Assembly: GCA_016931155.1 (NCBI GenBank) | Contig: JAFGFJ010000002.1 | Coordinates: 385-64,384 of the forward strand | Source of the DNA: Candidatus Dojkabacteria bacterium | GTDB lineage: Bacteria; Patescibacteriota; Dojkabacteria; B142; JAFGFJ01 | Length of the DNA stretch: 64,000 nucleotides | Reading direction: 5' to 3' | Part shown: piece after piece, positions 1-64,000 of the stretch | Position numbering within the stretch: the stretch's first letter is position 1 | How the letters are laid out: every line of letters begins with the position of its first letter | Position numbers and translations under genes: made by a program | Notes under the pieces: generated by a model | What the model was told of the DNA's origin: nothing | The model's input: only the letters and a program-made list of their open reading frames with translations | The model's database searches: none

Positions 1-1224
1 ATAAATGAGGTATTCCCAGCGCCTGATGATTCTTTAAATGAAATAGAGTGGATTGAAATTTATAACTTTTCTGATAGTCAAATTGATCTAACTAATTGGA
101 CTTTAATGGATGAGTCAGAAATTGTACAAAGGTTAGAAAACATTAATGTAGAGGCAGGGGATTTTTTCATAATTGACCAGAATAATCTTAGTATTTCTTT
201 AAATAATGGTGGGGATATTATAACTTTAAAAAATCCAAATCAGGAAATCGTCAGTGAATTTGAATATATCCAAACTCCCATAGGTCTCTCAAATATTTTT
301 TATGAAGATATAATCCTTCAGACAAAAGCACCAACACCTAATAATGAAAATATTTACATAAGTCCAAGCGATTGCTTTTATGGTCTTGATGAGATTGATA
401 TTAGAAATTTTAAATCATTAAAGCCTGAATCAGATTATATAATCACAGGAATTGTTGCTGCGGGAATCGATCAAATATATCCACAGAGATTTTATATACA
501 AGATGAGAATAACGGTTTGTTAGTTAAACTTCCTGAAGAATTTCAGCCTGAAGAATTTGGATTGGAAGTTGGAGCAAAGTTGAAAATCTGCGGAAATTAT
601 GGTTCATATTATGGTGAGTCTCAAATCACGCTTACTTCTGAAAACTGTTTACAAAATGTAGGCCAAGGCGATGTCAATATTAAAAATTTAGATAATTTAT
701 CACAGGTTGGAATTTACACAGGACAATTAATCAAAGTAAAGGGGCAAATAATTAGTAATTCTGGAAAAACATTTACTATCTCTGATACAAAGGGAACCTT
801 GAAAATCAATTTACCTTCTTCAATTAATTCCATTGAGAAAACAAAAGGTGATATTGCAATCGTCACTGGTATACTTACACAATACGGGACAGATGCGGAG
901 GGAGCACCAAATTTGCGCCTTATCCCAAGGGGTTTGCAAGATATCAATATAATTCAGCAAATAATTAAAACAAGTTCAGACAGTACAAATACTATTACAA
1001 AAAGTTTATTAACAGAAAATTCCCTAATGACTCCGATTCCTTTAGATATAGATATTTCTCTAAATCATCCCCAAAAAACTAATTTTACTGGGAATCGAGA
1101 GTTAATTAAACAGGGGATTCGGACAAAGCAAAGAAGCAACAAAATGATACTAAGTATTCAAGCTGGAGGATTTTTAACCAGTATTTCAAGCATTATTAGC
1201 CTGCTTAAAAAGAAGGGAGTATAA
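1..1224 (+). CDS. Lamin-tail-domain (LTD) protein, 5'-partial, with downstream OB-fold-like domain; probably extracellular. Frame 1 is open from base 1.
   Basis: Frame 1 has no stop from nt 1 and is contiguous with the track ORF at 106. The N-terminus reads EWIEIYNFSDSQIDLTNW...SISLNNGGDIITLKNPNQEIVSEFEY, which resembles the LTD signature (EWVELyN...vdLsGW...L.n.GD.i.L.d..g..vD.v.Y). The OB-fold-like segment is around ITGIVAAG...YIQDENNGLLVKL. Confidence 0.55.
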   Translation: MNEVFPAPDDSLNEIEWIEIYNFSDSQIDLTNWTLMDESEIVQRLENINVEAGDFFIIDQNNLSISLNNGGDIITLKNPNQEIVSEFEYIQTPIGLSNIFYEDIILQTKAPTPNNENIYISPSDCFYGLDEIDIRNFKSLKPESDYIITGIVAAGIDQIYPQRFYIQDENNGLLVKLPEEFQPEEFGLEVGAKLKICGNYGSYYGESQITLTSENCLQNVGQGDVNIKNLDNLSQVGIYTGQLIKVKGQIISNSGKTFTISDTKGTLKINLPSSINSIEKTKGDIAIVTGILTQYGTDAEGAPNLRLIPRGLQDINIIQQIIKTSSDSTNTITKSLLTENSLMTPIPLDIDISLNHPQKTNFTGNRELIKQGIRTKQRSNKMILSIQAGGFLTSISSIISLLKKKGV

Positions 1225-2116
1225 TTTCAGGAATTTCTTCAACTTGCATACAATCACTAATTGAAATATTACCTGACTTTGTTCTTTCAAGTTCAAGAAG
1301 CATCGCAGGCAGTTTCAACTTTTCACCAAGATCCTCAGCAAATTGTCTGATATAAGTTCCTTTACTGCAGCCAATAACTAATTCGATTGAGACAAACTTG
1401 TCGAATTTATTCCCGGATTTTTTCAATTTATTTTGAATTTTTATGGAAAAATCCACAGGAAGATCATCCGCAATTATAGTCTTTATTTCAAGCAGTTCAA
1501 GCTTCTTAATTTCAATATGGCGTTTTGGTAATTTTAGGTTAAACTTCTCATCCCCTTCTAAATTATAAAATTTAACAATTCCATCTTTATCAACTTTATG
1601 AGAAGCATATTTCCGGGCTAAAACCCTAAATTTTTTCCCGTCAACTTTAACAGAACTGAAAACAGGAACACGTTGATCATACCCATTTCCAAATTCTTTT
1701 AAAGCCTTATTAACTAAGTCATTCATGACTGTCTCCTTCATGTTTTCCTTGAGAAAGTCTGCATTTTTGATTTCCAATATACTTCCCTCAATGTCCTGAG
1801 TAGTTGAAGATATTCCAAGTAAAATACGGCATCTATACTCTTTATCAGATTCTAAAAAGTCATTACTTAATTTTGTATATCCCCCTACCAGGATAATCAA
1901 TACTCCAGTAGCAAAAGGATCCAAAGCCCCAGCATGTCCCACTTTTCTAGTATGCAGCTTTTTCCTAACAATGTTAACAACATCATGCGAGGTCATCCAT
2001 TTTTCTTTATTAATAGCAAGCACCGCAGAAGTTCGATGGAATTCATCTTCTTCAATTTTGTTAATTTCTATTGAAATTTCTTTAAATTTGTTATTCATAA
2101 TTTTACTCCTGGGCAA
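1205..2116 (-). CDS. truB: tRNA pseudouridine(55) synthase TruB
   Basis: The motif KVGHAGALDPFATGVLIILVG matches the TruB catalytic-Asp signature (GTLDPxATGVL). Length is ~300 aa. Confidence 0.9.
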   Translation of the reverse strand: MPRSKIMNNKFKEISIEINKIEEDEFHRTSAVLAINKEKWMTSHDVVNIVRKKLHTRKVGHAGALDPFATGVLIILVGGYTKLSNDFLESDKEYRCRILLGISSTTQDIEGSILEIKNADFLKENMKETVMNDLVNKALKEFGNGYDQRVPVFSSVKVDGKKFRVLARKYASHKVDKDGIVKFYNLEGDEKFNLKLPKRHIEIKKLELLEIKTIIADDLPVDFSIKIQNKLKKSGNKFDKFVSIELVIGCSKGTYIRQFAEDLGEKLKLPAMLLELERTKSGNISISDCMQVEEIPEIILPSF

Positions 2117-2751
2117 ATATCTTTTAATTCGCAGTTATCACAAAGCCTTTTCCTTGCTTTACAAGTATCACGTCCATGTTCAATAACTCTTAAAGTAAAA
2201 CCTCTCCATTCTTTTTTAGGCACAATTTCCTTTAAGTCCTGTTCAATAACATCTGAAGAAGAAGCATTTGTCAGCTCCCATATTTTAGTAATTCTTTTAA
2301 CATGCGTATCAACCGGGATCCCTGAGCTTTTTTTAAACCACTCATTCAAAACTACATTTGCAGTTTTACGTCCAACTCCAGGAAGAGATATCAAGTCATC
2401 AAGACTATCCGGAACCTTCTTATTAAAACGGCTGCTAAGCTCTTTTCCTAAATTCTTCAAATTTTTAGCCTTATTTCTAAAAAAACCAGTCGAGTGAACT
2501 AAATCCTCTAAATCATTAAGATCAGCAGCTGCATAATCAGTAGCCGATCTATATTTCCTAAAAAGCTTTGGGGTAACAGTATTCACACGTTTATCAGTAC
2601 ATTGTGCAGCTAAAATAGTAGCAACAAGCAATTCAAGCGCACTATTATAATTAAGACCAGATTTAATTTTCGGATATTTCTTTTTTAGTCTTTTAATAAT
2701 TTCTTTTACAAATTTTGATTTTTGGGGAATATTATCTGGCGAATTAGCCAC
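2095..2751 (-). CDS. nth: Endonuclease III (HhH-GPD DNA glycosylase with 4Fe-4S cluster)
   Basis: HhH-GPD motif LISLPGVGRKTANVVL. C-terminal CxxxxxxCxxCxxxxxC (CKARKRLCDNCELKDIC) iron-sulfur loop. Overlaps the truB start by 22 nt. Confidence 0.9.
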   Translation of the reverse strand: MANSPDNIPQKSKFVKEIIKRLKKKYPKIKSGLNYNSALELLVATILAAQCTDKRVNTVTPKLFRKYRSATDYAAADLNDLEDLVHSTGFFRNKAKNLKNLGKELSSRFNKKVPDSLDDLISLPGVGRKTANVVLNEWFKKSSGIPVDTHVKRITKIWELTNASSSDVIEQDLKEIVPKKEWRGFTLRVIEHGRDTCKARKRLCDNCELKDICPGVKL

Positions 2752-2797
2752 AATATACGTATAATTAATTAATATTTATTTACAAATAAGAAACTGA

Positions 2798-4264
2798 ATG
2801 TTTTCTCTAAAAATACTTAAAAATCATGACTATATTATCACAATCTGTGTTATCCTGCTTACAATCCTCAGCCTGGTTCTGATTTATTCAACAACTTTAA
2901 ATGCTGTAACTCTAGAAGGCGGAGCCGGAACCTTTAAAAAGCAAATTCTCTTTTTTATCGCCGGCTATTTTATATATTTCATTTTATCAACTTTTGACAT
3001 CTCCTGGCTGCAAAATTTTAGAGTCCTGCTTCTATTATATATAATCACGATTTTCTTTTTAATTTATGTGAAATTTTTCACTCCTGAAGTTGCTAATACA
3101 AATAGATGGATTAATATCCTGGGATTTGGTTTCCAGCCTGCTGAATACGCAAAAATCACATTGACAATAATTACTGCAGTGATTTTTAGCTCAAGTAAAG
3201 AAGAATATGAAAAAATAATTGACATAGGTGTCAGGAAAAAGAAAAAAATTAGAAAAAAAGGCCTAAAAGTATCTATTTTACAGTTTATCTTTAAGCTGCA
3301 TTACAAAATTGACGAAAAATTTCCAAATTTCTATAAATATGCATTATCATTCATGCTATTGCTCCCAATATTTATCTTGGTTTTCATGCAGCCATCGTTT
3401 GGGAATAGTATAATTATTCTATTTATCTGGGCTGCAATAATATTTACAACAAGCAGTTCACAATTAGCAATAATAAATTTATTAATACCATTTTTCTTAA
3501 TACCTCTTTTTCAATGGAAAATTGTCTCATTCGGCGGAATTTTCAGTGGAATAGATACAGAAATAAATATCCTAGATATAAGTTTGATTGCTTTAATTAT
3601 AATCATAATAGCTGCTATTGCTTTAGCTTTAAAATCAAAAATAAAATGGTATTTAATTATATTTTCAATTTTATTAGCTTTTACAATTAAACCGACGATA
3701 ACTGCAATATGGGAAAGCAATCTGCTTAACGGATATCAGAAAGAGCGTATTGAAACATTTTTTAATGACCCTGAGGAAGATCCTTTAGATAGCGGTTATC
3801 AAGTCCGTCAATCAAAAATTGCTATTGGAGCAGGCAGACTTCTTGGGCGTGGATACTTGCAGGGGACTCAAAGTACTCTGAAGGTCCTCCCATACGCACA
3901 TACCGACTTCATTTTTGCTTCGCTTGCTGAACAATTTGGTCTTATAGGTTCGACAATTTTGATTCTTATATACCTTACTCTTTTAGTACGAATTCAATCT
4001 GCTGCTATGCAGACTAAAGATGAATTTGCATTTTTGCTATATACTGGTTTTTGCATGATTCTTCTGCTAAATATTTTTATTAATATAGGTATGAATCTTG
4101 GGAAACTTCCCGTTACTGGAGTTCCTCTACCATTAGTCAGTTATGGAGGGAGTTCTGTTATTGTGAACATGACTGCTCTTGGACTGATACAGGCAGCCAG
4201 AAAAAGAATCTCGCTTAAGGATATTTCTGAATCTTTTACACCAAATTCTCATCCCTGGCAGTAA
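2798..4264 (+). CDS. SEDS-family peptidoglycan polymerase (FtsW/RodA/SpoVE), extended by a Lys-rich insertion
   Basis: Multi-TM protein with the C-terminal SEDS signature GVPLPLVSYGGSSVIVNMTALGLI. The central Lys-rich insertion is VRKKKKIRKKGLK. Confidence 0.85.
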   Translation: MFSLKILKNHDYIITICVILLTILSLVLIYSTTLNAVTLEGGAGTFKKQILFFIAGYFIYFILSTFDISWLQNFRVLLLLYIITIFFLIYVKFFTPEVANTNRWINILGFGFQPAEYAKITLTIITAVIFSSSKEEYEKIIDIGVRKKKKIRKKGLKVSILQFIFKLHYKIDEKFPNFYKYALSFMLLLPIFILVFMQPSFGNSIIILFIWAAIIFTTSSSQLAIINLLIPFFLIPLFQWKIVSFGGIFSGIDTEINILDISLIALIIIIIAAIALALKSKIKWYLIIFSILLAFTIKPTITAIWESNLLNGYQKERIETFFNDPEEDPLDSGYQVRQSKIAIGAGRLLGRGYLQGTQSTLKVLPYAHTDFIFASLAEQFGLIGSTILILIYLTLLVRIQSAAMQTKDEFAFLLYTGFCMILLLNIFINIGMNLGKLPVTGVPLPLVSYGGSSVIVNMTALGLIQAARKRISLKDISESFTPNSHPWQ

Positions 4265-4306
4265 GCGGAGTTCAGCAGAGGAACACAAATTGTGATATAA
4301 TCTACA

Positions 4307-4335
4307 TTGACATTTACCTAGTTGAATGTTACTAT
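4307..4335 (+). promoter_or_regulatory. sigma70-like promoter for the rplU-rpmA-pth operon: TTGACA, 17-bp spacer, TACTAT
   Basis: TTGACA at 4307-4312 and TACTAT at 4330-4335 with a 17-nt spacer, ~30 nt upstream of the rplU ATG at 4365. Confidence 0.4.
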
Positions 4336-4364
4336 TTCAGACATTTATTAGTGAATTTATTTAT

Positions 4365-4679
4365 ATGAAAAAAGATTTTGCTATAGTTAAAATTGGATCG
4401 ACTCAAGAGATTGTCTGTAAAGACGATGAAATTGTAGTAAATATTATAAAAGGTAAAGAAAAAGATAAGATTGAGTTTGATCAAGTTCTATTAAGCAGTA
4501 TAGCTGGTAAAATTGTAGTTGGTACACCATATATAAAAGAGGCAAAAATCAAGGCTGAAATTCTCGGTCATGAATTAGCTGAGAAGGTGCAAAAACGTAC
4601 ATATAAGGCAAAAGCAAGAATTAGAAGGAACGTAGGTCATCGACAACCTAAAACCAGAATAAAAATTTTAAGCATATAA
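4365..4679 (+). CDS. rplU: 50S ribosomal protein L21. Internal start MKKDFAIV; the track ORF starts at 4326.
   Basis: L21-like N-terminus and conserved C-terminus KAKARIRRNVGHRQPKTRIKI. About 104 aa. Immediately followed by rpmA. Confidence 0.88.
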   Translation: MKKDFAIVKIGSTQEIVCKDDEIVVNIIKGKEKDKIEFDQVLLSSIAGKIVVGTPYIKEAKIKAEILGHELAEKVQKRTYKAKARIRRNVGHRQPKTRIKILSI

Positions 4680-4711
4680 AAAGGATACTGATAGATTTTA
4701 TATAGACAAAT

Positions 4712-5002
4712 ATGGCACATACAAAACAACAAGGGGCAGCAAGCAGAACAGTAAATGTTGAAGGTAAACGTCTCGGGGTAAAAAGGTTTGGAGGTCAATT
4801 TGTTCATAATGGAACTATTATTGTCCGACAAAAAGGAACAAAATTCCATCCAGGAAAAAATACCGATATAGGGCGGGATTTCACAATTTTTGCGACACAA
4901 GACGGTTATGTTTCTTTTAGAAATATGACAGGCTACAAAAGAGACAAGAAATATGTTGATGTCCTAGCAGAAGCTGCTAAGGCCAAATCAAAAAAGAAAT
5001 AA
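4712..5002 (+). CDS. rpmA: 50S ribosomal protein L27
   Basis: [31 protein letters not shown] is the canonical L27 N-terminus. Confidence 0.95.
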
Positions 5003-5003
5003 T

Positions 5004-5549
5004 ATGCAGACAAATTTCAAAATTATCTTCGGTCTTGGCAATCCAGGTACAAATTATTCCAATACTAGGCACAATGCAGGTTTCTTTTTTATTGATAAGC
5101 TGAAAGACTATCTAGCGGACAGCTATTCTGTTACAGAAGAGAATAAAAAGGAATACAGCGCAGTTACGATCCCAAATCTTGATTTAGTTTTAGTAAAGCC
5201 TCTACTATTCATGAATAATTCAGGGATTGTTATCAGAGATTTTCTGAAATATCATAATTACAACCCGAAAAAAGTTTTAATTGCTTTTGACGATTTAGAT
5301 ATAGAACTTGGGGAATATAAAATACAGCAAGATAAGTATCCCAAAGATCACAACGGAATAAATTCAATTTTAGAACAAACAGGGGAGTCTGGCCGTGAAT
5401 TCTTCTTTCTCCGTATCGGAATAAATAACAGAGGCGATGAGCAAGAAAAAAAAATCTCAGGAATTGATTATGTACTGCAGAAATTTTCGAAGCAGGAAAG
5501 ACAGAAGCTCGAAGAGGGATTTGAGGGAATTCTTCAAAACTATTTCTAA
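5004..5549 (+). CDS. pth: Peptidyl-tRNA hydrolase
   Basis: IIFGLGNPGTNYSNTRHNAGFFFID matches the Pth signature (GLGNPGxxYxxTRHNxGF). One nt after the rpmA stop. Confidence 0.9.
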   Translation: MQTNFKIIFGLGNPGTNYSNTRHNAGFFFIDKLKDYLADSYSVTEENKKEYSAVTIPNLDLVLVKPLLFMNNSGIVIRDFLKYHNYNPKKVLIAFDDLDIELGEYKIQQDKYPKDHNGINSILEQTGESGREFFFLRIGINNRGDEQEKKISGIDYVLQKFSKQERQKLEEGFEGILQNYF

Positions 5550-5637
5550 TAAAAAGTCTATATGTTTCAGCTTGACATGATTTCAATTTAATGTTGAAAT
5601 GACCATGAAATACTGTTTAATATTCACGTAAGAGTTC

Positions 5638-8600
5638 ATGAAAAAGAAAATCTGTCTATTCCTAATAGCGACTGCAATCATATCTATCCCATTACTAGCC
5701 CACAAGCTTTGGTTGGATTCAAATGCTATAACTCAAAAGAAATGGGCCACTGATGGCACCTTAATACAAAGCCTGGCAAGTGCAATAGAAGAACTCAAAG
5801 CAATTAACGATGGGTCAAATAACGCAATAATTGCATGGTCAGATGATTCCAGTGGAGACCTAGATATTTATATACAAAAAGTCGATGAAGATGCAAATAA
5901 GCTATGGGGTGCAAATGGTACTCACTTAGCATCATCTTCAAATGACGAGCATATATTGGAAATGTTAGGTGACGATTCTGGTGGAGCTTATGTTCTTTGG
6001 TATGAGCATATTGGAGCTGATCGCGATATTTATATACAAAGAGTTGATTCAAATGGGAATGAGCTTTGGGCTTCGGGTGGTATTGAAGTCTACTCAGATG
6101 CGACATATCAAGGTGCTGGAAAAATGATATTAACCGAAGATAATAATGTAATTGTCGCTTGGGTTGATTATAGAAATTCTGGAACTACAGGGTATGATAT
6201 ATATGCTCAAAAATTTAATACTTCTGGAACCATGCAATGGGGTGCCGGCTCACAAGTCGTATGTAACGCTTCAGATTCCCAGTTAGATCTTAGAATTACT
6301 AATGACGGTCAAAATGGAGCTGTCATTTCCTGGACAGACCAAAGAAATGGAAATAATGATATTTATATTCAGAGATTAAACAGTTCCGGAGCAGCTCAGT
6401 GGGTAGCAAATGGGTTACAATATACTAGCACTTCTGATTCCCAGGCTAATTCTTCATTAGTATATGCTGGTTCAAATAGTGTTATTTTAGCTTGGAGTGA
6501 TGGTGACGTAGGCACAGATAGACAAGTTAAGGTAGCAAAAATAGATTCAAGTGGTGCAGAAGTATGGCAGACAGATGCGACTTCTACATCTACAAGGGAT
6601 GAAGCACCAACTTATGCAATATCTGACACGCAGAATGGAGTATATGTTTGTTTCACTTCCGAAATTGATATGGGAGCATATTACCTATCAGACCTTTTCT
6701 GCCAGAGAATAACATCTTCCGGCTCCCTGGCATGGAATGCCGCCGGAGTATTAATGAATACCCTTCCTTCAGGAGAGGAGACTTCTGCCTACGATCCGGT
6801 CTTTGGAGTTAGTGACAATGGTGTATTTTACAGCTCATGGGGTGATTACCGGAATGATATCGGGATATGGGTAAATACCGACATTATCGCTCAATCAATC
6901 AGCTTAACCGGGACTAAATTCTGGGGAGATAACGAAATAACTGTTATTGACGCTGAACTAGACCAAGTATCCAGTGCCATTGTACCCATAGACGACAGCA
7001 CTGCTCTGATATTTTGGAATGATTGTCCTACCGGCAGCATTTATGGGCAAAAAATTACAAATGAGTATCAAATTGAAAACTTGACGGCAGGATTAGATGC
7101 GGAAAATACAGGCGATAATAATATTGAAATTGGTTCTTCCTATGGTTTATACGGATCCAATACAGTAAATATTAAAGATGCAGGGACAACATTAAGAATT
7201 GGACAAACCACGGCTAATTTTACTAACGATTTGGACTGGAATATCGTTAATGGAGACACCTCGATTTCTGATAAAAAGTCTTTTATTAGCGGACTGACAG
7301 GATCAGAAGGTGTAACTGGTACTTACACTTTATATGTACCTAAGGGAGATTCTGATAATGCTGTAGTTATATGTCCAGGGGCAGATTCAATGGCTGACGT
7401 AACTACCTCCTGTGCAAATGCTACTACCAAAGAACAGGGTGATTCGGGCGTTTCCATCCAAACTATTTCAGGGACAACATACTGGGTATTAACCGGGCTC
7501 ACTGGGGATAATGGTGCAATAAGTATTATAACAGGTTCTGATTCGGAAATAGTTGATGCAACATCAGGTAATTATATAATCGATTTTGTAAATTTTATAG
7601 AAGATATCGATGAGGCTATTGAAGAGATTACCGAAGATATCGAAGAGGAGGTTGATCTACCAGAATCTGATACTTCCGTATCTCTTGAAGAGGGAGATCA
7701 AGATTCTGATCATGACGGTCTTTCAGATGAGAGAGAAGCGGAACTCGAAACAGATCCCGAAGATCCCGATACAGATGGTGATGGTCTTTTAGATGGCGAA
7801 GAAATTTTTGGCTGCTTTTTTGAGAATGGGACGACTATATGTGAGAAATATGCCGAATTTGATCCTACAGACCCTTTAAAATATGATACTGATAATGATG
7901 GGAAGAATGACTACGATGAAGCAAGACGAGAAGCAGATAGGAATGTTCTCTTTGGAAAAATTGGAAGCACAGCGCCTGCTTTATCACTTTTTGTTTTACT
8001 GATCCCTTTAGTTCTTTCCAATTTGGCAGCCCTTATGCAGGCATTTAGAGCTGGGATTTTAAGGGCTCTGCCTTATGTATTATGGAAAAAGGATATTCAT
8101 CCTTGGGGCGTTATTTTCAATGCACGCACTAAGGCTCCTATCTCTTTTGCTGTTATAAAAGTAATGCAGGGGAGTACACTTATTGACACTCTGGTTTGCA
8201 ATATTGATGGTCAATATGGAATCGCTCTTTCTGCTGGGGAATATTCTATCCAGATTGATCATTCACAATTTAATAAAATAGAGCATAAAATTTCTATTAA
8301 ACAAAATAAAACTGGCGTAGGTCTTGATATTGGGCTTAAGGAAAAGGAACACCCCGATATGCTTGCAAGGATTGCAGGATTTTTCAACAAATCAAATATT
8401 AAAGAATCTCTTAGACATTTAAATAATGCAATTTTTGTACTTGGTTTTATTCTCGCTGTGATTATCTGCGGTCTTTATCCGATTGTAATTAACTTTATTG
8501 TGGTTGGTATCTACATTATTGTAACTGTATACTATTTTTATAGGAATTATAAAAAGAACAAGTACTTTGGAGTAACAATTGACAATCAAAATTATACTAT

Positions 8601-8862
8601 TCCGAATACCTTTGTAAGGCTTATTGATAATCAGAATAATACTAGAGCTGTTCAAATAACGAATAAAAAGGGACTATTCAGTTATGTTACTTATTTGAAT
8701 AAATTCTCAAAAGTATATGCATATAAAGGAGCGGATGCTTCCAGTCCTTTTAATTCTCCAATCGAAAAAGATGCTGAGGATAATGAATATTTACAGAATT
8801 CTACGAGATTTACAACTCGCGAAATACAGGATGGGGAATTGATTATCCGGCTTGAGAAATAG
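5638..8862 (+). CDS. Large membrane-anchored surface protein. N-terminal signal peptide, about five tandem ~58-aa propeller-like repeats, an acidic TSP3-like Ca-binding region, and C-terminal TM helices.
   Basis: Signal peptide MKKKICLFLIATAIISIPLLA. Repeats such as AIIAWSDD..DIYIQKVDEDANKLWG, VLWYEH..DIYIQRVDSNGNELWAS, VAWVDY..DIYAQKFNTSGTMQWGAG, ISWTDQ..DIYIQRLNSSGAAQWVANG. Acidic D-x-D-x-DG motifs (DSDHDGLSDE, DPDTDGDGLLDGEE, DTDNDGKNDYDE). Hydrophobic helices near the C-terminus. Confidence 0.6.
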   Translation: MKKKICLFLIATAIISIPLLAHKLWLDSNAITQKKWATDGTLIQSLASAIEELKAINDGSNNAIIAWSDDSSGDLDIYIQKVDEDANKLWGANGTHLASSSNDEHILEMLGDDSGGAYVLWYEHIGADRDIYIQRVDSNGNELWASGGIEVYSDATYQGAGKMILTEDNNVIVAWVDYRNSGTTGYDIYAQKFNTSGTMQWGAGSQVVCNASDSQLDLRITNDGQNGAVISWTDQRNGNNDIYIQRLNSSGAAQWVANGLQYTSTSDSQANSSLVYAGSNSVILAWSDGDVGTDRQVKVAKIDSSGAEVWQTDATSTSTRDEAPTYAISDTQNGVYVCFTSEIDMGAYYLSDLFCQRITSSGSLAWNAAGVLMNTLPSGEETSAYDPVFGVSDNGVFYSSWGDYRNDIGIWVNTDIIAQSISLTGTKFWGDNEITVIDAELDQVSSAIVPIDDSTALIFWNDCPTGSIYGQKITNEYQIENLTAGLDAENTGDNNIEIGSSYGLYGSNTVNIKDAGTTLRIGQTTANFTNDLDWNIVNGDTSISDKKSFISGLTGSEGVTGTYTLYVPKGDSDNAVVICPGADSMADVTTSCANATTKEQGDSGVSIQTISGTTYWVLTGLTGDNGAISIITGSDSEIVDATSGNYIIDFVNFIEDIDEAIEEITEDIEEEVDLPESDTSVSLEEGDQDSDHDGLSDEREAELETDPEDPDTDGDGLLDGEEIFGCFFENGTTICEKYAEFDPTDPLKYDTDNDGKNDYDEARREADRNVLFGKIGSTAPALSLFVLLIPLVLSNLAALMQAFRAGILRALPYVLWKKDIHPWGVIFNARTKAPISFAVIKVMQGSTLIDTLVCNIDGQYGIALSAGEYSIQIDHSQFNKIEHKISIKQNKTGVGLDIGLKEKEHPDMLARIAGFFNKSNIKESLRHLNNAIFVLGFILAVIICGLYPIVINFIVVGIYIIVTVYYFYRNYKKNKYFGVTIDNQNYTIPNTFVRLIDNQNNTRAVQITNKKGLFSYVTYLNKFSKVYAYKGADASSPFNSPIEKDAEDNEYLQNSTRFTTREIQDGELIIRLEK

Positions 8863-8980
8863 TCTGTTTATATTGTATAATTACTACATGGAAATGATAA
8901 TAGGAATTTTAAATAATAACAATAATAATAACTCGCAATAGCGGGGTATTTGTTATTTTTTGAATTCTAAATATAACAAA

Positions 8981-9006
8981 CCCCGAGATATCGGGGATTT
9001 TTTTGC
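8981..9006 (+). terminator. Rho-independent terminator after the surface-protein gene
   Basis: CCCCGAGATATCGGGG hairpin followed by a T7 run. Confidence 0.6.
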
Positions 9007-9042
9007 TCTTTAAAATTATTAGTAGCATTTGTTTAGTGAGTT

Positions 9043-9075
9043 GGTCGATAGCGCAATTGGTAGAGTCCCGATTGA
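9043..9075 (+). other. Truncated tRNA-like 5' fragment (acceptor plus D-arm only) directly abutting tRNA-Asn
   Basis: GGTCGAT-A-GCGC-AATTGGTAGA looks like positions 1-25 of a tRNA, but no matching D-stem, anticodon or T arm follows. Confidence 0.3.
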
Positions 9076-9148
9076 TGGATGGTAGCACAACTGGTAGTGC
9101 AGACCGCTGTTAACGGTCAGGTTGTAAGTTCGAATCTTACCCATCCAG
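9076..9148 (+). tRNA. tRNA-Asn (anticodon GTT), CCA not encoded
   Basis: Hand fold: acceptor TGGATGG/CCATCCA; D-arm GCAC-AACTGGTA-GTGC; anticodon stem GACCG/CGGTC with loop CTGTTAA; T-arm GTAAG-TTCGAAT-CTTAC; discriminator G. Confidence 0.8.
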
Positions 9149-9273
9149 CTTTGATTTGCTTATTCCGCAATGCATATTGACGACCGTTGTCTTTTCTTCA
9201 TACAAATTTTCTGACTTTAACGATTTTTGATCTACAGATCCGATTTTTACACCAACTTCTAAAATTATGATTA

Positions 9274-10647
9274 CTATTTACTTGTTTGAACAACTTTTAT
9301 TTGGCACAATTCCTGAAGACCATGAATCCCCCTTTCACGTCCGATGCCGGAATTTTTATATCCGCCGAATGGATCACAAGCTAAAAAACGCGATTCGTAA
9401 TTGATGGCAATTGTCCCCGCATCAATCTTTGAAGCAACCCGTTTGGCTCTTGCGAGATCTTTCGAAATTATTCGAGCACCAAGGCCGTAAACTGTATCAT
9501 TTGCAAGTTTAATCGCCTCTTTCTCTGCTCTGAAGGTTACTATTGGTAAAATCGGCCCGAAAACCTCTTCATACCAGACTTTCATATCTGGAGTAATGCC
9601 AGTTAACAAGGTTGGTGGGAAGAATGCACCTTTTAAATCTTTTGATAGTGTACTTTGAGCTATAATTTTTGCACCTTTGTCCAACGCATCTTTAAGTTGT
9701 ATATCTAGCGATCTTAACTGCCGCTCTGCAACAAGACTTCCGAGGTCAGTTTTCGGATCAAGCGGATTACCAATTTTTTGTTTTTCAGTAAGCTCTTGTA
9801 ATTCATTTATAAGGGGAGTAGCTATTTCCTCATGAGCAATTAGTCTTTTTAAGGAAGTGCAAACCTGTCCGCAATTACGGAAACGACCGGTAAATATTAC
9901 CGGTGTCGTCTGTTCTATATTTGCATCTTCGAAAACTATACATGGGTTTGATCCACCCATTTCCAGTACGACATTAATGAGTTTGTCAGCTGCAGTTTTA
10001 TATAGAGATTGTCCTGTCCTTGTGCTACCAGTAAACCACATGAGATTAATATCAGATTTGGTTAAATATTTCCCAACATCTGCTCCACCATAAACTTCAG
10101 AAAATACTCCAGTCGGTAAATTATGTTTATTAATGATTTCTTCTAATAGCTCGCCAACCAGTGGGGTCTCTTCTGAAATTTTGAAAACTACAGTGTTACC
10201 TACTATCAAGTTAGGAAATATACCCCAAATAGACATTCCGAATGGGAAATTCCATGGAGCAATACTTGCACATACGCCATATGGCTCGTATGTCATCCAG
10301 TGTAAGGAAGTTTCATCATCTAGCGTAGTTTTATCTTTTAAAGCTATCTCTCCATTTTCCAAAAACCAAGTTAGTTCATCCGTATATCTTGTAACTTCGG
10401 AAAGGCTTTCGGTAATGACTTTCCCTGTCTCAATACTAATAAGCTCGGCAATTTCTTGCGTGCGCTCCTTAAATTCATCTCGAATTGGTGTGAGTAACTT
10501 AACGCGTTCTTTTACACCAAACTTTTTCCATAGTTCTTTCGACTTATTTGCCTGGAGAACTTTTCCATCAATTTCTTCTGGTGTCGATACCTTAACCTCT
10601 CCAATTTTTTTGTAACTGTTAGCTGGATTTGTTGATATTAGTTTCAT
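9274..10647 (-). CDS. NAD(P)-dependent aldehyde dehydrogenase family protein
   Basis: ALDH motifs VVLEMGGSNPCIVFEDAN (ELGGKSP-like, catalytic Cys nearby) and FTGSTRTG. About 457 aa. Confidence 0.85.
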   Translation of the reverse strand: MKLISTNPANSYKKIGEVKVSTPEEIDGKVLQANKSKELWKKFGVKERVKLLTPIRDEFKERTQEIAELISIETGKVITESLSEVTRYTDELTWFLENGEIALKDKTTLDDETSLHWMTYEPYGVCASIAPWNFPFGMSIWGIFPNLIVGNTVVFKISEETPLVGELLEEIINKHNLPTGVFSEVYGGADVGKYLTKSDINLMWFTGSTRTGQSLYKTAADKLINVVLEMGGSNPCIVFEDANIEQTTPVIFTGRFRNCGQVCTSLKRLIAHEEIATPLINELQELTEKQKIGNPLDPKTDLGSLVAERQLRSLDIQLKDALDKGAKIIAQSTLSKDLKGAFFPPTLLTGITPDMKVWYEEVFGPILPIVTFRAEKEAIKLANDTVYGLGARIISKDLARAKRVASKIDAGTIAINYESRFLACDPFGGYKNSGIGRERGIHGLQELCQIKVVQTSK

Positions 10648-10738
10648 TATTTACAATTATACCCTCAAATTGAAATAAATTGAAAACGAATATTACTTTA
10701 AATAACATTAGTTTAATCAATTGATTATTGATGTTAAG

Positions 10739-10848
10739 AATAATCCGGAAATAATCTCAGCAATTGCTCCAACTGTCTAATAAATTCCTCCGGGAATTTG
10801 ATACAATCAGTCCAAGAAAAAGTTCGGAGGCTGTCCCATGCACCCAGC
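10739..10848 (+). repeat. Direct repeat R1 (~110 nt), ~85% identical to R2 at 13059-13166
   Basis: Shares ATAATYCGGAAATAAT..GCAATTGCTCCAACTG..ATAAATTCC.CCGGRAATTTGATRCAATCAGTCCA.G.AAAAGTTCGGARGCTGTCCCATGCACCCAGC with R2. Confidence 0.8.
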
Positions 10849-10965
10849 CAAAACCCCAATAGTGCTACCCGGTGGACACATTCAAAATTATTCTATATAA
10901 AAATAATTTTGGTATTTTGAATTCACAAATAGAAATCCTACTAAAAATGAGCTAAAATACGCTCA

Positions 10966-11532
10966 ATGATACAAAAAACATTACGAGATAAACTTATAAA
11001 GGAATCGAGATATATAATGAGTCAAGATAAAATGTATCATGATTTTGCACATGCATTTTCTGTTTATAAAAATGCACAAATACTATTAGAAAAATTAGGA
11101 GGAGATGAAATAATTATACTAACATCTGCTTTATTTCATGACATCGCACGTGATCAGGATAACCATGAAAAAATTGGTGCTCGCATGCTTGAAGATATTT
11201 TAAGTAACATCAAGGAATTCCCTAAGAGTAAAATTAAGGTCACGTGCAAAGCTGTCGAGAGGCATGAGAAGGGACAAATTACTCATGAAGAAAAAATTCT
11301 TTCAGATGCGGATAAGATGGATGCCTTCAACGAACTCGGCGTTGCGAGAGGTTTAATGATGGCAGCAAAGCGAGGTCCAACACTACATGAATCAATTAGT
11401 TCTTATCTGCAACTTTGTAGGGAAAAATGGTATAAAAACATGCATTTTGATATCTCAAGAGAATTGATAGCAGAGGACAAACAGAGGACCGAAAAATTGC
11501 TCGATGAGATGCTAGACAAATACAGTACTTAA
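10966..11532 (+). CDS. HD-domain phosphohydrolase superfamily protein
   Basis: H...HD (FAHAFSV; LFHDIARD) and a downstream D (SDADKMD), the typical HD metal-ligand arrangement. 188 aa. Confidence 0.6.
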   Translation: MIQKTLRDKLIKESRYIMSQDKMYHDFAHAFSVYKNAQILLEKLGGDEIIILTSALFHDIARDQDNHEKIGARMLEDILSNIKEFPKSKIKVTCKAVERHEKGQITHEEKILSDADKMDAFNELGVARGLMMAAKRGPTLHESISSYLQLCREKWYKNMHFDISRELIAEDKQRTEKLLDEMLDKYST

Positions 11533-11699
11533 ACGCTAAAATTTCCTTTATTCTCCTCGATAGAGTCTATTTCTTTTGTATCATAAGTCCTCCGAAGGTT
11601 TAGACAATTCGAACCTATGGTTTATGCAAACTCGGAATTGTATTCCAAATTTACTTATTATATAACCTTAGGAGTGCTCCTACGCCCATTCCTAAGGTA

Positions 11700-12971
11700 T
11701 TGTATTACGTTAGGAATAATGTTAATATGATTCCTATGGAAGTAACAGAACAACAAAAAAAAGCAATAGAACTTCTTAACCCTTGGCATACAGGCAAAAA
11801 GGTAGACTTAGGCATTCTTCGTACTGGATATCTAACAAAAATCTCTGATATCGTTAATACAAGGAAACAAATCCTTTTTATCCTTGGTTCACGTAGAGTT
11901 GGTAAAACGGTTACTTTATTTCAATATATTCACCAATTAATCAACCAAGGGGTTAGTCCTAAAACAATTTTATTCCTTAGTTTAGATAATACAAATTTAG
12001 AAGGATTAGATCTTTTTACATACTTAACTGAATCAAAATATAAATATATCTTTTTAGATGAAGTCCACTATTTCCCAAAATGGGCACAAATATTGAAGTC
12101 TTTGTATGATCTTCCTAATAATCGGTCGAAAATAATCTGTTCTGGATCTTCAAGTAAGCTTATCGAAGACAACAAAGCTTTTTTAACGGGAAGAAGTACT
12201 TCGATTACTATATACCCGCTTTCTTATATAGAATTCCAAAAATTCAACAAAAATAGTGATAAGTTAGATGATTATCTCTACTACGGAGGATATCCTGAAT
12301 ATGTTCTTGAAAAACAACCCAATTATCTCAATGAGTTATTAAGAGATGTGATTGAGAAAGATATCTCAAAATTACATAGTATTAAAAATAATAAATATCT
12401 TTTTGATATTTGTGAAATTTTGGCTAAGCAAATTGGTTTTAAAGGATCATCAAACAAGATAGCAAAAGTTCTTGGACTAGATAATAAAACTGCACTAAAT
12501 TATATTGAATATCTTAGAGAGGTAAAACTGATAGAAACAGTATACCAATATTCAGATAGCCTAAATGAACGATTATATGCACCAAAGAAATACTATTTTA
12601 ACGATCTAGGCATGAGGAATAGTTTCGTAGGTTTTTCAGACATAGGATCATTAGTAGAAAATGCAGTTTTCATAAAACTAGATGAACTATACGGAAGCGA
12701 AAATATTTATTATCTATCTGATACTACCGCAAACGAAGTGGACTTTGTCGTTACAATGAAAAACGATGAGGTAATATTTATTGAGTCAAAATACAGGGAT
12801 CTGCAAGAAAGTATTCTAAATAGTTTGAGTAAGTCTTTTTCAAAAGATATTTTTAGTAAAAAAGTTGCGAGAAGAGTTGTTATTACAAATAGTGTTGACG
12901 AAAAAATCAATTTCAAAAATGTTGAAATAGAACTTATCAGTCTTGTGAAATTTTTAGAAAGGTCCCTGTAA
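11700..12971 (+). CDS. AAA-family ATPase with a DUF4143-type C-terminal domain. The likely start is the internal MIPMEV at 11727.
   Basis: Walker A LGSRRVGKT, Walker B FLDEVHYF and a C-terminal restriction-endonuclease-like region. This family is often found in mobile or defence contexts. Confidence 0.7.
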   Translation: MYYVRNNVNMIPMEVTEQQKKAIELLNPWHTGKKVDLGILRTGYLTKISDIVNTRKQILFILGSRRVGKTVTLFQYIHQLINQGVSPKTILFLSLDNTNLEGLDLFTYLTESKYKYIFLDEVHYFPKWAQILKSLYDLPNNRSKIICSGSSSKLIEDNKAFLTGRSTSITIYPLSYIEFQKFNKNSDKLDDYLYYGGYPEYVLEKQPNYLNELLRDVIEKDISKLHSIKNNKYLFDICEILAKQIGFKGSSNKIAKVLGLDNKTALNYIEYLREVKLIETVYQYSDSLNERLYAPKKYYFNDLGMRNSFVGFSDIGSLVENAVFIKLDELYGSENIYYLSDTTANEVDFVVTMKNDEVIFIESKYRDLQESILNSLSKSFSKDIFSKKVARRVVITNSVDEKINFKNVEIELISLVKFLERSL

Positions 12972-13058
12972 TTGGGCAACATTAACTTCAATGCCAGTCA
13001 AATTTGGTGCGTCCCACTCACCAAATTATACAAAATACAGTGAGTGCCGGTATTACGT

Positions 13059-13166
13059 ATAATTCGGAAATAATTTTGCAATTGCTCCAACTGCCATATA
13101 AATTCCCCCGGAAATTTGATGCAATCAGTCCAGGGAAAAGTTCGGAAGCTGTCCCATGCACCCAGC
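13059..13166 (+). repeat. Direct repeat R2, copy of R1
   Basis: See R1. It lies between the AAA ATPase stop and the response-regulator start, in the same orientation as R1. Confidence 0.8.
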
Positions 13167-13204
13167 TTCACACCATTTTCACAACCAACTATGTATAATT
13201 AGAC

Positions 13205-13870
13205 ATGAAAATACTGATTGTCGAGGACGAGGACGCCATACGGGAAGTGGAGAAAGCATATCTTGCTCGTACAGGCTATAAAATCGTCGAGGCAAAAAGC
13301 GGTCAGGAAGCAATGATTAAATTTAGAAAGAGCAAATTTGATCTTATCATTCTTGATTTAAATCTGCCAGGGAAAGAAGGAATAGCAGTGTGTAGAGAGA
13401 TAAGGCAGATCTCAACAGTACCAATAATAATGGTCACTGCAAGAGTCGAGGAAATCGATGAAATAATCGGACTTGAAATAGGCGCAGATGACTACATCAA
13501 AAAACCTTTTTCTCCTGGCATCCTTGTTGCAAGAGTAAACTCACACCTTAGAAAAGCAAAAAGATACTCCATCAAAATAAATGGTCTGGTAATTGATCCA
13601 GAAAAAATGATCGTCGTAAAAAACAACAAAATAATCACTTTAACGACAACTCAGTTTAATATTCTCTATACTCTTGCCACACATCCCGGAAAGGTATATA
13701 CGAGAGATGAGATACTAAACCATGCATATGACAAGTCACTGCCTCCTGATATTCTTGATAGAACTGTTGACGCACATGTAAAGAGCATAAGAAAAGCAAT
13801 TGAGGCAGATCCTGCCAATCCTGAATACATTTTAACTGTTATTGGGAAAGGATATAAATTCCATGAATAA
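13205..13870 (+). CDS. OmpR-family two-component response regulator (receiver plus winged helix)
   Basis: Receiver motifs MKILIVEDED and DLIILDLNLPG, with a C-terminal OmpR/PhoB-type DNA-binding domain. Confidence 0.9.
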   Translation: MKILIVEDEDAIREVEKAYLARTGYKIVEAKSGQEAMIKFRKSKFDLIILDLNLPGKEGIAVCREIRQISTVPIIMVTARVEEIDEIIGLEIGADDYIKKPFSPGILVARVNSHLRKAKRYSIKINGLVIDPEKMIVVKNNKIITLTTTQFNILYTLATHPGKVYTRDEILNHAYDKSLPPDILDRTVDAHVKSIRKAIEADPANPEYILTVIGKGYKFHE

Positions 13871-14984
13871 AACTGCCTTCAAAATAACATTAATAATTGC
13901 CGTATTTTGCACAACACTTCTTGCACTATTGAACTTTATGGTAATAGAAAGAAGCAGAAAAGCCTTTATTGAGGTAATCAATAGGGGAGCAATAAGAGTA
14001 GAAAGACCTATCGATGAGTTTGATAACCGACAGGGACAATTCATTTTTGAAACATCGGATAGAGATGCTGACGACACAAAAAGAACAAGGGGTCCAATCG
14101 AGACCTTCACTGCAACTTTCCAAAAATCTCTTCTTCTAATAAACCTGATAGGAATAATAGCATCGGTGGGAATTGGTTTTCTTGCAGCTCGCATTATTAC
14201 AGAACCACTGGGTCAGCTTGAGAAAGGAGTTAAAAAACTTCAGGAAAATGACTACAAGTTTAAGCTTGGCAAAACAGGTACTCATGAATTTGACAAAGTA
14301 ATCGATGAGTTTAACCATTTGACAACGGAACTGGAACGAGTTGAAACACTGCGAAAAGACCTGATATCAGACACAACTCATGAACTCAAGACTCCAGTTA
14401 CAAGCCTTATCGGACAGCTTGAGGGGATCAAAGACGGGGTTTTAAAACCCGACAAAAAAAGATTACAAGTATTAATAGATCAGGTAAACAGGCTTGATGA
14501 TTTGGTCGAGAGAATGCAAGAATACTCAAGATTAAGAAGCAAAACTGCGAAATTGAAAATTGTAAGCTTTTTACTTAAACCTTTCTTAAGAGAATTAATA
14601 AAGCCTTACAGTAGAGAATTAAAAGGAATTAAGATAATTCTGGAAATTAATCCTGACTACTTTCTCAAAGCAGATAAGTCACTGTTCGAAAGAGTAATAA
14701 TAAATCTTCTAGAGAACTCACTAAAGTATTCCAGGGGAAATATAATTACAATCAAAGCAAATGAGAATACAATAACTTTTGAAGATAACGGGATAGGTAT
14801 TCCTGCAAATAATATGCCATATATTTTCGAAAGGTTTTACAGAGTAGAAAAATCACGGAATAGAAAGACAGGAGGACTTGGACTGGGACTGGCAATAGTT
14901 AAAGAAATCATAGAAGCACACGGATGGAAGATAGAAGCTCATAATGGTAAAAAGAGTGGACTATGTTATACCATTAAATTCTAA
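13842..14984 (+). CDS. Sensor histidine kinase (2 TM helices, HAMP-like region, HisKA, HATPase_c)
   Basis: H-box HELKTPVTSL. N, G1 and G2 boxes (ENSLKYS, FEDNGIGIP, GGLGLGLAIVKEII). Overlaps the regulator gene by 29 nt. Confidence 0.85.
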   Translation: MGKDINSMNKTAFKITLIIAVFCTTLLALLNFMVIERSRKAFIEVINRGAIRVERPIDEFDNRQGQFIFETSDRDADDTKRTRGPIETFTATFQKSLLLINLIGIIASVGIGFLAARIITEPLGQLEKGVKKLQENDYKFKLGKTGTHEFDKVIDEFNHLTTELERVETLRKDLISDTTHELKTPVTSLIGQLEGIKDGVLKPDKKRLQVLIDQVNRLDDLVERMQEYSRLRSKTAKLKIVSFLLKPFLRELIKPYSRELKGIKIILEINPDYFLKADKSLFERVIINLLENSLKYSRGNIITIKANENTITFEDNGIGIPANNMPYIFERFYRVEKSRNRKTGGLGLGLAIVKEIIEAHGWKIEAHNGKKSGLCYTIKF

Positions 14985-15010
14985 AAGTTTTTATTAAGGT
15001 ATAGCCATCT

Positions 15011-15058
15011 ACTGAGACTCCGAGCTTCGCCCATAGGTTTAAAATCGGTTATACTAAT
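15011..15058 (+). repeat. ~48-nt conserved intergenic repeat, copy 1 (second copy at 30249-30298)
   Basis: ACTGAGACTCCGAGCTTCGCCCATAGGTTTAAAATCGGTTATACTAA versus ACTGAGACTTTACGGGCTTCGCCCGTAGGTTTAAGATCGGTTATACTAA. Confidence 0.75.
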
Positions 15059-15064
15059 TATCAT

Positions 15065-15095
15065 GAGCAGCCCCGATTTTCAATCGGGGCTGCTC
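15065..15095. terminator. Perfect 13-bp stem hairpin between the convergent histidine-kinase and ABC-permease genes. It has no U-tract, so it may act as a bidirectional terminator or RNA-stability element.
   Basis: GAGCAGCCCCGATT-TTCA-AATCGGGGCTGCTC. Confidence 0.5.
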
Positions 15096-15105
15096 TAAAC
15101 TATAC

Positions 15106-16926
15106 TCACTCACCTCTTATTGCCTCTACCGGACTAGTGTTTGCTGCATGATTTGCAGGTATTAGACTTATAGTAATTGCTATCACAAATAATAGGATAG
15201 AATACAATCCAAACATCTGCCAATCGATATGATTAAAAATAGAACTGTCTACAGGATTCACCACAGAGAAAGCCTCCTCAAGCGTCTTTGACAGGAAATT
15301 ATTAAAAGCAATATTCATAGCTCCTGAAAGCCCAATTGTTGTTGCTATTCCTCCAGCTGCTCCTATAACATACCCCACCAGAGTATACAAAACAGCTTGT
15401 GAAATAAATAATATTCTTATATTTGACTTTGTCATCCCAAGTGCCCTGTGTATACCTATTTCTCTTTTTGCTTCACTAACAAATTTTCCCATCGTAAATA
15501 TAGTTACAACAATACTCAGTCCAATAAAAACGATAGAAGTCAGTAACACAACTGTACTCAATGTAGACTTCAATTCATCAATTACATCAAGATCACTTAA
15601 ATCCTGGTAGGCATAACCCAAGTCGTTTAATTGATGAATCACGTCAGTCCTGGAATAAATATCCTTTACCCTGATAAAAATAGTCGTCCCCGTAATTGCA
15701 GAATTATCATAAACCGACACATCATTAATTTCCCCAACCACGTTACCTTCATCATCGAACTCTATTACAAGCCCTGGAATCGCATAGCTTTCAGAGTTAC
15801 TGTCAGAACTATTCATCGCATTTCCAGATCCAAATCCAACCATTCTCCCCATTTTAGGCACATTAAACCCACTTCCACTTGACAAACTTAAACCATCATA
15901 CGTCATACCGGTAAAGTTGTTATTTAATAGATCCGTGTCCAGAGTCTTTGAAGTTCTTGCCTCAATTTGATTTTGAATATAGCCTTTCATCAACTCGCTC
16001 GCAGCCTCTTCAGGTATGTAAGAAGATCTCTCCATCGCATTTTCAATTAGACCGACAACCTTAAAAGTATAAGCCATCGGAGTATTTATTTTTTCATAAT
16101 CCCAATAAGGAGATATTGCTGCAATCCTGTCAGCTTCATTTTGAGCGATTTCATCTTCAGTCAATCTAGTAAATATCATGCCTGTATTACCAGGTTCTGT
16201 TGTAAATGTTTGAATTTCATCTAAACCTCCTATTTCCAAAATAATTTCTTTTCCAATCAAATCCTTTTTTTCATAATCAATAGCTTTCGTCTTCACTGGA
16301 GAATCCTCATTTTGACCTGAACTACCCACAGCAGCACCTTCCCCTGGTCTTCTCATCTCAAACTTCACAGTAATACTTTCCTTCCCTTGCCAATCCTCAT
16401 ACCTCTGCATAAAATCATTTGCATTTATTACAATAGGAATTGCCCGTCCCTCTGTATAAGAAAAGTCATCAACTGTATATTGAGAAGCAAAACCTTTATC
16501 AATCCCAACAAGCTGATTCACACTTGTAGAGATATTCTCAAAAAGACTTGTAGTATTGATACGTGATATGGGAAGAGTGGAAAGAATACTTGCATTTATA
16601 ACTCCATCAATTGATTCAATTTTATCAACATCACTGGATGAAAAGTTTTCTTCCGTTGAACTACTTTGACCAAATCTAACTTGAGAACCACCACCTTCTC
16701 CAGATCTTTGAAAGGTTGGCTGTTTCGTAAGTTCTAGAGTCAATGCCTGATCAGTCAGCGTTCCAAATATACTTTCCTCCGATGCTTTCAAAATATTTTT
16801 CGCTTCACTTGTAATAACTATACTAAGGCCTACAAGCAAAGCAACAGGAATAATCAAAAACATTGCTTTTTTCTTGTGGGAAAAAAGCTTTTTTATGTTT
16901 AAATAAAATGAATTAACAATGTTCAT
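15106..16926 (-). CDS. ABC transporter permease, MacB/FtsX family, with a large extracytoplasmic domain
   Basis: N-terminal TM helix, ~400-aa extracellular domain and a C-terminal FtsX-like helical bundle (GIHRALGMTKSNIRILFISQA). Confidence 0.8.
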   Translation of the reverse strand: MNIVNSFYLNIKKLFSHKKKAMFLIIPVALLVGLSIVITSEAKNILKASEESIFGTLTDQALTLELTKQPTFQRSGEGGGSQVRFGQSSSTEENFSSSDVDKIESIDGVINASILSTLPISRINTTSLFENISTSVNQLVGIDKGFASQYTVDDFSYTEGRAIPIVINANDFMQRYEDWQGKESITVKFEMRRPGEGAAVGSSGQNEDSPVKTKAIDYEKKDLIGKEIILEIGGLDEIQTFTTEPGNTGMIFTRLTEDEIAQNEADRIAAISPYWDYEKINTPMAYTFKVVGLIENAMERSSYIPEEAASELMKGYIQNQIEARTSKTLDTDLLNNNFTGMTYDGLSLSSGSGFNVPKMGRMVGFGSGNAMNSSDSNSESYAIPGLVIEFDDEGNVVGEINDVSVYDNSAITGTTIFIRVKDIYSRTDVIHQLNDLGYAYQDLSDLDVIDELKSTLSTVVLLTSIVFIGLSIVVTIFTMGKFVSEAKREIGIHRALGMTKSNIRILFISQAVLYTLVGYVIGAAGGIATTIGLSGAMNIAFNNFLSKTLEEAFSVVNPVDSSIFNHIDWQMFGLYSILLFVIAITISLIPANHAANTSPVEAIRGE

Positions 16927-16962
16927 GTCAATGAAATTAATAATTAAAAATAATCATGCAAT

Positions 16963-17619
16963 TTACTTAATTGCACCTTTATCAAGCCTTAAAGTATTTT
17001 TAAACTGCCTGCTGATAGACTCATCATGTGTAATAGTAACAACACTTACCCCACTCTTTGCAATCATGTCAAAGATTTCTACAACCTTCTCAGCATTTCC
17101 ACGATCAAGATTTCCAGTAGGCTCGTCAGCGAGAATAAGACTTGGATTGTTAGCCAAAGCCCTGGCTATTGCAACCCTTTGCATCTCACCACCGGACATG
17201 AATTTAGGCTTATAATTTAGCCGATCCTGTAAACCCATTCGTACAAGAAGCTTTTCAGCCTCTTTCAGAGACTCCAGTCGAGGTCTTCCAGAAATTAGAA
17301 GAGGAAAAGCGACATTTTCTTTCGCAGTAAAAAAATCATGCAGGTTGAAAAATTGGAAAATGAATCCAATCGTTTTATTCCTGAATTCTGAAAGCTCTTT
17401 ATCAGAAAGTTTGGAAATCTCCTTGCCTGCAACTATTATTTTACCCCCTGTAGGTTTATCAAGACCCCCAAGCAGATTAAGAAAAGTTGATTTGCCTGAG
17501 CCTGAAGGTCCAATAACAGCAAGACTTTCCCCAACTGGAAGCCTATATGTAATACTATTAAGCGCTTTAACGTGCGGATACTTCTTAGAAACCGACTCAA
17601 GTTCAATAATATTTTTCAC
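16963..17619 (-). CDS. ABC transporter ATP-binding protein (MacB/LolD-like)
   Basis: Walker A GPSGSGKST, ABC signature LSGGEMQRVAIARAL, Walker B LILADEPTGNLD. Confidence 0.9.
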   Translation of the reverse strand: MKNIIELESVSKKYPHVKALNSITYRLPVGESLAVIGPSGSGKSTFLNLLGGLDKPTGGKIIVAGKEISKLSDKELSEFRNKTIGFIFQFFNLHDFFTAKENVAFPLLISGRPRLESLKEAEKLLVRMGLQDRLNYKPKFMSGGEMQRVAIARALANNPSLILADEPTGNLDRGNAEKVVEIFDMIAKSGVSVVTITHDESISRQFKNTLRLDKGAIK

Positions 17620-17830
17620 TGGTTTAAGAGATAAAGTAAAATAACTATGTGAAATTTAACCTTATTGTATGAATTTAGTTTGAAGAAAGGGAAAATATTT
17701 AATTGACGAACCTATAGCCGGGAAGGAAGAAATCTCTCCAAGAATCACATGCTTCAAAAAAGCTCAAAAACGATCAGATACGCCATAACGTTATGAAATA
17801 ACCGACATTTTTATCAACAACATCTTTAAT

Positions 17831-18190
17831 TTAGGCAACCCCTTTATATTTCCAAACCTGAAATTTATAAGTTGGCGTAATTAAAGAAAGAATACCAATA
17901 GGTAAATCTTTTATTGGACATCCCCTAAAATATTCTACCCCAAGCTTCATAAATCGCACTTCAACCAGCTCAAAACCCTTTTTATTGGCAAGTCTCTCAG
18001 TACACTCGTCTGATCTCAACATAAACGTCGTCTTTGTACGCACACTGCCATATCGCATTGGCATTTCATATACTACTTTTGTTGTTTCAAAATCATCAAT
18101 TCCTAATACATCACTACCCGCATTTTCATTAGAAACACTTGTAATAAAGTGTCCCCCTGGTTTCAATACAGAAGCCACATTTTCAAACAC
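17831..18190 (-). pseudogene. 3' remnant of a class I SAM-dependent methyltransferase gene. The N-terminal SAM-binding half is missing.
   Basis: The frame opens with GTG directly after an in-frame TGA. The product VFENVASVLKPGGHFI... matches only the post-motif-III C-terminal part of methyltransferases. It sits 47 nt from the divergent asnS start. Confidence 0.55.
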
Positions 18191-18237
18191 CTGAGACAGC
18201 AGTTTTCAAATACACTTATTTAAGCTAAACTTTACCT

Positions 18238-19575
18238 ATGGGAACAATGGAAACAGCGGAAACAACAATTTCTCAAATCTCTAAGCACAAAGGCGAAGAA
18301 GTAATCATCAAGGGATGGATTCACAACCTCCGTTCTTCCGGTTCCATTCACTTTTTGCAAATAAGGGACGGATCAGGATTTATCCAGGCAGTCGTTGAAA
18401 AATCCGCAGTTGACACAAAGGTTTTTAAAAAAGCCGAAAAAGTCACAATAGAAACATCCGTAATCCTTACAGGAATAGCAAAAGAAGACAAAAGAGCGCC
18501 ATCCGGTTTCGAACTTGCAGTAAATAACCTGGAGATAATCCAAATCGCAGATGAGTATCCAATTGGCAAAAAAGAGCATGGTCCGGAATTTCTTTTTGAC
18601 AACCGCCACCTTTGGCTCAGGTCACAAAAACAGTGGGCAATTCAAAGAATTCGAAATGAAATAATCAATGCAATTTATCTTCATCTGAATGACGAAGGCT
18701 TTATAAAAATTGATTCTCCAATATTTACACCAAACGCCGCTGAAGGAACAAGTACGCTTTTCGATGTATCCTATCTTCCTGCCTGGAAAGAAGGTGAGAA
18801 AGAAGGGCCTCATGTTTACCTCGCCCAGACAGGTCAGCTCTACATAGAGGCGGCTATTTTTGCACACGGAAAGGTTTTCGACTTTGGTCCAACATTCCGG
18901 GCAGAAAAAAGCAAGACAAGAAGACACTTGACTGAATTCTGGATGATGGACGCAGAAATGGCGTGGCATGACTGGCGGGACAATATGAAAGTTCAGGAAA
19001 AATTAACAATAGCAATCATTAGAAGAGTCCTCTTAAAATGTAAAAACGAGCTGGTTCTTCTTGAAAGAGATTTGCCGTCACTTGAGAAAATCCTCGAAGG
19101 AGATTTTCCTGTTCTAACACATGAGGAGGCAGTAAAAAAACTCCATTCACTTGGCTCAGACATAAAAGAAAGAGACGATCTGGGAGCAGATGATGAGACA
19201 ATCCTCACAGAGCAATTCGATAAACCAATCTTCATAGAAAAATACCCAAAGGAAGTAAAAGCTTTCTATATGAAACGTGATCCGAAAGATGATAGTAGAG
19301 TTTTAAACAATGACATGCTTGCTCCAGGAGGTTATGGTGAAGTGATAGGCGGTAGTGAAAGAGAAACAGATTATGATAAACTTATCGAAAGAATGAAACA
19401 GGAAAAGCTCGACCCGAAGGAATATGAGTGGTATCTTGATCTCAGGAAATATGGAAGTGTCCCTCACAGCGGGTTTGGAATTGGACTTGAGAGATATATA
19501 AGGTGGATATGCGGATTGAAGCATATAAGAGAGACTATTCCTTTTCCAAGAACATTGAACAGGATTACTCCATAA
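18238..19575 (+). CDS. asnS: Asparaginyl-tRNA synthetase (class IIb)
   Basis: N-terminal OB anticodon-binding domain. Motif 2 FRAEKSKTRRHLTEFWMMDAEMAW, motif 3 and C-terminus GFGIGLERYIRWICGLKHIRETIPFPRT. The length (445 aa) fits AsnRS, not AspRS. Confidence 0.85.
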   Translation: MGTMETAETTISQISKHKGEEVIIKGWIHNLRSSGSIHFLQIRDGSGFIQAVVEKSAVDTKVFKKAEKVTIETSVILTGIAKEDKRAPSGFELAVNNLEIIQIADEYPIGKKEHGPEFLFDNRHLWLRSQKQWAIQRIRNEIINAIYLHLNDEGFIKIDSPIFTPNAAEGTSTLFDVSYLPAWKEGEKEGPHVYLAQTGQLYIEAAIFAHGKVFDFGPTFRAEKSKTRRHLTEFWMMDAEMAWHDWRDNMKVQEKLTIAIIRRVLLKCKNELVLLERDLPSLEKILEGDFPVLTHEEAVKKLHSLGSDIKERDDLGADDETILTEQFDKPIFIEKYPKEVKAFYMKRDPKDDSRVLNNDMLAPGGYGEVIGGSERETDYDKLIERMKQEKLDPKEYEWYLDLRKYGSVPHSGFGIGLERYIRWICGLKHIRETIPFPRTLNRITP

Positions 19576-19579
19576 AATC

Positions 19580-20704
19580 ATGCAGAAGAAAAAAAATATC
19601 AGCAAAAAACTAATAGTATTAAATATCATGCTTCTGCTTCTTGCGCTGGCAGTAGTTGTAGCAATTAAAATGTCTCCAGACAGCGAAGTGGAAAATTCTA
19701 ATAAAGAGCAGGAAAAACAGGAAGAGGTAAAAGGGGAAAATACGCAGACCACAATTAATGAAAACACAGAAGAAATAATTACATCCACATCAAACGATGC
19801 AAATAATTCAAGAGAGGAAGAAAACTCTGCGAACGAAATACAAACAGGAGTAGAAGTAAATGGACAATACTACACTTTCGATAATATTCCGGTAATTTCT
19901 TTGGGTACCAGATTTAGAATTTTCGGAACAGCAGAAGCTCTTGCTGAGGTTGAGATAGTGGTCAAACCCGAACAAATCAAATACACAACAAAAGTCAAAG
20001 ACGATAAAAAATGGTTCGTAGAAGTTGACACAAACCTGTTAGGAGAAGGAGATCACTCCTTTCAATCAAAAGTGATTTTACCCGGGGAGATTAATGGAAA
20101 TCTCTCAGCATCCGTTGCTTTCAAGGTTAAAGACCAGGATCAAACAACTTCTAAAGCCGACACAACCGGAATCTCAAAAGAAACCAATACCACTCTGTCC
20201 AAAGATAAAATCTATGATACACTCACAACTCTACCTGTTCTTCTTTCTGCCATTGCACTAGGCATAATTGTCTGTCTGGTGACAGCATTTTTGCTTATTA
20301 AAAAGAAAAATCCCATGGAAATAAGCGTAGATACAAGAATAAGCAATTCTGATCCCGGATCAACATTAAACCCGGAAGTGGATCTGAAAATCAGAAGTAA
20401 TCTAGATAAACCAAACAAAGAGGAAGCCGGAATAATTGATGAACCGACATCCGGGGAATCACTAAAGCCATTACTTGAGCAATCACTTGAATCATCACTG
20501 CCGACATCCGGGAAAACACCAGATAAACCATCTGAGTCACCACATAACCCCTCGCAAAAACCATTCCCGACCAAGACCGACATTAAGCAGTCTCCTGAAG
20601 ATCAGGTCTCAACTGCATCTGCTAAATCTCACACAAAACAACAGTCTCATACCGGCAAGACCACCGCAGAAGAGAAGAAAGATGATCAATCTGCTCAAAA
20701 ATAA
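19580..20704 (+). CDS. Bitopic membrane protein with an acidic extracellular region and a Ser/Pro/Thr-rich low-complexity tail
   Basis: N-terminal signal anchor, a central TM helix (LPVLLSAIALGIIVCLVTAFLLI) and a C-terminal S/P/T/K-rich tail. No recognisable domain. Confidence 0.45.
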   Translation: MQKKKNISKKLIVLNIMLLLLALAVVVAIKMSPDSEVENSNKEQEKQEEVKGENTQTTINENTEEIITSTSNDANNSREEENSANEIQTGVEVNGQYYTFDNIPVISLGTRFRIFGTAEALAEVEIVVKPEQIKYTTKVKDDKKWFVEVDTNLLGEGDHSFQSKVILPGEINGNLSASVAFKVKDQDQTTSKADTTGISKETNTTLSKDKIYDTLTTLPVLLSAIALGIIVCLVTAFLLIKKKNPMEISVDTRISNSDPGSTLNPEVDLKIRSNLDKPNKEEAGIIDEPTSGESLKPLLEQSLESSLPTSGKTPDKPSESPHNPSQKPFPTKTDIKQSPEDQVSTASAKSHTKQQSHTGKTTAEEKKDDQSAQK

Positions 20705-21833
20705 CTATAAACTGGTATTTCTTGTAATTTCTGTATTTGATATCATCTTGTTTTCTATATTCACCTCCCAGTATCAGTTAAGCCCTGTTCCTAAAAGAAA
20801 TGTTTTTCAAATTAATGAGTCATTTGTAGAAATTTATTCACACTACAGAAAAGATGAAATCGTAAACAGACTCGCCCACTCAATGGATAACACCAGGAAA
20901 ATCGGACAAATATTTATGCTTTCAATTCCCGGGACAACACTTGATGCAAAAACAATAGAATTACTACAGAAATACAATATCGGAGGAATAGCCCTTCTAG
21001 GCAAGAACATTCAAAATGAAACCCAATTAAAAGCACTTACACAGGAAATATATGATAATTCTGACATCAATCCATTTATCGCAGTTGATCAAGAGGGGAG
21101 ATCAGTAAATAGAATATATTGGGATACAACTGCAGGGAAGCCTCACACAATAGAAAATTCCCGAATACGAAGCTCATTACTTATTTCCCTTGGAATCAAC
21201 ATGAACCTTGCCCCCATCGCAGATATTCCGTTGATTCAAAAATCATTTATTAAAAATAGGGCTATCGGGAATAATGCAACTGAAGTTACTTCCAGTGCTT
21301 TAATAATCCTTGCCGGTCATGAGGAAAATAATGTACTCACAAGCACAAAACACTTTCCGGGTCACGGAAGAACAACAACAGACTCACATAAAATACTTCC
21401 AATTATTGGTATTTCAAAAGAAGAACTGACTCAAAACGAACTGGTACCCTTCAAAAAGATTGTAGAATCAGGAGCTCCTGCTATCATGACAGGACATCTA
21501 CTTTTTCCACAAATTGACAGTGAGCCTGCAAGCCTATCAAAAACTTTTCAAACAAATATCTTACGAAATGAGATGGGATTTTCTGGATTGATCATATCCG
21601 ATGACATGAATATGGGAGGTATAACAAACGATTCAAATCGATTCGATAAAGCCCTAAAAGCAGGAACAAACATGATTATTTATGTACAATCGAACGATAG
21701 ACAAATCGAGATAATCAACTCTCTGATCCAGAGACTACAGAAAGATTCGGAATTATCGACCATGACAGAGGATTCGATAAAAAGAATACTACTCGCAAAA
21801 TGCAAATACAAGATTCTTGAAGAATGCAACTGA
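20682..21833 (+). CDS. Glycoside hydrolase family 3 beta-N-acetylhexosaminidase (NagZ-like). Start taken at the internal MINLLK; the track ORF from 20475 overlaps the upstream gene in another frame.
   Basis: GH3 signature KHFPGHG (TKHFPGHGRTTTDSH). N-terminal TM anchor. Confidence 0.75.
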   Translation: MINLLKNNYKLVFLVISVFDIILFSIFTSQYQLSPVPKRNVFQINESFVEIYSHYRKDEIVNRLAHSMDNTRKIGQIFMLSIPGTTLDAKTIELLQKYNIGGIALLGKNIQNETQLKALTQEIYDNSDINPFIAVDQEGRSVNRIYWDTTAGKPHTIENSRIRSSLLISLGINMNLAPIADIPLIQKSFIKNRAIGNNATEVTSSALIILAGHEENNVLTSTKHFPGHGRTTTDSHKILPIIGISKEELTQNELVPFKKIVESGAPAIMTGHLLFPQIDSEPASLSKTFQTNILRNEMGFSGLIISDDMNMGGITNDSNRFDKALKAGTNMIIYVQSNDRQIEIINSLIQRLQKDSELSTMTEDSIKRILLAKCKYKILEECN

Positions 21834-21897
21834 TTTCCGAATTTAGACAGCCAAGGAAATTCTTTATCCCGGCCGCCTAATTTTTTACCCCTGCGTC

Positions 21898-23103
21898 TTA
21901 ATTCTTTACCTCGATAAAGAATTGCATTGGAGATTCAGTTGCATAAATTCTGTAATCAGACTCTTTGTTCAAATTCAAAGTTAGTGTGGTTGTATTACCC
22001 GCCGTAACAGCCTCCATTGTCTTAACATTCCCGTTGTTTATCTCTACAGTGCTCTCAGCATTCCTACTGACCCTGTTTTGCATAACAACAACAAGCTTTA
22101 CCTCACCATCCTTCTGAAGTTGTGCACTCACATTCGGTATACCACCAGAAAGATCATAAGCAATCTTGGTATAGGAACCATAATTCTGCCATTTAAAAGT
22201 CACAGTATTGACAACATTACCTGTAACATCAGTCACAATCCACTGAGGATTCCTGGAAAATTCATTGGTTAGAGTCTTCACAGTGGGCTTACCTGTTCCA
22301 GTATCTTCAGATACTCCTGTCCCTCCTTCGATCTCTTCTGCCTCTTCTGTCTCTTCAAAAGGCTGCTCTTCCTCAACCTCCTTTATATCAATAACAATCC
22401 TGTTTGGCTCTTCAAGAAGATGCATAAAATAACCCGTTTCATCAGACAGCTCAATAGTATAATTCTCAGTATCCTCCCCGGACGCTGTATTATGCATAAT
22501 CATAGTTACAATTGAATTTAGAACTCTCTGCTCAACACCGACTTTAAGACCACTTCTATCTTCTGAAATATTATTAAAATTAATGGAAATTTTCTGGTTT
22601 TCAAGAGTCGCTTCAGTTAGTGGAAACTTCGCACTTCCAGAAGAAGTGACCATAAAAACCACTCTGAAAAAATCCTCGTAGCTCTCAGTACTGAAGGAAT
22701 CAATTGTAAATGAATCACTGGAATTACTTCCCACACTTTGCGCAACAGTAAGAAAATCATCATCAGGTGCCGACTCGGCTTCGCTTGTTGAATTCTTATC
22801 AGCTATAATCGGTTCAAGTGTTTCCACATGGATCTCCTGCTCCTCCGCATCTTGCTGATTATCGTCAGTTGTCTTTTTTTCAGTAAGATTGTTTATTAGC
22901 AGGTAAATAACCACAGTAACAAGTGCCATAACTACCACCCAAATCAAAACCTTTACTATTGAGTCCCCCTTACCTTTCACCTCTTTAGAGGAATCTAATT
23001 TCAATGGAGTATTCACTGTCTGTTCTGATCTGTTCATCTGGATTGATCCACTGGCACCTCTCCTGTCTGAGAATGTTGAAGATGATTTTGTCGGCATAGG
23101 CAT
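21898..23103 (-). CDS. Hypothetical membrane-anchored extracellular protein
   Basis: A TM helix near the N-terminus (VKVLIWVVVMALVTVVIYLLI), then acidic low-complexity sequence and a beta-rich C-terminal region. No family recognised. Confidence 0.4.
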   Translation of the reverse strand: MPMPTKSSSTFSDRRGASGSIQMNRSEQTVNTPLKLDSSKEVKGKGDSIVKVLIWVVVMALVTVVIYLLINNLTEKKTTDDNQQDAEEQEIHVETLEPIIADKNSTSEAESAPDDDFLTVAQSVGSNSSDSFTIDSFSTESYEDFFRVVFMVTSSGSAKFPLTEATLENQKISINFNNISEDRSGLKVGVEQRVLNSIVTMIMHNTASGEDTENYTIELSDETGYFMHLLEEPNRIVIDIKEVEEEQPFEETEEAEEIEGGTGVSEDTGTGKPTVKTLTNEFSRNPQWIVTDVTGNVVNTVTFKWQNYGSYTKIAYDLSGGIPNVSAQLQKDGEVKLVVVMQNRVSRNAESTVEINNGNVKTMEAVTAGNTTTLTLNLNKESDYRIYATESPMQFFIEVKN

Positions 23104-23238
23104 AGTTAGATTTTAAAATTCAAATTACATCTACACAGTATAGAAAAAATATTGGAGTAGATCAAACTTTGCCATTTGTGTTAGAATTACAGTTGAACTG
23201 AAACAATACCGAAACTTAACTGAAAACTTGAGACACAC

Positions 23239-26196
23239 ATGGAGGACTATCTGATCATAAAGGGTGCAAGAGAACACAATCTTAAAAATATCGATGTAAA
23301 GATTCCGAAAAATACTTTTACCGTGATTACGGGACTGTCCGGATCCGGCAAGTCCTCACTCGCATTTGACACAATCTATGCAGAAGGGCAGAGAAGATAC
23401 GTAGAATCACTTTCTGCCTATGCACGTCAGTTTCTGGGAATGATGAGAAAACCAGACGTAGATTATATTCAGGGCTTATCTCCTGCAATTTCTATTGATC
23501 AGAAGTCTGCAAGCCACAATCCAAGATCAACAGTAGGGACTGTCACTGAAATATATGATTATTTGAGGCTTTTGTTTGCCCGGGCGGGCCATCCCAGATG
23601 CCCGAATGATGACACCCTTCTTCAGGCACAGACAGTACAGGAAATCGTTGATTCCATCCTTGATACAAAAAACGAGATCAGACTCATGATCATGGCTCCC
23701 GTTATAAAGAACAGAAAAGGAACCTATGAAGAATTGTTCCAGAGATTTTTGACTCAAGGATATGTAAGAGTAAGAGTTGACGGACACATTTACAGTCTTG
23801 AGGAAGACATTAAGCTTGACAAATTTAGGAAGCACAATATTGAGGTCGTTATTGACAGACTATCAGTAAGTGAAAATTCAAAAAATGACAAAGAATTTAT
23901 AAAAAGAGTAACAGATTCTGTAGAGACAGCTCTCAATTTAGCTGAAGGAGAAATTATTGTGAGTAGAGAAAAAGTAATGGCTGAGGAAGAAGAGAATAAC
24001 AAAGCCCGACAAAATACAAACTGGGAAGATAAACTATATTCGGAGAAATTTGTCTGTCCTCTTGACGGAACATCCTTCCCTCAGATCGAGCCTCACACAT
24101 TTTCATTCAACTCACCATACGGAGCATGTCCCAAATGCAATGGACTCGGCTACATTCAAGAAATTGATCGATCTCTTGTTTACAATCCAAACCTGACAAT
24201 TGCCGAGGGAGGCATCTATCCGTGGTCAAGAATGGCAGACAATCACAATTCCTGGATGATGCAGATGATGAAAGCTGTTGCAATACAGGAAGGCTTTTCC
24301 CTTAAAACTCCGCTTAAAGATTTAAAAGAAAAATATTTGAATTTGGTACTTTACGGATCCGACAGAAAGTATTCTGTTGACTACAAGTATTCTACACGGG
24401 AAGGAAGCAGTCGCTATGAAACAAACTTCGAAGGCGTAATTCCAAATCTAATGAGAAGATACGGCCAAACTGACTCAGACTATATCAGAAAAGAAATTGA
24501 AAAATATATGAGAAATCTCACCTGTCCGGAATGCGGAGGGAAAAAACTCAAAAGGGAGGCTCTGGCTGTCACAATTCTCAATAAAAATATTATTGAAGTG
24601 GGAGCTTTTTCTATAAACGACCTGGTCGAGTGGTTTTGCAGATTAATGGATGAGAATTCTAAAGAGGATGACAGACTTTCTCGCCAGGCTCAACAGATTG
24701 TAAAACAAGTCGTGAAAGAGATTCTTGAGAGATTAAACTTTCTGCTTGCAGTAGGACTTGATTATCTTACCCTGAACAGAAGAGCCAGAACACTCTCCGG
24801 CGGGGAATCCCAGAGAATAAGACTCGCATCCCAAATAGGTAGCGGTCTTTCAGGTGTAATGTACGTACTGGATGAGCCATCAATCGGCCTCCATCAGAGA
24901 GATAATGAAAGACTATTAGGCACACTCTTGAAGCTTCGAGATCTCGGAAACACAGTCCTGGTCGTTGAACATGACGAAGATACCATCAGACATGCAGATC
25001 ATATTGTAGATGTCGGACCTGGAGCAGGGGAACATGGAGGGAAAGTTGTAGCACAGGGTACTTTAAAAGAAATTATCAATACCAACGGTTCAATTACCGG
25101 TGAGTACCTATCAGAAAAGAAAAAAATAACGAAACAAGAAATTATGAAACATGTGAAGACCATAAACGGCAGCCACATGATAGACGAAAAAAAAGTAAGT
25201 AGAGGATCTATATTTCTACATGGTGCAAATCACCACAACCTAAAAAATATTAACGTTGAATTTCCTCTTGGCAAATTTATTGCAGTTACAGGAGTTTCCG
25301 GCTCTGGAAAATCAACTCTTATCAATGACACGTTATACAGAGCACTTGCTCAGGAATTTTATAATTCAAAGGCTCAGCCCGGCAAATATTCAGTCATTGA
25401 AGGAATCGAAAATATTGATAAGGTGATAGCTATTGACCAGTCACCGATAGGCAGAACGCCACGTTCAAACCCGGCAACTTATGTTGGGCTTTTTACTCCG
25501 ATTCGTGAATTGTTTTCAAAGACAAAAGAGGCAAGAGTTAGAGGATATGGCCCAGGACGTTTCAGCTTTAACGTAAAAGGAGGAAGATGTGAAAACTGTA
25601 AAGGAGATGGGGTAATAAAAATTGAAATGCAGTTCCTGCCTGAAGTATACATTGAGTGTGAAGTATGCCATGGGAAAAGGTATAACCGGGAGGCACTTCA
25701 AATTGATTATAAAGGAAAAAGCATTTCAAATGTACTTGATATGACAGTAGAGGAAGCACTGGAGTTTTTCCAGAATATTCCCTCTATTGGGAGTAAATTA
25801 ACAACACTTCATCAGGTCGGCTTAAGTTATATAAAGCTTGGACAACCGGCAACAACCCTGTCGGGAGGTGAAGCTCAGAGAGTAAAACTTTCTACTGAGC
25901 TAAGTAAAAGATCCACAGGAAAGACCTTGTTTATTCTTGATGAACCAACGACCGGTCTTCATTTCGAGGATGTGAGAAGACTCCTTATTGTTCTTCACTC
26001 ACTGGTAAACAAAGGCAATACAGTTATTGTAATAGAACACAATCTTGATGTAATCAAAACCGCTGACTGGATAATTGATCTCGGTCCGGAAGGAGGAGAG
26101 AAGGGCGGAGAAGTAATAGCAACAGGGACTGTTGAAGAGATTATGAAAAATAATAAAAGTTATACAGGAGAGTGGATAAAAAAGAATAATAAATAG
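23239..26196 (+). CDS. uvrA: Excinuclease ABC subunit A
   Basis: Two ABC ATPase modules ([19 protein letters not shown]; [16 protein letters not shown]), Zn-finger CxxC pairs, [24 protein letters not shown] signatures. 985 aa. Confidence 0.97.
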
Positions 26197-26207
26197 AATC
26201 TTACGTA

Positions 26208-27230
26208 CTATTTACTGTTCATTATTTCATAAATAGCCTTCGCAAGCTTATGGCTATCATGCCTTATAAGACTTCTTCTAACTCTATCATTTTCCTGTCT
26301 TTCAACCAGATAGGAACTCAAAAGATCCTTTCTTATAATTTTTGATCTTATCCCTGATACTGAAAGATCATCTTTCACCGGGAAAGCTTTCTCATCGACA
26401 TAAACATCAAGTACGTCCTCAGGAAGCTTGGTACTATTTACAAGAATATAATCTGGATATTTCCCCAGGTATTTGATTATCTCAGAAACATGATCTTTTA
26501 TAGTGAAACCGTATGTTTGACCACATTTAGTCATCAAATTTGTAATATACACAAATTCTGCCTTTGATTCATTGATAGCTTCAGATACACCTGGTACTAC
26601 TATATTTGAAAGAAGTGAGCTATAAAGATCCCCCGGTCCCATTATTATATAATCTGCATTGAGTATCGCACATCGAGCTTTATTCGATACTTTTGTATTC
26701 GGCTGGATTCTTAAACTAGTTATTCTGGTAGTTGAATCATGTTTACTGTCAGGCTCATCAATATGAGCTTCACCCACAAGCACACTTCCATCTTCATATT
26801 CTGCTACAAGATCAACATTATCATTTGCTACCATTATGACCTCCCCCTGAACTCTCAAAATTTTTGAAGCCGCAGAAATTGCTTTTTCCTCTGAACCAAG
26901 TATCTCGGTTAATGCAGTTAACAATAGATTTCCGAAATTATGTCCTTTTAGACCATCTCCCTTTTCGAACCTGTACAAAAAAAGCTCTCTGAGAAGATTT
27001 TTGCCGTTACCTTCTCCAGATAAAGCAACAATTGCCTGCCGGAAATCACCGATAGGAAGAGTTCCAAACTCATCACGTAATTTCCCTGTACTCCCGCCAC
27101 TATCCGTAACCCCAACAATAGCATTAAGAGTAAGATTTGAATATTTTTTCAGACCAGAAAGAACAGTATATGTACCTGTTCCCCCTCCAATCACTACTAC
27201 GTTTATTTTTGTTTTTCGAGCTATATTCAA
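26208..27230 (-). CDS. YvcK/UPF0052 (CofD-like) family protein, gluconeogenesis factor / cell-shape-associated
   Basis: N-terminus KINVVVIGGGTGTYTVLSGLKKY and overall length are typical of the YvcK/CofD-like family. Confidence 0.75.
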   Translation of the reverse strand: MNIARKTKINVVVIGGGTGTYTVLSGLKKYSNLTLNAIVGVTDSGGSTGKLRDEFGTLPIGDFRQAIVALSGEGNGKNLLRELFLYRFEKGDGLKGHNFGNLLLTALTEILGSEEKAISAASKILRVQGEVIMVANDNVDLVAEYEDGSVLVGEAHIDEPDSKHDSTTRITSLRIQPNTKVSNKARCAILNADYIIMGPGDLYSSLLSNIVVPGVSEAINESKAEFVYITNLMTKCGQTYGFTIKDHVSEIIKYLGKYPDYILVNSTKLPEDVLDVYVDEKAFPVKDDLSVSGIRSKIIRKDLLSSYLVERQENDRVRRSLIRHDSHKLAKAIYEIMNSK

Positions 27231-27349
27231 GCTATTTTTTTCTATTTCTTTCTCTTCTATCTACGCATTTTTTTCTTTTCCACCTGTCCTTTTTTTCTAC
27301 CTGCCTATTCTTCTTCCTATCCAGTCCCAGTTCTACAATTATCCCTTAG

Positions 27350-27376
27350 TGAAAAAACCTTACTTCAGTAAGGTAA
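27350..27376 (-). terminator. Rho-independent terminator downstream of glmS (minus strand)
   Basis: On the minus strand the 7-bp stem ACCTTAC/GTAAGGT with loop TGAA is followed by TTTTTT. Confidence 0.55.
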
Positions 27377-27468
27377 GACATTTCCAATTCTCGCAGATAT
27401 TATCTGCCTCGTTATTTATACTTTTCGGCTTCTATTCTTATTGCCAAGTATACAATAAAAATATTTTT

Positions 27469-29205
27469 TTATTTCACAGTCACACTCTTCGCAAGATTTC
27501 TGGGTTTGTCAGGATTGTTCCCCAGTTTAACTCCGAGAAAGTATGAAAGCAACTGAAAAGGAATAACATTGAGTATCGGATCTGCAATACCGGCATCACG
27601 CAATATAATGCTATCATCAAAAAGATCGTTTTTTGATTTCGCAACTCCTATTGTCCAGGCTCCTCTAGCTTTCACTTCTGAAACAGCTGAATAAAGATCG
27701 GCCTTATCATCATCATTTGAAACAATTGAAATAACTGGCGTATCCTTTTCGATTAGTGCAATCACACCATGCTTAAGTTCACCCGCAGGAAACCCTTCAA
27801 AATGCTTGTATGTGATTTCTTTGATTTTCAAAGCTCCCTCTGTTGCAATATTTGAATTTTGTCCTTTTCCAAGAACAAAGCAATGTTCAATATTTACCAT
27901 TCTCCGGGCGATTTCCTGAATTTGAATAAATAGCTTTTGATCGAAAAATTTCTGAAGAATTTCTGAAAGGAAATAAATCGACTGCTTCGCTTCCTCATAC
28001 TTTCCAACTACAGCCTTTGCGATAAGGAGCCCCCACGAAATTTGTGCAGTAAAAGCCTTCGTTGATGCAACACATATCTCTGGACCAGATCTTGAAAGAA
28101 ATCCATAATCTGACATCCTGGTAATAGTCGATCCAATCATATTCACAACACTTCCTATTTTTGCTCCTTTTTCCTTCGCAAATTCTATCGTCTCAATTGT
28201 ATCAGCCGTCTCACCACTCTGGCTTACCGCAATAACTATATCATCCTTTGAAAATAAATTTCTGTAACTTCCTGCCTCACAAGACTTAAGTTCGATTGCA
28301 TGAATCCCTCCATACTTTCTCAAAAAAAAAGCAATCTGACCTGCGGCAAAGCCTGCTGTTCCAGCTCCAACAACATAAATATTTTTCGCTGTTTTAATTG
28401 CCTGAATTAAAGGTCTAAGCTCACTTTGAGAATATTGCACGGCTTCCCTGACCGTATGTTTTTGTTCTACAATCTCTTTAAGCATATAATGATCATAACC
28501 CTCTTTCCCAATACCAGCTGAGTTTTGAGGAAGTTTTTTCTCTTTGTATAAGATTTCTTCCCCAGAATTAACATCAAAAAGTCTTAGTTTTCCGTTATCG
28601 TACTCTGCCATTTCAAAATCATTTAGAAAAATAACCCTGTCAGTCTGATCAGCAAAAGAAAGAGTATCTGAGGCAAAATAAATTCCATCGCCTCCGATTC
28701 CAAGCACAAGAGGCGAGCCGTTCCTTACCGCAACAATATGCTTTTTGTCTCGTTCCAGGAGAATAATAGTATTTCTGCCTTTGAGGTCAAGAAAGGCGAG
28801 CCGCACTGCTTCAAGAAGACAATCTGACTTTTTGAGATTATCCTCAACAAGTCTTACAATAATCTCTGTATCAGTCTCACTATTAAATTTGTAACCCTTT
28901 GAGATCAGTTTACTCTTTAGTTCTTGAAAGTTTTCAACAATTCCATTCTGTGCAAGTACGAACCTGCCATCTACACTCTCATGAGGATGAGCATTAAGTT
29001 TAGTTGCTCTACCGTGAGTTGCCCATCTGGTATGACCGATTGCAATTGGAGCTTTGGGAATAATTCTGGAACATGTAAAGTTTCCTATTTCTCCCGCCTT
29101 CTTGTACAAAACTATTTTATTCTTTTTCTGATAAGCTATTCCCCACGAATCATAGCCTCGGTACTCAAGTCTCTTTAAACCGTTTACAACGATTTCAGGT
29201 GCATT
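27469..29205 (-). CDS. glmS: Glutamine--fructose-6-phosphate aminotransferase (isomerizing). Start at MCGIFGY; the track ORF extends 27 codons further upstream.
   Basis: The N-terminal nucleophile MCGIFGY sits within the track ORF 27469..29286. Glutaminase domain plus two SIS domains. Ends ...NLAKSVTVK. About 579 aa from the MCG start. Confidence 0.93.
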   Translation of the reverse strand, partial: NAPEIVVNGLKRLEYRGYDSWGIAYQKKNKIVLYKKAGEIGNFTCSRIIPKAPIAIGHTRWATHGRATKLNAHPHESVDGRFVLAQNGIVENFQELKSKLISKGYKFNSETDTEIIVRLVEDNLKKSDCLLEAVRLAFLDLKGRNTIILLERDKKHIVAVRNGSPLVLGIGGDGIYFASDTLSFADQTDRVIFLNDFEMAEYDNGKLRLFDVNSGEEILYKEKKLPQNSAGIGKEGYDHYMLKEIVEQKHTVREAVQYSQSELRPLIQAIKTAKNIYVVGAGTAGFAAGQIAFFLRKYGGIHAIELKSCEAGSYRNLFSKDDIVIAVSQSGETADTIETIEFAKEKGAKIGSVVNMIGSTITRMSDYGFLSRSGPEICVASTKAFTAQISWGLLIAKAVVGKYEEAKQSIYFLSEILQKFFDQKLFIQIQEIARRMVNIEHCFVLGKGQNSNIATEGALKIKEITYKHFEGFPAGELKHGVIALIEKDTPVISIVSNDDDKADLYSAVSEVKARGAWTIGVAKSKNDLFDDSIILRDAGIADPILNVIPFQLLSYFLGVKLGNNPDKPRNLAKSVTVK

Positions 29206-29255
29206 TCCTTTTCCTGAGTATCCAAATATTCCGCACATAACAAAAAAATTAAAGC

Positions 29256-30131
29256 ATGATGTATAACGAAGCTTGCGAAGATCCATTACAAAGGTTATGC
29301 TATTGTATATTTATTATTCTTCTAAGAATGATTTATTTCCTGAGGCAAACAACAAAATCATTTCTGCAGTTTGCAGTAAAAGCAGTACTGGTTTTTGGTC
29401 TGGTTATAGCAGTAATTTTTATTGGAACCATGGTTTTCTTTAAAGAAGCACAGGGCAATCTGAATGTTGATAGAACATTTTCGGTATCAGGTACTGCAAA
29501 GAAAATGGTTACACCTGATATTGCAGAATTAACAGTTGGGACGATAGTACAGGGAAAAGAAATTAACATGATTCAGGACGAAGCAACACAAAAAATAAAT
29601 AATGCGACAGAAAAGATTAAATCCCTGGAGATTCCTTCTGAAGATATTCAGACAATAAACTACAACCTTACTCCAGAGAAAAAGATAAACTCAAACGAAA
29701 TAGAATCGTACACAGTAAACATCGCAATAAAGATCACATTGAGAAATACCGAACCAAAAGACGAAATGGTTGGGAATGTAATTGAAGCTGCAACCTCTGC
29801 TGGTCTAAATGAAGTAAGAAGTCTTTACTTCAAGGTCGATAACGAGGAAACAATTTTAGATGAACTCAAACTTGAAGCAATAGAGAATGCAAAAGAAAGA
29901 GGAAAAATCCTTTCATCTGAAGCTGGATTGAAACTTGGCAAACTGATCAATATGAGCGAAGGATACGGCTCTTATTCGTCATACTCCAACTATCCATACG
30001 AACCTAGAGTTCCTGAAAATGCTGCAATAAGCCAGGATATTTTACAAAGTGATGGAAATCCAATAGTGCAGATTCAGCCTGGACAGTTTGAACTATCGAC
30101 TATTATCACTCTTTTATACGAGACAAGATAG
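29256..30131 (+). CDS. SIMPL/DUF541-like periplasmic protein. The true start is probably an internal Met.
   Basis: N-terminal TM anchor, then FSVSGTAKKMVTPDIAELTVGT, which resembles the start of SIMPL-domain proteins. Confidence 0.45.
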   Translation: MMYNEACEDPLQRLCYCIFIILLRMIYFLRQTTKSFLQFAVKAVLVFGLVIAVIFIGTMVFFKEAQGNLNVDRTFSVSGTAKKMVTPDIAELTVGTIVQGKEINMIQDEATQKINNATEKIKSLEIPSEDIQTINYNLTPEKKINSNEIESYTVNIAIKITLRNTEPKDEMVGNVIEAATSAGLNEVRSLYFKVDNEETILDELKLEAIENAKERGKILSSEAGLKLGKLINMSEGYGSYSSYSNYPYEPRVPENAAISQDILQSDGNPIVQIQPGQFELSTIITLLYETR

Positions 30132-30248
30132 ACATCTGACCACATCAACTGATATAACGTCCGTTAGAACGACTGGTATAGAGGCGTAGATGCTGGCATA
30201 GAGACTGATGACTGACGTTAAGATTGATAATGGCTACTGGATATATCA

Positions 30249-30298
30249 ACTGAGACTTTACGGGCTTCGCCCGTAGGTTTAAGATCGGTTATACTAAC
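30249..30298 (+). repeat. ~48-nt conserved intergenic repeat, copy 2 (see 15011-15058)
   Basis: Near-identical to copy 1. Both lie downstream of plus-strand genes in AT-rich intergenic DNA. Confidence 0.75.
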
Positions 30299-30433
30299 AT
30301 GCCGGCTCGCATAAGAAAAACAAATAGAATTTACAAATAGCCCTGCGACAAATTATAATCGGCCACAGGGTTATTTTTTCAATAAAACAGTAAAGAGACA
30401 GAGAGAAACATTAATTGAAGAGTCTTTATCCCA

Positions 30434-31933
30434 ATGGGTAAAAAATATTACATAAAAACTTTCGGCTGTCAGATGAACTATTCGGACAGTGAGAGATTTG
30501 CACATCTGTTAGAAAAAATCGGATACAAGCCTGCCGAAAACATAGACAATGCTGATCTGATTATTTTTAATTCATGCTCAATTAGACAAAAAGCAGAAGA
30601 CAGAATTTCAGGTCTACGTCCCAGAATCGAAAGGTTGAAATCACAAAAGCCCGGGATCAAGGTCGTACTAAGCGGATGTATGGCAAGAAGAACATGGGAC
30701 GGCAATCCCAAATCCGGCTCTCCTCTTCAAATGAAACAGAAGAAAAGAGAAAGTGAACTGAAAAAACAAATGCCCTGGATAGACATTGTTATTGAAACAA
30801 AGGAATTAGCAAAGCTACCCCAAAAACTTGGAATAAAAATTAAAATCAAGAGAGTGCCAAAAGAATATCTTTCTTATACTCCCAAATACAGCAGTAGTTT
30901 TCAGGCTTACGTCCCGATCTCAACCGGGTGCAATCATTTTTGTACATATTGCATAGTACCTTTTGCCAGAGGCATAGAAATAAACAGATCTGCACGAGAA
31001 ATTATTTCTGAAATCAAAGGTCTTGTGCAGAAAGAATACAGAGACATAACCTTGCTTGGTCAAACAGTAAACAGATGGATTAGTCCCGAAATAACAACAA
31101 AACTGAAGAAGGAGATGATCGCAAATACAAACATCCCCTGGTTAAACAAAAAACTCCTTGACACCAAGAAAATTAAATTAAAAAATCAAGAAAAAACAGT
31201 TATTGATTCTAATTGTCCAGAAGATTTTCTACAGCTACTGCAGATTTTGGACGAGATAGACGGTAACTGGTGGATGACCTTCATGAGTTCACACCCAAAT
31301 TATATGACAGACGAACTTATCACATTTATTGGAAGGTCAGTAAGAGAAAACAAACATATAAGACCATATTTGCACTTTGCACTCCAGTCAGGAAATAACA
31401 ACATTTTGAGAAGAATGAATAGAAAGTATACAGTTGAAGAATTCAGAAAAAAAGTCGAAAAGATGGAAAAAGAAATCCCAGGACTTTCAATATCTACAGA
31501 CATAATTGTAGGTTTTCCAGGAGAGAGCGATAAGGATTTTATGGATACAGTAAAGCTCATGAAAGATCTCAAATTTGATATGGCCTACATAAACGAATAT
31601 TCTCCGAGAAAAGGAACTGTCTCTGAACTATTAAAGAATAATATCCCTCATGCAGAAAAGGAAAGAAGAAAAACTTACCTCAATGACGAGATTCTTGCTA
31701 AAACTGCATTAAAGAAAAACAAGCTTATGATCGGCACTGTCCAAAATTCTCTAATTACAGAAATAAAAGGGCAAACCGCAAAGGGACAGACCAGCAACAT
31801 GAAAGATATAAGGATTGAGCTGGCAACAGGAGTAGAATATTCGGCCGACAATCTAAAGATTAAACCTGGTGATTTTTATAAAGTCAGAATAACTGGAGCA
31901 ACAAGCTGGGCACTGACCGGTACTTTTCTGTAA
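30434..31933 (+). CDS. MiaB-family radical-SAM methylthiotransferase (tRNA/ribosomal protein), with an internal Lys-rich insertion
   Basis: N-terminal MTTase domain (YIKTFGCQMN), radical-SAM CNHFCTYCIVP, C-terminal TRAM-like region. About 55 extra residues relative to typical MiaB. Confidence 0.8.
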   Translation: MGKKYYIKTFGCQMNYSDSERFAHLLEKIGYKPAENIDNADLIIFNSCSIRQKAEDRISGLRPRIERLKSQKPGIKVVLSGCMARRTWDGNPKSGSPLQMKQKKRESELKKQMPWIDIVIETKELAKLPQKLGIKIKIKRVPKEYLSYTPKYSSSFQAYVPISTGCNHFCTYCIVPFARGIEINRSAREIISEIKGLVQKEYRDITLLGQTVNRWISPEITTKLKKEMIANTNIPWLNKKLLDTKKIKLKNQEKTVIDSNCPEDFLQLLQILDEIDGNWWMTFMSSHPNYMTDELITFIGRSVRENKHIRPYLHFALQSGNNNILRRMNRKYTVEEFRKKVEKMEKEIPGLSISTDIIVGFPGESDKDFMDTVKLMKDLKFDMAYINEYSPRKGTVSELLKNNIPHAEKERRKTYLNDEILAKTALKKNKLMIGTVQNSLITEIKGQTAKGQTSNMKDIRIELATGVEYSADNLKIKPGDFYKVRITGATSWALTGTFL

Positions 31934-32017
31934 ATGTACTCTTGAGATTATTTTTTTATGTCCAATTTAATACGCAGATGAGATTGTCCAAAAATTTTTA
32001 TATATGTATAATCAACT

Positions 32018-32614
32018 ATGCCACGTCTCAATAGAACTCAACAGATTGTCGCTGCAGTAATATACTTCATTTTTGGAGTAATAGTACTTTTTATACTGAT
32101 CGCTTTTATCCTGAAATTTTTTGGTGCCAGCGAAACAAGTGGAATATTCAGGGGAATTTTCAACATTTCAAATTTTTTCACAGAAATGTTTAGGGGAAGC
32201 TACCAGGACATAAGATTTGGGCCGCTCACTTTAAGTATTTTCAGATTTGTTGCAATGACTTATTATCCTATTTTTGGTTATCTGCTGGTACTACTCATTG
32301 CAGGCCTTTTTGTACTAAACCCTTTCAAAATTGCACGAAATATTTCTAATGCATTTTTTAGGTTTATTGAGCTTTTCCTTATTACAAGATTCTTGTTTAA
32401 AGCTCTAGCTGCATCCTCTCAAAGCTCATTTGTTGCATTTATATACAAGTATACAAACTTTATTCCTGATGCATTGCATTTTATTCCGGTGATAAGAATA
32501 GGACAATCCGATATAGAATTATCCGTCTTTCTGGTTTTTGGTATCGTACTTATGATAGATATTTTGATCTGGAATCTCTTCCAGGGTATTTTAGGCGAAA
32601 AAGACTATGAATAA
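32018..32614 (+). CDS. Hypothetical polytopic membrane protein
   Basis: Four predicted hydrophobic helices. No motif recognised. Confidence 0.4.
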   Translation: MPRLNRTQQIVAAVIYFIFGVIVLFILIAFILKFFGASETSGIFRGIFNISNFFTEMFRGSYQDIRFGPLTLSIFRFVAMTYYPIFGYLLVLLIAGLFVLNPFKIARNISNAFFRFIELFLITRFLFKALAASSQSSFVAFIYKYTNFIPDALHFIPVIRIGQSDIELSVFLVFGIVLMIDILIWNLFQGILGEKDYE

Positions 32615-33218
32615 ATTAAATCAAACTCTACTCCTGATTATTACGGTTATACTGACGATTTCTACACTATTTTTCGGTATTTTATTTTTTATTAACAATG
32701 GCAAGAATAGGGAAGAGATCAATGTCACTTCAAGAACTATAATTGAAAGAATTACAGATCAGTATTTTATCGTTACAAAAACAATGGTAGTCGATCAGGA
32801 GTCAACGATTAATGTCAATCAGGGGTCTTCCTGGTCAAATTTTTTCTGGGGTCAAACAATTGAAGCAAAGGGACTTATTCGTATTGATATAGGAGTCGAT
32901 CTTAAGGATATCCCTGAAAAAGACATCCAGATAAATGAAGCTGACAAAACAGTAATAATTAAATTACCCGATGCAACAATTCTTGATGCGAGTCAGTTTG
33001 GAGACATAGAGGTCAAATCCTCGAAAGGTGTTCTTAAGTTTCTTCTTGATAATGATCCAAACCAGGATCACAATGAAGCACTAAAACAACTCACAGAAGA
33101 CGCAAAAACGGCTGCACTCAGTGATCAGAAAGTATTTGATGAAGCAAGAACCAGCTCGATCAAGCTCATAGAAATAATAGTAAAAGATCTGGGCTACACT
33201 GTCCAGATTGACGATTAA
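32607..33218 (+). CDS. Hypothetical membrane-anchored protein. Overlaps the upstream gene by 8 nt.
   Basis: N-terminal TM anchor and a ~170-aa extracytoplasmic domain. Translationally coupled to the preceding membrane protein. Confidence 0.4.
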   Translation: MNKLNQTLLLIITVILTISTLFFGILFFINNGKNREEINVTSRTIIERITDQYFIVTKTMVVDQESTINVNQGSSWSNFFWGQTIEAKGLIRIDIGVDLKDIPEKDIQINEADKTVIIKLPDATILDASQFGDIEVKSSKGVLKFLLDNDPNQDHNEALKQLTEDAKTAALSDQKVFDEARTSSIKLIEIIVKDLGYTVQIDD

Positions 33219-33273
33219 AATAAACAAAATCCTTCTTAGGTCATTTATCATCTAGGTGCTATAATCATGGGTC

Positions 33274-35169
33274 GTGAATCCTATAGCACAAAACAAAATA
33301 AGGAATATAGCAATAATCGCCCATGTTGATCATGGAAAGACCACCCTTGTTGACGCTTTCCTCAAGCAAAGTAATTTATTTAGAGAAAACCAGGCAGAAA
33401 TGCAGCAGGAACAGATTCTCGATGTTGGAGAGCTTGAGAAAGAAAAAGGAATTACCATTAAGGCAAAAAATATTGCAATACAATACAACGATTATAAAAT
33501 AAACATAATTGATACCCCCGGACATGCAGATTTCGGTGGAGAAGTGGAGAGGACTTTGAATATGGCTGATGGGTGCCTTCTACTGGTCGATGCGCAGGAA
33601 GGACCAATGCCGCAAACAAAGTTTGTACTAAAAAAAGCATTAGAAATGGAACTTAAACCTATAGTTGTAATTAATAAAATTGACAAGAAACATACCAATA
33701 TTCCAAGAACTCTCAACCGTATTCATGATTTATTCTTGAATCTTGCTACAGATTCCAGTCAACTGGAATTCCCTGTTTTTTATTCCATATCGAGAGAAGG
33801 GAAAGTCTTTAAGAATCTGCCAGAAGGTGATCTAACCGTTTCAAACTCACTGGAAGGTGATCTTCAGCCACTTTTAGAGGAAATAATTAAGGAAATACCA
33901 GCACCAGTCGGAGACACTAATGACAAACTTCAAATGCTCATCAGTACAATTGAATTTGATCAACATGAAGGTAAGTACTTGATCGGAAAAATACTTAGAG
34001 GGAAAGCTTATCCAGGACAAGATGTCGCTGTATTAGATGGATCACAGGAGGAAGCAAAAAAACAAACTGGAAAGATAAAAAGAGTAATGGTAAGAGAAGG
34101 GCTAGATTATAAAGAAGTACAGGAGTCTTCTGCTGGAGATATTGTTGCCATTGTCGGAGTTGACTCACTTTCTATAGGCGGAACACTTTGCGACATAGAA
34201 AAGCTTGAGGCATTACCTAAAATAGAGATATCCTCACCTTCAGTCCAGATGAAATTTGAAGCAAGCACTTCACCGCTTGCAGGAAAGGAGGGCAAGTATG
34301 TAACAGCAAGACTTATTCAACAGAGATTGGAAAAAGAAATTCAGACAAATGTCAGCTTAAAAATTTCCAAAAGTGATTCAGGAAGCTATTATGTGGCAGG
34401 AAGGGGAGAACTTCAACTCTCAATCCTGATAGAAACACTAAGAAGAGAAGAGTACGAGTTTCAGGTTAGAAAGCCGGAAATAGTTTTAAAGGAAATTGAC
34501 GGGAAAAAGCATGAACCACTGGAAGAACTGGTTATCGATGCACCTGAAGAATACATCGGCGGAATCTCAACAGAACTAGCACAACGAAAGGGTGAGCTTT
34601 TGAATATGGAGACTGAGGACGGTCAGACAAGAATTACATATAGAATACTCACAAGGAATATGTTTGGACTTCGGAACACTCTTCTAACAATCACAAAAGG
34701 AAATGCAATTATTAATTCTTATCTGGACGAGTATATTCCGTATAAAGAGAGACCCGAACTTTTTAGAAACGGTGCATTGGTAGCCTCAGACCCGGGATTT
34801 GCAAAAGGCTATGCACTAAATACTATCCAGGATAGAGGAGATCTGTTTATAAAACCCTCAGAAGAAGTTTACGAAGGAATGATTGTTGGAATAAATAAAT
34901 ATGAGGGAGACCTTGACGTAAACGTAACAAAGGAACGACATAAGTCGGGGGTGAGAATAAAGCATGACGAAATAACACAGACAGCCCTAAAACCAACAAT
35001 CCCTTTGACGCTCGATTTTGCACTTGGATTCATTGCAAAAGACGAGGTACTTGAAGTAACCCCAAAAAGCTTGAGGCTTAGAAAAGCATTCTTAACAAAA
35101 AACCAGAGAGCATGGTCTCAAAGGAAAAATTTGAGCGACTTTGCGAAGAGGAACCTGGGAATGGAATAA
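33274..35169 (+). CDS. typA: Translational GTPase TypA/BipA
   Basis: G1 [13 protein letters not shown]3 DTPGHADF, G4 NKID. About 600-aa EF-G-like architecture without domain IV. Confidence 0.9.
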
Positions 35170-35396
35170 AATCAGAATGCAAAATATTTCATTAATCCAG
35201 AGCATTAAATACAAATCCAATCAGCATAATCCCAACTGTAGTTATACCAAAGAATATCGCTAAGAGCTGCCACTTCATAGCTTTTTTGAGTATTAGTGCT
35301 TCCGGGATTGAAAGTGTCACTGCCGCAGTCATAAAAGCAGTTCCCATGGGCATCAGGAACCCAGAACCTGAATTTTCATAATTCGTAAATAATAAA

Positions 35397-35582
35397 TTAA
35401 TTAATTCCTACAAAAGAAAAAAAGTAACTTACTCTTTTTTTCCATTTATTTTTAATGAAAAAGAAAATCTGATTTCCATCTCTGCGCTTGTCCAAAATCC
35501 CTGCCTTATAAAGAGTTTTTAAATGAAAGGAGAGTAAATTTCGAGAAATGCCCAGCTTTTCTGAAAGTTCACATACACACAT
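35397..35582 (-). CDS. ArsR/SmtB-like HTH fragment (short)
   Basis: CELSEKLGISRNLLSFHLKTLYKAGIL matches the ArsR recognition helix. The product is too short for a full regulator. Confidence 0.4.
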   Translation of the reverse strand: MCVCELSEKLGISRNLLSFHLKTLYKAGILDKRRDGNQIFFFIKNKWKKRVSYFFSFVGIN

Positions 35583-35779
35583 TACTGAATAAAGCCCTGG
35601 TCAATAGCTTTTAAGTCGTCTTGTAGTCAGCGGGTAGATACCGACCATCATGAAGGTTATATCTCTGAGTATAGATTCACATATTTTTTTGCTGCCAGCC
35701 GGTATCCCACAGTAAAGAGACGGCTATCGCCATCTCTTTTTTCCATACACCCTACGCAGTTTTAATCTTATTACCAAGC

Positions 35780-36577
35780 TCAGTTACCTCCACTGTTCTG
35801 GTTTTGATTCTGGTTCTGCTCTTGGTTTTGAGTATCACCTTCATTCTGCTCTTGTTCATTTTCCCGCACTTGAACCCCTGTTTCGGTCTCAAAGTTCTGA
35901 ATCTGGTTTCCCATTTCTTCGGAGTATTTATTCTTTACCTCCATCAAATTTTCCGAGTTTGAGAAATCACCTTTTGACTTGAGCTTAGTTTGTATTTGAT
36001 TTATTGTTTCCTCGTGCTCCCTGGTAATTTCCTGTAATTTCTCCATTACTTTTTGCTGTTCTTGCGTTTGGAGTTTGTTCTCAATTCTTAATTGATCCAT
36101 CTCCTGGAGTCGCTCTCTAAGTCTAAGTTGCTGGACTTCCACTTCTGAAATAGACCGAGAAACAGTATCTGAATTATTTTCTTCACTTAGTTTACTCAGC
36201 TCAAGCACTCTTTCGTTCATTACAGCTATTTCAAACTCTGATCTTGCAACAGAATCGGAGATAAAAGTCCTCTGGACACTTTCTGCCGCTTTGTCTACCG
36301 AATAAAGGAAATCTCCCGGGTTTGCAGAATCTGAAGCATACACCGTTCCACCTCCGGCGATTAGTAAAGCAATCACGGTAACAACAGCCAGAGTTATTTT
36401 AATTTTTGGGTTCACAATAAAAATGTTTAAAAAATTAAATATATTCATCTGACTATTACGAATTTTATGTTCGGTAGTTACAAGATTTCGAAAGCTCGAT
36501 AAAGTAGCTTCCTGCCAGCTCTTCCTTGGAATAGGTTTAAATCTTTTTAATTGTTCTATTAATTTTTCCTCATCCAT
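35780..36577 (-). CDS. Probable anti-sigma factor (single TM, coiled-coil extracytoplasmic domain) partnered with the upstream ECF sigma
   Basis: Its start overlaps the ECF sigma stop by 8 nt. Short cytoplasmic N-terminus, one TM helix (LAVVTVIALLIAGGGTV), then a Gln/Glu-rich helical domain. Confidence 0.5.
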   Translation of the reverse strand: MDEEKLIEQLKRFKPIPRKSWQEATLSSFRNLVTTEHKIRNSQMNIFNFLNIFIVNPKIKITLAVVTVIALLIAGGGTVYASDSANPGDFLYSVDKAAESVQRTFISDSVARSEFEIAVMNERVLELSKLSEENNSDTVSRSISEVEVQQLRLRERLQEMDQLRIENKLQTQEQQKVMEKLQEITREHEETINQIQTKLKSKGDFSNSENLMEVKNKYSEEMGNQIQNFETETGVQVRENEQEQNEGDTQNQEQNQNQNQNSGGN

Positions 36578-37094
36578 TTGGTAATTTCATAATATCTTTC
36601 AGTTTTTTTACTGCTCTGTGAATCATAACTTTTGTTGCGTTATGTTTTTTGTTTATAATCTCCGCAACATCCTCTATCTCAAAGTCCTGCAGATATCTTA
36701 GTACAATTACTTCCTTTTCCTGCTCTTTCAGCTTATCAAGATTACTGATTATTGAGCCAAGCATTAATTCATCATCAACTGTTAGCCCTTGCTCCTTTAC
36801 AGATTCTCCCACATCATCGCTATAGCCGCTGAGAATTCCTTTTTTCTTCCTGTAAAAATCAATAATATAATTTCGGGCAATGATGTAAATCCAATTTTTT
36901 AAAGTACCCTTGTTAGGCTTGAATGTTGATCTCTTCTCCCATGCCTTGATAAACACATCCTGTGTAATATCTTCTGCTTGCTCACGATTGAATCCGCATC
37001 TCATATAAACAAAGCGGTAAAGAGATTCATTCAACCATTTAAACACTTCCTCAAGATCTTCAATTGTCTCTAACTGATTTATTTTTATTTTCAC
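36570..37094 (-). CDS. ECF (group IV) sigma-70 factor
   Basis: Region 2 (DITQDVFIKAWEKRSTF) and region 4 HTH (EKEVIVLRYLQDFEIEDVAEIINKKHNATKVMIHRA). Confidence 0.8.
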   Translation of the reverse strand: MKIKINQLETIEDLEEVFKWLNESLYRFVYMRCGFNREQAEDITQDVFIKAWEKRSTFKPNKGTLKNWIYIIARNYIIDFYRKKKGILSGYSDDVGESVKEQGLTVDDELMLGSIISNLDKLKEQEKEVIVLRYLQDFEIEDVAEIINKKHNATKVMIHRAVKKLKDIMKLPNG

Positions 37095-37248
37095 ATTCTA
37101 TTACGTTTTTTGTACCTTACGGTTACTAGTCTATTCTACTATATTTGGTGCCTGGTGATACTATAAACGAAACGGGTATTGACCCAATTAAGAATTGGTG
37201 CTATTATTGTAATGGGTAAATACCCAGTTTAATTTTTATTATTTTATT

Positions 37249-37512
37249 ATGCCGAATTTAGACAAGACTGGTCCTTTGGGAAAAGGCCCTTTTACAGGAC
37301 GGGGAAGAGGCAGGGGATTAGGATCTGGCTCAGGAGCAAGAGGTGTAGGAGCTGGAAGAGGATTGGGAGTTGGTGGTCGCAGACAGGGTGGCAATAAAGA
37401 GTGTACATGTCCAAAGTGTGGTTATTCAGAATCACAAACTAGAGGTATTCCATGTACAGAAAAAAAATGCCCTAAGTGCCAAACACCAATGAGAGGCGTT
37501 TACTGCTTATAG
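37249..37512 (+). CDS. Small Gly/Arg-rich protein with a C-terminal C4 zinc ribbon
   Basis: N-terminus TGPLGKGPFTGRGRGRGLGSGSG. C-terminus CxxC...CxxC (CTCPKCG...CPKCQ). Confidence 0.5.
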   Translation: MPNLDKTGPLGKGPFTGRGRGRGLGSGSGARGVGAGRGLGVGGRRQGGNKECTCPKCGYSESQTRGIPCTEKKCPKCQTPMRGVYCL

Positions 37513-37580
37513 GTCTCTTGAGGGGGGTAGTAACAACAAAGAAATTACTACCCCTTATTTTACTTATTATTATCAACGGC

Positions 37581-37862
37581 ATGAGACAAAGATATAGAAG
37601 AAGGCTTGGTCTTGATTTTAATGAAATATATTTCAAACCACGAGGATTACCCCTGAGAGAACTCGAGGAGATTACAATTACAGATGAAGAGTTGGAGACA
37701 ATGAGACTGAGATATCTAAAAAAGATTGATCAAGAAGATGCCGCAAAAAAAATGGGAATATCTCAGAGCCAATATCAAAGGGATTTAACTTCCGTACTGG
37801 AAAAAGTCACAAAGGCATTAATTGAAGGTCTTGCTATTCGAATTGCAAAGACAAATTTATAG
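37581..37862 (+). CDS. DUF134/UPF0251-family putative DNA-binding protein (sigma-70 region-4-like HTH). Start at MRQRYRRR; the track ORF starts at 37476.
   Basis: FKPRGLPLRELEEITITDEELETMRLRYLKKIDQEDAAKKMGISQSQYQRDL matches the FKP.G.P......L..EE.EA.RL....GL.QEEAA..MG.S..T..R pattern I recall for DUF134 proteins. Confidence 0.6.
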   Translation: MRQRYRRRLGLDFNEIYFKPRGLPLRELEEITITDEELETMRLRYLKKIDQEDAAKKMGISQSQYQRDLTSVLEKVTKALIEGLAIRIAKTNL

Positions 37863-37940
37863 TTAAGTTCTTACTCAGTTTGACGTAGGATTCGATTTGC
37901 GATACATTACAGTACACATTGAAATATCAACTCAGTGTAA

Positions 37941-38216
37941 ATGACTGCCTTACTGGAGAAAAAGATTGAACAACTTCGAAAACTTCTAGTAATAAACAGG
38001 ATAAGAATCCTCGAGCTTCTTTATCAAGGAGATACTTGTGTGTGCAAAATGGTTGACAGGCTTAAATTGAAGCACAGCCTTATATCTCATCACTTAAAAA
38101 TTCTAGCAAGAATGGGTCACATCAAAAGCAGTAAGAATGGTCAACATAGGATTTACAACCTGGCTAATTCAAAAAGAAAGCTGACTGCGGGACTTCTAGA
38201 GTTTATTAAAAAGTAA
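37941..38216 (+). CDS. ArsR/SmtB-family transcriptional regulator
   Basis: RIRILELLYQGDTCVCKMVDRLKLKHSLISHHLKILARMGHI has the ArsR wHTH and a metal-site-like CVC. Confidence 0.7.
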   Translation: MTALLEKKIEQLRKLLVINRIRILELLYQGDTCVCKMVDRLKLKHSLISHHLKILARMGHIKSSKNGQHRIYNLANSKRKLTAGLLEFIKK

Positions 38217-38242
38217 CTTATTTTATTTTTTACTCAACAAAA

Positions 38243-39262
38243 ATGAGCAAAAAAGTACCATTAATAATTGGATTCCTTGTTGGACTAGGAATCCTTTTGA
38301 CAGCCGGATTCTTTCTTCTCCGTCAATCCGAATTTGCCTTGATTGACGAATTAATCGGCGGCAAAACCTCTCAAGAAAACGAAGAGAAGAAGGTCGAGCC
38401 GGGAGTCGGAACAAAGTCTATGATGATCTTGATTGAGTACAAAGATACGGTTGGTCTCGTGAATTTTGCAAACGAGATGAAATCACGTGATATAAGCGGT
38501 CTTTTACTGGTAAGTCCTGATTTTGTAGAAAAGAATTGCGAGGCAGTAAAGGAAGTTATCAAATATGATATAGAAATAATCGGATCAAATCCAAAAGGTG
38601 TTTTTTGGGATGTACCTTATGAAGAGCAATACACAATTATTTCCGACATGAAGAAAAGGATTGAAACCTGCACGGGAGAACCCCTTAGAATTGTCGGGTC
38701 TATGTATATGGCTTCAGATGAAAATACTGTTAAGGCTGCTCAGGAGCTTGGTATACCTTACGTCATCGCCAGAGGCACCACTGATACAAAGGCTACTGTT
38801 TACAAGCCAGAAGAATATGACGTAAAGATCCTGTCAATTTCGAATATCGCTCTTGCAACATTTAAATTTGGCAGTCTTTGCGATTACTCATTCTATGAAA
38901 GATCCGGCACTCCTCAAGATATGCTTGATGAACTTGGTAGAGCATACGAACCAATGACTGAAAAAGAAATTGAGTGGTCTGGAAAGTTTCATCGGGTAAC
39001 ACCTACTACTCACACAAACATCGGCGGGTATCTCAAGCCCTGGATGGATATGTGGATAGAATTCTGGGATACAAACAAAACTGAGTGGGTAGGACTTGAC
39101 GAGTTTATGGAGGAAATAGATTGGAACCTCCCAATGTGGCAGATTCCAACCAACAGAAATGCTCCCTACACTCCGGAAAAGATTCGACCACTTATGCCTT
39201 ATGACGAAATCGAGAAGGTCGAGAACCCTTGTCGTGTAGAAGACATAGGCAAAGAGGACTAA
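38243..39262 (+). CDS. Hypothetical membrane-anchored extracytoplasmic protein
   Basis: N-terminal TM anchor and a ~300-aa domain with no recognised motif. Confidence 0.4.
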   Translation: MSKKVPLIIGFLVGLGILLTAGFFLLRQSEFALIDELIGGKTSQENEEKKVEPGVGTKSMMILIEYKDTVGLVNFANEMKSRDISGLLLVSPDFVEKNCEAVKEVIKYDIEIIGSNPKGVFWDVPYEEQYTIISDMKKRIETCTGEPLRIVGSMYMASDENTVKAAQELGIPYVIARGTTDTKATVYKPEEYDVKILSISNIALATFKFGSLCDYSFYERSGTPQDMLDELGRAYEPMTEKEIEWSGKFHRVTPTTHTNIGGYLKPWMDMWIEFWDTNKTEWVGLDEFMEEIDWNLPMWQIPTNRNAPYTPEKIRPLMPYDEIEKVENPCRVEDIGKED

Positions 39263-39269
39263 TAAAGAA

Positions 39270-39716
39270 GTGAGCACTAATTACGAAGTTATGAAAAAGA
39301 TCTATTTCGTAATAATTACTATACTGCTTTTGGGGATAATTGGAGTAGGAACTATCCTCTACTTCAACTACAGAAATGCTGAGAAGGCAAAAAATCCCCA
39401 AAGCAGTGACTATATCGAGTACAACACACCCAACAAAACTCAAACGAGAAAATTAGTTGTTTTCCACAATGGTGCAGGTCCAATGTGTCTTGAAGCCCTA
39501 GAGTTTTTCGACCAAAACGGAATTGTTTATGAAGAACATCTCACATATGACGAAGATTTCTCGGAAGAACTGGCAATATACAGATCATCAACTGACATAA
39601 GCGAAGGAGTTTCAACAACCTATGGATACTACCCTTATATTTTTGTAGGGGGAAAAGCATTTTCCGGATTTAATGATTGGATAGGGAAGGAGATTATGAG
39701 ATTGGCTTTCGACTGA
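39270..39716 (+). CDS. Membrane-anchored thioredoxin-fold (glutaredoxin-like) protein
   Basis: N-terminal TM helix. KLVVFHNGAGPMCLEALEFFDQNGIVYEEH resembles a glutaredoxin-like beta-alpha-beta unit with a single Cys. Confidence 0.4.
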   Translation: MSTNYEVMKKIYFVIITILLLGIIGVGTILYFNYRNAEKAKNPQSSDYIEYNTPNKTQTRKLVVFHNGAGPMCLEALEFFDQNGIVYEEHLTYDEDFSEELAIYRSSTDISEGVSTTYGYYPYIFVGGKAFSGFNDWIGKEIMRLAFD

Positions 39717-39805
39717 CAGAATTAAAGATTAGAATTTTTTGTAGATCAGATCATTCAAAACAATGGTTCTTTGGGACGTTATCACCTTTGGGATTCTTAC
39801 AGGTT

Positions 39806-39905
39806 GGTTGGGGGAACTGGACAAGATTCGAACCTTTTTTCTTATCAAATCCCCTTGTTACTATCAGTATCCCAGACGTTTCCTTCAATTGGCAGGAGAA
39901 TTTTA
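39806..39905. repeat. Family-A repeat unit, copy A1. It starts with an imperfect copy of the tRNA-Gln 3' end (TGGGGGA...GATTCGAACC).
   Basis: TTGGGGGAACTGGACAAGATTCGAACCTTTTTTCT...ATCCC...CCAGACGTTTCCTTCAATTGGCAGGAGAAT. About 70% identical to copy A3 at 41926-42030. The core matches the tRNA-Gln T-arm and acceptor (TTGGGGGACCAGGATTCGAACC at 43984-44006). Confidence 0.7.
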
Positions 39906-40178
39906 ATTCTAAATTATTAAAGTTCTCATATGCTTAAATTTTCATGCACAGAAGTAATAATTTTCAAGTTATTGAATTTTAGATATAAACAGTACACGAA
40001 TTCATCAATAAACCACTATTTGATAGTCCTTTCAACTGTTCCTACTGTTTATACCATAAATAAAATGAAGAATTGCTTGTTTGATGGTGTAATTCGAGAT
40101 TTTAGGGGGAGTTGTATAAGACTCGAACTTAAGTTGAGAAATGTGACTTTCTAGACGAAAACTCGTAATGTAATTAAT

Positions 40179-40658
40179 ATGAAAAAGGAATTATCAAAGC
40201 TTGTTTTATTTGTACCATTAATACTTCTAGGTCTTTGGACGGTCATCTTTATTATTCCATACTACAACTATAGCTTACGCTTAGTATTAATACTTGGACA
40301 TCCGTTTTTGCTTTTCTTTGTACTTTTATCATCTCTTGGATATTTTCTGTTTGCCATAATTAAAAAGAAATTGTATTTATTTGTAATTTCTGTTTGTACA
40401 CTTTTGAGCTTGATAGCTGTTTGGTTTTTCCCTGCATCTGAAGTTAGACAAAATGTTACACAAAGAGTCATAAACGGATATTATTGTTCAAAAGCAGAAA
40501 TTTCAAACCGGGATGTAATTCTTGGTGGTATAACTGTTTCAGTATCAGCAGATCGTGAAGAATCACTTGTTTTTATAAATGAGTCCCACTGTTTGATGAC
40601 AGTTTGTGCAGAAGAGTTGTATTACTGTAATGAAGAAAGACCTATAATTCTCGATTAG
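40179..40658 (+). CDS. Hypothetical small membrane protein (island cargo)
   Basis: Three hydrophobic helices and a Cys-containing C-terminal region. No motif recognised. Confidence 0.4.
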   Translation: MKKELSKLVLFVPLILLGLWTVIFIIPYYNYSLRLVLILGHPFLLFFVLLSSLGYFLFAIIKKKLYLFVISVCTLLSLIAVWFFPASEVRQNVTQRVINGYYCSKAEISNRDVILGGITVSVSADREESLVFINESHCLMTVCAEELYYCNEERPIILD

Positions 40659-40728
40659 TAATTTCATTAAGATCGCTCCTAGAGTCCTACTTTAATATTC
40701 TTCTATCATTTTGCTGCTTATAACAGTA

Positions 40729-40905
40729 ACTGTACAAGATTCGAACCCACTCAACTTTTGCCTTAATCACGTGGCTCGAACCAAATTTGACTTTTCAAAT
40801 ATTGAGGGATCTGGACAACTGGTTAACTTTTTCCACTTCCATCCATTTACAATAATACGCCTACCGACGTTATCTTTTAATTGGAGAGATGATCTTAATC
40901 AGAAA
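40729..40905. repeat. Copy A2 of the GATTCGAACC core (ACAAGATTCGAACCCACTC), a family-B repeat (GTGGCTCGAACCAAATTTGAC..TTTCAAATAT) and a family-A tail (GACGTTATCTTTTAATTGGAGAGATGATCTTAATC)
   Basis: The core at 40735-40748 is identical to A1's core. The segment at 40776-40810 is ~80% identical to 43913-43948. The tail at 40866-40900 matches the A1 tail at 39870-39905. Confidence 0.6.
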
Positions 40906-41079
40906 TTATTTACAGTTAAGACACATTTCGATAATTAGTATTTAATATTAAAGTATTCTAGAGCTGATATGCCTTTTCGAAATTTTATTTAACTGAATTC
41001 TCGAAAAAGCTTGTTAACTGCGTAAAGAATATTTTTAAAAATCAAATTTCCGTCTAATTTCATTTTGGGGAGAGCTGGC

Positions 41080-41100
41080 ATTGCTCGAACCTTAGGTTTT
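41080..41100. repeat. Family-B core (GCTCGAACCTT...TCAAAAT) at the 3' end of the minus-strand gene 41105..41884
   Basis: GCATTGCTCGAACCTTAGGTTTTATTATCAAAAT shares CTCGAACC...TCAAA with the other B copies. Confidence 0.4.
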
Positions 41101-41104
41101 ATTA

Positions 41105-41884
41105 TCAAAATCGGATCTGATACATTTTTTGATTCTTATCCCAATAAGCTTCAATTCCATATTTTTTTAATTCTGCAATATGACTACTTACCCATCCATT
41201 CGATTCACCTGATGGTTCTTTGTTTCCATTTGGCTCGTTAATTAAAATAAGTTCACTTTTATCCCAACTATTTAATTCAACAAGTATTGTTTCAATTTCT
41301 TTTATGACCAAAGGTTCATCTATACTGCTACAATTTAATTTAACACCGTTAAAAGCATCTTTAGCACACAGAATGTGAAACGAAGAATCACTAACTGCCT
41401 CTATATTAACTAGTTGTATAATACTTGCATCAGGATTGATATGGTAATGGATTGTTAAAGTGTCTGAATTCAACTCTATGAAGTTTATTCCATTTACTAC
41501 ACTATATTTTTCAATTATTTTATCTGAATTTAAAGATACTAATAATTTACACTTAGTGTCAAAAACATAAATTTTTGAATCTTTTAAAAGATAGGTCTGG
41601 AAAGTATCTTTTACTGAGGGATAGCCTTCAATTACCAGATACTTTTCGTTACTAATTGAATTGGTGACTATAAGACCAGAAGGAACGGTGTTCGCACACT
41701 CATTAATAAACTTTGTGTTCCTAGATTGAGATATATTCTCATTTTCAAAGCTGTTTTGTTTGAAACAAATAAGAATTGCTGATAAAACAAGAAAAATAAA
41801 TATAATAGCTACAATCAGAATTGTTTTGATTTTTGTGATTATTATTTGCATATGATAAAAATCACTACTTAACACTCGAACCAC
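41105..41884 (-). CDS. Hypothetical secreted/membrane-anchored protein (island cargo), bracketed by family-B repeat cores
   Basis: N-terminal signal anchor (KTILIVAIIFIFLVLSAILICF). No recognised domain. Confidence 0.4.
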   Translation of the reverse strand: MVRVLSSDFYHMQIIITKIKTILIVAIIFIFLVLSAILICFKQNSFENENISQSRNTKFINECANTVPSGLIVTNSISNEKYLVIEGYPSVKDTFQTYLLKDSKIYVFDTKCKLLVSLNSDKIIEKYSVVNGINFIELNSDTLTIHYHINPDASIIQLVNIEAVSDSSFHILCAKDAFNGVKLNCSSIDEPLVIKEIETILVELNSWDKSELILINEPNGNKEPSGESNGWVSSHIAELKKYGIEAYWDKNQKMYQIRF

Positions 41885-42030
41885 TGTGTCATATGGTAGA
41901 CCATTGTGTGTCTGTACAATTCCACTGGTTGCGGGAATTGGACAAGGTTCGAACTTTTTTCTATGACCATCCCACTGCTGAGATCATTATACCAACGGTT
42001 TCGTTTGATTGGGGGAAGAGTTATGAGAAG
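41862..42030. repeat. Family-B core (ACACTCGAACCACTGTG) followed by family-A copy A3 (GGGAATTGGACAAGGTTCGAACTTTTTTCT...)
   Basis: The A3 copy at 41926-42030 aligns with A1 over about 100 nt. The track ORFs 39677..39937 and 41906..42112 both translate this repeat (GNWTRFE in both). Confidence 0.65.
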
Positions 42031-42240
42031 AAGTTATTGTTTTGTGAGTATGAGTAGAATGATGGCTTTCAAGGTCAGTTTTACTCTCTACTTGAACGAT
42101 CCGATTGCATAAATTTCACATATTACTAACAAACACTGTCGGAATAGGATTTATTATCCTGAGGTCTCTTCTACGGTATCAGAATGGCTGTTGGTCAGTG
42201 TTAATTGATAGTCAAGGGTGTCTTGTACAAGGTTCGAACC

Positions 42241-42702
42241 TCAGGATGAGATTTGTGTACAGTGCGATAAATATTCCTTGATAGGCCAAGGTACTTTTAC
42301 CGTTGTTGACCCCACCAGTAAAGTATGGTCTCCAAATACTGATTTTGGACAACCATATACTATGTTTTTCGATCTATGAAGGTATTGATTACTATTCGAG
42401 AAATCTTCTTCAAGAAAAACAAACTCAATCCTGCGACCGTCACATTTGGCATTTATTTGAATCTTATAGTCCCGATCATCAATTTTGGTGTAGTTCTTTT
42501 TTTCCAAGATGTTCTTTAGTTTCTGCTTTTCCGTTTTCAGTATATGAAAGTCAATGTCATGATTAACCTCATCGTCATCAATTATTCCAGAGTCAATTTG
42601 TTCAAGTAAGCCTCTCCCCACCCAGTAGTCTATATTAGAGTCAGATAGTAAGCTAATAATTTCATGAAAACTCTCTCTGATATGTGTTATTTGAATTGTC
42701 AT
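42241..42702 (-). CDS. Hypothetical small protein, weakly nucleotidyltransferase-like. Possible partner of the downstream HEPN-like gene.
   Basis: GRG...DSGIIDDDEVNHDIDFHIL loosely resembles the Pol-beta NTase G[GS]...DxD motif. A GGTTCGAACC core lies immediately 3' of its stop. Confidence 0.25.
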   Translation of the reverse strand: MTIQITHIRESFHEIISLLSDSNIDYWVGRGLLEQIDSGIIDDDEVNHDIDFHILKTEKQKLKNILEKKNYTKIDDRDYKIQINAKCDGRRIEFVFLEEDFSNSNQYLHRSKNIVYGCPKSVFGDHTLLVGSTTVKVPWPIKEYLSHCTQISS

Positions 42703-42746
42703 TATTATTAAACTTTATAATTATATTCGATTGTAGGAAAATTGAT

Positions 42747-43874
42747 TTATAGAACTTCTAAAACGCTGAAGATACAGTTTAGAACTGATTGAAGTATTTC
42801 TGTTTGCTTACGCCACATAATTTGTTGACTTGCTATCGTATGAAACGCATAGTTGCGCAATCCATAAGATAAGGTAAAATCTCCAAGGGTAGACTTTTGG
42901 CCTATACAATCTTGAATCCATTTTTCAAAATCGTTATCTCTATCTATTTGTATTTGATTTAAATTTGGAGTTCCTAATTTGTTGTCACTGCTATATTTTT
43001 CGAACAAATTTCCAAATCTATCTAATCTCGGATATTTTTTCTTTAATAGATCTTCTATAGTAATAAGTAATCCGCCGATTACTTGTGCATAAATAAGCGG
43101 TGCAATAACATTCTCACCTTTATTGGATTTCTGAATTCTTCTCAAGCGCCACAATCTAAGCAAAGAGTAAACAAAAAAGTATTTGATCTCGAGATATTCA
43201 TCTAATCTTTGGTCTAGAAACTTCATTCTCAAATCAGAATACTCAAGACTTCCGCTTCTCTCCGTTTGATAGTGCTGCTTGTACTTACCATTTTCATTTC
43301 CCTTTCCATCCAATCTGTCACGAAGAAAACCCAGCATATACTTGGTGTGATCTGAAATATATTGTTTTTCATCTGGATTTAATGAAAGGAAAAGATTTGC
43401 GGGTAAGTCATGCCATTTCTTATGATGGTTGCGATCTTCGGTTAATGCAAGATGCATAAAAATTGATCCTGCATCAACATCAAACTGACTTATACTAGCA
43501 ACAGCAATGAAATAATAAGGAGTTCCAAGATGAAGTTCAAGTTTGTAATCATTCCTCCATTTCTCTGCCCAGATGATTAATCTCTGCCAAAGCTCATATG
43601 CATATTTATTCTTTCTGTTTTTAATCAAATTTTGACTTACTGGTGTGAAGTTGCTGAAAATTGCATCACTGGTGGATGTTAATTCATCTTCAGCGATATC
43701 ACTTAAAGTTTTACCAATCTTGTCAAGGAAACGATCTTCAACATTAATTATCTTGTCCCTAAAATAAGACTGATAGAATTTTGTAAATTCGTCAGTCAAA
43801 TCCTCATTGATATAATCAAACTCTTCAATTGCGAAATAGCCTGTAAGGGGGATTTTTAAAGTAATTTTTTTCAT
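42747..43874 (-). CDS. Hypothetical 375-aa protein with a C-terminal Rx4H motif. Possible HEPN/Abi-like defence protein.
   Basis: C-terminal GLRNYAFHT (R-x4-H), as in HEPN/Abi_2-type proteins. It sits in the tRNA-Gln-adjacent island next to a small upstream partner ORF. Confidence 0.3.
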   Translation of the reverse strand: MKKITLKIPLTGYFAIEEFDYINEDLTDEFTKFYQSYFRDKIINVEDRFLDKIGKTLSDIAEDELTSTSDAIFSNFTPVSQNLIKNRKNKYAYELWQRLIIWAEKWRNDYKLELHLGTPYYFIAVASISQFDVDAGSIFMHLALTEDRNHHKKWHDLPANLFLSLNPDEKQYISDHTKYMLGFLRDRLDGKGNENGKYKQHYQTERSGSLEYSDLRMKFLDQRLDEYLEIKYFFVYSLLRLWRLRRIQKSNKGENVIAPLIYAQVIGGLLITIEDLLKKKYPRLDRFGNLFEKYSSDNKLGTPNLNQIQIDRDNDFEKWIQDCIGQKSTLGDFTLSYGLRNYAFHTIASQQIMWRKQTEILQSVLNCIFSVLEVL

Positions 43875-43912
43875 GTCTGTTACAAAACGATAATATGGCA
43901 GTTTAGCCTATT

Positions 43913-43948
43913 TTTATGTGGCTCGAACCACTTTTTGCGTTTCAAAAT
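43913..43948. repeat. Family-B repeat copy adjacent to tRNA-Gln
   Basis: ATGTGGCTCGAACCACTTTTTGCGTTTCAAAATAT versus ACGTGGCTCGAACCAAATTTGACTTTTCAAATAT at 40776. Confidence 0.6.
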
Positions 43949-43983
43949 ATGGCGTATAGACTATAGCGTACACGCCTAGTCAT

Positions 43984-44054
43984 TTGGGGGACCAGGATTC
44001 GAACCTGAATTCACGGCTTCAAAGGCCGCTGTCCTACCATTAGACGATCCCCCA
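43984..44054 (-). tRNA. tRNA-Gln (anticodon TTG)
   Basis: Reverse complement TGGGGGA-TC-GTC-TAATGGTAG-GAC-A-GCGGC-CTTTGAA-GCCGT-GAAT-TCAGG-TTCGAAT-CCTGG-TCCCCCA-A folds as a cloverleaf (3-bp D-stem typical of Gln/Glu; anticodon loop CTTTGAA). Confidence 0.8.
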
Positions 44055-44288
44055 ATTCTACAAACCCAGACTGAGGGGAATTATACCATCTCACACCTGT
44101 CTTGCTAAACTTTTCATTTTGCTCTTCAGTTTGTACACAATTTTATACAGACAATTTACTCGATTATTCCCTGATCTTCAAAACCGTCTCTATCATTCTT
44201 TGAAGTAAATTTAATAGCTTCAAAATCTTTTCTCCCCCTTGAAAAACTTTCTTTCAGATGACATTATTAAAAAGCTATTGCCTTTGCC

Positions 44289-45521
44289 ATGAATAAAGAA
44301 AAAATCCTCTTAATCACTCCTGGAATCAGAAACAGTCGCGGTCACGAAATACATGGTTATGCGATCAATCACGCACTCAGGCAGTACAGGCACATAGAAA
44401 TGAGAAGGCTCAAAGAGCTTGATAAATCAATTCTCGGAAGACTATTGATATGGCCGGCAGTTGAAATTATGAAGACTTTAATCGCACAGTTTCCAATGCT
44501 CAGTTTTGACGAAGCGGCAAGAGGAACTTCAAATAAAAAGTATAAGGTCGGGATAAGCACCATTCTTCTCGGCAGAGGGCTTGTTAAATTTTTCAAGAAG
44601 AATCCGTTTTACCAAAAGATTCCGGTTGTAAGTTCCCATTATGCGGCGATTGCCGCAGGAAAAAAAACAGGACTTAAGAAATTATTGATAATCGGACCGG
44701 ATTTTTTTCCACATCCCCAAACCGCAATCCCAGACGTTGTCATCACCTCCCCGGGCAAAGTATTCACTGATGAACTTCTCAAACTCGGGGTAAAAAAAGA
44801 AAATATAAGGGAAATCGGAGTAATACTTACACCAAAAGCGGAAGAAAATGCGAAAAAATACATTGAAGTAAGAAAAAAAGTAGCCTTGACTAAAAAAAAT
44901 CCGATGCATATTTTAATTACAATGGGTGGGGCAGGGCCTGAAACAAATGAAGTCATTGAAACAGTACAAAAGCTGAAAGAACTGATACTTGCTGGGCATC
45001 AACTATGTTCAATAAGCGTAGTCGTTGGCGACAATAGACCTGACCGGGTGAGACTCAGAAAAAAACTTATGAACATAATTCAAAATCAGATACTTGAAGA
45101 TACAAAAGGCCGTGGCTTTAGAGTATTTGGCGGAAAGAAAGGTTTTACAAAAAAAGACGAAGTCAAAAAAACGTGGGAGCTTGTAGCAAGCTCTATAGAA
45201 ACAAATGGGCTCCCTCCTGTTGACCTGATGTTTACAAGACCAAACGATATGTCACTTATCTCTACAGCAATGGGAATTCCAACCATTCTATACAAGGCCT
45301 GTGGCAGTCATGAAAAAAAGGCGGAGCATTATCTGACCAATTCTGCAAAGTTTTCAATTCCTTTTCAGAGATGGAAGAAAATAAAGCAGACAGGTGAGAT
45401 AATTGACCTCGGCAATCCACTTGAGGCTGCATTTATAATGAAGAGTAGGGGACTGATAAAGTCCGATTCAGGAGGAAATTTGATTGAAGTGATAAACGAA
45501 CTTTGCACAGACTTGAAATAA
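44289..45521 (+). CDS. Hypothetical protein, possibly a GT-B-fold glycosyltransferase-like enzyme
   Basis: About 410 aa. Alternating beta/alpha character with Gly-rich loops (ITMGGAGPE). No diagnostic motif. Confidence 0.3.
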   Translation: MNKEKILLITPGIRNSRGHEIHGYAINHALRQYRHIEMRRLKELDKSILGRLLIWPAVEIMKTLIAQFPMLSFDEAARGTSNKKYKVGISTILLGRGLVKFFKKNPFYQKIPVVSSHYAAIAAGKKTGLKKLLIIGPDFFPHPQTAIPDVVITSPGKVFTDELLKLGVKKENIREIGVILTPKAEENAKKYIEVRKKVALTKKNPMHILITMGGAGPETNEVIETVQKLKELILAGHQLCSISVVVGDNRPDRVRLRKKLMNIIQNQILEDTKGRGFRVFGGKKGFTKKDEVKKTWELVASSIETNGLPPVDLMFTRPNDMSLISTAMGIPTILYKACGSHEKKAEHYLTNSAKFSIPFQRWKKIKQTGEIIDLGNPLEAAFIMKSRGLIKSDSGGNLIEVINELCTDLK

Positions 45522-45629
45522 TCAACCAAAAGATCCTCAAAAAATATATCCTCTAATTGCCTGACAGGAACAATCTACGAATTCATGATTGTCCGCTTGA
45601 AAAAAACTCAGCTCAGCTACCAGGAGAAC

Positions 45630-46841
45630 CTAAAACCCACTATCATCTTCACCGCCAAGCCTCCAATATGCAACACCTCCTATCCCGAACTCTGCAGCCA
45701 TTTCTCTCCTTGCTTTTACTCCGCTTCCACTCATATAAAAAATGATCCCTTGGGAACCATTTTTGTCATATTCAAGAATTACTTCTCCAAGCCCATCATC
45801 TTTGTACTCATTATAAGAGTAATTCTTTTTTATCTGAATAATATCGGAATATTCATGTGCATTGACCTGTATTTTCTCCTCCAGTGGATTTCCGAAAATA
45901 TCCAGATTGCGATTATATTTTTCATTTACCCACTCATATCCGTAAAGATGCACACCCAGAACAATTTTCCCACGAGGGATTTCATCCACAGCATATTGAA
46001 GAATTTCATACATCCACGAAATTGGACCGATAGGTCCCGGGTAGCGCGAATTTGTCGAAGTGTAATCGTAGGCCATGATTCTTATCTCATCAACATATTT
46101 GGAAAGTTCACGCCAGTTCTGCGCCTCACGTGTTTGCTTCAGAGAGGGATATTCTATTCCGTTCCCCCACTTTGACAAAACATCTATAGTAAGAATTTTA
46201 TTCCTTTTTTTAAGCTCACCGGAAAGCTCTTCTATAAATTTCAAAAACAGTTCTTTGTCAACAAGCTCAATAGACTCGTAATCAATATCAATCCCGTCAT
46301 AATCATTTTCATCAACCACTTTTAAAATACCTGTAATATGCCTCTGATAATTCTCTTCTGAATTCAGGACGGACTTAATAATGTTAAAGTCGAACATACC
46401 AATAGTAGGAATTAGATTTATATTGTTTTCTTTTACAAACTGTCCCAGCTTTGCGTGGGAGGCTCTTTTATGGCTTATGAGCGAACCATCAGCCTTGAGC
46501 GAATACCAGACAGGCGAAACCGAGTCAAACTTTTCTTTATTCTTGACAAGGCTTTCATAACCACGGTCAAAATCCCAGTAGGGAATCCAGGCCGACTGAC
46601 TGATCTCTTCTACACCTTTTGAATAATTCTGTTCTTCCCCCCTTCTATTTTCTTGTCCTTTTTCCTGTCCTATGTCATTTTCACCATCTCCTTCGATCAT
46701 GTCGGTTTGACCGGAATTCTCATTTTTTTGTGTAATTTGATAGACAGGATATTTCAAAAGAAAGAAATAAACAGCCAAAGCTGAAAGAACAATGAAGAAA
46801 ACAATGAAAAGGATAATAATTATTTTTTTCCTCAGTTTCAT
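45630..46841 (-). CDS. Membrane-anchored glycoside hydrolase family 18-like protein (chitinase/peptidoglycan-hydrolase-like TIM barrel)
   Basis: N-terminal TM anchor. DYDGIDIDYESIE matches the GH18 catalytic DGxDxDWE motif, with Tyr replacing Trp. Confidence 0.55.
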   Translation of the reverse strand: MKLRKKIIIILFIVFFIVLSALAVYFFLLKYPVYQITQKNENSGQTDMIEGDGENDIGQEKGQENRRGEEQNYSKGVEEISQSAWIPYWDFDRGYESLVKNKEKFDSVSPVWYSLKADGSLISHKRASHAKLGQFVKENNINLIPTIGMFDFNIIKSVLNSEENYQRHITGILKVVDENDYDGIDIDYESIELVDKELFLKFIEELSGELKKRNKILTIDVLSKWGNGIEYPSLKQTREAQNWRELSKYVDEIRIMAYDYTSTNSRYPGPIGPISWMYEILQYAVDEIPRGKIVLGVHLYGYEWVNEKYNRNLDIFGNPLEEKIQVNAHEYSDIIQIKKNYSYNEYKDDGLGEVILEYDKNGSQGIIFYMSGSGVKARREMAAEFGIGGVAYWRLGGEDDSGF

Positions 46842-46998
46842 TAAAATGAATTGAAGTAAATTTCTACAGATTATACCAGAATCTCTTGAAATCTCTGCGA
46901 GAACATCGTTGAAGCATTATTAATGACCGGAAAGCCTGCAGCAAGGAATATTTTTGATCCTGACCTCTTCGTGCTAATATTTACAGACAAATTCAATA

Positions 46999-47637
46999 AT
47001 GAAAAAGATTTATTTACTGACAATACTGATTTTTTCCGCTTTGCTTTTGTCCGCTTGTAAACCAAATTACCTTCAGGAGAACAATCAAAGTTCTAGCAGT
47101 GAAGAGCAGGGTAGTTCAAATATTAATTCAGAGGAAAACGCAATGAAAAATAATAAATACAGTGAGGCTCCCGAAGTACTGCCCGAGTCTGAGAGACTCA
47201 ATAAAAAAATCGTTATGAAAACAAATAAGGGAATAATTGAGATTGAGTTGTTCGGAGAAAAGGCTCCTCTTACTGTTAGCAACTTCATTTTTCTTGTAGA
47301 AGACAAATATTATGATGGTCTTACTTTTCACAGAGTTGATAAGAGTATCAATATTATCCAGGGTGGAGATCCTTTGGGGACTGGAGCGGGAGGCCCCGGT
47401 TACACAATCGCTGAAGAACCGCCTGCAAGTGGTGATGATTACAAAGAGGGGATAGTTGCTATGGCAAAGACATCGGCTCCACATTCAACCGGCTCGCAGT
47501 TTTTCATAATGACAGGGGATTTTGGTGGATTCAGTCCGGACTATTCAATTTTTGGAAAAGTCATCAGCGGAATAGATGTAGTAAAAAGCATTGGAGTAGG
47601 GGACGTAATGGATGAGGTTCGTGTTGAAAATTTGTAA
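46999..47637 (+). CDS. Cyclophilin-type peptidyl-prolyl cis-trans isomerase, probably a lipoprotein
   Basis: Lipobox-like LLLSAC. Cyclophilin motifs FHRVDKSINIIQGGDPLGTGAGGPGY and SQFFIMT. Confidence 0.85.
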   Translation: MKKIYLLTILIFSALLLSACKPNYLQENNQSSSSEEQGSSNINSEENAMKNNKYSEAPEVLPESERLNKKIVMKTNKGIIEIELFGEKAPLTVSNFIFLVEDKYYDGLTFHRVDKSINIIQGGDPLGTGAGGPGYTIAEEPPASGDDYKEGIVAMAKTSAPHSTGSQFFIMTGDFGGFSPDYSIFGKVISGIDVVKSIGVGDVMDEVRVENL

Positions 47638-47766
47638 TGATTATAAAGTTCAGTAAATAACAAATCTCAAGCTTTCATCAGTAAGGCAATATCCATAAAA
47701 GAGATTCTTTGGAGCAGGTTCTTTGTGAGGAAGCTTTTGTCCAAAGCCAATTTCTTCGCCTCCCGA

Positions 47767-48141
47767 TTACGCCACCTTATTTTCAAAAGACTGTTGTCGA
47801 GGAAGATCAGGAGGTCTATCCGGATTGTCATCGTCAAATCCTTCTGGGATTTCGTAACCATTTGTCCTTAGAAATTCCCTTGCTTCATCAAGAAGCCAAT
47901 AATATACCGCTACCTCACAAAATTCTATTATCTTTTCTGAATCAAATTCCCTCGGTCTTACTGAAAAGCGTTTTTTCACAAGCATTTCTTCATCTCTGCC
48001 AGTGGGGATGTTGACTATACTTATAGTTACTGGTACTTCTCCCTCAGTAACAATAAAAAGCTGGAACTTTTGTCCAAATTCACAAGGACTAGGTCTTCTC
48101 AAGTCTTCGAGTATACCAGGTTTTCTCAAGTCTTCAGACAT
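47767..48141 (-). CDS. Hypothetical small protein
   Basis: 124-aa ORF between convergent genes. No motif. It may not be expressed. Confidence 0.25.
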   Translation of the reverse strand: MSEDLRKPGILEDLRRPSPCEFGQKFQLFIVTEGEVPVTISIVNIPTGRDEEMLVKKRFSVRPREFDSEKIIEFCEVAVYYWLLDEAREFLRTNGYEIPEGFDDDNPDRPPDLPRQQSFENKVA

Positions 48142-48256
48142 ATTCTATAATGGTAAAATAATTGGCTCCGACTTTAGCACAAAATGCATACCTAGTCTAG
48201 GGGATCAAAATCCTTTATAGTATAATGTCAAAGCGTTTAATTATTAGGCAAGAAAT

Positions 48257-51200
48257 TTGGGAATCCCGGGAGAAACACCACAGAAAAAAGAAAAAAAAGG
48301 AAAGAGGCAGAGTGCTTTCATGAGAGCGCTTAGCAGAATATTGAATATTTCCGCCGGAGAAACGAGAAAGACCAGAGAAGAGCTGGCAAAAGCTCTTACT
48401 GAGGGAAAAGACATAGAAAGAATCTATAAAGATAAACTAAAAGTCAAAGAAGCGGACAAAGGGAAAGAAAAACTCCCCCCAATCAGGGAAAGAATAAGGA
48501 AAGCCAGTGTTGATGCCGCAGTACGTCTGCTTCGAATAGATCCCAGACAAAAAATCGATGCTGTCAAATTCAAGGAGGAGATGGCCAGACAAAATATCGA
48601 CAGATCAACAGAGGGAGTACCTCAGGGAGCGTTTAGAAAAGCCCTCGCTGAAAAAGCACGGAAAACAGAGGCTGAAATCAGACAAGTAGAAAGAGCCGAG
48701 ATGGTTAAGGCCATAATAGTTAGAGAGAGCGGAAATGAAAAAGTCGACTTTGGAATAAGAGCAAACATTGAAGGTAGAAATATCGTAGTAAACCTCGATC
48801 AGAAGAAAGGAGATGATGAGCTTGATATAATAGAGAATGAGGAGAAAGAATACATCGATAAAAATCCAGATATTGAGAATAACGATAAAGAAGAAAGAAA
48901 GTCCAGGGTAAACAAAGAAATCGATCTTCTTAGAGAAATAAGGAAATTGAGGAAAGAAATAAAAAGCCCGGACAGCCGTGAAGTTGAAGCAATAATCGAA
49001 AAAGTTGAAGATTTTTTGAAGGAATCAAAGGAAGCGGGTCAAGAAACAGTGCTTCTCGAGGAGATGATAGATACTTTCGATCTTGATGAAATAACCAGAA
49101 AACAGGTGCATATTTCGGTTATTTCAAAAGTAGAGGGACTACAAAGAAATGCTTCTTCGAAAGAATACGAAAAAATACAGCGACAAACTGAACGCAAACC
49201 ACTTCACACACAACTTCTCGAACTATCCGCAGACAAGCTTGTTGCGAAACACAATCAAGCATGTAGCTTCTATATAGATGACTACGAAGATACATCAGCA
49301 GAAGGATCATCGAAAGCAGGGGAGGAAATAATTCCTGAGGAAAAGCGCAGGGAAAAGGACACAAAGCTTAGAGGAATTGTAAACACAGCTATCGACTCTT
49401 ACAATCAAACTCTACTTGAAGAAAATAACACTGGGAGAAAATTCGAACCTGCAGACCTTTATGAAAAAAATACAATCCTGCAGATCCCGGGCGGAGTAGC
49501 TATAGTTACATCTGATGCCGGGCAGTTTGCACGGCTGGTGAATATGGGTGAAGATCACGAGGCTATAGCAAAAAACCTTGAAGAACAACCGGTTGCGGGA
49601 GCCTATCTTAAAGGAAGGCTCGCAAACTCAATAAAAGAGAAAGGTTATGAAGGAGACGTGATCATAATCTACGCAAAAGAAGCTGAGGACGAGGATGGTG
49701 GAACGAAGGGTATAGAAAATAAATGGTATGAGCGGGACTTAAAAGACAGCGAAACCTCAAAACTTATATATCACGAAATAGAGCACTTGCTTCAGCAGAG
49801 AAATCTGGAAGCTATAGAAGACTTGCATTCGGGATCAGATGCAGTTTTGGAAGAATACTTTGAAAACAGCAATCAAGCAAGACACAAAAACCTCTTTGCA
49901 ATTTACAAAGACATAATAACGAACAGAAAGAATAGCAAATATTTCAAACAAGCACCTGATGATCCAATTTTTAAAATACTTGCGGAAGGGAATATAACAA
50001 AGGAGGCAGGGATACACCAGCTGGTATCGCTGTATTACGGCTCAAAAGGAATCGAGTTTGACGCTCTGACATCAGTAGAAAGACGTGGACGCATATTCGA
50101 GGAAGCTCCAGGCTGGAAAGGCGGAAAAATTGATGCAGGCAGGGTCTTTGAACTGGCCGCACTACCGGATAATCAAAGAAAAATCATGACACAGGAAGGT
50201 GAGACAAGTATTGAAGTTGACCCATGGGAGAATATAGCCAAAGAAAATCCATTACTACAAGCAGTATATTTCAGAGAAATCACTTCTGATAAAGCAAAAA
50301 TAATCTATAGTGATTTTGACAGTCCTGAAAAGCTTATGATGATCAAGGACGAGATTGATAGCTTGATGAAGACCAATAAACTTACTTCCATCTCACAGCT
50401 GATCCACAAAATCAGTGCCGGAGAAGTCACCCTCAGTGAAAACTCTGAACTCAATAAACTTGAGCTGATAAAAATGCTCAAGGTCAAAGGAAATGATCTT
50501 AAGTTTGTTAAGAGAGCCTCAGAAATTTTAGGCAGTTTCTTTAAAGATACTGAAACAAGGGACGCTCTATTTGAATACTCTGCAATACTGACCGGAGGAA
50601 AAATGGCCTTTGGAGAAGGGCTTATGAATCCCGAAGACCAACATAATCAACCGCTGATTGCTCTTTACAAAAGTGTTCTAGGCGAAAAAAGCAATGGTCC
50701 CGGGGATCTTAGCCTGAGAAGGCTTTACCTCCAGACACCCGAAGGAGAAATCCCGGAAGAGCATATAAAGCTTTTTAAATTTATGATTGCGGTAGATATG
50801 ATTCTACAGAGATCAGGAAATCTTAGTACTGAGGAATTAGACGCAAACAGAAGGCACATTGCATCCATGATTTACACTGATTACAACAAGGGGACAGATT
50901 ACCTTCTTCAAAGGCTCACAGACCTTACAGAATTGACTGGATCCCTCAGCAAAGAAGAGCTCAAAAAAATCGAAGAAGGCCTGCAAAGTATCATACAAAA
51001 TAAATCAAAGGCAGATCCCGGTTTTCTTAAAAAAATACTCTACGGGGATGAGACGAAATATCTAATACCATACAATCCCGATGTCGACTTTTCAGTTTTT
51101 CCGACCGAAAGGTACATAAAAGATATTTTGGGAGCAGGACATCCCGCCGCGGCTATTGACATAGTAGACGCTCTGCAGAGAGTATATGCCATGCCATTTG

Positions 51201-53149
51201 CCATGAAGAGGCACAGAGATATCCAAGCTCAAGTAGAGGAGCTTAGGGAGGCTCGTGCACCTGACTATCTCATAAAAGCTGTTCAGATGAGAAGTCCTTA
51301 CAACAGAGGTGGTGAGGAGTCGAGCATAGACTCCAACTGGTATCAAAAAATTGTCGAGACATTGCCACTTATAGGAGGACTTGTAACACCAGGCAATGTA
51401 GAGTGGGCAAAGTCGAGCCTTTTCACTGAAGGACATCCCTTGTACGGAAGAAGTATGAAAAGAGTTCCAATTATTGGGCCGATTCTTGACCGCCATTTTC
51501 CGGTAGTACTCAAAACTGGACTTGGAGGAGAGTTTGATGTCGCAAAAAGAGATTTTACAAAAAAATGGGGACATGACGTTAAGGGTTTGGCATTTCCTTC
51601 AGATCAGCTTATAACCGGCGATAAAAATGTAATGGGAATTATGAATGGAATACAGGCCGGCCTACAGGGACTCGGAATGGATGATCTCGAACGGATAGCC
51701 TTTTTGAAAGCAATGCCGATGTTTAGAACTATTCAAATGGGTGCTGCCAACCCACCTCAGATAATCCCTTCACAGGCAGAACTCGAGGAGGAAGGAGTTC
51801 AAATATGGGCAGACAGAACTGGTTCAGGTGCTGTCCACAAATGGAAAACTCACTTTGAAAATGAGATCGTATGGGGAAGTCACTGGGATGGCACAAAAGT
51901 AACAATTGATGATGAGATTGCGAAAGCTGAAAGTAAGCTTGCCAATATGAAAGGATTAGGCAAACTTGGTACAAAAGCTTTGTCCATCATGGACAAGATC
52001 AAAGGTCTGGACGGAGCACAAAAAGAAGCGACAAAAATGAAGGAAATATATAATCTCATGGCCGCACAGCCTCCCGGAGGATATTCAATGCGCCACCTGG
52101 TCGAGATGGCAAGAAAGGCTCATGAAGGCGGCTTCTGGGATCCGGATCCTGGTAAACCAAGAAAATACTATTTCAAAGTAGGCATACCAGATCCAAATAA
52201 CCCGGATGGGGAACCCATTTTGTTTGACTTGAAGGATGTGAACACATTTGTACAAAGATACAATAGAGCTTATGCAAAGGAAATATTTGCTTCAGGAAAA
52301 GATCCAAAAACAGGCGAAGACCTTGAAGCGGCAAGTCCGGATATCCAAAGTTTACGCGTGCAACTTGAAACTGCTGAGATGAATCGAGATAGAAATCAAG
52401 CTCAACTGAAAAACCCTGCGATTTCTGATAATGACAGGAAAAAGCTGGAGGATGAAATTGGTATCCTCGATTTCCACATTGAAAATTTCAAAAAAGAGAT
52501 TGAGGAAAAATCCCACACATATAAATTTCTCAAGGGATTCGGAGAAGGTTATGATGAAAAAATGTTTTTTGATATAGTATGGGGTGAAGTCGATGGCATG
52601 AAAGAGAATATGGAAAAGGGAGCACAATACTATGCCGATTATCAATTCAGAATTGCCCAGATTGCAATGATGGAAAGACGCACCTTTCATGCATCAAATT
52701 TCTTCAACAAACTAGATAGAATACTGAACAATATTGGTCACTGGAGTCTTGTAGCAGGACTTGCTATTACAGTTGCGACTGGAGCACCAGTTGGAATAAC
52801 AATACTGCTTGGCGGCTCTGCTCTGATACTCGCAAATACGGCATTTGTAAACAAATATTCTCAGCTCTGGCTCGGCAGAAGAATAAGAGCAATTGAAACC
52901 AGAGAAAAACTGGATTCTATGCTTCAAATGTACGAAGAAGTACAATCAGGAAAATTGCTCTCACCAGCAACTCTTTCTATGCTTGAAAGACAAAAGGCAA
53001 CTATTGAATTCATGACTGAAAATATCATGAGAGTAACAGCAAAGGATTCTGTGAAACTGCCTGCCGATAGATTATTCTTTGCTGTAGGTGGCGGTCTCTG
53101 GAAAGCATTTGATGAAATGGGAGTAAACATGCTTGCAGGAAAGATCTAA
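48257..53149 (+). CDS. Giant (1630 aa) Lys/Glu-rich, predominantly helical protein with a C-terminal Gly-zipper TM hairpin. No family recognised.
   Basis: One long ORF. No signal peptide. Highly charged N-terminal ~1500 aa. C-terminal hydrophobic segment HWSLVAGLAITVATGAPVGITILLGGSALILANTAFV followed by a ~90-aa tail. Confidence 0.6.
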   Translation: MGIPGETPQKKEKKGKRQSAFMRALSRILNISAGETRKTREELAKALTEGKDIERIYKDKLKVKEADKGKEKLPPIRERIRKASVDAAVRLLRIDPRQKIDAVKFKEEMARQNIDRSTEGVPQGAFRKALAEKARKTEAEIRQVERAEMVKAIIVRESGNEKVDFGIRANIEGRNIVVNLDQKKGDDELDIIENEEKEYIDKNPDIENNDKEERKSRVNKEIDLLREIRKLRKEIKSPDSREVEAIIEKVEDFLKESKEAGQETVLLEEMIDTFDLDEITRKQVHISVISKVEGLQRNASSKEYEKIQRQTERKPLHTQLLELSADKLVAKHNQACSFYIDDYEDTSAEGSSKAGEEIIPEEKRREKDTKLRGIVNTAIDSYNQTLLEENNTGRKFEPADLYEKNTILQIPGGVAIVTSDAGQFARLVNMGEDHEAIAKNLEEQPVAGAYLKGRLANSIKEKGYEGDVIIIYAKEAEDEDGGTKGIENKWYERDLKDSETSKLIYHEIEHLLQQRNLEAIEDLHSGSDAVLEEYFENSNQARHKNLFAIYKDIITNRKNSKYFKQAPDDPIFKILAEGNITKEAGIHQLVSLYYGSKGIEFDALTSVERRGRIFEEAPGWKGGKIDAGRVFELAALPDNQRKIMTQEGETSIEVDPWENIAKENPLLQAVYFREITSDKAKIIYSDFDSPEKLMMIKDEIDSLMKTNKLTSISQLIHKISAGEVTLSENSELNKLELIKMLKVKGNDLKFVKRASEILGSFFKDTETRDALFEYSAILTGGKMAFGEGLMNPEDQHNQPLIALYKSVLGEKSNGPGDLSLRRLYLQTPEGEIPEEHIKLFKFMIAVDMILQRSGNLSTEELDANRRHIASMIYTDYNKGTDYLLQRLTDLTELTGSLSKEELKKIEEGLQSIIQNKSKADPGFLKKILYGDETKYLIPYNPDVDFSVFPTERYIKDILGAGHPAAAIDIVDALQRVYAMPFAMKRHRDIQAQVEELREARAPDYLIKAVQMRSPYNRGGEESSIDSNWYQKIVETLPLIGGLVTPGNVEWAKSSLFTEGHPLYGRSMKRVPIIGPILDRHFPVVLKTGLGGEFDVAKRDFTKKWGHDVKGLAFPSDQLITGDKNVMGIMNGIQAGLQGLGMDDLERIAFLKAMPMFRTIQMGAANPPQIIPSQAELEEEGVQIWADRTGSGAVHKWKTHFENEIVWGSHWDGTKVTIDDEIAKAESKLANMKGLGKLGTKALSIMDKIKGLDGAQKEATKMKEIYNLMAAQPPGGYSMRHLVEMARKAHEGGFWDPDPGKPRKYYFKVGIPDPNNPDGEPILFDLKDVNTFVQRYNRAYAKEIFASGKDPKTGEDLEAASPDIQSLRVQLETAEMNRDRNQAQLKNPAISDNDRKKLEDEIGILDFHIENFKKEIEEKSHTYKFLKGFGEGYDEKMFFDIVWGEVDGMKENMEKGAQYYADYQFRIAQIAMMERRTFHASNFFNKLDRILNNIGHWSLVAGLAITVATGAPVGITILLGGSALILANTAFVNKYSQLWLGRRIRAIETREKLDSMLQMYEEVQSGKLLSPATLSMLERQKATIEFMTENIMRVTAKDSVKLPADRLFFAVGGGLWKAFDEMGVNMLAGKI

Positions 53150-53196
53150 TGAAATAAGAATATTAAAAATAAAGCATAAAAAAGTAAAAATTAGAA

Positions 53197-53682
53197 ATGG
53201 ATATCGTTTTTTTTGATGAAAAAATAGTCAGGATTTTCGGGAGGGCAATGGGTTTTGAAGGCCTGCAGCTTGAAGCCTTCGTAGCAGATTACAATCTAAA
53301 CCTTGTAAAGCTTTTTATACACAGTGCGCTTGAGCATATAGGGACTGATGCCGATCCGAAGGATATGAACGAGCTTCAAAGGATAGCTGACGATATTGCA
53401 GAGGAGAGAAGTGAGGATCTTACTGAGCTTGGAGAGTTCCTGGGTAAAAAGATGCTTGAGTATCCTGAAGCGGGAAAGAAAGTTGATCATGAAATTTCAG
53501 TTTTCAACGAAGGCATACTTGCAGACTTTATAGCTCACGCACCCGAAAAAAGCATTAAAGAGCTTTTGATATATATCGCAGAGACAAGAAAAAAGAACCA
53601 GAAAGTAGCAGAAATGATTGAAAAGATGAAGGCAGAGGCAAAAAGGGGAGGGCAGGAAAATGCTCAGGAGAAGACAAAATGA
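53197..53682 (+). CDS. Hypothetical small acidic helical protein, co-transcribed with the giant gene
   Basis: 161 aa, 47 nt downstream of the giant gene. No motif. Confidence 0.4.
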   Translation: MDIVFFDEKIVRIFGRAMGFEGLQLEAFVADYNLNLVKLFIHSALEHIGTDADPKDMNELQRIADDIAEERSEDLTELGEFLGKKMLEYPEAGKKVDHEISVFNEGILADFIAHAPEKSIKELLIYIAETRKKNQKVAEMIEKMKAEAKRGGQENAQEKTK

Positions 53683-53803
53683 TCAGCACAACATTTTGAC
53701 CATTAAGCCAATAGATACAACCGGGCTGGAAACAGCCTAAGAGTAAAAGTATCTCACATCAGAAGCACTGTCCTCAGTTACTTAGCTTGATACTTGGCTG
53801 GTT

Positions 53804-53837
53804 GCCTGGCGGTTGCTTTGTCCAGGCATTTTTTTTG
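53804..53837 (+). terminator. Rho-independent terminator closing the plus-strand giant-gene operon
   Basis: GCCTGG-CGGTTGCTTTGT-CCAGGC followed by ATTTTTTTT. Confidence 0.6.
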
Positions 53838-54002
53838 GATTGTTGTCTGGGGCTTGTTTGGGCTTGCCTGCAACACTTGCCTTATATTTACAATGTCACA
53901 AGTTAAGAAGTTTTTTGTGAGAATATTTCGCTAACCTGTACACTGCTCCGTATTTGCTTATAGGCTTGCCAATCATTTACCTGGATTGACCTAGGTAGTT
54001 GT

Positions 54003-54539
54003 CTAGGAAAATTTTTGTGCAGCTGACTGTGCAGAAGGTGGGGTAAGGTTGATCTTAGGGACAGTAACTGCATTTCCTGCATCTTCTCCAAAGACCTCAA
54101 CATAAGTTTTCATAAAATCCAGTACGGAATTTACAGAAGATTTCATTTCATTCACATAATCCTCAACCTTTTTCCGCTGATCTTCTTCCAGTTTTTTCAT
54201 GTATGATTCATAAATAAATTTGTTAAGCTCATTTATCAGATTCATAATTTTGTCTTGTAATTCTTTGGTTATATTTTGCTTTAACTCATCATCAACAGCA
54301 GAATCCATCGTCTCCTCAGCAGATTCATTATTTAGAATACTTTCGGACAGCTTAGCCTTTATCTTTGTTACCCAATCATTAGATAGTCCCTTTTCCCTGG
54401 CATAATTTTCAATAGCCTTTTCTACCAACACATCTGTCCTACCCATATAGTCATTATAAGCACTATCTTTTAGTTTGTCTTCAGAAAGACCCAAAAGCAT
54501 CCCTAGGATTTCTCTGTCAATAATATATCTATCCTTCAT
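54003..54539 (-). CDS. Hypothetical acidic helical protein
   Basis: 178 aa, last gene of a four-gene minus-strand operon (57665 to 54003). Confidence 0.4.
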   Translation of the reverse strand: MKDRYIIDREILGMLLGLSEDKLKDSAYNDYMGRTDVLVEKAIENYAREKGLSNDWVTKIKAKLSESILNNESAEETMDSAVDDELKQNITKELQDKIMNLINELNKFIYESYMKKLEEDQRKKVEDYVNEMKSSVNSVLDFMKTYVEVFGEDAGNAVTVPKINLTPPSAQSAAQKFS

Positions 54540-54552
54540 AATGATCGATTAA

Positions 54553-56733
54553 TTATGTTAGTTGTCCTATACCGTTCAGTGCATCAGTTAATTCTTTTGT
54601 TCCAGATATCCCAAACCTCTTTTCCCAGATTTTTACCACCTCTGGTATCATCTCAGGATCCAATCCATTTTTAGCAGCATATCTCTCAGCAAAGAATTTT
54701 GCTCTTTCTCCTGCTTGCGAAATTGGTATATTCTGTAACTCTGATTTAAATTTCAATATATCTCTTTCTTTTTCCAGATAATCAACTTTAACTTTTGCAT
54801 AATCCGCTTTACCACCAAAGCCAAGATATTTAATGCCAGCTACTCCACCACTTACAGCCCCCACACCTGCACCTACTCCAAGAACTCCTGTCAAAACAGG
54901 ACTTGCCGCTGTAAAGTATGCAATACCAGCACCAACACCACCACCCAATAGAAGCAAACTAGGGACACCAAAATACTTTGCAAGTGCCACAGCTCGCTTC
55001 ATTCGTAAATTGAATTTTTCTGCTTCAGCAGCTTTCACTCTTGCTTCTGCAATTTCCTCAGCAAGACCCCCACTACCGTTTGCTCCAAGCATCTTCTTTG
55101 TAAGTTCAAACTTTTTTTCCAGAGCTGCTTTCACTTCTGGTGAGCCCTGGTAGTTATCTATCTCCTCTTGCAGCTTTGAAACAACATCTGCCATATTCGC
55201 TTGCTGATCTTCTTCTGCCTGAATACTCATTTGAACAGCTTCTCCATGCTTATCTTTAATAAACTCTCTCTCTCTTTCAGTTAACGTAGGATATGCGGCA
55301 AGTTCATTGTCGATATTAAAAGTCCTGCCTACAGGAGTACATCCAGAATCAAACTTTCTCAATAACTCATCAATTATTTTCTTAATGCCTGCGTCTGTTT
55401 TGATTCTGGTCTCCTCCTCCTGGTACTTCTGTCTTGCCTGTCTTTTAAGCTCCTCTCCTTCCTGAAAAGATAATTCTCTATTCGTTACCCTTGTATCAAC
55501 TACAGTGTCATAAACGTCTAGTTCATAGAATCCTCTTCTTAGATACTCATTCATAGCAGCAGTAGTATCTCCCTTTCCTTCCTCTCTTCTTACTTTTTCC
55601 CTTTCTTCTCTCCCTGTAATTAAGGTTCTTCTTGCCGCAATTTCAGAGTTTAGTGCAGAAAATTCACTATCAGTAATATCCCTGTTTCCATGTGCAGTTA
55701 GCACCTCATCTTCTAACCTATTAAGCTCTTGTTCGTTGGAATTTGCCGGATCAGCCAATCCCTGTCTTATTCTTCGAGCCTCAGGAGATACTGTTGTCGC
55801 TCTTTCAGAATCTATCAGATCCACTATTCTCTTCCAGTCCGAGTCATTTATCTCACCATCTTTGAGAGCTCCATCAGCCCTCGATTTTGCAGTATCATAG
55901 TCAGGGTTTGGAACAAGTATAAATCCATTTATTATGCCATTTACAATATTTTTTCTTTGTGTATCAGCAAACTCTTTCTGCTTCCTTGTTTTTATACCCT
56001 CAACATCTTGCCTAGCCTGTCGAACTTGAGCTCTTTCTTCAGATATTACACTTTGATCAACGTATTGGTTTATAGCTGCTACTCTCTCTATTTCATCATC
56101 TGCACTGTCTAATATATCAAGAGCCGAGGTAACATCAACATTTGTAACAGGGATAATACTCTCAGCTGTTGATTTAGCTCTACTAACAAGATTACTTACA
56201 CTAGTCGGAAGCTTTGCTATCTCTTGATTCGCCTTTTCTTTTTTATCCTCTTCTTCCTTCCTTTGTTTCCTCTCATCTGCCTCCCTTTTCTCACTTGCAA
56301 TCTTAGCTCTAAGTTCTCTTATATCTTGATCTGCTTCGCTGAGCTTTTTTCCTCTACCTGTTTCCCCACTAATCATCTTATTCGCCGCATTAAACCTACT
56401 ATCATTATTTGTTTCTTGAAGCTTGTTTCCAACCTGAACTGATAAACTGTCAAAGGCGTTTTTTCTTTCCGTTCTAGCTTTCTCCTCAGCCTGTGATGCT
56501 CTTCTATCTGCGTCAAGCTGTTTCTTTCTACCTTCCTCCTCACTTTTCCTCTCTTTAGCAGCAGCTATAACACTAATTACTTCCTGAGCAGCTTCTGCTG
56601 TACCCGCTGCAATAGCTATTCTATATATAGACCTGTATTCAGTGGGTATCTTAGAAATCTCTGATCGCATTGCTGTCAACCGTTCTTGCGATAGAGGAGT
56701 AGAAGTTTTTGCTTGACTATCAGGATTACTCAT
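54553..56733 (-). CDS. 726-aa charged helical protein with a C-terminal Gly-zipper TM region
   Basis: Arg/Glu/Lys-rich N-terminal 550 aa. Hydrophobic region LLLLGGGVGAGIAYFTAASPVLTGVLGVGAGVGAVSGGVAGI followed by ~90 aa. Architecture parallels the 1630-aa and 1034-aa proteins. Confidence 0.55.
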   Translation of the reverse strand: MSNPDSQAKTSTPLSQERLTAMRSEISKIPTEYRSIYRIAIAAGTAEAAQEVISVIAAAKERKSEEEGRKKQLDADRRASQAEEKARTERKNAFDSLSVQVGNKLQETNNDSRFNAANKMISGETGRGKKLSEADQDIRELRAKIASEKREADERKQRKEEEDKKEKANQEIAKLPTSVSNLVSRAKSTAESIIPVTNVDVTSALDILDSADDEIERVAAINQYVDQSVISEERAQVRQARQDVEGIKTRKQKEFADTQRKNIVNGIINGFILVPNPDYDTAKSRADGALKDGEINDSDWKRIVDLIDSERATTVSPEARRIRQGLADPANSNEQELNRLEDEVLTAHGNRDITDSEFSALNSEIAARRTLITGREEREKVRREEGKGDTTAAMNEYLRRGFYELDVYDTVVDTRVTNRELSFQEGEELKRQARQKYQEEETRIKTDAGIKKIIDELLRKFDSGCTPVGRTFNIDNELAAYPTLTEREREFIKDKHGEAVQMSIQAEEDQQANMADVVSKLQEEIDNYQGSPEVKAALEKKFELTKKMLGANGSGGLAEEIAEARVKAAEAEKFNLRMKRAVALAKYFGVPSLLLLGGGVGAGIAYFTAASPVLTGVLGVGAGVGAVSGGVAGIKYLGFGGKADYAKVKVDYLEKERDILKFKSELQNIPISQAGERAKFFAERYAAKNGLDPEMIPEVVKIWEKRFGISGTKELTDALNGIGQLT

Positions 56734-57076
56734 TAGGTGGGTCTTCGCTAAAATGTTTCTTTATCTCTTCATTCATACTATTTTTAAGCTCCTCGTTAGT
56801 TGCAAGTTCACTGAAAGTTTTTTCTGTTACTTTTCCATTCTCCACACCTTCATCTAAACCTATTACAACATCCAAAATCTGCTTATCATCCAGACCTTTT
56901 CTCCTCAATTCTTCTACAAACCATTTCAAAAAATCATGGGACAGTTTCTTACCCTCAGTCAAAGCATTCTCCGGCTTAGTTACGTCTCCAATTTTCCCCT
57001 CAATTATTTGCTTCAATAAAGATGCTGGGTCAGAACTCTGTACAGTTTGTTTTGTTAGATTAGTCTGATTACCCAT
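56726..57076 (-). CDS. Hypothetical small acidic protein. Overlaps the downstream gene start by 8 nt.
   Basis: 116 aa. Translational coupling. Confidence 0.4.
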   Translation of the reverse strand: MGNQTNLTKQTVQSSDPASLLKQIIEGKIGDVTKPENALTEGKKLSHDFLKWFVEELRRKGLDDKQILDVVIGLDEGVENGKVTEKTFSELATNEELKNSMNEEIKKHFSEDPPNE

Positions 57077-57104
57077 CCTTTAAAATTTCTAGAAATATAC
57101 TAAT

Positions 57105-57665
57105 TCAACTCAATCCTTTCTCAAACTCTATAGTAGTCTGGATTATATTTCTGGCTTCGTCAAGACGCCCTTCTTTCAGGAGCTTACTCACCACTTTTTC
57201 AACTTCCTCCTTGACCCTCTTCTCATACTCAATCATAATTGGCACGACCACTTCAGAAAGCTCACGAAACTGATCATCAAGACTTGGGATCACTCTCATC
57301 AAACTCTCATATGAAATGTTTGAAGGAAGCTTCTGAAGCACCAGATCAGCAATCTTTTTCGCCCGCTCATCATCCATCTCGTCCTGCGACACCTTTTCCT
57401 TGATAAGATCGACAATGGACTGCATCACAACGTTTCGAACCTTGGCCGTATCCACTTCATCCTTGATAAGACCCGCTGGATCAAACTTCTCAAGTCTTTT
57501 TCCAAATTCCATCACCTTTTTCTGCTCGTCATTTTTTGCCACGTTAGAAGAATTTGCTGTATCTGCTTTTTGAGTATTTGTATTTGTATTTGTACTCGTA
57601 TTTGTACTCGTATTTGTACTCGTATTTGTACTTATATTTGTGTGTGCCACTTGTGCATCTGTCAT
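57105..57665 (-). CDS. Hypothetical protein with an N-terminal (TNTS)n tandem-repeat tract
   Basis: NISTNTSTNTSTNTSTNTNTNT, encoded by 12-nt tandem repeats at 57586-57645, then a helical acidic domain. Confidence 0.45.
   Translation of the reverse strand: MTDAQVAHTNISTNTSTNTSTNTSTNTNTNTQKADTANSSNVAKNDEQKKVMEFGKRLEKFDPAGLIKDEVDTAKVRNVVMQSIVDLIKEKVSQDEMDDERAKKIADLVLQKLPSNISYESLMRVIPSLDDQFRELSEVVVPIMIEYEKRVKEEVEKVVSKLLKEGRLDEARNIIQTTIEFEKGLS
57586..57645. repeat. Tandem 12-nt repeat (about five copies of GTATTTGTACTC) inside the 57105..57665 CDS
   Basis: gtatttgtactcgtatttgtactcgtatttgtactcgtatttgta... Confidence 0.85.
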
Positions 57666-57873
57666 GGACGCTCTGTTAATCCGCTAAAAAATATATAAGT
57701 AAATATATACAAAATAATATACAAGATTTAGAAATTTGTTGCACACAATTGCGCTCAATTTCCTTGCATCCCGCAAGCTTTCTTCCTATACTGATATTAT
57801 TCCAATTTGTTCCGGGTCGGTTTACTGACTCAACTGGCAATTGGTAATTATTAATTTTTAAATCCTGCCTGCT

Positions 57874-59298
57874 GTGAAAAAAATCAGGAAAATTTTACTT
57901 GTCACAATAACTGTACTTCTCCTTTCAACTTCATCCTCAGTCCTTTTCCCTGCAAAAACCAAAGCGGATGGGCTCATGGATGCAGTATTTCTGGGAGGTG
58001 CTGAATCTATTTTCGGATGCAGAGAAGGGGAAAAGACAGCAGGTGAAGCATATGTTAAGTCATGCGGTAGCGGAAGCGTGCAGGGAGCAAGTGACTCAGA
58101 AAGCATAATGCGTGATCACGGGGCACTTGGTGTTACTGCAAATATGATAGATATGCTCTATGAGAATCCTCCAGCAAGCGGAATTGTCTATGCACAGCAA
58201 ACATGGGACAAATTCAGAACAAATGTCACTGGAGAAGTGTATGCTCAGGAAGTCTACTCACCTGGGGTCGGTTTCAGTCTTCTTCAGCCTGTTCAGCCTT
58301 ACTGGGCATGGGCTAGAAATATTTCGTACGGATTTTTCATACTTATTTTCATAGCAATTGCACTTCAAATACTTTTCAGGTCGAAAATCGACGGACAAAA
58401 TCCAGCAACACTGGCCAACTCAATACCAGGAGTCATAATTTCTCTTGCACTTGTCACTCTAAGCTATGCTATCACCGGCCTCACTATTGACCTAGTCACA
58501 ATAGGCTCAAACTTCATCAAAGGAATATACGAAACGAGCGGATTGATGGAAGACGGATCCAGGCTTCCAAACCCGGATGATCCGAGGATGAGTGTCTGGT
58601 TCGTTTTTTCGACCGCACTTGAAGGTAAAAGTGCAGGAGGTGAACTTAGTAACATAGCAAAAGGAATAAGCACAGAAGGAATTGCACTTGAGTCTGCTGC
58701 AAATCTTGCAAATGGAATTTTAGAAAACACCGCTGGTTCCTCCCTTATTTCCTTGATACTGGGAGTCACCATACTTTTTGCGGCTATGAAGCTGTTTTTT
58801 GAGCTCGTGAGAAGATATATTCAAATCATTCTAAACGTAGTACTTGCACCCATTTTGTTTCTTCTCGGAGCAATGCCGGGAGGTCTTCAAAAAGCGATAT
58901 TTCCTTTTATGAGAGGCTTTCTTGCAAATGCAACAGTTTTTATCGCAATATACGCCATCTTTGGTTTCATGGTAGTTCTACTAAAAGACCAGACCCACTT
59001 TACCACTGGAAATTATGGCTATGTTCCGCCCCTCATTGGTTTCCAAAGGGATGGAGACATGGGAGGTATTCCTTTTAATTCTATTAAAACACTCGTTGCT
59101 TTCAGTCTATTTATCACGACCACTTTGATTCCGGACATGATAGACAAAGCATTAGATGCCCCTGATTTTACACAAATTGTAAACAATCTGAGAGCAAGTA
59201 CAGCACAAGGAGCACAGCAGACTTCTGCTTTGCTCAAAGGCGTACTTGGAACTTTGGGTAATATCCAAGGTCTAACTGGAGGACAGGGACAAAGATAA
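57874..59298 (+). CDS. Polytopic membrane protein with an N-terminal signal peptide and about six TM helices. Topology resembles VirB6/TrbL.
   Basis: Signal MKKIRKILLVTITVLLLSTSSSVLFPAKTKA, a ~120-aa extracytoplasmic domain, then hydrophobic helices (ISYGFFILIFIAIALQILF, IPGVIISLALVTLSYAITGLTI, LISLILGVTILFAAMKLFF, IILNVVLAPILFLLGAM, ATVFIAIYAIFGFMVVLL, TLVAFSLFITTTLIP) and a Gly/Gln-rich tail. Confidence 0.45.
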   Translation: MKKIRKILLVTITVLLLSTSSSVLFPAKTKADGLMDAVFLGGAESIFGCREGEKTAGEAYVKSCGSGSVQGASDSESIMRDHGALGVTANMIDMLYENPPASGIVYAQQTWDKFRTNVTGEVYAQEVYSPGVGFSLLQPVQPYWAWARNISYGFFILIFIAIALQILFRSKIDGQNPATLANSIPGVIISLALVTLSYAITGLTIDLVTIGSNFIKGIYETSGLMEDGSRLPNPDDPRMSVWFVFSTALEGKSAGGELSNIAKGISTEGIALESAANLANGILENTAGSSLISLILGVTILFAAMKLFFELVRRYIQIILNVVLAPILFLLGAMPGGLQKAIFPFMRGFLANATVFIAIYAIFGFMVVLLKDQTHFTTGNYGYVPPLIGFQRDGDMGGIPFNSIKTLVAFSLFITTTLIPDMIDKALDAPDFTQIVNNLRASTAQGAQQTSALLKGVLGTLGNIQGLTGGQGQR

Positions 59299-59313
59299 TC
59301 CGTAACTCAAAAG

Positions 59314-60594
59314 ATGACGGATGAAACACCACTGAAAAAACTGGAAGAGCTCGAAAATGAAATAGAGAAAATTATTTCCCGGAAAGGGTTTGTTACTTTT
59401 GTTCATCTTAAAAAGCGCAAAAACATTAAATCTGTCTGGATAAAGGCGGTAAATTTTATAGACACAAAGTTAAAGAATTCTGAAAGTGATAAAGCTGCAT
59501 TCAATAAATATCTGACAGAGTTTCATGGTCTTGTCTCGAACATAAACGTTGCTGATGAATGGGTTCACTGGCAGGAAATTGAAGCTATTTACGAATCTTC
59601 CAAAAGAATAAGCCCGGAAAGCTCAGAATTCCTTCTCGCTCTTACAAAAGTACATCTTCTACGCAAAAAAAACGTACTGCCTGAACTGGGAGAGTATTCT
59701 CTCGTCAGCACCATTGAAATAGATACGCAAAGAATTAGAATTGCAAAAGGTCTTTCAATTATTAGTCCAAATGTATCTCTGATTCTGGATGGGAAAGATT
59801 TTCTACTTACCGATAAGGAAGGAAATTTTAATCTGACAACAACTCTGGGAATAGAAAAAAAAGAATGCAATATTGTTTCAACTCTTTCGACCCTGGCACA
59901 TATTCCTTCCCTTCAGGACACAATACTTGACGAAATACAGAATGTGTCAAAACATCCCTTCATATACGATCTTTATCCGGAAAAAGCAAAACGGGCACTT
60001 TGGGCAGCAACAAAACACCTCACACTTTTTGCAAGTAGATTTGCACACAACCAACTCAATAGAGGAATTGGATTGTCCGAAGCTGTCGAAAATACACAAG
60101 AATATATGAAATCTATACCAGACCTCGAGCCTGACATGTATCTGGAGATGAAAGAGTCCGGCTTGTGGGAAAGTATAAGACTGGGACTCATCAGTGAAGA
60201 AAAAATAGATCCAGTCGATGTAAAAATAATGTTTTCCGAGATTCTCGAAGCGATGGTATATCTTTGCAGATCAGCAGGCATCGTTCCTTCCAAATTCTTT
60301 GATATTGAATTTCGTGAGTCCTCAGATGAGGAAAAAAGCATTGAAGGAAATAAGTTCAGCATGGATGTTTTTGAGCTCGATGAGGGAGGGAAGAGATCGG
60401 ATTACATAATCGAAACCTACGCTGTTGTCCTTACACCCGAATCAGAAGTATCAATAGTAGATTCAGTCACAAACGGAAAGCTCAACACAGACTTTTATCC
60501 GAAATTCGACAACAGAAGTATTGCGGAAAAGATTGAAGATTATTTAACGGTGCCAGTAAATGAAAAAGAGGATTTTATAAATTATATAGAATAA
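59314..60594 (+). CDS. Hypothetical soluble 426-aa protein in the giant-protein cluster
   Basis: No TM helix and no NTP-binding motif. Follows the polytopic membrane protein by 15 nt and is followed by the next gene at +2 nt. Confidence 0.4.
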   Translation: MTDETPLKKLEELENEIEKIISRKGFVTFVHLKKRKNIKSVWIKAVNFIDTKLKNSESDKAAFNKYLTEFHGLVSNINVADEWVHWQEIEAIYESSKRISPESSEFLLALTKVHLLRKKNVLPELGEYSLVSTIEIDTQRIRIAKGLSIISPNVSLILDGKDFLLTDKEGNFNLTTTLGIEKKECNIVSTLSTLAHIPSLQDTILDEIQNVSKHPFIYDLYPEKAKRALWAATKHLTLFASRFAHNQLNRGIGLSEAVENTQEYMKSIPDLEPDMYLEMKESGLWESIRLGLISEEKIDPVDVKIMFSEILEAMVYLCRSAGIVPSKFFDIEFRESSDEEKSIEGNKFSMDVFELDEGGKRSDYIIETYAVVLTPESEVSIVDSVTNGKLNTDFYPKFDNRSIAEKIEDYLTVPVNEKEDFINYIE

Positions 60595-60595
60595 A

Positions 60596-63500
60596 ATGTC
60601 CGCTGGAAACGTCCCTATTGAGGGGGTTTTACCAAAACAGAAGACTGAGGAAGCTGGATCCGGAGTCAACGAATCTCCAAAAACTTTTGGACTGATCAAT
60701 AAAACACTTGAACGCTTTGGCATCACTATATCCATAGTAAACGACCCTAAAACCAGCGAACTTTATGAGTCAATGCTTATTGAAATTGAAAAACTTGGAT
60801 CTCAAGCAAACCCAAAGAGCATACTCAATATAATAGCAAGACATGCCTATTCGCTGGGGCTAAAAAAAGATGACTACACGAGACTTATACAGAAAATTAA
60901 ACTTACGAATGAAACAGACGCTCGCAATTTGCTTCCAATCCGAAAAAATGAAGACAGCACATTTGCTAACCTGAAAGAAACTCTGAACAGTTACAGAGTT
61001 TCCCACAAGCGAGTGATGGAGGAATATGTACAGCCCCTTGCGCAGTTGAAAGCAGTCAGACAGATGAAGGCAATGAAATTAAGATCAAGACGAAGAATGA
61101 GAGATAGCGAAAGTGCTTTTCTCAGAGGTACTGCTGCTTACCTGAACTTCCGGGAGCTTAGTGCAAAAGAACAGAAAAGAGTGGTAAAGGAGGGTGCTTT
61201 AAAGGCAGGAGGCAGGGCACTTGCAATTTATGATGATGCTTACAAATGGTTCTGGGATGATTCTGCATTTGGGAAAAAAATGCATGAAATCCGGCAGTCA
61301 AGCATAGATCTTGCGGAGAGGAAGAAAGCTGAGATCACTACACAAATCGGGGAAAAGCTTGATCCTATCAAGGCTCAAGCAAAACAGTTTATTGAAACAC
61401 AGAAAGCCGAAGTCAACAAAAAGCTAGCCCAGCCTGTAACGACAAAGTTAGAAGAGATTGACGCACCAAGGCGATTGTTTGTAAAGAAAGCCGGCACAAG
61501 ACTATTTGATCCTTCCTATTACAGAGAAAAATCATCCAGATGGGAAAAGATTTATCAGAAGACAGGCCAGAGACAAGCAGAATTGTTCGCCAGCAACGGT
61601 CTGGTCAGAAATCTAACTTCTGCCGAAAGGGAAGCAAGGGTTCGTATTTTGAACACACTCAGGAAGAGAAGGAAAAAAGGACTATTTGGGATAGCAACCA
61701 ATCTTCTAATGAAAGTGATGATGGAGCCGGTAAAGATTATTATGAAAACAGCCGGTCTTTCGGCAAAAGTTTCAGGATTTGCAACGAGAGTAAATGCTTT
61801 TTTGAAACCAAGAATAAGTGGTCTCACAAGAGGAGTATCAAAGATCACATCATCAACATTCGGTCTGTTAAAAAAATCCGTTGGTGTCACATCGAGTACA
61901 GTAAAAGCAATTGGGAATGCTGCTCTTCCTACACTATCCGTTTATCTTATTTCGGGAGGTTCCCTGCCTCTTGCAATTGCAACAGGAATAACTGTTACCG
62001 GTGCAAGCCTTACTGAAAAGCTTCTCTCTTCGCCAGATATTCTACCAAAATCCATTGTCAGTAAATTTGGGACTTTTGACGCAAAAGCAGCTCTCGCACT
62101 CAAGGAAATCCCGGATTTAAGCAAGATGAGTACAATGGAGCAGAATATTTTCAAACTAACCAAAGCGGCAGAACTCAAGGGAACACATGCACTGGCATCA
62201 ATGACAAAATCGATTACCACTGCGAGTAATGCGACTGCAGCACTTCTAGTTCTCTCATTTTTGGGATTTCCGATAACACCGGTACAGGCTCTCCTGGTAG
62301 GAGGAGGATCCGGTCTTGCTCACTTTGGTATCTCCAGACTCTACAATCAGGCTCTTACAAATGTAAAAACGAATTTGATGTTTGGCACACTCCGGCAATT
62401 CCCCGGTGGAGCAGTTGTAGGAATGTACATGGGAGGACAATGGATCAGATTTCAGGAAAGGAGACTAAGACAGCTTGGACTTAGTGATTATTTTACCCAG
62501 GAATGGCTGAATCTGAGGCTTGACGGCGGTCTTGGAAACATTATGTCCGGAGCGTCTTTTGGCTTGAGCACCTATCAGTTTGGTCAGTGGGCAAGCAAGA
62601 TGATTGGAAGCGGAGTTGCAAAAGCTACAGGTGTGAATTTTGCCAGGGCTGTCCCATATGTGACCGCCGGTACTATTTTCGGTACAGCCGCAGGCTTTCT
62701 TTTAGCACCACTTCTCGGTCTTACGCCGGGAATCGGAGCACTTATCGGAGGAGCAGTTGGTGGAGTAATTGGAGGAGCAGTTGGCATTGCTGTCGGAAAT
62801 CTGCCCGGAGGATTTTGGGGAAGTCTTACTGGATCAATCCTTGGTTCGACTGTAGGCGCATGGTTTGATACACAGCTCAATAAGATTGGGGCAAGCATTG
62901 CAAGCATGTTTCAGTTGTTCTCAATTCTTCGTTTTTTCGGTCTTATTGCCGGTTTCTTTACTTCACCATTAACCAAAATTAGCTCTCTCCTTGAAATTGT
63001 TATTGCATTTGTTATGGTTGCCGGAATAATTGGAACCTTTTCCGCCTTCGGTCTTAACTCAAGCTCCCTGAACACCCCAACTCAGAATCCAGGTAGTAAT
63101 TCACTAAACAGCTATCAGTCAGCACTGGCGAGTGCCTTTCCGGGAATAACACAAGATATTTTGATGCAAGAAAAAAAAGAAAAGCTGTATTTTTCATTTG
63201 ATGAAGAGCAACCTCAAGTGCAGGCATGTTTTCTTGACGACATAGAGTCGGAAGGATACTACGCTCTTGAAAAAGGTTATTACAATCCAATATGGAAAAA
63301 TTATGGAATATTATTTTTTGGAGAAGCAAAGCTGATAAAAAGTCCAATAGAAGGGATTGTAGTCTATTCAGGTAAAAACAACATCTACAAGAGGGACAAA
63401 AATGGAGATTTCTCAAAAAGTGAAGAAAATACTCTAATAATAACCCAATTGCCGGAGCAAACATATTTCATTGCATTTGATGGGATTGATACCGAGCTTA

Positions 63501-63700
63501 AATCAGAAAATAGAATTAAAAGTGGACAATTACTTGGAACGAGTTCACAAAATTTCAGAGTATCTGTATTTAATTATGCTCAAAACTACAGACCATATAA
63601 CCCCAGAAATGCAACTAATCCTTGCGAACCACTTGATGAAGTGGGTTTTCCGGGATTTGCATGTAATATAATCCCATCGTTCGTTGAAAAGTGTAAATAA
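60596..63700 (+). CDS. Large (1034 aa) protein: charged helical N-terminal half, extensive Gly-zipper polytopic region, and a C-terminal ~200-aa Cys-containing globular domain of unknown function
   Basis: GxxxG-rich hydrophobic stretch GTAAGFLLAPLLGLTPGIGALIGGAVGGVIGGAVGIAVGNLPGGFWGSLTGSILGSTVGAWF plus further helices. The C-terminal domain contains QACFLDD, NPCEPLD and GFACNII. Confidence 0.55.
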   Translation: MSAGNVPIEGVLPKQKTEEAGSGVNESPKTFGLINKTLERFGITISIVNDPKTSELYESMLIEIEKLGSQANPKSILNIIARHAYSLGLKKDDYTRLIQKIKLTNETDARNLLPIRKNEDSTFANLKETLNSYRVSHKRVMEEYVQPLAQLKAVRQMKAMKLRSRRRMRDSESAFLRGTAAYLNFRELSAKEQKRVVKEGALKAGGRALAIYDDAYKWFWDDSAFGKKMHEIRQSSIDLAERKKAEITTQIGEKLDPIKAQAKQFIETQKAEVNKKLAQPVTTKLEEIDAPRRLFVKKAGTRLFDPSYYREKSSRWEKIYQKTGQRQAELFASNGLVRNLTSAEREARVRILNTLRKRRKKGLFGIATNLLMKVMMEPVKIIMKTAGLSAKVSGFATRVNAFLKPRISGLTRGVSKITSSTFGLLKKSVGVTSSTVKAIGNAALPTLSVYLISGGSLPLAIATGITVTGASLTEKLLSSPDILPKSIVSKFGTFDAKAALALKEIPDLSKMSTMEQNIFKLTKAAELKGTHALASMTKSITTASNATAALLVLSFLGFPITPVQALLVGGGSGLAHFGISRLYNQALTNVKTNLMFGTLRQFPGGAVVGMYMGGQWIRFQERRLRQLGLSDYFTQEWLNLRLDGGLGNIMSGASFGLSTYQFGQWASKMIGSGVAKATGVNFARAVPYVTAGTIFGTAAGFLLAPLLGLTPGIGALIGGAVGGVIGGAVGIAVGNLPGGFWGSLTGSILGSTVGAWFDTQLNKIGASIASMFQLFSILRFFGLIAGFFTSPLTKISSLLEIVIAFVMVAGIIGTFSAFGLNSSSLNTPTQNPGSNSLNSYQSALASAFPGITQDILMQEKKEKLYFSFDEEQPQVQACFLDDIESEGYYALEKGYYNPIWKNYGILFFGEAKLIKSPIEGIVVYSGKNNIYKRDKNGDFSKSEENTLIITQLPEQTYFIAFDGIDTELKSENRIKSGQLLGTSSQNFRVSVFNYAQNYRPYNPRNATNPCEPLDEVGFPGFACNIIPSFVEKCK

Positions 63701-63707
63701 AAACATT

Positions 63708-64000
63708 ATGAAAACTAGACCTCAAAAATTTTTAACTATTCCTATTCTTTTTCTGGTCATCGGTTTTGCAATTTTTATATTTGTCAAAAGTAATAAGCCT
63801 GGACAGCCCAGTGTAAATACAAACAGCACAACAACAGAATCTCTTTCCATAGAACAACCCTTTGACTTCGAAAACAAACAAACCGGCGTTGAATTCAAAA
63901 ACTTGATTCCAAATAATAGTGTCTCAAAACAATTCTCACTTTATGAAGTTGACCCTTATCAGGAGTATTTCCCCTCGGCAAAGCTTGCAAAAGATATAGG
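63708..64000 (+). CDS. 3'-partial gene for a secreted/membrane-anchored protein that continues the cluster beyond the window
   Basis: ATG at 63708. Frame open to the window end. N-terminal anchor MKTRPQKFLTIPILFLVIGFAIFIFV. Confidence 0.5.
   Translation, partial: MKTRPQKFLTIPILFLVIGFAIFIFVKSNKPGQPSVNTNSTTTESLSIEQPFDFENKQTGVEFKNLIPNNSVSKQFSLYEVDPYQEYFPSAKLAKDI

Follow-up and report, generated by a model that had tools for sequence, protein, structure and literature searches.

Three probable cassettes at a tRNA-Gln gene

Within the 64-kb window (the whole stretch of Dojkabacteria DNA analysed here), the 4.2 kb from the gene p148 to a tRNA-Gln(UUG) gene are best explained, with a probability of roughly 0.68, as a tandem accretion of small integrative cassettes, three non-autonomous members of a single family, on which a recombinase would have acted in trans. 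This kind of island is already known; what is unusual here is its miniature size and its host, a member of the CPR (Dojkabacteria). The chromosomal left boundary is p148 (39291..39716, plus strand), which encodes a glutaredoxin-like membrane protein and closes a conserved ArsR-p339-p148 cluster. At the other end lies an intact minus-strand tRNA-Gln gene with the anticodon TTG, as the preliminary description had it (ARAGORN, 43983..44055; Rfam RF00005, 64.5 bits at 43984..44054); on the best reading, this gene is where the cassettes integrate, and it also forms the regenerated attL side. The three units, E1 (988 nt), E2 (1133 nt), and E3 (2050 nt), extend in total 4.2 kb beyond the tRNA-Gln 3' end. 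Each consists of a 14-nt segment (O) copied from the tRNA 3' end, an A arm of ~100 nt, a second A-type core (C) ~285 nt into the unit, a cargo of one or two genes, and a B arm with or without a D core, followed by the next O.

Repeat families and their origin from a tRNA end

The motif [TC]TCGAAC occurs 11 times on the plus strand of 39827-43998, compared to 0.56 occurrences predicted from the remainder of the window (Poisson P = 2.7e-11); this count includes one at 42999, inside the gene of a 375-aa protein, that is probably due to chance. The sequence ACAAGRTTCGAAC is present exactly four times in 64 kb, on the plus strand only (at 39821, 40734, 41942, and 42227), and has 12 matches if up to two mismatches are allowed (3.25 expected; 12 reached in 0 of 100 shuffles). 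The T-arm core positions reported earlier (39826, 40739, 41944, and 42228) are correct to within 1–3 nt. All repeat copies are oriented like the tRNA, and no further copies were found in the remaining 60 kb of the window.

Specifically, A1 (39805..39918) and A3 (41926..42038) are 69 per cent identical over 114 nt (E = 1e-11), which bears out the conserved unit of ~100 nt described previously. We add a third, more decayed copy, A2 (40799..40910), which has a degenerate T-loop-like core and 54–58 per cent identity to the other A copies (z = 10–11 vs A1 and A3, relative to shuffles). Additional A-type cores are C1 (40099..40133; nhmmer, 22.7 bits as a training member) and C3 (42212..42244; 23.6 bits, likewise a training member), whose regions resemble each other over 77 nt (40069-40145 vs 42181-42257; z = 9.2), and C2 (41061..41095), whose score against the tRNA 3' end was equalled or exceeded in 20 of 1000 shuffles. 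The B family (GTGGCTCGAACCA) had been placed at four sites. It is exact at 40771 and 43918, where B1 (40771-40799) and B4 (43918..43946, 37 nt from the tRNA 3' end) are 83 per cent identical over 29 nt, and weak at B3 (41866..41885; B3-A3 vs B4-tRNA, z = 4.9), whereas the supposed copy at 41080 is A-type (A1 vs 41065-41109, z = 6.2).

The repeats originate from a tRNA 3' end. In a search of 64 kb with a profile built from six A-type cores, the best non-training matches are two real tRNA 3' ends. A1 carries the previously noted acceptor TGGGGGA at 39809-39815 and has TTGGGGGA and GATTCGAACCT in common with the resident tRNA; the 11-mer TGGTTGGGGGA (acceptor, discriminator, and encoded CCA) is common to A1 and the tRNA-Gln 3' end of L003, and TTGCGGGA is carried by A3 and likewise by the tRNA-Gln genes of L005 and L046. 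Only the first 14 nt of the A-type copies are collinear with the tRNA, and all copies have five extra nucleotides compared to the true tRNA end; their match to the resident gene needs this 14-nt-collinear interpretation. In the resident gene, the O segment (TTGGGGGACCAGGA, 43984..43997) comprises the 3' strands of the acceptor and the T-stem. Its copies lie at 39808-39821 (TTGGGGGAACTGGA, in A1), 40802-40815 (TTGAGGGATCTGGA, decayed, in A2), and 41929-41942 (in A3).

Families A and B belong together as the arms of a single attP-like site and are not further independent repeat families, as had been suggested. The layout reads X-O-P'...P-O-P'...P-O-tRNA, as expected of a tandem array. A2, A3, and the tRNA each have a B arm on their left and A1 has none, which is the asymmetry expected of an attR, attP-like junctions, and an attL. 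A1 is the attR-like outermost junction and the left arm of E1; the D core and B1 (together 40717..40799, with D at 40717-40749) are the right arm (P) of E1 and form with A2, the left arm of E2, an attP-like junction P-O-P'; B3 is the right arm of E2; A3 is the left arm (P') of E3 at the E2/E3 junction; and B4 is the right arm (P) of E3. The core spacings are A1-295-C1-618-D-35-B1-40-A2 in E1, A2-269-C2-791-B3-73-A3 in E2, and A3-285-C3-1689-B4-76-tRNA in E3.

Cargo genes

The cargo proteins are mutually unrelated, and the GC content of the island is 32.7 per cent vs 37.7 per cent in the rest of the window. The E1 cargo is a 159-aa membrane protein (40179..40658, plus strand; an ORF that is called as a gene in L045), for which family searches, including Pfam, gave no match. 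E2 carries a membrane-anchored ORFan of 248 aa, or 259 aa from a GTG start (41105..41851, minus strand); family searches gave no match, and among 5.8 billion proteins the only match was the protein itself. E3 carries two genes on the minus strand, one for a 375-aa all-helical, HEPN-like protein with an invariant G-L-R-N-x3-H motif (42747..43874) and one for a 153-aa protein with a nucleotidyltransferase fold (42241..42702; Pfam PF10706, 23.9 bits with a cut-off of 21, E = 4.9e-5). Homologs of the 375-aa protein occur in other variable contexts, either beside an MmeI-like restriction-modification gene or ~240 nt beyond a tRNA-Glu, an interval that holds a 40-nt partial tRNA copy.

The cores do sit at gene boundaries, as was first observed from the sequence. 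C3 abuts the gene of the 153-aa protein, with the core running to 42239 and the stop codon starting at 42241; C2 (core at 41084) lies 14 nt away from where the E2 gene ends (41105), and C1 lies 51 nt upstream of the E1 gene. B3 (41875) and B4 (43922) are just upstream of gene starts, and B3 overlaps the annotated GTG start of the E2 gene.

The same arms at a second tRNA-Gln gene

We regard a second genome, L046 (GCA_054922035.1), as decisive: both arms are kept there at another tRNA-Gln gene with different cargo. The two L046 A arms match A3 with 94.5 per cent identity over 91 nt and 92 per cent over 76 nt, although identities of 92–94 per cent between the window and L046 cannot count as proof of recent horizontal transfer. 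The D-B arm of the window (40731-40815) matches L046 10860-10944 (82 per cent over 85 nt, E = 3.7e-18), where it directly abuts an intact tRNA-Gln(CUG) gene, and the L046 B arm is included in the B-arm alignment. The spacing also agrees (D-35-B-41-tRNA in L046 vs D-35-B1-40-A2 in the window). A direct repeat of 21 nt of the tRNA end (95 per cent, copies 1871 nt apart) delimits the L046 island, which has no C cores and encodes a PP2C phosphatase and a protein of 171 aa that has an RNFVEH motif. No further copies were found in 18 kb of L046 outside this island. In the available sequence of both genomes, the repeats lie nowhere but 3' of a tRNA-Gln gene.

The homology between the D-B1-A2 junction of the window and the D-B-tRNA junction of L046 ends within O, which puts the crossover where the acceptor meets the T-stem; the crossover region is probably the O segment itself (43984..43997). 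A breakpoint at this position corresponds to the 'J' class of tDNA crossover sites, at the T-stem and acceptor, described for Islander islands (PMC4383910).

Proposed mechanism

Layout, conservation in L046, GC content, and unrelated cargo together support the serial site-specific integration at the tRNA-Gln 3' end, with partial att copies left behind, that the preliminary description favored; this reading agrees with all of the structural tests applied. We propose that a circular cassette carries an attP of roughly 200–400 nt, composed of a (D-)B right arm, a 14-nt O whose sequence equals the terminal 14 nt of tRNA-Gln, and an A left arm that opens with the pseudo-T-loop CAAGRTTCGAAC. A tyrosine-type site-specific recombinase, a hypothetical enzyme whose gene would lie at another place in the genome or on a helper element, would exchange strands within O. 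The B-arm side would supply the new tRNA 3' end, so that the tRNA stays intact, and the old O copy, joined to the A arm, would be displaced outward. Three such rounds would yield X-O-A..cargo1..B-O-A..cargo2..B-O-A..cargo3..B-O-tRNA, with E1, farthest from the tRNA, as the oldest unit. Tycheposons, which integrate serially at one tRNA, leave partial tRNAs between elements, and push older remnants inward, are a precedent for insertions stacked at a single tRNA (bioRxiv 10.1101/2020.12.28.424599).

Consistent with the initial reading of the sequence, Pfam scans of 43 window ORFs revealed no recombinase or transposase domain, and no recombinase was found within ±10 kb of the L046 island. Viral, phage, and plasmid collections yielded no free or autonomous element with A/B arms.

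Alternative explanations

The most serious alternative, which we nonetheless consider unlikely, is that three or more full integrase-bearing islands or prophages entered at tRNA-Gln and were later cut down by deletions, the 1–2 kb units being accidents of decay that never moved as such. The arms are indeed decayed (A1 and A2 are 54–68 per cent identical to other copies, and A2 has lost the TTCGAAC core), tRNA-linked islands usually contain degenerate elements along with scattered partial tRNAs (bioRxiv 10.1101/2020.12.28.424599), and the outer 21-nt tRNA repeat of L046 is bona fide and not A-type. However, both conserved arms are kept in four of the five units of the two genomes (A copy 2 of L046 has no D-B arm on its left side), and all five hold only one or two intact cargo genes in 0.8–2 kb. 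The units contain no integrase fragment, their non-coding gaps are too short to conceal one, and the young-looking A3 and L046 copies (92–95 per cent alike) are as devoid of an integrase as the old ones. Independent deletions would have had to halt at the arms almost every time. The units have the look of a single family of cassettes that are small by nature and lack an integrase, and not of random wreckage, and movement as 1–2 kb cassettes is the more probable history.

Very improbable, in our view, is an integron-like platform in which A, C, and B would be attC-like sites folded from single strands, a dedicated integron-type integrase would act on them, and the tRNA end would serve as attI. 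Small single-gene units with conserved boundary sites accumulate at one site with unrelated cargo, and one cargo pair resembles a toxin-antitoxin system. In a strict sense, though, this suggestion of the preliminary description is not supported: IntI is absent, and the array adjoins no integrase in either genome. The sites are direct tRNA-end copies with long asymmetric arms instead of imperfect palindromes, form no hairpin structure (as single strands, neither the DNA nor the RNA folds better than shuffles do, z = +0.9 to -1.7), and show no covariation in a consensus fold. Cargo orientation is mixed (E1 on the plus strand, E2 and E3 on the minus strand), and many cassettes have room upstream for their own promoters.

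It is just as improbable that the repeats are functional RNAs or signals (intron-containing or split tRNA genes, or tRNA-like minihelices that punctuate the processing of a transcript reading through from the promoter of tRNA-Gln) or a gene for a small protein (a 54-aa ORF over A3). The minus-strand sequences of A1 and A3 end in ...TCCCCCAACCA and ...TCCCGCAACCA, and a GGGA/UCCC stem is possible around the T-loop-like GGUUCGAA. A promoter-like site precedes the tRNA (44080..44108, minus strand; TTAGCA-17-TATAAT with TG, a consensus match only), no terminator-like site was found in the stretch from the tRNA to the first cargo gene, and tRNA genes of Patescibacteria can be interrupted by group I introns (PMC13011429). 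Yet the units neither fold nor score as tRNAs, whether plain or with introns as considered at the outset. ARAGORN and Rfam yield nothing beyond the single tRNA, even with E <= 10, nor do they report a group I intron; the A arm right of the core is unlike a tRNA body (A1, 25/500; A2 and A3, not significant); minimum free energy z-scores are about 0; and the five-copy consensus folds at -5 to -7 kcal/mol with a positive (penalizing) covariation term and 0–1 compensatory pairs. As for a protein, the A3 ORF has one database match, but this is just a further A arm, and the three open copies are unrelated to each other at both the N- and the C-terminus. Mismatches are spread evenly across codon positions (14/11/10 and 19/10/16), and A1 and A2 are frameshifted.

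A chance cluster of dispersed miniature repeats (MITE or REP-like) with no tie to tRNA-Gln, although the units are short, non-coding, repeated, and without an enzyme of their own, is highly implausible, as is the generic repeat envisaged earlier, given that neither the other 60 kb of the window nor 18 kb of L046 beyond its island holds a copy, that every copy is co-oriented with the tRNA and opens with its terminal 14 nt, and that copies in both genomes occur only 3' of a tRNA-Gln gene.

Related lineages

The adjacency of p339 and p148 is retained in nine of ten metagenome relatives (including L035-L041 and L044), and L042/L043 have no p148 match. None of the ten p339-carrying relatives has tRNA-Gln(UUG) after p148, and an empty site was not found. 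Separately, eight larger ORFs of the window outside the island had zero Pfam matches. In four relatives, a minus-strand tRNA-Gln upstream of a DUF6938 gene provides a syntenic anchor; relatives with this arrangement have other genes at that place, and the DNA 3' of tRNA-Gln is different in all four related lineages, which favors the cassette reading. In one of these lineages (L005-7), a 16-nt copy of the tRNA end lies 276 nt away and brackets a 74-aa ORF.

Genomic setting

The 4.2-kb island lies in a Candidatus Dojkabacteria (CPR/Patescibacteria) MAG among ordinary bacterial housekeeping genes (TruB, FtsW, Pth, GlmS, MiaB, TypA, and an ECF sigma factor), and its GC content is 32.7 per cent, compared to 37.7 per cent in the remaining window. 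ARAGORN and Rfam agree that the window contains only two tRNA genes, tRNA-Asn (9076–9149, +) and tRNA-Gln(UUG) (43983–44055, −), the latter of which scores 64.5 bits over the full Rfam model and delimits the island on the right.

The island is preceded by a cluster (37941–39716) of an ArsR-family regulator, a 339-aa protein without a family (p339), and a 148-aa membrane-anchored glutaredoxin-like protein (p148). Nine of ten metagenome relatives retain the p339–p148 pair, with p339 identities of 47–68 per cent, and ArsR was detected beside it in two relatives (loci L041 and L044). Beyond tRNA-Gln, a gene for a 1630-aa protein is followed by large ORFs of 726, 474, and 426 aa (48257–53149 and 54553–60594). 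The synteny around the 1630-aa protein (GH18, peptidyl-prolyl isomerase, giant protein) is conserved in the relative L003; the three ORFs had no match in a Pfam scan and are typical unexplored CPR genes.

Organization of the tandem array

The island consists of three tandem units (E1, E2, and E3) of 988, 1133, and 2050 nt. In each of them, copies of a 14-nt segment of the tRNA-Gln 3' end (O; acceptor 3' strand plus T-stem 3' strand) form the boundaries, the A and B arms are conserved, and the only genes are cargo, which is the att-flanked arrangement of CIMEs. The order within each unit is an A arm, a second A-type core (C) ~285 nt on, the cargo, and a B arm; cores were read on the + strand, on which the tRNA 3' end comes first. 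Specifically, in E1, A1 (39827) is separated by 295 nt from C1 (40122), which is followed after 618 nt, containing the 159-aa gene (+), by D (40740), after a further 35 nt by B1 (40775), and after 40 nt by A2 (~40815). In E2, 269 nt separate A2 from C2 (41084), 791 nt with the 248-aa gene (−) separate C2 from B3 (41875), and A3 (41948) lies 73 nt on. In E3, C3 (42233) lies 285 nt from A3, the 1689 nt up to B4 (43922) contain the 153-aa and 375-aa genes (both −), and the tRNA T-loop (43998) is 76 nt away.

The preliminary description had located T-arm-like cores and two repeat families here, and its core coordinates proved accurate within 1–3 nt. The core ACAAGRTTCGAAC occurs exactly four times in the 64 kb, always on the + strand and within 39.8–42.3 kb. 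Family A is genuine (39805–39918 and 41926–42038 are 69 per cent identical over 114 nt; E = 1e-11), and a third, more decayed copy is found at 40799–40910. Family B holds in part: 13 nt are exactly repeated at 40771 and 43918, with 83 per cent identity over 29 nt, but the member assigned to it at 41061–41095 is of the A type. That member is core C2; C1 and C3 occupy 40099–40133 and 42212–42244, and their surroundings are alike over 77 nt (z = 9.2). The motif [TC]TCGAAC has eleven + strand sites in 39827–43998, compared to 0.56 expected from the remaining window (P = 2.7e-11).

A B arm sits 40–76 nt to the left of A2, of A3, and of the tRNA, whereas the outermost copy, A1, has the conserved gene p148 as its left neighbor and no B arm. 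This absence to the left of A1 alone is the asymmetry expected of a site-specific tandem array of the form X-O-P'...P-O-P'...P-O-tRNA. In this layout, A1 represents the attR-like end, with A2 and A3 as internal junctions of attP-like type and the tRNA as attL. The C cores could be additional junctions, in which case they would delimit gene-less mini-units of ~285 nt, like one of 276 nt in the relative L005, or they could equally be arm-type sites.

Several further features of the array were noted. The right end of the A arm (39889–39917, 40883–40911, and 42010–42038) resembles a sigma-70 promoter pointing into the unit (TTGGCA-17-AATTAT in A1, TTGGAG..AATTAT in A2, and TTGGGG..AGTTAT in A3), although only the A1 site passed a consensus scan, and a scan for promoters and terminators gave no enrichment (27 found vs 20.1 ± 4.3 expected). 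The 153-aa gene contains, within its 3' end, a palindromic hairpin, CCTTGATAGGCCAAGG (42276–42291), that has a terminator-like score on either strand. The window is tiled at 100 per cent identity by independent Logan contigs of run SRR13394437 (L045, 37751–40776; L001, 40758–44042; L002, 44027–55521), which break at two array junctions, the B1 core (40758–40776) and the inside of tRNA-Gln (44027–44042). Because the contigs overlap by just 16–19 nt, these breaks are probably coverage gaps.

Origin of the cores from the tRNA-Gln 3' end

The O copies at 39808–39821, 40802–40815, and 41929–41942 are displaced 3' fragments in the same orientation as the tRNA. A1 has TTGGGGGA and GATTCGAACCT in common with the resident tRNA, and its TGGTTGGGGGA is identical to the L003 tRNA-Gln over the acceptor strand, the discriminator, and the encoded CCA, while TTGCGGGA in A3 is the acceptor of the tRNA-Gln genes in the relatives' loci L005–L007 and in a second genome, GCA_054922035.1 (L046). 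When a profile of the six A-type cores was searched with nhmmer, the best matches outside the training set were the two genuine tRNA 3' ends, and no further copy was found in the 64 kb. The likeness to tRNA is confined to the terminal part, as the A arm to the right of the core is unlike the tRNA body, and all A-type copies carry five extra nucleotides relative to a true T-stem/acceptor.

Two broader derivations from tRNA were rejected. The alignment of A1 with the tRNA (z = 4.8) rests on the 3' end, the remainder not being significant, which argues against full-length tRNA pseudogenes. Family B as a fragment running from the T-arm to the anticodon loop of tRNA-Gln was not significant either, with 84 to 347 of 1000 shuffles scoring equally high.

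A sister island in a second genome

L046 was found in a test of whether family A encodes protein, in which a 54-aa ORF over A3 was searched against 1.84 billion representative proteins. The sole match (E = 5.9e-6) was a 42-aa ORF on a 1.13-Mb contig (JBUDTY010000001.1) of GCA_054922035.1 that turned out to be another A arm. In BLASTN comparisons, A3 (41929–42019) is 94.5 per cent identical to L046 9231–9321 and, over 41933–42008, 92 per cent identical to 10047–10122. The window segment 40731–40815, which contains D, B1, and the start of A2, is 82 per cent identical to L046 10860–10944 (E = 3.7e-18). There, the D–B segment is immediately adjacent to an intact tRNA-Gln(CUG) (10931–11001, −) on its 3' side, and the D-35-B-41-tRNA spacing mirrors the D-35-B1-40-A2 spacing of the window. 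The limits of the L046 island are marked by a 21-nt direct repeat of the tRNA end, AAT(T/A)TTGCGGGACCAGGATTC, whose copies are 95 per cent identical and 1871 nt apart. The cargo of this island differs from that of the window, comprising a PP2C phosphatase and a 171-aa protein that contains an RNFVEH motif.

The junctions of the two islands align through TATTG(A/C)GGGA(T/C)C(T/A)GGA, after which homology ends and the T-loop of the tRNA follows in L046 and the A arm in the window. Since the homology ends inside O, the exchange is placed within these 14 nt, and the crossover is predicted to fall within TTGGGGGACCAGGA. This position matches the tDNA crossover sites that are classed as 'J' (PMC4383910). 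Families A and B (the latter with D) thus make up the two arms of one attP-like site of ~200–400 nt in total, in line with the usual attP length of ~250 bp (PMC4383910). The end of the tRNA gene is regenerated by island sequence, as the B arm (D–B in L046) directly adjoins the tRNA 3' end in both genomes. The two hosts have no orthologous genes in common within the available pieces, so that the close match between the A arms is suggestive, rather than proof, of a recent exchange.

Just left of the first A copy, L046 has a 21-nt inverted repeat (9190–9234; GCAAGATGGGGAGAGATATCA / TGATGTCTCTCCCCATCTTGC; 95 per cent complementary, with a 3-nt loop) that ends exactly where this copy starts and may act as a terminator or be bound by a protein.

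Search for an empty site and a recombinase

No recombinase domain was found by Pfam in the island ORFs or in the 43 ORFs of the window, nor was a recombinase present within ±10 kb of the L046 island. Phage and plasmid collections gave no BLASTN match to the islands. Among viral contigs, a protein-based scan with the 375-aa protein as the query found none, and five DNA-pattern scans returned nothing or chance matches (18, all coding or unrelated), without an autonomous element or attP.

Genome-contig searches for the empty site with the DUF6938 protein, whose gene lies beside tRNA-Gln in relatives, and then with a DUF6938 alignment gave nothing, and none of ten metagenome p339/p148 loci has tRNA-Gln(UUG) downstream. 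An exact look-up of p148 from its GTG start yielded no record. All four lineages that have the tRNA-Gln/DUF6938 anchor differ in the DNA flanking the tRNA-Gln 3' end, and none is close enough to provide an exact empty site. In one lineage, which lacks A and B arms (L005 2821–3169, also L006 and L007; GCA_011053035.1), tRNA-Gln is followed, 276 nt further on, by a 16-nt copy of its own 3' end, TTGCGGGACTAGAATT, and the two bracket a single 74-aa membrane-protein ORF as a mini-cassette.

Interpretation and alternative explanations

The repeat architecture, the tRNA-derived cores, and the L046 junction support the proposal of the preliminary description that the island arose by serial integration at the tRNA-Gln 3' end. 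The locus has the defining att signature of tandemly arrayed, tDNA-targeting integrative islands and works as they do; as there is no integrase inside, it is best filed with the non-autonomous, att-flanked (CIME-like) elements. What is unusual is the content of one or two genes per unit, the CPR host, and the long, conserved arms common to two genomes and to two tRNA-Gln isoacceptor genes.

We tentatively propose that Patescibacteria (Dojkabacteria and the second, 1.13-Mb genome) have a dedicated gene-cassette capture system, in which integrase-less cassettes of 1–2 kb would be inserted serially at tRNA-Gln(UUG or CUG) and excised and exchanged between lineages by one trans-acting recombinase. 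We give this reading a probability of roughly one in five. Each such cassette would carry a ~100-nt A arm and a ~85-nt D–B arm around the 14-nt copy of the tRNA-Gln end. If true, the system would be a functional analogue of integrons on a tRNA-derived site that standard island finders would overlook. Gene gain and loss in the ultra-small, host-dependent CPR bacteria are poorly understood and few mobile elements have been described, and this locus presents cassettes that form a coherent family: they are very small, are conserved at their ends, differ entirely in their cargo, and stack at the tRNA-Gln genes of two genomes with no local integrase. Were the units mobile, the locus would define directly testable attB, attP-like, attL, and attR sequences, and the A and D–B arms would serve as a search key for the missing recombinase and for gene flux in Patescibacteria.

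Alternatively, the units may be deletion remnants of large islands, and if they were only such decay products, the locus would be an ordinary tRNA-linked island. We regard this as unlikely, as deletions would have had to spare both arms and one or two genes repeatedly, in five units of two genomes, including the youngest-looking units, whose arms are 92–95 per cent alike.

The integron-like cassette array that the preliminary description offered as an alternative holds as a loose analogy. Like integron cassettes, the units are tiny, mostly single-gene, and gathered at one chromosomal point, with conserved boundary sites and unrelated cargo, and integron cassettes are moved by an enzyme that they do not encode, as is proposed here. 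In the strict sense, however, it is not supported. There is no IntI or other integrase adjacent to either array, nor an attI or Pc, and cargo orientation is mixed. The boundary sites are copies of a tRNA end with asymmetric arms and no attC-type hairpin: cores, arms, and junctions fold as DNA and RNA at z-scores of +0.9 to −1.7, giving no single-strand hairpin signal, and the consensus fold is weak and without covariation.

A protein-coding origin of family A is suggested by + strand frames that look conserved by eye (ELDK[IV]RTFF...IPxVSFxW). This reading is rejected because mismatches are spread evenly over codon positions, A1 and A2 are frameshifted, and the sole database match is another A arm with different termini; the termini of the three open copies are unrelated. 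The A units could also be RNA or tRNA genes, either pseudogenes or intron-containing, and group I introns do occur in tRNA genes of Patescibacteria (PMC13011429). Rfam at E ≤ 10, however, finds the tRNA alone and no group I intron, ARAGORN predicts one tRNA in the region, the A-unit MFE z-scores are ~0 on both strands, and the five-copy consensus folds at −5 to −7 kcal/mol with a penalizing covariation term. A dispersed MITE is disfavored, as copies in the available sequence occur in the two tRNA-Gln islands alone.

Comparison with known systems

In Islander/TIGER-type tDNA islands, which have a tyrosine integrase and whose attB lies in the 3' portion of a tRNA gene, an intact tRNA is likewise accompanied by displaced, directly oriented 3' fragments downstream, the tRNA end is restored by island sequence, and crossover at the T-stem/acceptor junction is a recognized subsite class (PMC4383910). 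Their arrays also have attP-configured internal junctions and newer insertions beside the tRNA, as here (PMC4383910). The present units differ in having no integrase inside or nearby, a size of 0.8–2 kb, and displaced fragments with a 5-nt longer pseudo-T-arm. Islander-like tools would discard them, since an integrase and a minimum of 2 kb are required (PMC4383910).

Streptococcus CIMEs are similarly att-flanked, lack recombination and transfer genes, and occur in tandem at one attB through accretion with ICEs/IMEs; their movement is thought to depend on an integrase supplied by a related autonomous element (ICEberg 2.0, PMC6323972; PMC5704250). Here, by contrast, no cognate ICE or IME is known, the units are one or two genes with long conserved arms, and derivation from a larger element by deletion remains putative. 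No element with these arms was found in viral, phage, and plasmid collections; the genome pieces examined amount to 64 kb and 20 kb. Conjugation is not known in CPR bacteria.

Prochlorococcus tycheposons resemble the island in their streamlined host genome and tRNA hot spots (bioRxiv 10.1101/2020.12.28.424599). Successive tycheposon integrations are parted by partial tRNA copies alone, older remnants and extra partial tRNAs are scattered, and the cargo consists of niche or defense genes (bioRxiv 10.1101/2020.12.28.424599). Tycheposons, however, are 10–20 kb long, similar to PICIs, and have a tyrosine (rarely serine) recombinase and a replication module, whereas none of these modules is present here: the island ORFs contain no primase, helicase, polymerase, or recombinase domain.

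Cargo genes

The cargo ranges from a candidate HEPN/nucleotidyltransferase pair, an ORFan, and membrane proteins in the window to a PP2C phosphatase in L046, and the cargo proteins of the window are mutually unrelated. A search of 5.8 billion sequences shows the E2 protein to be the ORFan. The 375-aa protein of E3 is identical to the NCBI hypothetical protein JW796_00575 [Candidatus Dojkabacteria bacterium], encoded on a 65,496-nt contig, and has nine homologs, in which a G-L-R-N-x3-H motif is invariant; Foldseek gave no significant PDB match for it. Its gene neighbors that of a nucleotidyltransferase-fold protein (PF10706, 23.9 bits). The two may plausibly form a HEPN/MNT-like pair, which is not proven because homologs do not share the pairing: the nucleotidyltransferase gene is not adjacent in the loci of the homologs P0008, P0013, and P0014. 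In HEPN-MNT (type VII) toxin–antitoxin systems, MNT–HEPN adjacency is conserved, the HEPN protein has ~130 aa, an Rx4-6H motif, and a four-helix fold, and its gene follows that of the nucleotidyltransferase, which it precedes in E3.

The 171-aa cargo protein of L046 (9505–10020), which has no Pfam match, bears RKLRNFVEH, which is a HEPN-type Rx4H motif similar to the one in the 375-aa protein; this element family may carry HEPN-like cargo recurrently.

Homologs of the 375-aa protein occupy variable places. In the loci L027–L030, an MmeI-like restriction-modification gene adjoins them. In L031 (GCA_041643215.1), the homolog lies ~240 nt downstream of tRNA-Glu(ttc) with a partial tRNA copy between, which places this cargo family beside a different tRNA and a partial tRNA copy in another genome. 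The copy (within 9687–9893) matches the 3' half of tRNA-Glu over 40 nt at 90 per cent identity, the two being 131 nt apart from start to start, and the homolog begins ~110 nt beyond it.

What the first reader, a model, noticed from the sequence alone, without database searches (positions are those of the whole stretch)
57874..59298. Signal-peptide-bearing six-TM protein with VirB6/TrbL-like topology at the head of the giant-protein operon
A cleavable N-terminal signal followed by a ~120-aa extracytoplasmic domain and five or six TM helices with a Gly/Gln-rich C-terminal tail is the topology of VirB6/TrbL inner-membrane channel components. It is co-directional with, and 15 nt upstream of, the following genes. 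This is the only element in the block that hints at a type-IV-secretion-like or conjugation-like origin. The call rests on topology only.
Basis: inference. Interest (0 to 1): 0.55.

Follow-up and report, generated by a model that had tools for sequence, protein, structure and literature searches.

The report
Divergent VirB6-like membrane protein, Dojkabacteria
This gene encodes a real, conserved multi-pass membrane protein from a large, unannotated family of candidate-phyla-radiation bacteria that looks like a very divergent VirB6, the membrane platform of type IV secretion systems, but in this organism it sits in a different conserved gene module with no other secretion genes nearby.

Summary
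The ORF is real: 57874-59298 (+), GTG start, 474 aa. It has a signal peptide, an ectodomain of about 110 aa, six hydrophobic helices and a Gly/Gln-rich tail. It lies 15 nt upstream of the next gene. The organism is a Candidatus Dojkabacteria (Patescibacteria) chromosome.

There is no Pfam hit, including TrbL/VirB6. A profile of its homologues finds 4,395 representative clusters. In the main branch of this family the gene sits directly after arrays of about six VirB2-like T4SS pilin genes (36 of 37 loci with enough upstream DNA), usually with VirD4, PrgI/VirB3, TraC-like and VirB4 genes within 10 kb.

The AlphaFold model (pLDDT 78) has VirB6-class proteins as its five best PDB matches (R388 TrwI, Legionella DotA). 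Weak, co-linear profile hits point to monoderm conjugation membrane proteins, including pLS20 gene 49, an "extended VirB6".

However, the window protein belongs to a monophyletic subclade found in nine loci, none with pilins or T4SS ATPases within 10 kb. There it is fused into a conserved module with two unknown proteins (426 and 1034 aa) and giant C-terminally anchored proteins. Whether it serves a distant T4SS or a separate machine is unresolved.

The parts
57874..59298 (+). Target gene: 474-aa VirB6-like polytopic membrane protein (GTG start)
   Evidence: ORF. 100% identical to NCBI hypothetical protein JW796_00635, Ca. Dojkabacteria. Family of 4,395 representative clusters. AlphaFold model pLDDT 78.3. 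Top PDB fold hits are VirB6-class.
57874..57966 (+). Signal peptide (residues 1-31; predicted cleavage after AKTKA)
   Evidence: Sequence features and hydropathy. An N-terminal hydrophobic segment followed by an A-x-A-like site recurs in homologues. Cleavage is inferred, not tested.
57967..58284 (+). Extracytoplasmic N-terminal region (residues 32-137), ending in the conserved NPPASG and GxGF motifs
   Evidence: Alignment invariants P100, G131, G133. Low to medium model confidence.
58285..58536 (+). Conserved core 1 (residues 138-221): W144-x3-R148-N149-x2-Y152, TM1, FR-K-I-D loop, TM2 with P185, S197-Y198, G202, D206
   Evidence: Invariant columns. pLDDT 85-96. Most of this stretch lies within the region (residues 105-194) aligned to pLS20_p028/extended-VirB6 by hhalign, P = 2.9e-4, and residues 138-204 match the NCBIfam model.
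58537..58728 (+). Variable extracytoplasmic loop (residues 222-285) with the subclade-specific PDDP..SVW motif
   Evidence: Alignments A1/A4. pLDDT 56-77.
58729..59151 (+). Conserved core 2 (residues 286-426): TM3-TM6 with Y315, P326, P335, F356, P385-P386, P417
   Evidence: Invariant columns. pLDDT 82-97. The equivalent region of subclade members hits MMCAP2_0566 (E = 2.2e-5) and pLS20_p028 (E = 0.0022) models co-linearly.
59152..59298 (+). C-terminal amphipathic helix and Gly/Gln-rich tail (residues 427-474)
   Evidence: Sequence. Model helix 432-467.
59314..60594 (+). p426: acidic soluble protein with no TM, always immediately downstream of the VirB6-like gene in this subclade
   Evidence: Homologues 7-29 nt downstream in L001, L004, L005, L006, L008 and L010. 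Positional counterparts of 396 aa in L093 and L094. No Pfam, NCBIfam or PHROG hit. No relation to T4SS families.
60596..63700 (+). p1034: basic N-terminal region, glycine-zipper TM cluster (~548-821), C-terminal degenerate LytM/M23-like region
   Evidence: Homologues follow p426 in the same loci. Weak hits: Gly-zipper E = 0.0075 and Peptidase_M23 E = 0.22. PHROG tape-measure E = 9.9e-5. Hydropathy.
48257..53149 (+). Giant 1630-aa charged protein with a C-terminal TM hairpin (1496-1532); upstream member of the module
   Evidence: Giant ORFs (1444-1784 aa) occupy the same position in L001, L008 and L093. Sequence similarity is only detectable to L004 (E = 1.4e-5). Hydropathy.
53197..53682 (+). 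p161: small acidic soluble protein following the giant gene
   Evidence: Homologues in L004, L005 and L006. In L006 it lies directly upstream of the VirB6-like gene. L001 has an unaligned 138-aa ORF at the same position.
54003..57665 (-). Four minus-strand genes (p178, p726 with a C-terminal Gly-rich TM, p116, p186) separating p161 from the VirB6-like gene
   Evidence: ORFs. A similar minus-strand block of ORFs (228, 762 and 89 aa) occupies the same position in L093, not tested for homology. p186/p178/p116 homologues are in L010. This block is absent from L001 and L006.
63708..64000 (+). Start of a further co-directional ORF with an N-terminal TM anchor, running off the window
   Evidence: Read from the sequence. 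Not analysed further.

Best explanation
The gene encodes a very divergent VirB6-class protein. VirB6 is the polytopic cytoplasmic-membrane subunit that oligomerises into the central platform or protochannel of a type IV secretion system.

It belongs to a large Patescibacteria family that Pfam does not capture. In most members this family is the membrane protein encoded directly after the VirB2-like pilin array of the Patescibacteria (MPF-FATA-derived) T4SS.

The window protein keeps every family-invariant residue. It belongs to a Dojkabacteria-centred subclade in which the gene has left the pilin/ATPase locus. There it is fixed in an operon-like unit with p426 and the glycine-zipper protein p1034, next to giant C-terminally anchored proteins.

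Most likely mechanism (inferred). After Sec export and signal-peptide cleavage, the N-terminal region and the loop between TM2 and TM3 face outward. The six-helix core oligomerises in the membrane. This platform serves the cell's T4SS-type apparatus, whose VirB4 is encoded elsewhere (Dojkabacteria genomes are VirB4-positive). p426 and p1034 would be lineage-specific partners.

Shown: the gene is real, family membership, the gene neighbourhoods, and fold and profile resemblance. Inferred: oligomerisation, topology, partners and the substrate pathway.
For: Family and conservation.

Neighbourhood of the main branch:
- 66 of 80 metagenome loci carry T4SS_pilin-like ORFs.
- 36 of 37 loci with >= 2.5 kb upstream have them, and 28 of 37 have >= 4 co-directional copies directly upstream.
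- 16 of 25 loci with >= 9 kb downstream have VirD4, PrgI, TraC-like or VirB4 genes.

Fold: the five best matches among 350,542 PDB chains are DotA and R388 TrwI/VirB6, with Foldseek probability 0.75-0.98. A BFVD protein named TrbL/VirB6 also appears.

Sequence:
- The three NCBIfam models matched by the most family members are all monoderm conjugation membrane proteins: MMCAP2_0566 (11/75, best 2.2e-5), Mbov_0396 (10/75, best 5.7e-5) and pLS20_p028 (6/75, best 0.0022).
- pLS20_p028 is pLS20 gene 49, a 'putative extended-VirB6' next to VirD4. A C. perfringens homologue is annotated VirB6-like PcpB6.
- hhalign of the family against the pLS20_p028 family gives P = 2.9e-4, probability 40%.

Literature:
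- VirB6 homologues in Patescibacteria are scarce in Microgenomatia and absent in Gracilibacteria, 'suggesting extreme sequence divergence', and 176 of 480 lie away from virB4 (PMC12102498).
- Dojkabacteria assemblies are VirB4-positive.
Against: - No hit of the target to Pfam TrbL/VirB6.
- hhalign against the TrwI family gives probability 1.3%, E = 0.041.
- All fold matches have E > 0.01 and TM-scores of 0.18-0.40.
- All NCBIfam hits are far below curated cut-offs.
- The window (64 kb) and nine subclade loci (+-10 kb) have no pilin, VirB4, VirD4 or PrgI gene.
- The subclade is tightly linked to unrelated genes instead.
- I could not see whole Dojkabacteria genomes, so a second, pilin-linked family copy in the same genome is not excluded.
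Confidence: 0.6

Rival explanations
1. Neofunctionalised paralogue. The subclade protein is VirB6-derived but no longer part of the T4SS. With p426, p1034 and the giant C-terminally anchored proteins it would form a separate envelope machine, for example a surface or host-contact structure or an export route for the giant proteins.
For: The subclade is monophyletic in the NJ tree (30 of 189 terminals) and contains no pilin-linked locus. All nine subclade loci have p426 (or a positional counterpart) 7-29 nt downstream, followed by p1034, and none has pilins or ATPases within 10 kb. In contrast, 36 of 37 main-branch loci have pilins. p1034 has tape-measure-like and LytM-like hints.
Against: All family-invariant residues are retained. 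Dispersed T4SS genes are common in Patescibacteria. No genome was shown to hold both a main-branch and a subclade copy. The neighbours have no recognisable function.
Confidence: 0.27
2. Unrelated helical membrane protein (transporter, permease or insertase-like) whose resemblance to VirB6 is generic to helical bundles. Its relatives' position in T4SS loci would reflect a T4SS accessory role unrelated to VirB6.
For: No significant match to PF04610. Fold E-values are 0.05-0.08 with low TM-scores. The N-terminal signal peptide plus ectodomain may not be typical of minimal VirB6 (from memory, not tested here).
Against: All five top PDB hits are VirB6-class, while every other hit has probability <= 0.3. 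Three independent conjugation membrane-protein models are the top NCBIfam hits, and they are co-linear. hhalign P = 2.9e-4 to extended VirB6. Accepted VirB6 classes are themselves not linkable by the same test (A8 vs A5: probability 0.7%), so the PF04610 failure is not discriminating.
Confidence: 0.1
3. Remnant of a conjugative element or prophage inserted in the chromosome.
For: VirB6-like fold. p1034 gives a weak tape-measure hit. Jumbo Bacillus phage proteins share the fold.
Against: The window has no relaxase, integrase, ATPase or capsid/terminase gene among those scanned. There is no marked GC shift. The same module, with the same downstream chromosomal neighbours (He_PIG, SBP_bac_1, DUF3048), is conserved in L001, L008, L093 and L094.
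Confidence: 0.03

Closest known systems
R388 TrwI / A. tumefaciens VirB6 (Pfam TrbL PF04610; PDB 7O3V, 8RT9, 8RTD)
   Same: Polytopic helical membrane protein. It is the best solved-structure match (Foldseek probability up to 0.98). In relatives the gene is encoded beside VirB2-like pilins, which matches the proposed VirB6 role in recruiting pilin.
   Different: No significant sequence or profile match. The target is larger (474 vs ~300-340 aa). It has a cleavable-looking signal peptide, a ~110-aa N-terminal ectodomain and a ~65-aa outward loop. TM-scores are low (0.22-0.40).
Monoderm 'extended VirB6' (pLS20 gene 49 = NCBIfam pLS20_p028 family; C. perfringens PcpB6)
   Same: It comes from the MPF-FATA-type monoderm systems that the Patescibacteria T4SS derives from. 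Weak hits are co-linear: target 138-204 to model 56-120, and P0003 327-409 to model 248-326. hhalign P = 2.9e-4.
   Different: Scores are far below the curated cut-off (9-17 bits vs 150). The target lacks the large C-terminal hydrophilic domain (474 aa vs 700-1100 aa). pLS20 gene 49 sits next to VirD4, whereas the target has no ATPase nearby.
Mycoplasma ICE membrane proteins (NCBIfam MMCAP2_0566 and Mbov_0396 families)
   Same: These are the most frequent and best NCBIfam hits of the family. The best is E = 2.2e-5, for the Dojkabacteria subclade member P0014, covering the TM3-TM6 core.
   Different: The hits are sub-threshold. I did not establish which ICE CDS these models represent. The target itself does not hit them.
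VirB6 of the Saccharibacteria T4SS (Ca. Southlakia epibionticum ML1, TM7x) next to the six-pilin array
   Same: The main-branch relatives have the locus layout described in the literature: about six VirB2-like pilins with VirB6, VirB4, PrgI and VirD4.
   Different: I could not obtain those proteins to test whether they belong to this family. The window protein is not in such a locus.
Legionella DotA (VirB6-class protochannel, PDB 9NGY)
   Same: Top Foldseek PDB hit (E = 0.049, probability 0.80). It is a VirB6-class protein with extra extracytoplasmic domains.
   Different: Much larger, from a diderm Dot/Icm system, with a very low TM-score (0.11-0.18).

Membership tests
TrbL/VirB6 (Pfam PF04610) | Match to the family HMM above the gathering threshold | tested here: not met
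   No Pfam hit for the target at E <= 1. Only 1 of 75 family members reaches E = 0.0027.
TrbL/VirB6 (Pfam PF04610) | Profile-profile similarity to bona fide VirB6 (R388 TrwI subfamily) | tested here: inconclusive
   hhalign A2 vs A5 gives probability 1.3%, E = 0.041, aligning target 323-424 to TrwI 178-268. The control, pLS20-type VirB6 vs the TrwI family, is equally negative, so the test lacks power.
TrbL/VirB6 (Pfam PF04610) | Polytopic membrane protein with 5 or more hydrophobic helices | tested here: met
   Hydropathy and the AlphaFold helices 138-167, 175-221, 286-331, 337-371 and 401-426.
TrbL/VirB6 (Pfam PF04610) | Fold resembling solved VirB6-class structures | tested here: met
TrbL/VirB6 (Pfam PF04610) | Encoded within a T4SS locus (VirB4, VirD4, VirB2/3/8 nearby) | tested here: not met
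   No VirB4, VirD4, PrgI or pilin hit anywhere in the 64-kb window, nor in nine subclade loci (Pfam scans). This feature is met for the main branch of the family.
TrbL/VirB6 (Pfam PF04610) | Pentameric assembly forming the stalk base or protochannel with VirB5/pilin | not testable with these tools
Monoderm extended VirB6 (NCBIfam NF045890, pLS20_p028 / PcpB6) | HMM score above the curated cut-off (150 bits) | tested here: not met
   Target: 9.2 bits, E = 0.48. Best family member: 16.9 bits, E = 0.0022.
Monoderm extended VirB6 (NCBIfam NF045890, pLS20_p028 / PcpB6) | Profile-profile similarity of the membrane domain | tested here: inconclusive
   hhalign A2 vs A8 gives probability 40%, P = 2.9e-4, over target 105-194 vs p028 39-112. 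This is suggestive, not decisive.
Monoderm extended VirB6 (NCBIfam NF045890, pLS20_p028 / PcpB6) | Large C-terminal hydrophilic domain after the N-terminal TM bundle | tested here: not met
   The target ends 48 residues after the last helix.
Patescibacteria pilin-array-adjacent membrane protein family (unnamed; defined here by alignments A1-A3) | Full-length HMM match and the family-invariant residues (G131, G133, W144, R148, P185, S197, D206, P326, P335) | tested here: met
   The profile retrieves 4,395 representatives. The invariant columns are numbered on the target, so it carries all of them. Caveat: the target is itself the first row of alignments A1-A3, so its match to profiles built from them (for example local family HMM E = 1e-100) is partly by construction. 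The independent evidence is the 53-27% identity of the full-length homologues.
Patescibacteria pilin-array-adjacent membrane protein family (unnamed; defined here by alignments A1-A3) | Gene directly downstream of a VirB2-like pilin array | tested here: not met
   The pilin HMM has no hit in the window or in subclade loci. Upstream of the target are minus-strand genes for charged soluble proteins.

The most novel reading that the evidence does not exclude
The Dojkabacteria-type subclade marks a previously undescribed, T4SS-derived envelope apparatus. In it a VirB6-like platform has been uncoupled from pilins and ATPase genes. It works instead with a tape-measure/LytM-like glycine-zipper protein (p1034), a soluble partner (p426) and giant C-terminally anchored proteins. 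Possible roles are as a host-contact or cell-wall-penetrating device, or as the export route for the giant proteins of these epibionts.
Probability: 0.25. Interest if true: 0.7.

Novelty: new variant of a known kind. Interest (0 to 1): 0.45.

Why it matters
The T4SS is the only secretion machine shown to be essential for an epibiotic Patescibacterium. Yet its VirB6 component is reported as scarce or missing in major classes because of sequence divergence (PMC12102498).

The family identified here has at least 4,395 clusters at 50% identity and no Pfam annotation. It sits right after the VirB2-like pilin arrays, so it is a strong candidate for that missing subunit. That would give structural and genetic studies a concrete target.

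The window's subclade adds a second point. A VirB6-like platform can be stably re-wired into a different conserved gene module with giant membrane-anchored proteins. This either shows how dispersed T4SS genes are organised in Dojkabacteria or reveals a derived machine. The practical consequence for annotation is modest. The biological consequence depends on resolving orthologue versus paralogue.

Tried and rejected
- Pfam and NCBIfam on the target alone gave nothing usable.
- PDB sequence searches with profiles A1 and A2 found nothing.
- hhalign of the family against the single sequences TrwI and PrgH was uninformative because of single-sequence profiles.
- hhalign against a TrwI-family alignment was not significant. 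I do not treat this as evidence against homology, because two accepted VirB6 classes also fail the same test.
- The search for related loci with A1 failed for lack of a conserved stretch. With the single protein it found no genome locus.
- The last large protein search, with A2, returned only 10 proteins and no taxon names.
- Cluster look-ups gave names for only three proteins. I therefore could not establish the taxonomy of the main branch, or whether one genome holds both branches.
- hhalign of the neighbours (p426, p161, giant, p1034) against the pilin, VirD4, VirB4, PrgI, TraC-like and 'big1116' families was all negative.
- PHROGs gave no hit for the target.
- Promoter and terminator scans were not enriched over shuffles and were not used.
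- The idea that p1034 and the ~1,100-aa neighbour of main-branch genes are homologous was rejected.
Full report
**Observation**

The ORF at 57874-59298 (+) exists. It starts with GTG and encodes 474 aa.
- Its N-terminus (MKKIRKILLVTITVLLLSTSSSVLFPAKTKA|DG) looks like a Sec signal peptide.
- Hydropathy windows give hydrophobic segments at residues 6-27, 145-174, 178-210, 285-313, 311-338 and 341-373. The structure model adds a confident helix at 401-426.
- About 110 residues separate the signal peptide from the first core helix, and the C-terminal tail is Gly/Gln-rich.
- The next co-directional ORF starts 15 nt later. The ORF after that starts 1 nt after the second one.

The window is chromosomal DNA of a Candidatus Dojkabacteria (Patescibacteria/CPR) bacterium.
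- The protein is 100% identical to NCBI 'hypothetical protein JW796_00635'.
- The rest of the window carries housekeeping genes: TruB, FtsW, AsnS, UvrA, GlmS, MiaB-like and BipA.

**The family**

A word-seeded search found 12 homologues, none with a Pfam domain. A profile of these, run against 1.84 billion representatives, found 4,395 proteins at E <= 1e-3 and 2,728 at E <= 1e-30. This is a very large family.

Alignments of 75-105 members show invariant or nearly invariant positions: P100, G131, G133, W144, R148, N149, Y152, R169, P185, S197, Y198, G202, D206, Y315, P326, P335, F356, P385-P386 and P417. All are present in the target.

**Direct tests of the VirB6/TrbL idea by sequence**

- The target has no Pfam hit, including PF04610. 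Only 1 of 75 members reaches E = 0.0027 for TrbL.
- PDB sequence searches with profiles found nothing.
- I built a TrwI/VirB6 alignment from R388. hhalign against the family gave probability 1.3% and E = 0.041.
- The NCBIfam scan of 75 members was more informative. The three families matched by most members are all conjugation membrane proteins of monoderm elements:
  - MMCAP2_0566: 11/75, best E = 2.2e-5.
  - Mbov_0396: 10/75, best E = 5.7e-5.
  - pLS20_p028: 6/75, best E = 0.0022.
- The best hits come from members of the target's own subclade, and the hits are co-linear. The target's residues 138-204 align to pLS20_p028 positions 56-120. P0003 residues 327-409 align to positions 248-326.
- In pLS20 this protein is encoded directly after VirD4. 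It is gene 49, described as a 'putative extended-VirB6' (PMC8557374). A C. perfringens homologue is annotated 'VirB6-like PcpB6'.
- I assembled 13 diverse N-terminal membrane domains of this family. hhalign against the target's family gave probability 40% and P = 2.9e-4, over target residues 105-194.
- As a control, the pLS20-type family and the TrwI family are both accepted VirB6 classes, yet they are not linkable by the same test (probability 0.7%). The failure against PF04610 therefore says little.

**Structure**

With 12 sequences the model was poor (pLDDT 53). With 105 sequences it reached mean pLDDT 78.3 and pTM 0.67, with the helical core above 90.

Foldseek against 350,542 PDB chains gave no hit below E = 0.001. 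Even so, the five best hits are all VirB6-class:
- Legionella DotA in the DotA-IcmX protochannel (E = 0.049).
- Four chains of R388 TrwI/VirB6 (E = 0.052-0.084, probability 0.75-0.98, TM-score on target 0.30-0.40).

In the viral library, three uncharacterised phage proteins, including Bacillus phage G Gp153, match at E = 8e-5 to 3e-4. A protein named TrbL/VirB6 appears at rank 22.

**Genomic context of relatives**

This is the strongest evidence. A 27%-identical homologue (P0010) lies directly after six PF18895 T4SS_pilin genes. Within 10 kb it has a VirD4-like coupling protein, a PrgI-domain protein, a TraC-like protein and a VirB4-like ATPase. Another homologue (P0008) has four pilin genes nearby.

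I fetched 80 metagenome loci of the main branch. I then searched them with locally built HMMs seeded from these genes and from pCF10 and R388.
- 66 of 80 loci carry pilin-like ORFs (median 119 aa).
- 36 of 37 loci with >= 2.5 kb upstream carry pilin-like ORFs somewhere in the locus. 28 of the 37 have four or more co-directional copies directly upstream.
- 16 of 25 loci with >= 9 kb downstream have VirD4, PrgI, TraC-like or VirB4 genes.

The typical layout is [about 6 pilins]-[family gene]-[~1,000-1,400-aa gene on the opposite strand]-...-[VirD4]-[PrgI-domain]-[TraC-like]-[VirB4].

This is the Patescibacteria T4SS locus described in the literature: six divergent VirB2-like pilins with VirB3/4/6 and VirD4, essential in Ca. 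Southlakia epibionticum. That literature also reports that recognisable VirB6 homologues are scarce in Microgenomatia and absent in Gracilibacteria, 'suggesting extreme sequence divergence'. The family found here is a natural candidate for that missing subunit.

**The window protein is in a different context**

No pilin, VirB4, VirD4, PrgI or TraC-like HMM hits any ORF of the 64-kb window. Pfam scans of the larger ORFs found none either.

In a neighbour-joining tree of 189 family members, the window protein falls in a monophyletic group of 30. None of these is a pilin-linked locus. At least two members are labelled Dojkabacteria.

All nine loci of this subclade that I could inspect share a module (window, L001, L004, L005, L006, L008, L010, L093, L094):
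- the family gene;
- a p426 homologue or positional counterpart 7-29 nt downstream;
- then a p1034 homologue;
- where the upstream region is available, a giant (1,444-1,784 aa) protein and a small ORF upstream (a p161 homologue in L004, L005 and L006);
- the same downstream chromosomal genes (He_PIG, SBP_bac_1, DUF3048) in L001, L008, L093 and L094 (in L094, He_PIG only before the contig ends).

In the window and in L093, minus-strand genes separate p161 from the family gene. The window block is at 54003-57665.

None of these neighbours has a Pfam or NCBIfam assignment. None is related by hhalign to the T4SS-locus families.

What can be said about the neighbours:
- p1034 has a basic N-terminal half and a glycine-zipper TM cluster. 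In the window and in L010 it also has a C-terminal region weakly resembling a degenerate M23/LytM domain (Pfam E = 0.22). It has a weak tape-measure PHROG hit (E = 9.9e-5) and evolves fast.
- The giant 1630-aa protein and p726 are charged proteins with a C-terminal TM segment. That is the same architecture as several of the unrelated ~1,100-aa proteins next to main-branch genes, where 3 of 5 inspected have a single C-terminal TM.

**Interpretation**

This is a VirB6-class membrane protein of the Patescibacteria T4SS lineage, closer to monoderm 'extended VirB6' membrane domains than to Pfam TrbL.

For this particular gene, the T4SS connection is by descent, not by neighbourhood. Dojkabacteria genomes do encode VirB4. 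In addition, 176 of 480 recognised Patescibacteria VirB6 homologues lie away from virB4. The simplest reading is therefore that this is the lineage's VirB6, encoded in a dispersed arrangement with lineage-specific partners.

The alternative is a paralogue recruited into a separate machine with p426, p1034 and the giant proteins. The strict and different synteny supports this, and I could not exclude it because whole genomes were out of reach. A chance resemblance or a mobile-element remnant is unlikely.

**Novelty and score**

T4SS and VirB6 in Patescibacteria are known. What is new is twofold:
- the assignment of this large unannotated family to the VirB6 role;
- the existence of a subclade re-wired into a distinct conserved module.

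I rate it a new variant of a known kind, with interest 0.45.

Noticed in passing
window 60596-63700 (+): p1034 combines a basic N-terminal half, a glycine-zipper TM cluster (~548-821) and a C-terminal stretch that weakly resembles a degenerate M23/LytM domain (Pfam E = 0.22). The catalytic His positions appear to be replaced, judged by eye from the sequence. It also gives a weak PHROG tape-measure hit (E = 9.9e-5). The LytM-like end is shared only with L010.
   Followed up: partly
window 48257-53149 (+) and 54553-56733 (-); L002 11516-14866 (-): Large, highly charged proteins without a signal peptide but with a C-terminal TM segment lie next to VirB6-like genes in both branches of the family. 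3 of 5 main-branch examples inspected have a single C-terminal TM. They show no detectable sequence homology between branches (hhalign negative). This is a recurring architecture of unknown meaning.
   Followed up: partly
window 54003-57665 (-): Four minus-strand genes for charged proteins interrupt the p161 / VirB6-like adjacency seen in L006 (L001 has an unaligned 138-aa ORF at that position). L093 has a minus-strand block of similar-sized ORFs, and L010 has p186/p178/p116 homologues. This suggests an inversion or insertion inside the module.
   Followed up: partly
window 57560-57650 (-), N-terminus of p186: A low-complexity (T-N-T-S)n run, TNISTNTSTNTSTNTSTNTNTNT, encoded by a short tandem DNA repeat (…tttgtactcgtatttgtactcg…).
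   Followed up: no
BFVD hits A0A7U3TFF5, A7KUX7, G3MBL9 (Bacillus phage G Gp153), A0A024B0N2 (Bacillus phage Evoli): Uncharacterised phage membrane proteins match the model better (E = 8e-5 to 3e-4 for the first three, probability 1.0) than any solved structure does. They may be phage-encoded VirB6-like proteins.
   Followed up: no
window 35780-37094 (-): An ECF-type sigma-70 gene with an adjacent DUF5667 gene. A sigma-70 gene flanks the pilin array in L002/L003, and a DUF5667 gene flanks the family gene in L009. Here the pair is 21 kb away and the genes next to it are not T4SS-like.
   Followed up: partly
alignments A8 vs A5 (no window coordinates): Two accepted VirB6 classes, pLS20-type extended VirB6 and the R388 TrwI family, are not linkable by hhalign with these alignments (probability 0.7%). 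This illustrates how weak sequence tests are for this protein class.
   Followed up: yes
window 63708-64000 (+): A further co-directional ORF with an N-terminal TM anchor begins 7 nt after p1034 and runs off the window. L010 has a 308-aa ORF at the same position.
   Followed up: no
window 37249-37512 (+): An 87-aa ORF with a Gly/Arg-rich N-terminal half followed by two CxxC pairs (CPKC…CPKC), resembling a small zinc-ribbon protein.
   Followed up: no

Follow-up and report, generated by a model that had tools for sequence, protein, structure and literature searches.

A degenerate LytM domain predicted on a polytopic membrane protein from a conserved, unannotated gene cluster of Dojkabacteria

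We analysed a 64-kb chromosomal window (the whole stretch of 64,000 nucleotides from a Candidatus Dojkabacteria bacterium) and found that it encodes a 1034-aa protein ending in a predicted LytM/M23 fold, which carries four invariant cysteines and lacks every zinc and catalytic ligand. Its gene shows translational coupling within an operon that also encodes a secreted polytopic, a soluble and a bitopic protein, and the module containing it is syntenic in at least eight other loci. Because it lies in a conserved, annotation-free cluster of related ultrasmall bacteria, its product would appear to be a subunit through which an undescribed envelope complex contacts the wall, and not an enzyme that cuts it. 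In our judgement there is about an even chance that a hitherto undescribed envelope complex, conserved in Dojkabacteria-like Patescibacteria, includes the protein as a polytopic subunit in the cytoplasmic membrane. A large share of bacterial diversity belongs to the Patescibacteria, whose envelope biology is for the most part uncharted; the degenerate LytM domain, predicted to face the wall, provides a first structural handle on a conserved, chromosomal and wholly unannotated cluster of 7-10 genes. Coordinates of all features are given in Table 1.

Table 1. Positions of the 1034-aa gene, its predicted segments and the neighbouring genes within the window
Feature	Coordinates	Strand	Remarks
Giant 1630-aa protein and 161-aa protein	48257..53682	+	
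Divergent block of four syntenic genes (186, 116, 726, 178 aa)	54003..57665	-	
474-aa polytopic membrane protein, N-terminal signal peptide	57874..59298	+	operon partner
426-aa soluble protein	59314..60594	+	operon partner; no Walker motif by eye
1034-aa ORF, stop codon included	60596..63700	+	GenBank MBN1915489.1, Candidatus Dojkabacteria bacterium
Basic, Cys-free N-terminal region, aa 1-433	60596..61894	+	inferred cytoplasmic; 84 K+R vs 46 D+E
Hairpin A (inferred helical), aa 434-477	61895..62026	+	family-conserved 44-residue hydrophobic block, central G-x-x-P turn
Hairpin B (inferred helical), aa 539-580	62210..62335	+	second conserved hydrophobic block, central G-x-P turn
Basic loop, aa 581-684	62336..62647	+	net +7; inferred cytoplasmic
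Glycine zipper, aa 685-757	62648..62866	+	27% Gly, 15 GxxxG, about three hydrophobic helices
Last two predicted transmembrane helices, aa 766-820	62891..63055	+	
Linker, aa 821-877	63056..63226	+	acidic, N/S/T/P-rich; inferred extracytoplasmic; pLDDT below 50 in both models
Degenerate LytM (peptidase M23 fold) domain, predicted, aa 878-1034	63227..63697	+	four invariant Cys, no His
306-aa bitopic protein, one N-terminal TM helix	63708..64000	+	operon partner, cut by window end; full gene from L001 6106-7026

The ORF is real; it shares approximately 30 % identity with two full-length orthologues (P0001, E 4e-79; P0002, E 2e-41) and shows synteny in eight other loci. Its extent and length agreed with those given in an earlier note on this DNA, which had been made from the sequence alone: the start ATG is located one base past the stop codon of the upstream gene, and the resulting N-terminus, MSAG..., is common to the protein and P0001. 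The family is very sparse, with 10 detectable relatives among 1.84 billion representative proteins. Word-indexed homology searches returned no relatives, the glycine zipper saturating the word candidates, and back-translated pattern scans of genomes, metagenomes and viral contigs yielded no confirmed relative. The 90 % cluster that contains the protein has an unrelated 52-aa fragment as its representative. P0006 displayed an odd C-terminus that appeared CHAP/NlpC-P60-like by eye (..ATHVGI...YEAN..), a suspicion for which Pfam and PDB sequence searches gave no support.

Structure prediction and a Foldseek search, both among the checks proposed in the earlier note, assigned the C-terminal domain to the LytM/M23 fold, with the LytM beta-sandwich recovered in modelling that had the support of three sequences only; the mean pLDDT of the first model was 57. 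The best PDB match was the degenerate LytM domain of PrgK, a protein of the pCF10 type IV secretion system (T4SS; 8s0u, E 1e-4), whilst structural matches in BFVD included phage M23 proteins, tape-measure proteins among them. Pfam PF01551 (Peptidase M23) remained below its gathering score (12.2 bits against a cut-off of 28.7, E 0.22), and sequence searches of the PDB with the domain, alone and as a profile, were uninformative. The four cysteines previously noted in this part of the protein (878, 1010, 1023 and 1033) are the only ones in its entire length and are invariant in the three orthologues; the conserved C-terminal tail of the domain reads PC...F.GF.C[DN]II..F...C. The HxxxD/HxH zinc and catalytic ligands were absent, with no histidine in the last 209 residues (from N826), and the C-terminal ~205-210 residues contained none in P0002 and one in P0001. 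The aligned M23 motif regions instead read KNYGILF and NFRVSVF. A LytM fold devoid of metal ligands defines a degenerate LytM domain, and the predicted C-terminal domain is of this kind. The observation that no known hydrolase motif is present therefore held at the level of motifs, yet the predicted fold is that of the M23/LytM family. Since no zinc or catalytic ligand is left, the view of the domain as an enzymatic effector was abandoned.

No M23 peptidase can do without the HxxxD and HxH zinc ligands. This need is restated in bioRxiv 10.1101/2024.02.15.580431, where every characterised LytM domain without zinc ligands is inactive, and both points weigh against an active peptidoglycan hydrolase with a non-canonical active site that serves as a wall-breaching effector. 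We consider such an enzyme very improbable, even with an M23 fold present and with three polar residues (K901, E944 and R988) invariant near the positions of the lost M23 motifs. The domain would instead be unable to cut peptidoglycan. Both bioRxiv 10.1101/2024.02.15.580431 and PMC12857230 provide a precedent for regulatory, non-catalytic LytM domains in PrgK.

The hydrophobic region preceding this domain spans aa 434-820 and comprises approximately nine hydrophobic helices. GxxxG motifs occur 22 times in the full protein compared with 8.5 +/- 2.6 in shuffles, and 15 of the 22 are concentrated within aa 685-757, a number reached in 0 of 5000 same-composition shuffles of that segment. Glycine periodicity in this hydrophobic stretch thus exceeds what composition alone would give, which makes the segment a true glycine zipper, and no other part is as well conserved among the ten family members. 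Pfam Gly-zipper_Omp scored below threshold for the protein (16.6 vs 25 bits). The zipper string quoted in the earlier note is present in the sequence, and the GxxxG-rich region it described is genuine, but of ~70 rather than ~350 residues, set within the wider hydrophobic region. Between hairpin B and the zipper, the basic loop carries the family motif P603...G.Y.G..W...Q.R...Y..[DE][EQ]WL. In the AF2 model, which covers aa 336-1034, the membrane part was unreliable (pLDDT 30-40), which is why its resemblance in Foldseek to MFS and Amt transporters (probability below 0.35) was disregarded. Nor does the model lend support to the channel-like role that the earlier note gave to the Gly-rich region.

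Two existing or conceivable labels for a protein with such a membrane region were weighed. GenBank names MBN1915489.1 a "DMT family transporter", that is, a DMT (EamA) protein, and its polytopic nature would accord with this name. Pfam (E up to 10) and NCBIfam (E up to 1) returned no EamA/DMT match, however, and a 433-aa N-terminal region, a glycine zipper and a LytM domain are unlike the 10-TM two-repeat DMT fold. The name is unsupported and refuted at the sequence-profile level, leaving it next to no probability, and a misleading public name is hereby corrected. Scarcely more credible, and already largely refuted, is a tape-measure protein of a prophage or tailocin that ends in an M23 domain, as in proteins of the T5 Pb2 type. 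A weak PHROG match to tape-measure family phrog_167 (E 1e-4), the BFVD matches and P0008, which is tape-measure-like by eye and shares only the glycine zipper with the 1034-aa protein, all point in that direction, but the PHROG match lies over the zipper and the likeness is confined to this low-complexity segment. No other PHROG structural match was found in the cluster, tblastn of the 1034-aa protein against 50,697 phage genomes gave 0 matches, as did IMG/VR, and the chromosomal position beside housekeeping genes is conserved in distant lineages. Phage tape-measure/ejection proteins with a C-terminal M23 domain (e.g. cyanophage A4 internal protein 9k2v_E and T5 Pb2) normally keep their catalytic ligands and sit in tail modules, whereas the 1034-aa protein is degenerate, chromosomal and without phage neighbours.

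The topology of the protein was deduced from hydropathy, charge and cysteine distribution. Net charges of +38 (aa 1-433), +3 and +7 on the proposed inner segments compare with -3 and -3 on the outer ones, and in all ten family proteins containing any cysteine, every cysteine is positioned after the last hydrophobic helix. This restriction, the charge bias, hydropathy and the N/S/T/P-rich linker suggest that the C-terminal domain is located outside the membrane. The order of parts proposed in the earlier note, from a cytoplasmic region through a membrane region to an extracytoplasmic globular domain, fits the charge, the exclusively C-terminal cysteines of every family member and the C-terminal fold. 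With the N-terminus in the cytoplasm, the two G-x-P hairpins would dip into the membrane and return, and five further helices would carry the chain outward, so that the LytM domain would lie outside, stapled by disulfides. The glycine zipper may mediate tight helix packing, and probably oligomerisation, within the membrane. The N-terminal region itself was previously described as a coiled coil. A crude heptad scan of aa 1-440, the sole basis for rejecting this description, found 0 windows above threshold and performed no better than shuffles; the region is also basic, and the only part of it modelled as helical was aa 342-385, at low confidence. A motif at aa 166-257 is kept with P0001 (YLNFR[ED]LS...RALAI...Y.WFWD).

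Comparison of related loci revealed a conserved cluster order consisting of a giant protein, a ~150-aa protein, a signal-peptide polytopic protein, a ~400-aa protein, the 1034-aa family and a bitopic protein. This order was conserved in L002, L003, L004, L005/6/7, L008, L010 and L011/12, and homology between neighbours across loci was found for the 474-aa, 426-aa, 306-aa, 186-aa, 116-aa and 178-aa proteins. The best-conserved gene of the cluster encodes the 474-aa protein (32-55 % identity in five loci), for which no match was found in Pfam, NCBIfam, the PDB or 72,556 plasmids searched by tblastn. The 426-aa protein is kept in at least four related loci (L002-L005), with a same-sized syntenic gene in L008, L010 and L011. 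PDB sequence searches with the 474-aa and 426-aa families were uninformative. For none of the six genes in the conserved order did Pfam, PHROG or NCBIfam give an assignment; within 10 kb there was no ATPase, no phage gene and no T4SS signature; and no partner hydrolase was identified in the cluster, no neighbour having a domain recognisable by Pfam, NCBIfam or PHROG. The chromosomal flanks consist of housekeeping genes (AlaRS, MurB, GreA, SBP/DUF3048), indicating that the cluster is not a mobile element.

The structural match to PrgK raised an alternative in which the 1034-aa protein is the VirB1/PrgK-equivalent of a highly diverged Patescibacteria T4SS, a subunit that would open the wall or regulate its opening, with the 474-aa protein as the missing VirB6-like and the 306-aa protein as a VirB8-like component, encoded away from virB4. 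PrgK, a VirB1-like protein of the DELTA class from the Enterococcus faecalis pCF10 T4SS, is likewise built of an N-terminal domain inside the cell, an anchor in the membrane and a degenerate LytM domain on the outside (bioRxiv 10.1101/2024.02.15.580431), and the pCF10 order PrgH (polytopic) ... PrgK - PrgL (bitopic) resembles 474 - 426 - 1034 - 306. Extreme divergence would also be in keeping with reports that some Patescibacteria classes have few VirB6 homologues or none, 'suggesting extreme sequence divergence', that T4SS parts in Patescibacteria are often located away from virB4 and that some VirB1 homologues carry Peptidase_M23 (PMC12102498), with Dojkabacteria among the T4SS-bearing lineages in the preprint version. 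We nevertheless regard this alternative as unlikely. Neither the window nor the 10-kb surroundings in six related loci contained a VirB4, VirD4, VirB3 or pilin gene, and NCBIfam and Pfam T4SS models gave no match beyond a trace of conj_pls20_p028 at E 0.48. Alignments by hhalign to PrgK, PrgH, PrgL and PrgJ were all below 1 % probability, the one to PrgK (0.75 %) covering only the 25-residue G..V..G..G LytM motif, and the 474-aa protein had 0 matches in the plasmid collection. PrgK has a single TM helix, in contrast to approximately nine hydrophobic helices and a glycine zipper in the 1034-aa protein, and continues beyond LytM with an active muramidase and a CHAP domain (bioRxiv 10.1101/2024.02.15.580431), whereas the 1034-aa protein ends with LytM, has no glycosidase (SLT/MUR) or CHAP domain by Pfam and contains only the LytM fold in its modelled C-terminal region. 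It also lacks sequence similarity to PrgK by hhalign and a VirB4 neighbour, and its gene lies on the chromosome, not on a mobile element. The likeness to wall-breaching parts of Gram-positive conjugation systems and to phage tape-measure proteins drawn in the earlier note is retained at the domain level (the LytM fold, 8s0u and the phage M23 matches) and not at the level of the system, as neither a T4SS signature nor a phage gene was seen in the cluster or within 10 kb in related loci.

In a subunit of an undescribed envelope complex, the domain may behave like other degenerate LytM domains: it may hold peptidoglycan and/or dock and control a separately encoded wall hydrolase or partner ectodomain, and could thereby fix the complex in the wall or open the wall locally around it. 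The degenerate-LytM regulators EnvC, NlpD and DipM are either lipoproteins or soluble proteins of the periplasm and carry coiled-coil or LysM domains; by contrast, the domain described here is fused straight to a large polytopic protein and would be stapled by four cysteines. The outer domain might alternatively act like SpoIIQ, as a docking module for a protein on another membrane or surface, e.g. the host cell of an epibiont, helping to form a conduit between cells. Those Patescibacteria that have been cultivated live as obligate epibionts, and among the products of the cluster are several large proteins anchored in the membrane as well as a secreted polytopic one. We consider this reading distinctly unlikely, since Pfam and NCBIfam detected no SpoIIIAH/YscJ-type ring-forming partner or other SpoIIIA-like protein. 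SpoIIQ, which like SpoIVFA belongs to Bacillus sporulation, differs in crossing the membrane with one TM helix only and in having no large domain in the cytoplasm.

Should the cluster encode a dedicated envelope complex, the degenerate LytM domain would mark its point of wall contact and offer a soluble, expressible bait for finding partners. More tentatively, the cluster from ~48.3 kb to past the window end may encode an unrecognised Patescibacteria-specific trans-envelope machine with no relation to T4SS, T4P or any known secretion system. It would combine a giant HEIxH protein, small helical proteins, giants anchored by Gly-rich hairpins, the secreted polytopic protein, the soluble 426-aa protein, the degenerate LytM protein and the bitopic protein; its mass in the cytoplasm would be very large and the parts that face the wall small. 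The 1034-aa protein would be its wall-anchoring or wall-gating subunit, and the machine could serve host interaction or envelope growth in epibionts. The 1630-aa and 161-aa genes hold the 'giant + ~150 aa' slot before the polytopic gene, as in L005, L008, L010 and L011; the giant has HEIEH at aa 506 and a Gly-rich TM hairpin at its C-terminus. In the divergent block, the 726-aa protein combines a long charged region with a Gly-rich TM hairpin, and the 186-aa protein displays 80 % identity to its L002 counterpart.

The 1034-aa protein is a membrane-anchored degenerate LytM factor of new architecture, encoded in a conserved, unannotated Patescibacteria gene cluster. Its architecture, degenerate LytM fold, invariant cysteines and conserved operon are established below, and we hold these structural statements with high confidence. 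The reading frame had been correctly delimited in the earlier note, in coordinates and length, and its N-terminus (MSAG...) recurs in P0001, the closest orthologue. An identical protein is deposited in GenBank as MBN1915489.1 (Candidatus Dojkabacteria bacterium MAG, 65.5-kb contig) under the name 'DMT family transporter', which is unsupported, as no EamA/DMT profile of Pfam or NCBIfam matched. The remainder of the window carries housekeeping genes (TruB, FtsW, Pth, UvrA, AspRS/AsnRS-type, GlmS, BipA), and the DNA is therefore chromosomal.

The C-terminal domain (aa 878-1034) matched Peptidase_M23 in Pfam below threshold (aa 903-986, E 0.22). An AF2 model of aa 825-1034, based on an alignment of three sequences, displayed a beta core at pLDDT 63-90, and a second model, of aa 336-1034, recovered the identical core at pLDDT 70-86. 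The only Foldseek match of the second model below 1e-3 was the degenerate LytM domain of PrgK (8s0u), whilst a structural search of BFVD matched 47 phage M23 proteins. Structure prediction and Foldseek thereby returned the LytM/M23 fold. The reported lack of a hydrolase motif was borne out: KNYGILF and NFRVSVF occupy the HxxxD and HxH positions, and the last 209 residues contain no histidine (none in the corresponding part of P0002, one in that of P0001). Given an M23 fold with the zinc and catalytic ligands missing, the domain is a degenerate LytM domain. The four cysteines described earlier were located at 878, 1010, 1023 and 1033 and are invariant in all three orthologues, as are the polar residues K901, E944 and R988 near the lost motifs, which are candidate binding-groove residues. 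Characterised degenerate LytM domains, that of PrgK included, are non-catalytic binders or regulators (PMC12857230; bioRxiv 10.1101/2024.02.15.580431).

Family-averaged hydropathy revealed two blocks of 42-44 residues (aa 434-477 and 539-580), each with a G-x-(x)-P turn conserved at its centre, which fits a helical hairpin, followed by hydrophobic segments at aa 685-757 (three helices, zipper), 766-788 and 796-820. With the N-terminus inside, nine membrane helices and an outside C-terminus would be predicted from sequence. The net charge of the proposed inner segments is +38, +3, +7 and +1, and that of the outer linker and C-terminal domain -3 and -3; this pattern, the placement of cysteines (all beyond the last hydrophobic helix in Cys-containing family members) and the character of LytM domains all favour an outside C-terminus. 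The membrane part of the second AF2 model had a pLDDT of just 30-40, too low to trust, and its transporter-like Foldseek matches were set aside for that reason. A glycine zipper had been proposed over some 350 residues; the quoted string is present, and the 22 GxxxG motifs exceed the 8.5 +/- 2.6 of shuffled sequences. Fifteen of them fall within aa 685-757, and 0/5000 shuffles of these 73 residues attained that number, so the zipper is genuine; it spans only about 70 residues, however, inside a wider hydrophobic region (aa 434-820). A crude heptad scan of aa 1-440 gave no support for the suggested coiled coil, and this region is better described as basic (K+R 84 vs D+E 46).

Word-indexed homology searches found no relatives, because the 90% clustering of the large protein collection represents the protein by an unrelated 52-aa fragment, 'tRNA pseudouridine13 synthase'. 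An exhaustive phmmer search of 1.84 billion representative proteins returned ten matches. The full-length orthologues among them are P0001 (1047 aa, E 4e-79) and P0002 (1340 aa, E 2e-41); seven more have just the membrane core in common (~aa 553-830) and differ at both termini; the last is, by eye, tape-measure-like and shares only the zipper. P0003, P0004, P0005 and P0010 have exactly two cysteines, flanking a short C-terminal domain of ~65 residues (DCL...G.C). This domain contains a 'V..G..[IL]G' motif, typical of M23/barrel-sandwich hybrids, and so looks like a minimal LytM remnant. In P0006, the C-terminal ~240 aa form another domain in place of the LytM-type one, with three cysteines and a ..ATHVGILASIDKDYLKVYEAN.. 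stretch; by eye it resembles enzymes of the CHAP/NlpC-P60 type, but searching Pfam and the PDB with its sequence gave no match.

The gene is third of four close-packed genes (gaps 15, 1 and 7 nt), encoding a 474-aa polytopic protein with signal peptide, a 426-aa soluble protein, the 1034-aa protein and a 306-aa protein with a single N-terminal TM helix. Upstream lie divergent genes for proteins of 186, 116, 726 and 178 aa, and farther upstream those for a 1630-aa giant and a 161-aa protein. Among the loci read from contigs of the homologues, L002 and L003 preserve this order, divergent block included, whilst in L004, L005/6/7, L008, L010 and L011/12 a giant comes first, then the ~150-aa, polytopic and ~390-aa proteins, and last the family member. 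Homology between counterparts was verified pair by pair for the 474-, 426-, 306-, 186-, 116- and 178-aa proteins; the cluster proteins received no significant Pfam, NCBIfam or PHROG assignment. The distant loci are flanked by housekeeping genes (AlaRS, MurB, GreA, SBP/DUF3048), which argues for a vertically inherited chromosomal module. The whole cluster could outweigh the 1034-aa protein alone in interest.

Coordinates of features in the window and in related loci
Feature	Location	Coordinates	Strand	Remark
GH18 family glycosidase (403 aa) and cyclophilin-type isomerase	window	45630..47637	- (glycosidase)	just upstream of cluster
1630-aa giant	window	48257..53149	+	HEIEH at aa 506
726-aa protein	window	54553..56733	-	
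186-aa protein	window	57105..57665	-	
1034-aa protein	window	60596..63700	+	ATG 1 base after upstream gene's stop
Giant	L008	1..5457		HEISH at aa 516
Giant	L010	371..5527		HEIRH at aa 593
P0006	L005	10001..12781		
He_PIG protein	L004	13276..15531	-	
He_PIG protein	L005	13474..15390	-	
He_PIG protein	L008	12808..15135	-	
He_PIG protein	L011	13755..15710	-	

The earlier note, largely right in observation and partly so in interpretation, had likened the protein to conjugation and tape-measure components. For the LytM domain itself the analogy is sound: PrgK of the pCF10 T4SS combines an N-terminal domain inside the cell, a TM helix and, outside, a degenerate LytM domain that regulates its muramidase (bioRxiv 10.1101/2024.02.15.580431). 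The M23 domains of phage tape-measure/ejection proteins likewise match the C-terminal domain of the 1034-aa protein structurally. Tests of membership in either group were negative. No relatives were found in plasmids (474-aa query), phage genomes or IMG/VR (1034-aa query), and neither the window nor the 10-kb flanks of related loci contain an ATPase, a T4SS signature gene or a phage gene. That the protein belongs to a type IV secretion system is kept as the main rival because VirB6 is 'scarce or absent, suggesting extreme sequence divergence' in some Patescibacteria classes and T4SS parts are scattered (PMC12102498); we consider it unlikely, given negative hhalign comparisons with PrgK, PrgH, PrgL and PrgJ, no VirB4 neighbour, no glycosidase or CHAP domain and no plasmid relative. 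We propose instead that the protein belongs, as a membrane subunit, to an envelope complex that has yet to be described. In it the zipper would pack or oligomerise membrane helices, and the LytM domain, outside and presumably stapled by disulfides, would bind peptidoglycan, a partner such as a hydrolase or co-encoded ectodomain, or both. Such binding might anchor the complex in the wall or license local wall remodelling, for which EnvC, NlpD, DipM and the PrgK LytM domain serve as models. This mechanism as a whole has, in our estimation, about an even chance of being correct.

Several further features of the cluster were observed. The giants of the window, L008 and L010 carry HEIxH at similar positions despite no BLAST similarity among them, which may represent a cytoplasmic zincin-like site; the L005 giant lacks the motif. 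The 726- and 1630-aa proteins end in a Gly-rich hydrophobic hairpin with central Pro (e.g. GGGVGAGIAYFTAASPVLTGVLGVGAGVGAVSGGVAG), in the style of the two hairpins of the 1034-aa protein, and may share a cluster-wide membrane anchor. The 186-aa protein begins with a low-complexity (TNTS)n run, without which it is the cluster's most conserved (80% identity to L002, 64% to L003); like the 161- and 178-aa proteins it is small, acidic-looking and by eye helical. The isomerase upstream has a lipoprotein-like N-terminus. In several distant loci the family gene is followed by a convergent gene for a 640-775-aa protein with Ig-like (He_PIG) domains, homologous by BLAST among L004, L005 and L008, after which SBP_bac_1 and DUF3048 genes follow in L004, L005 and L011/L012.
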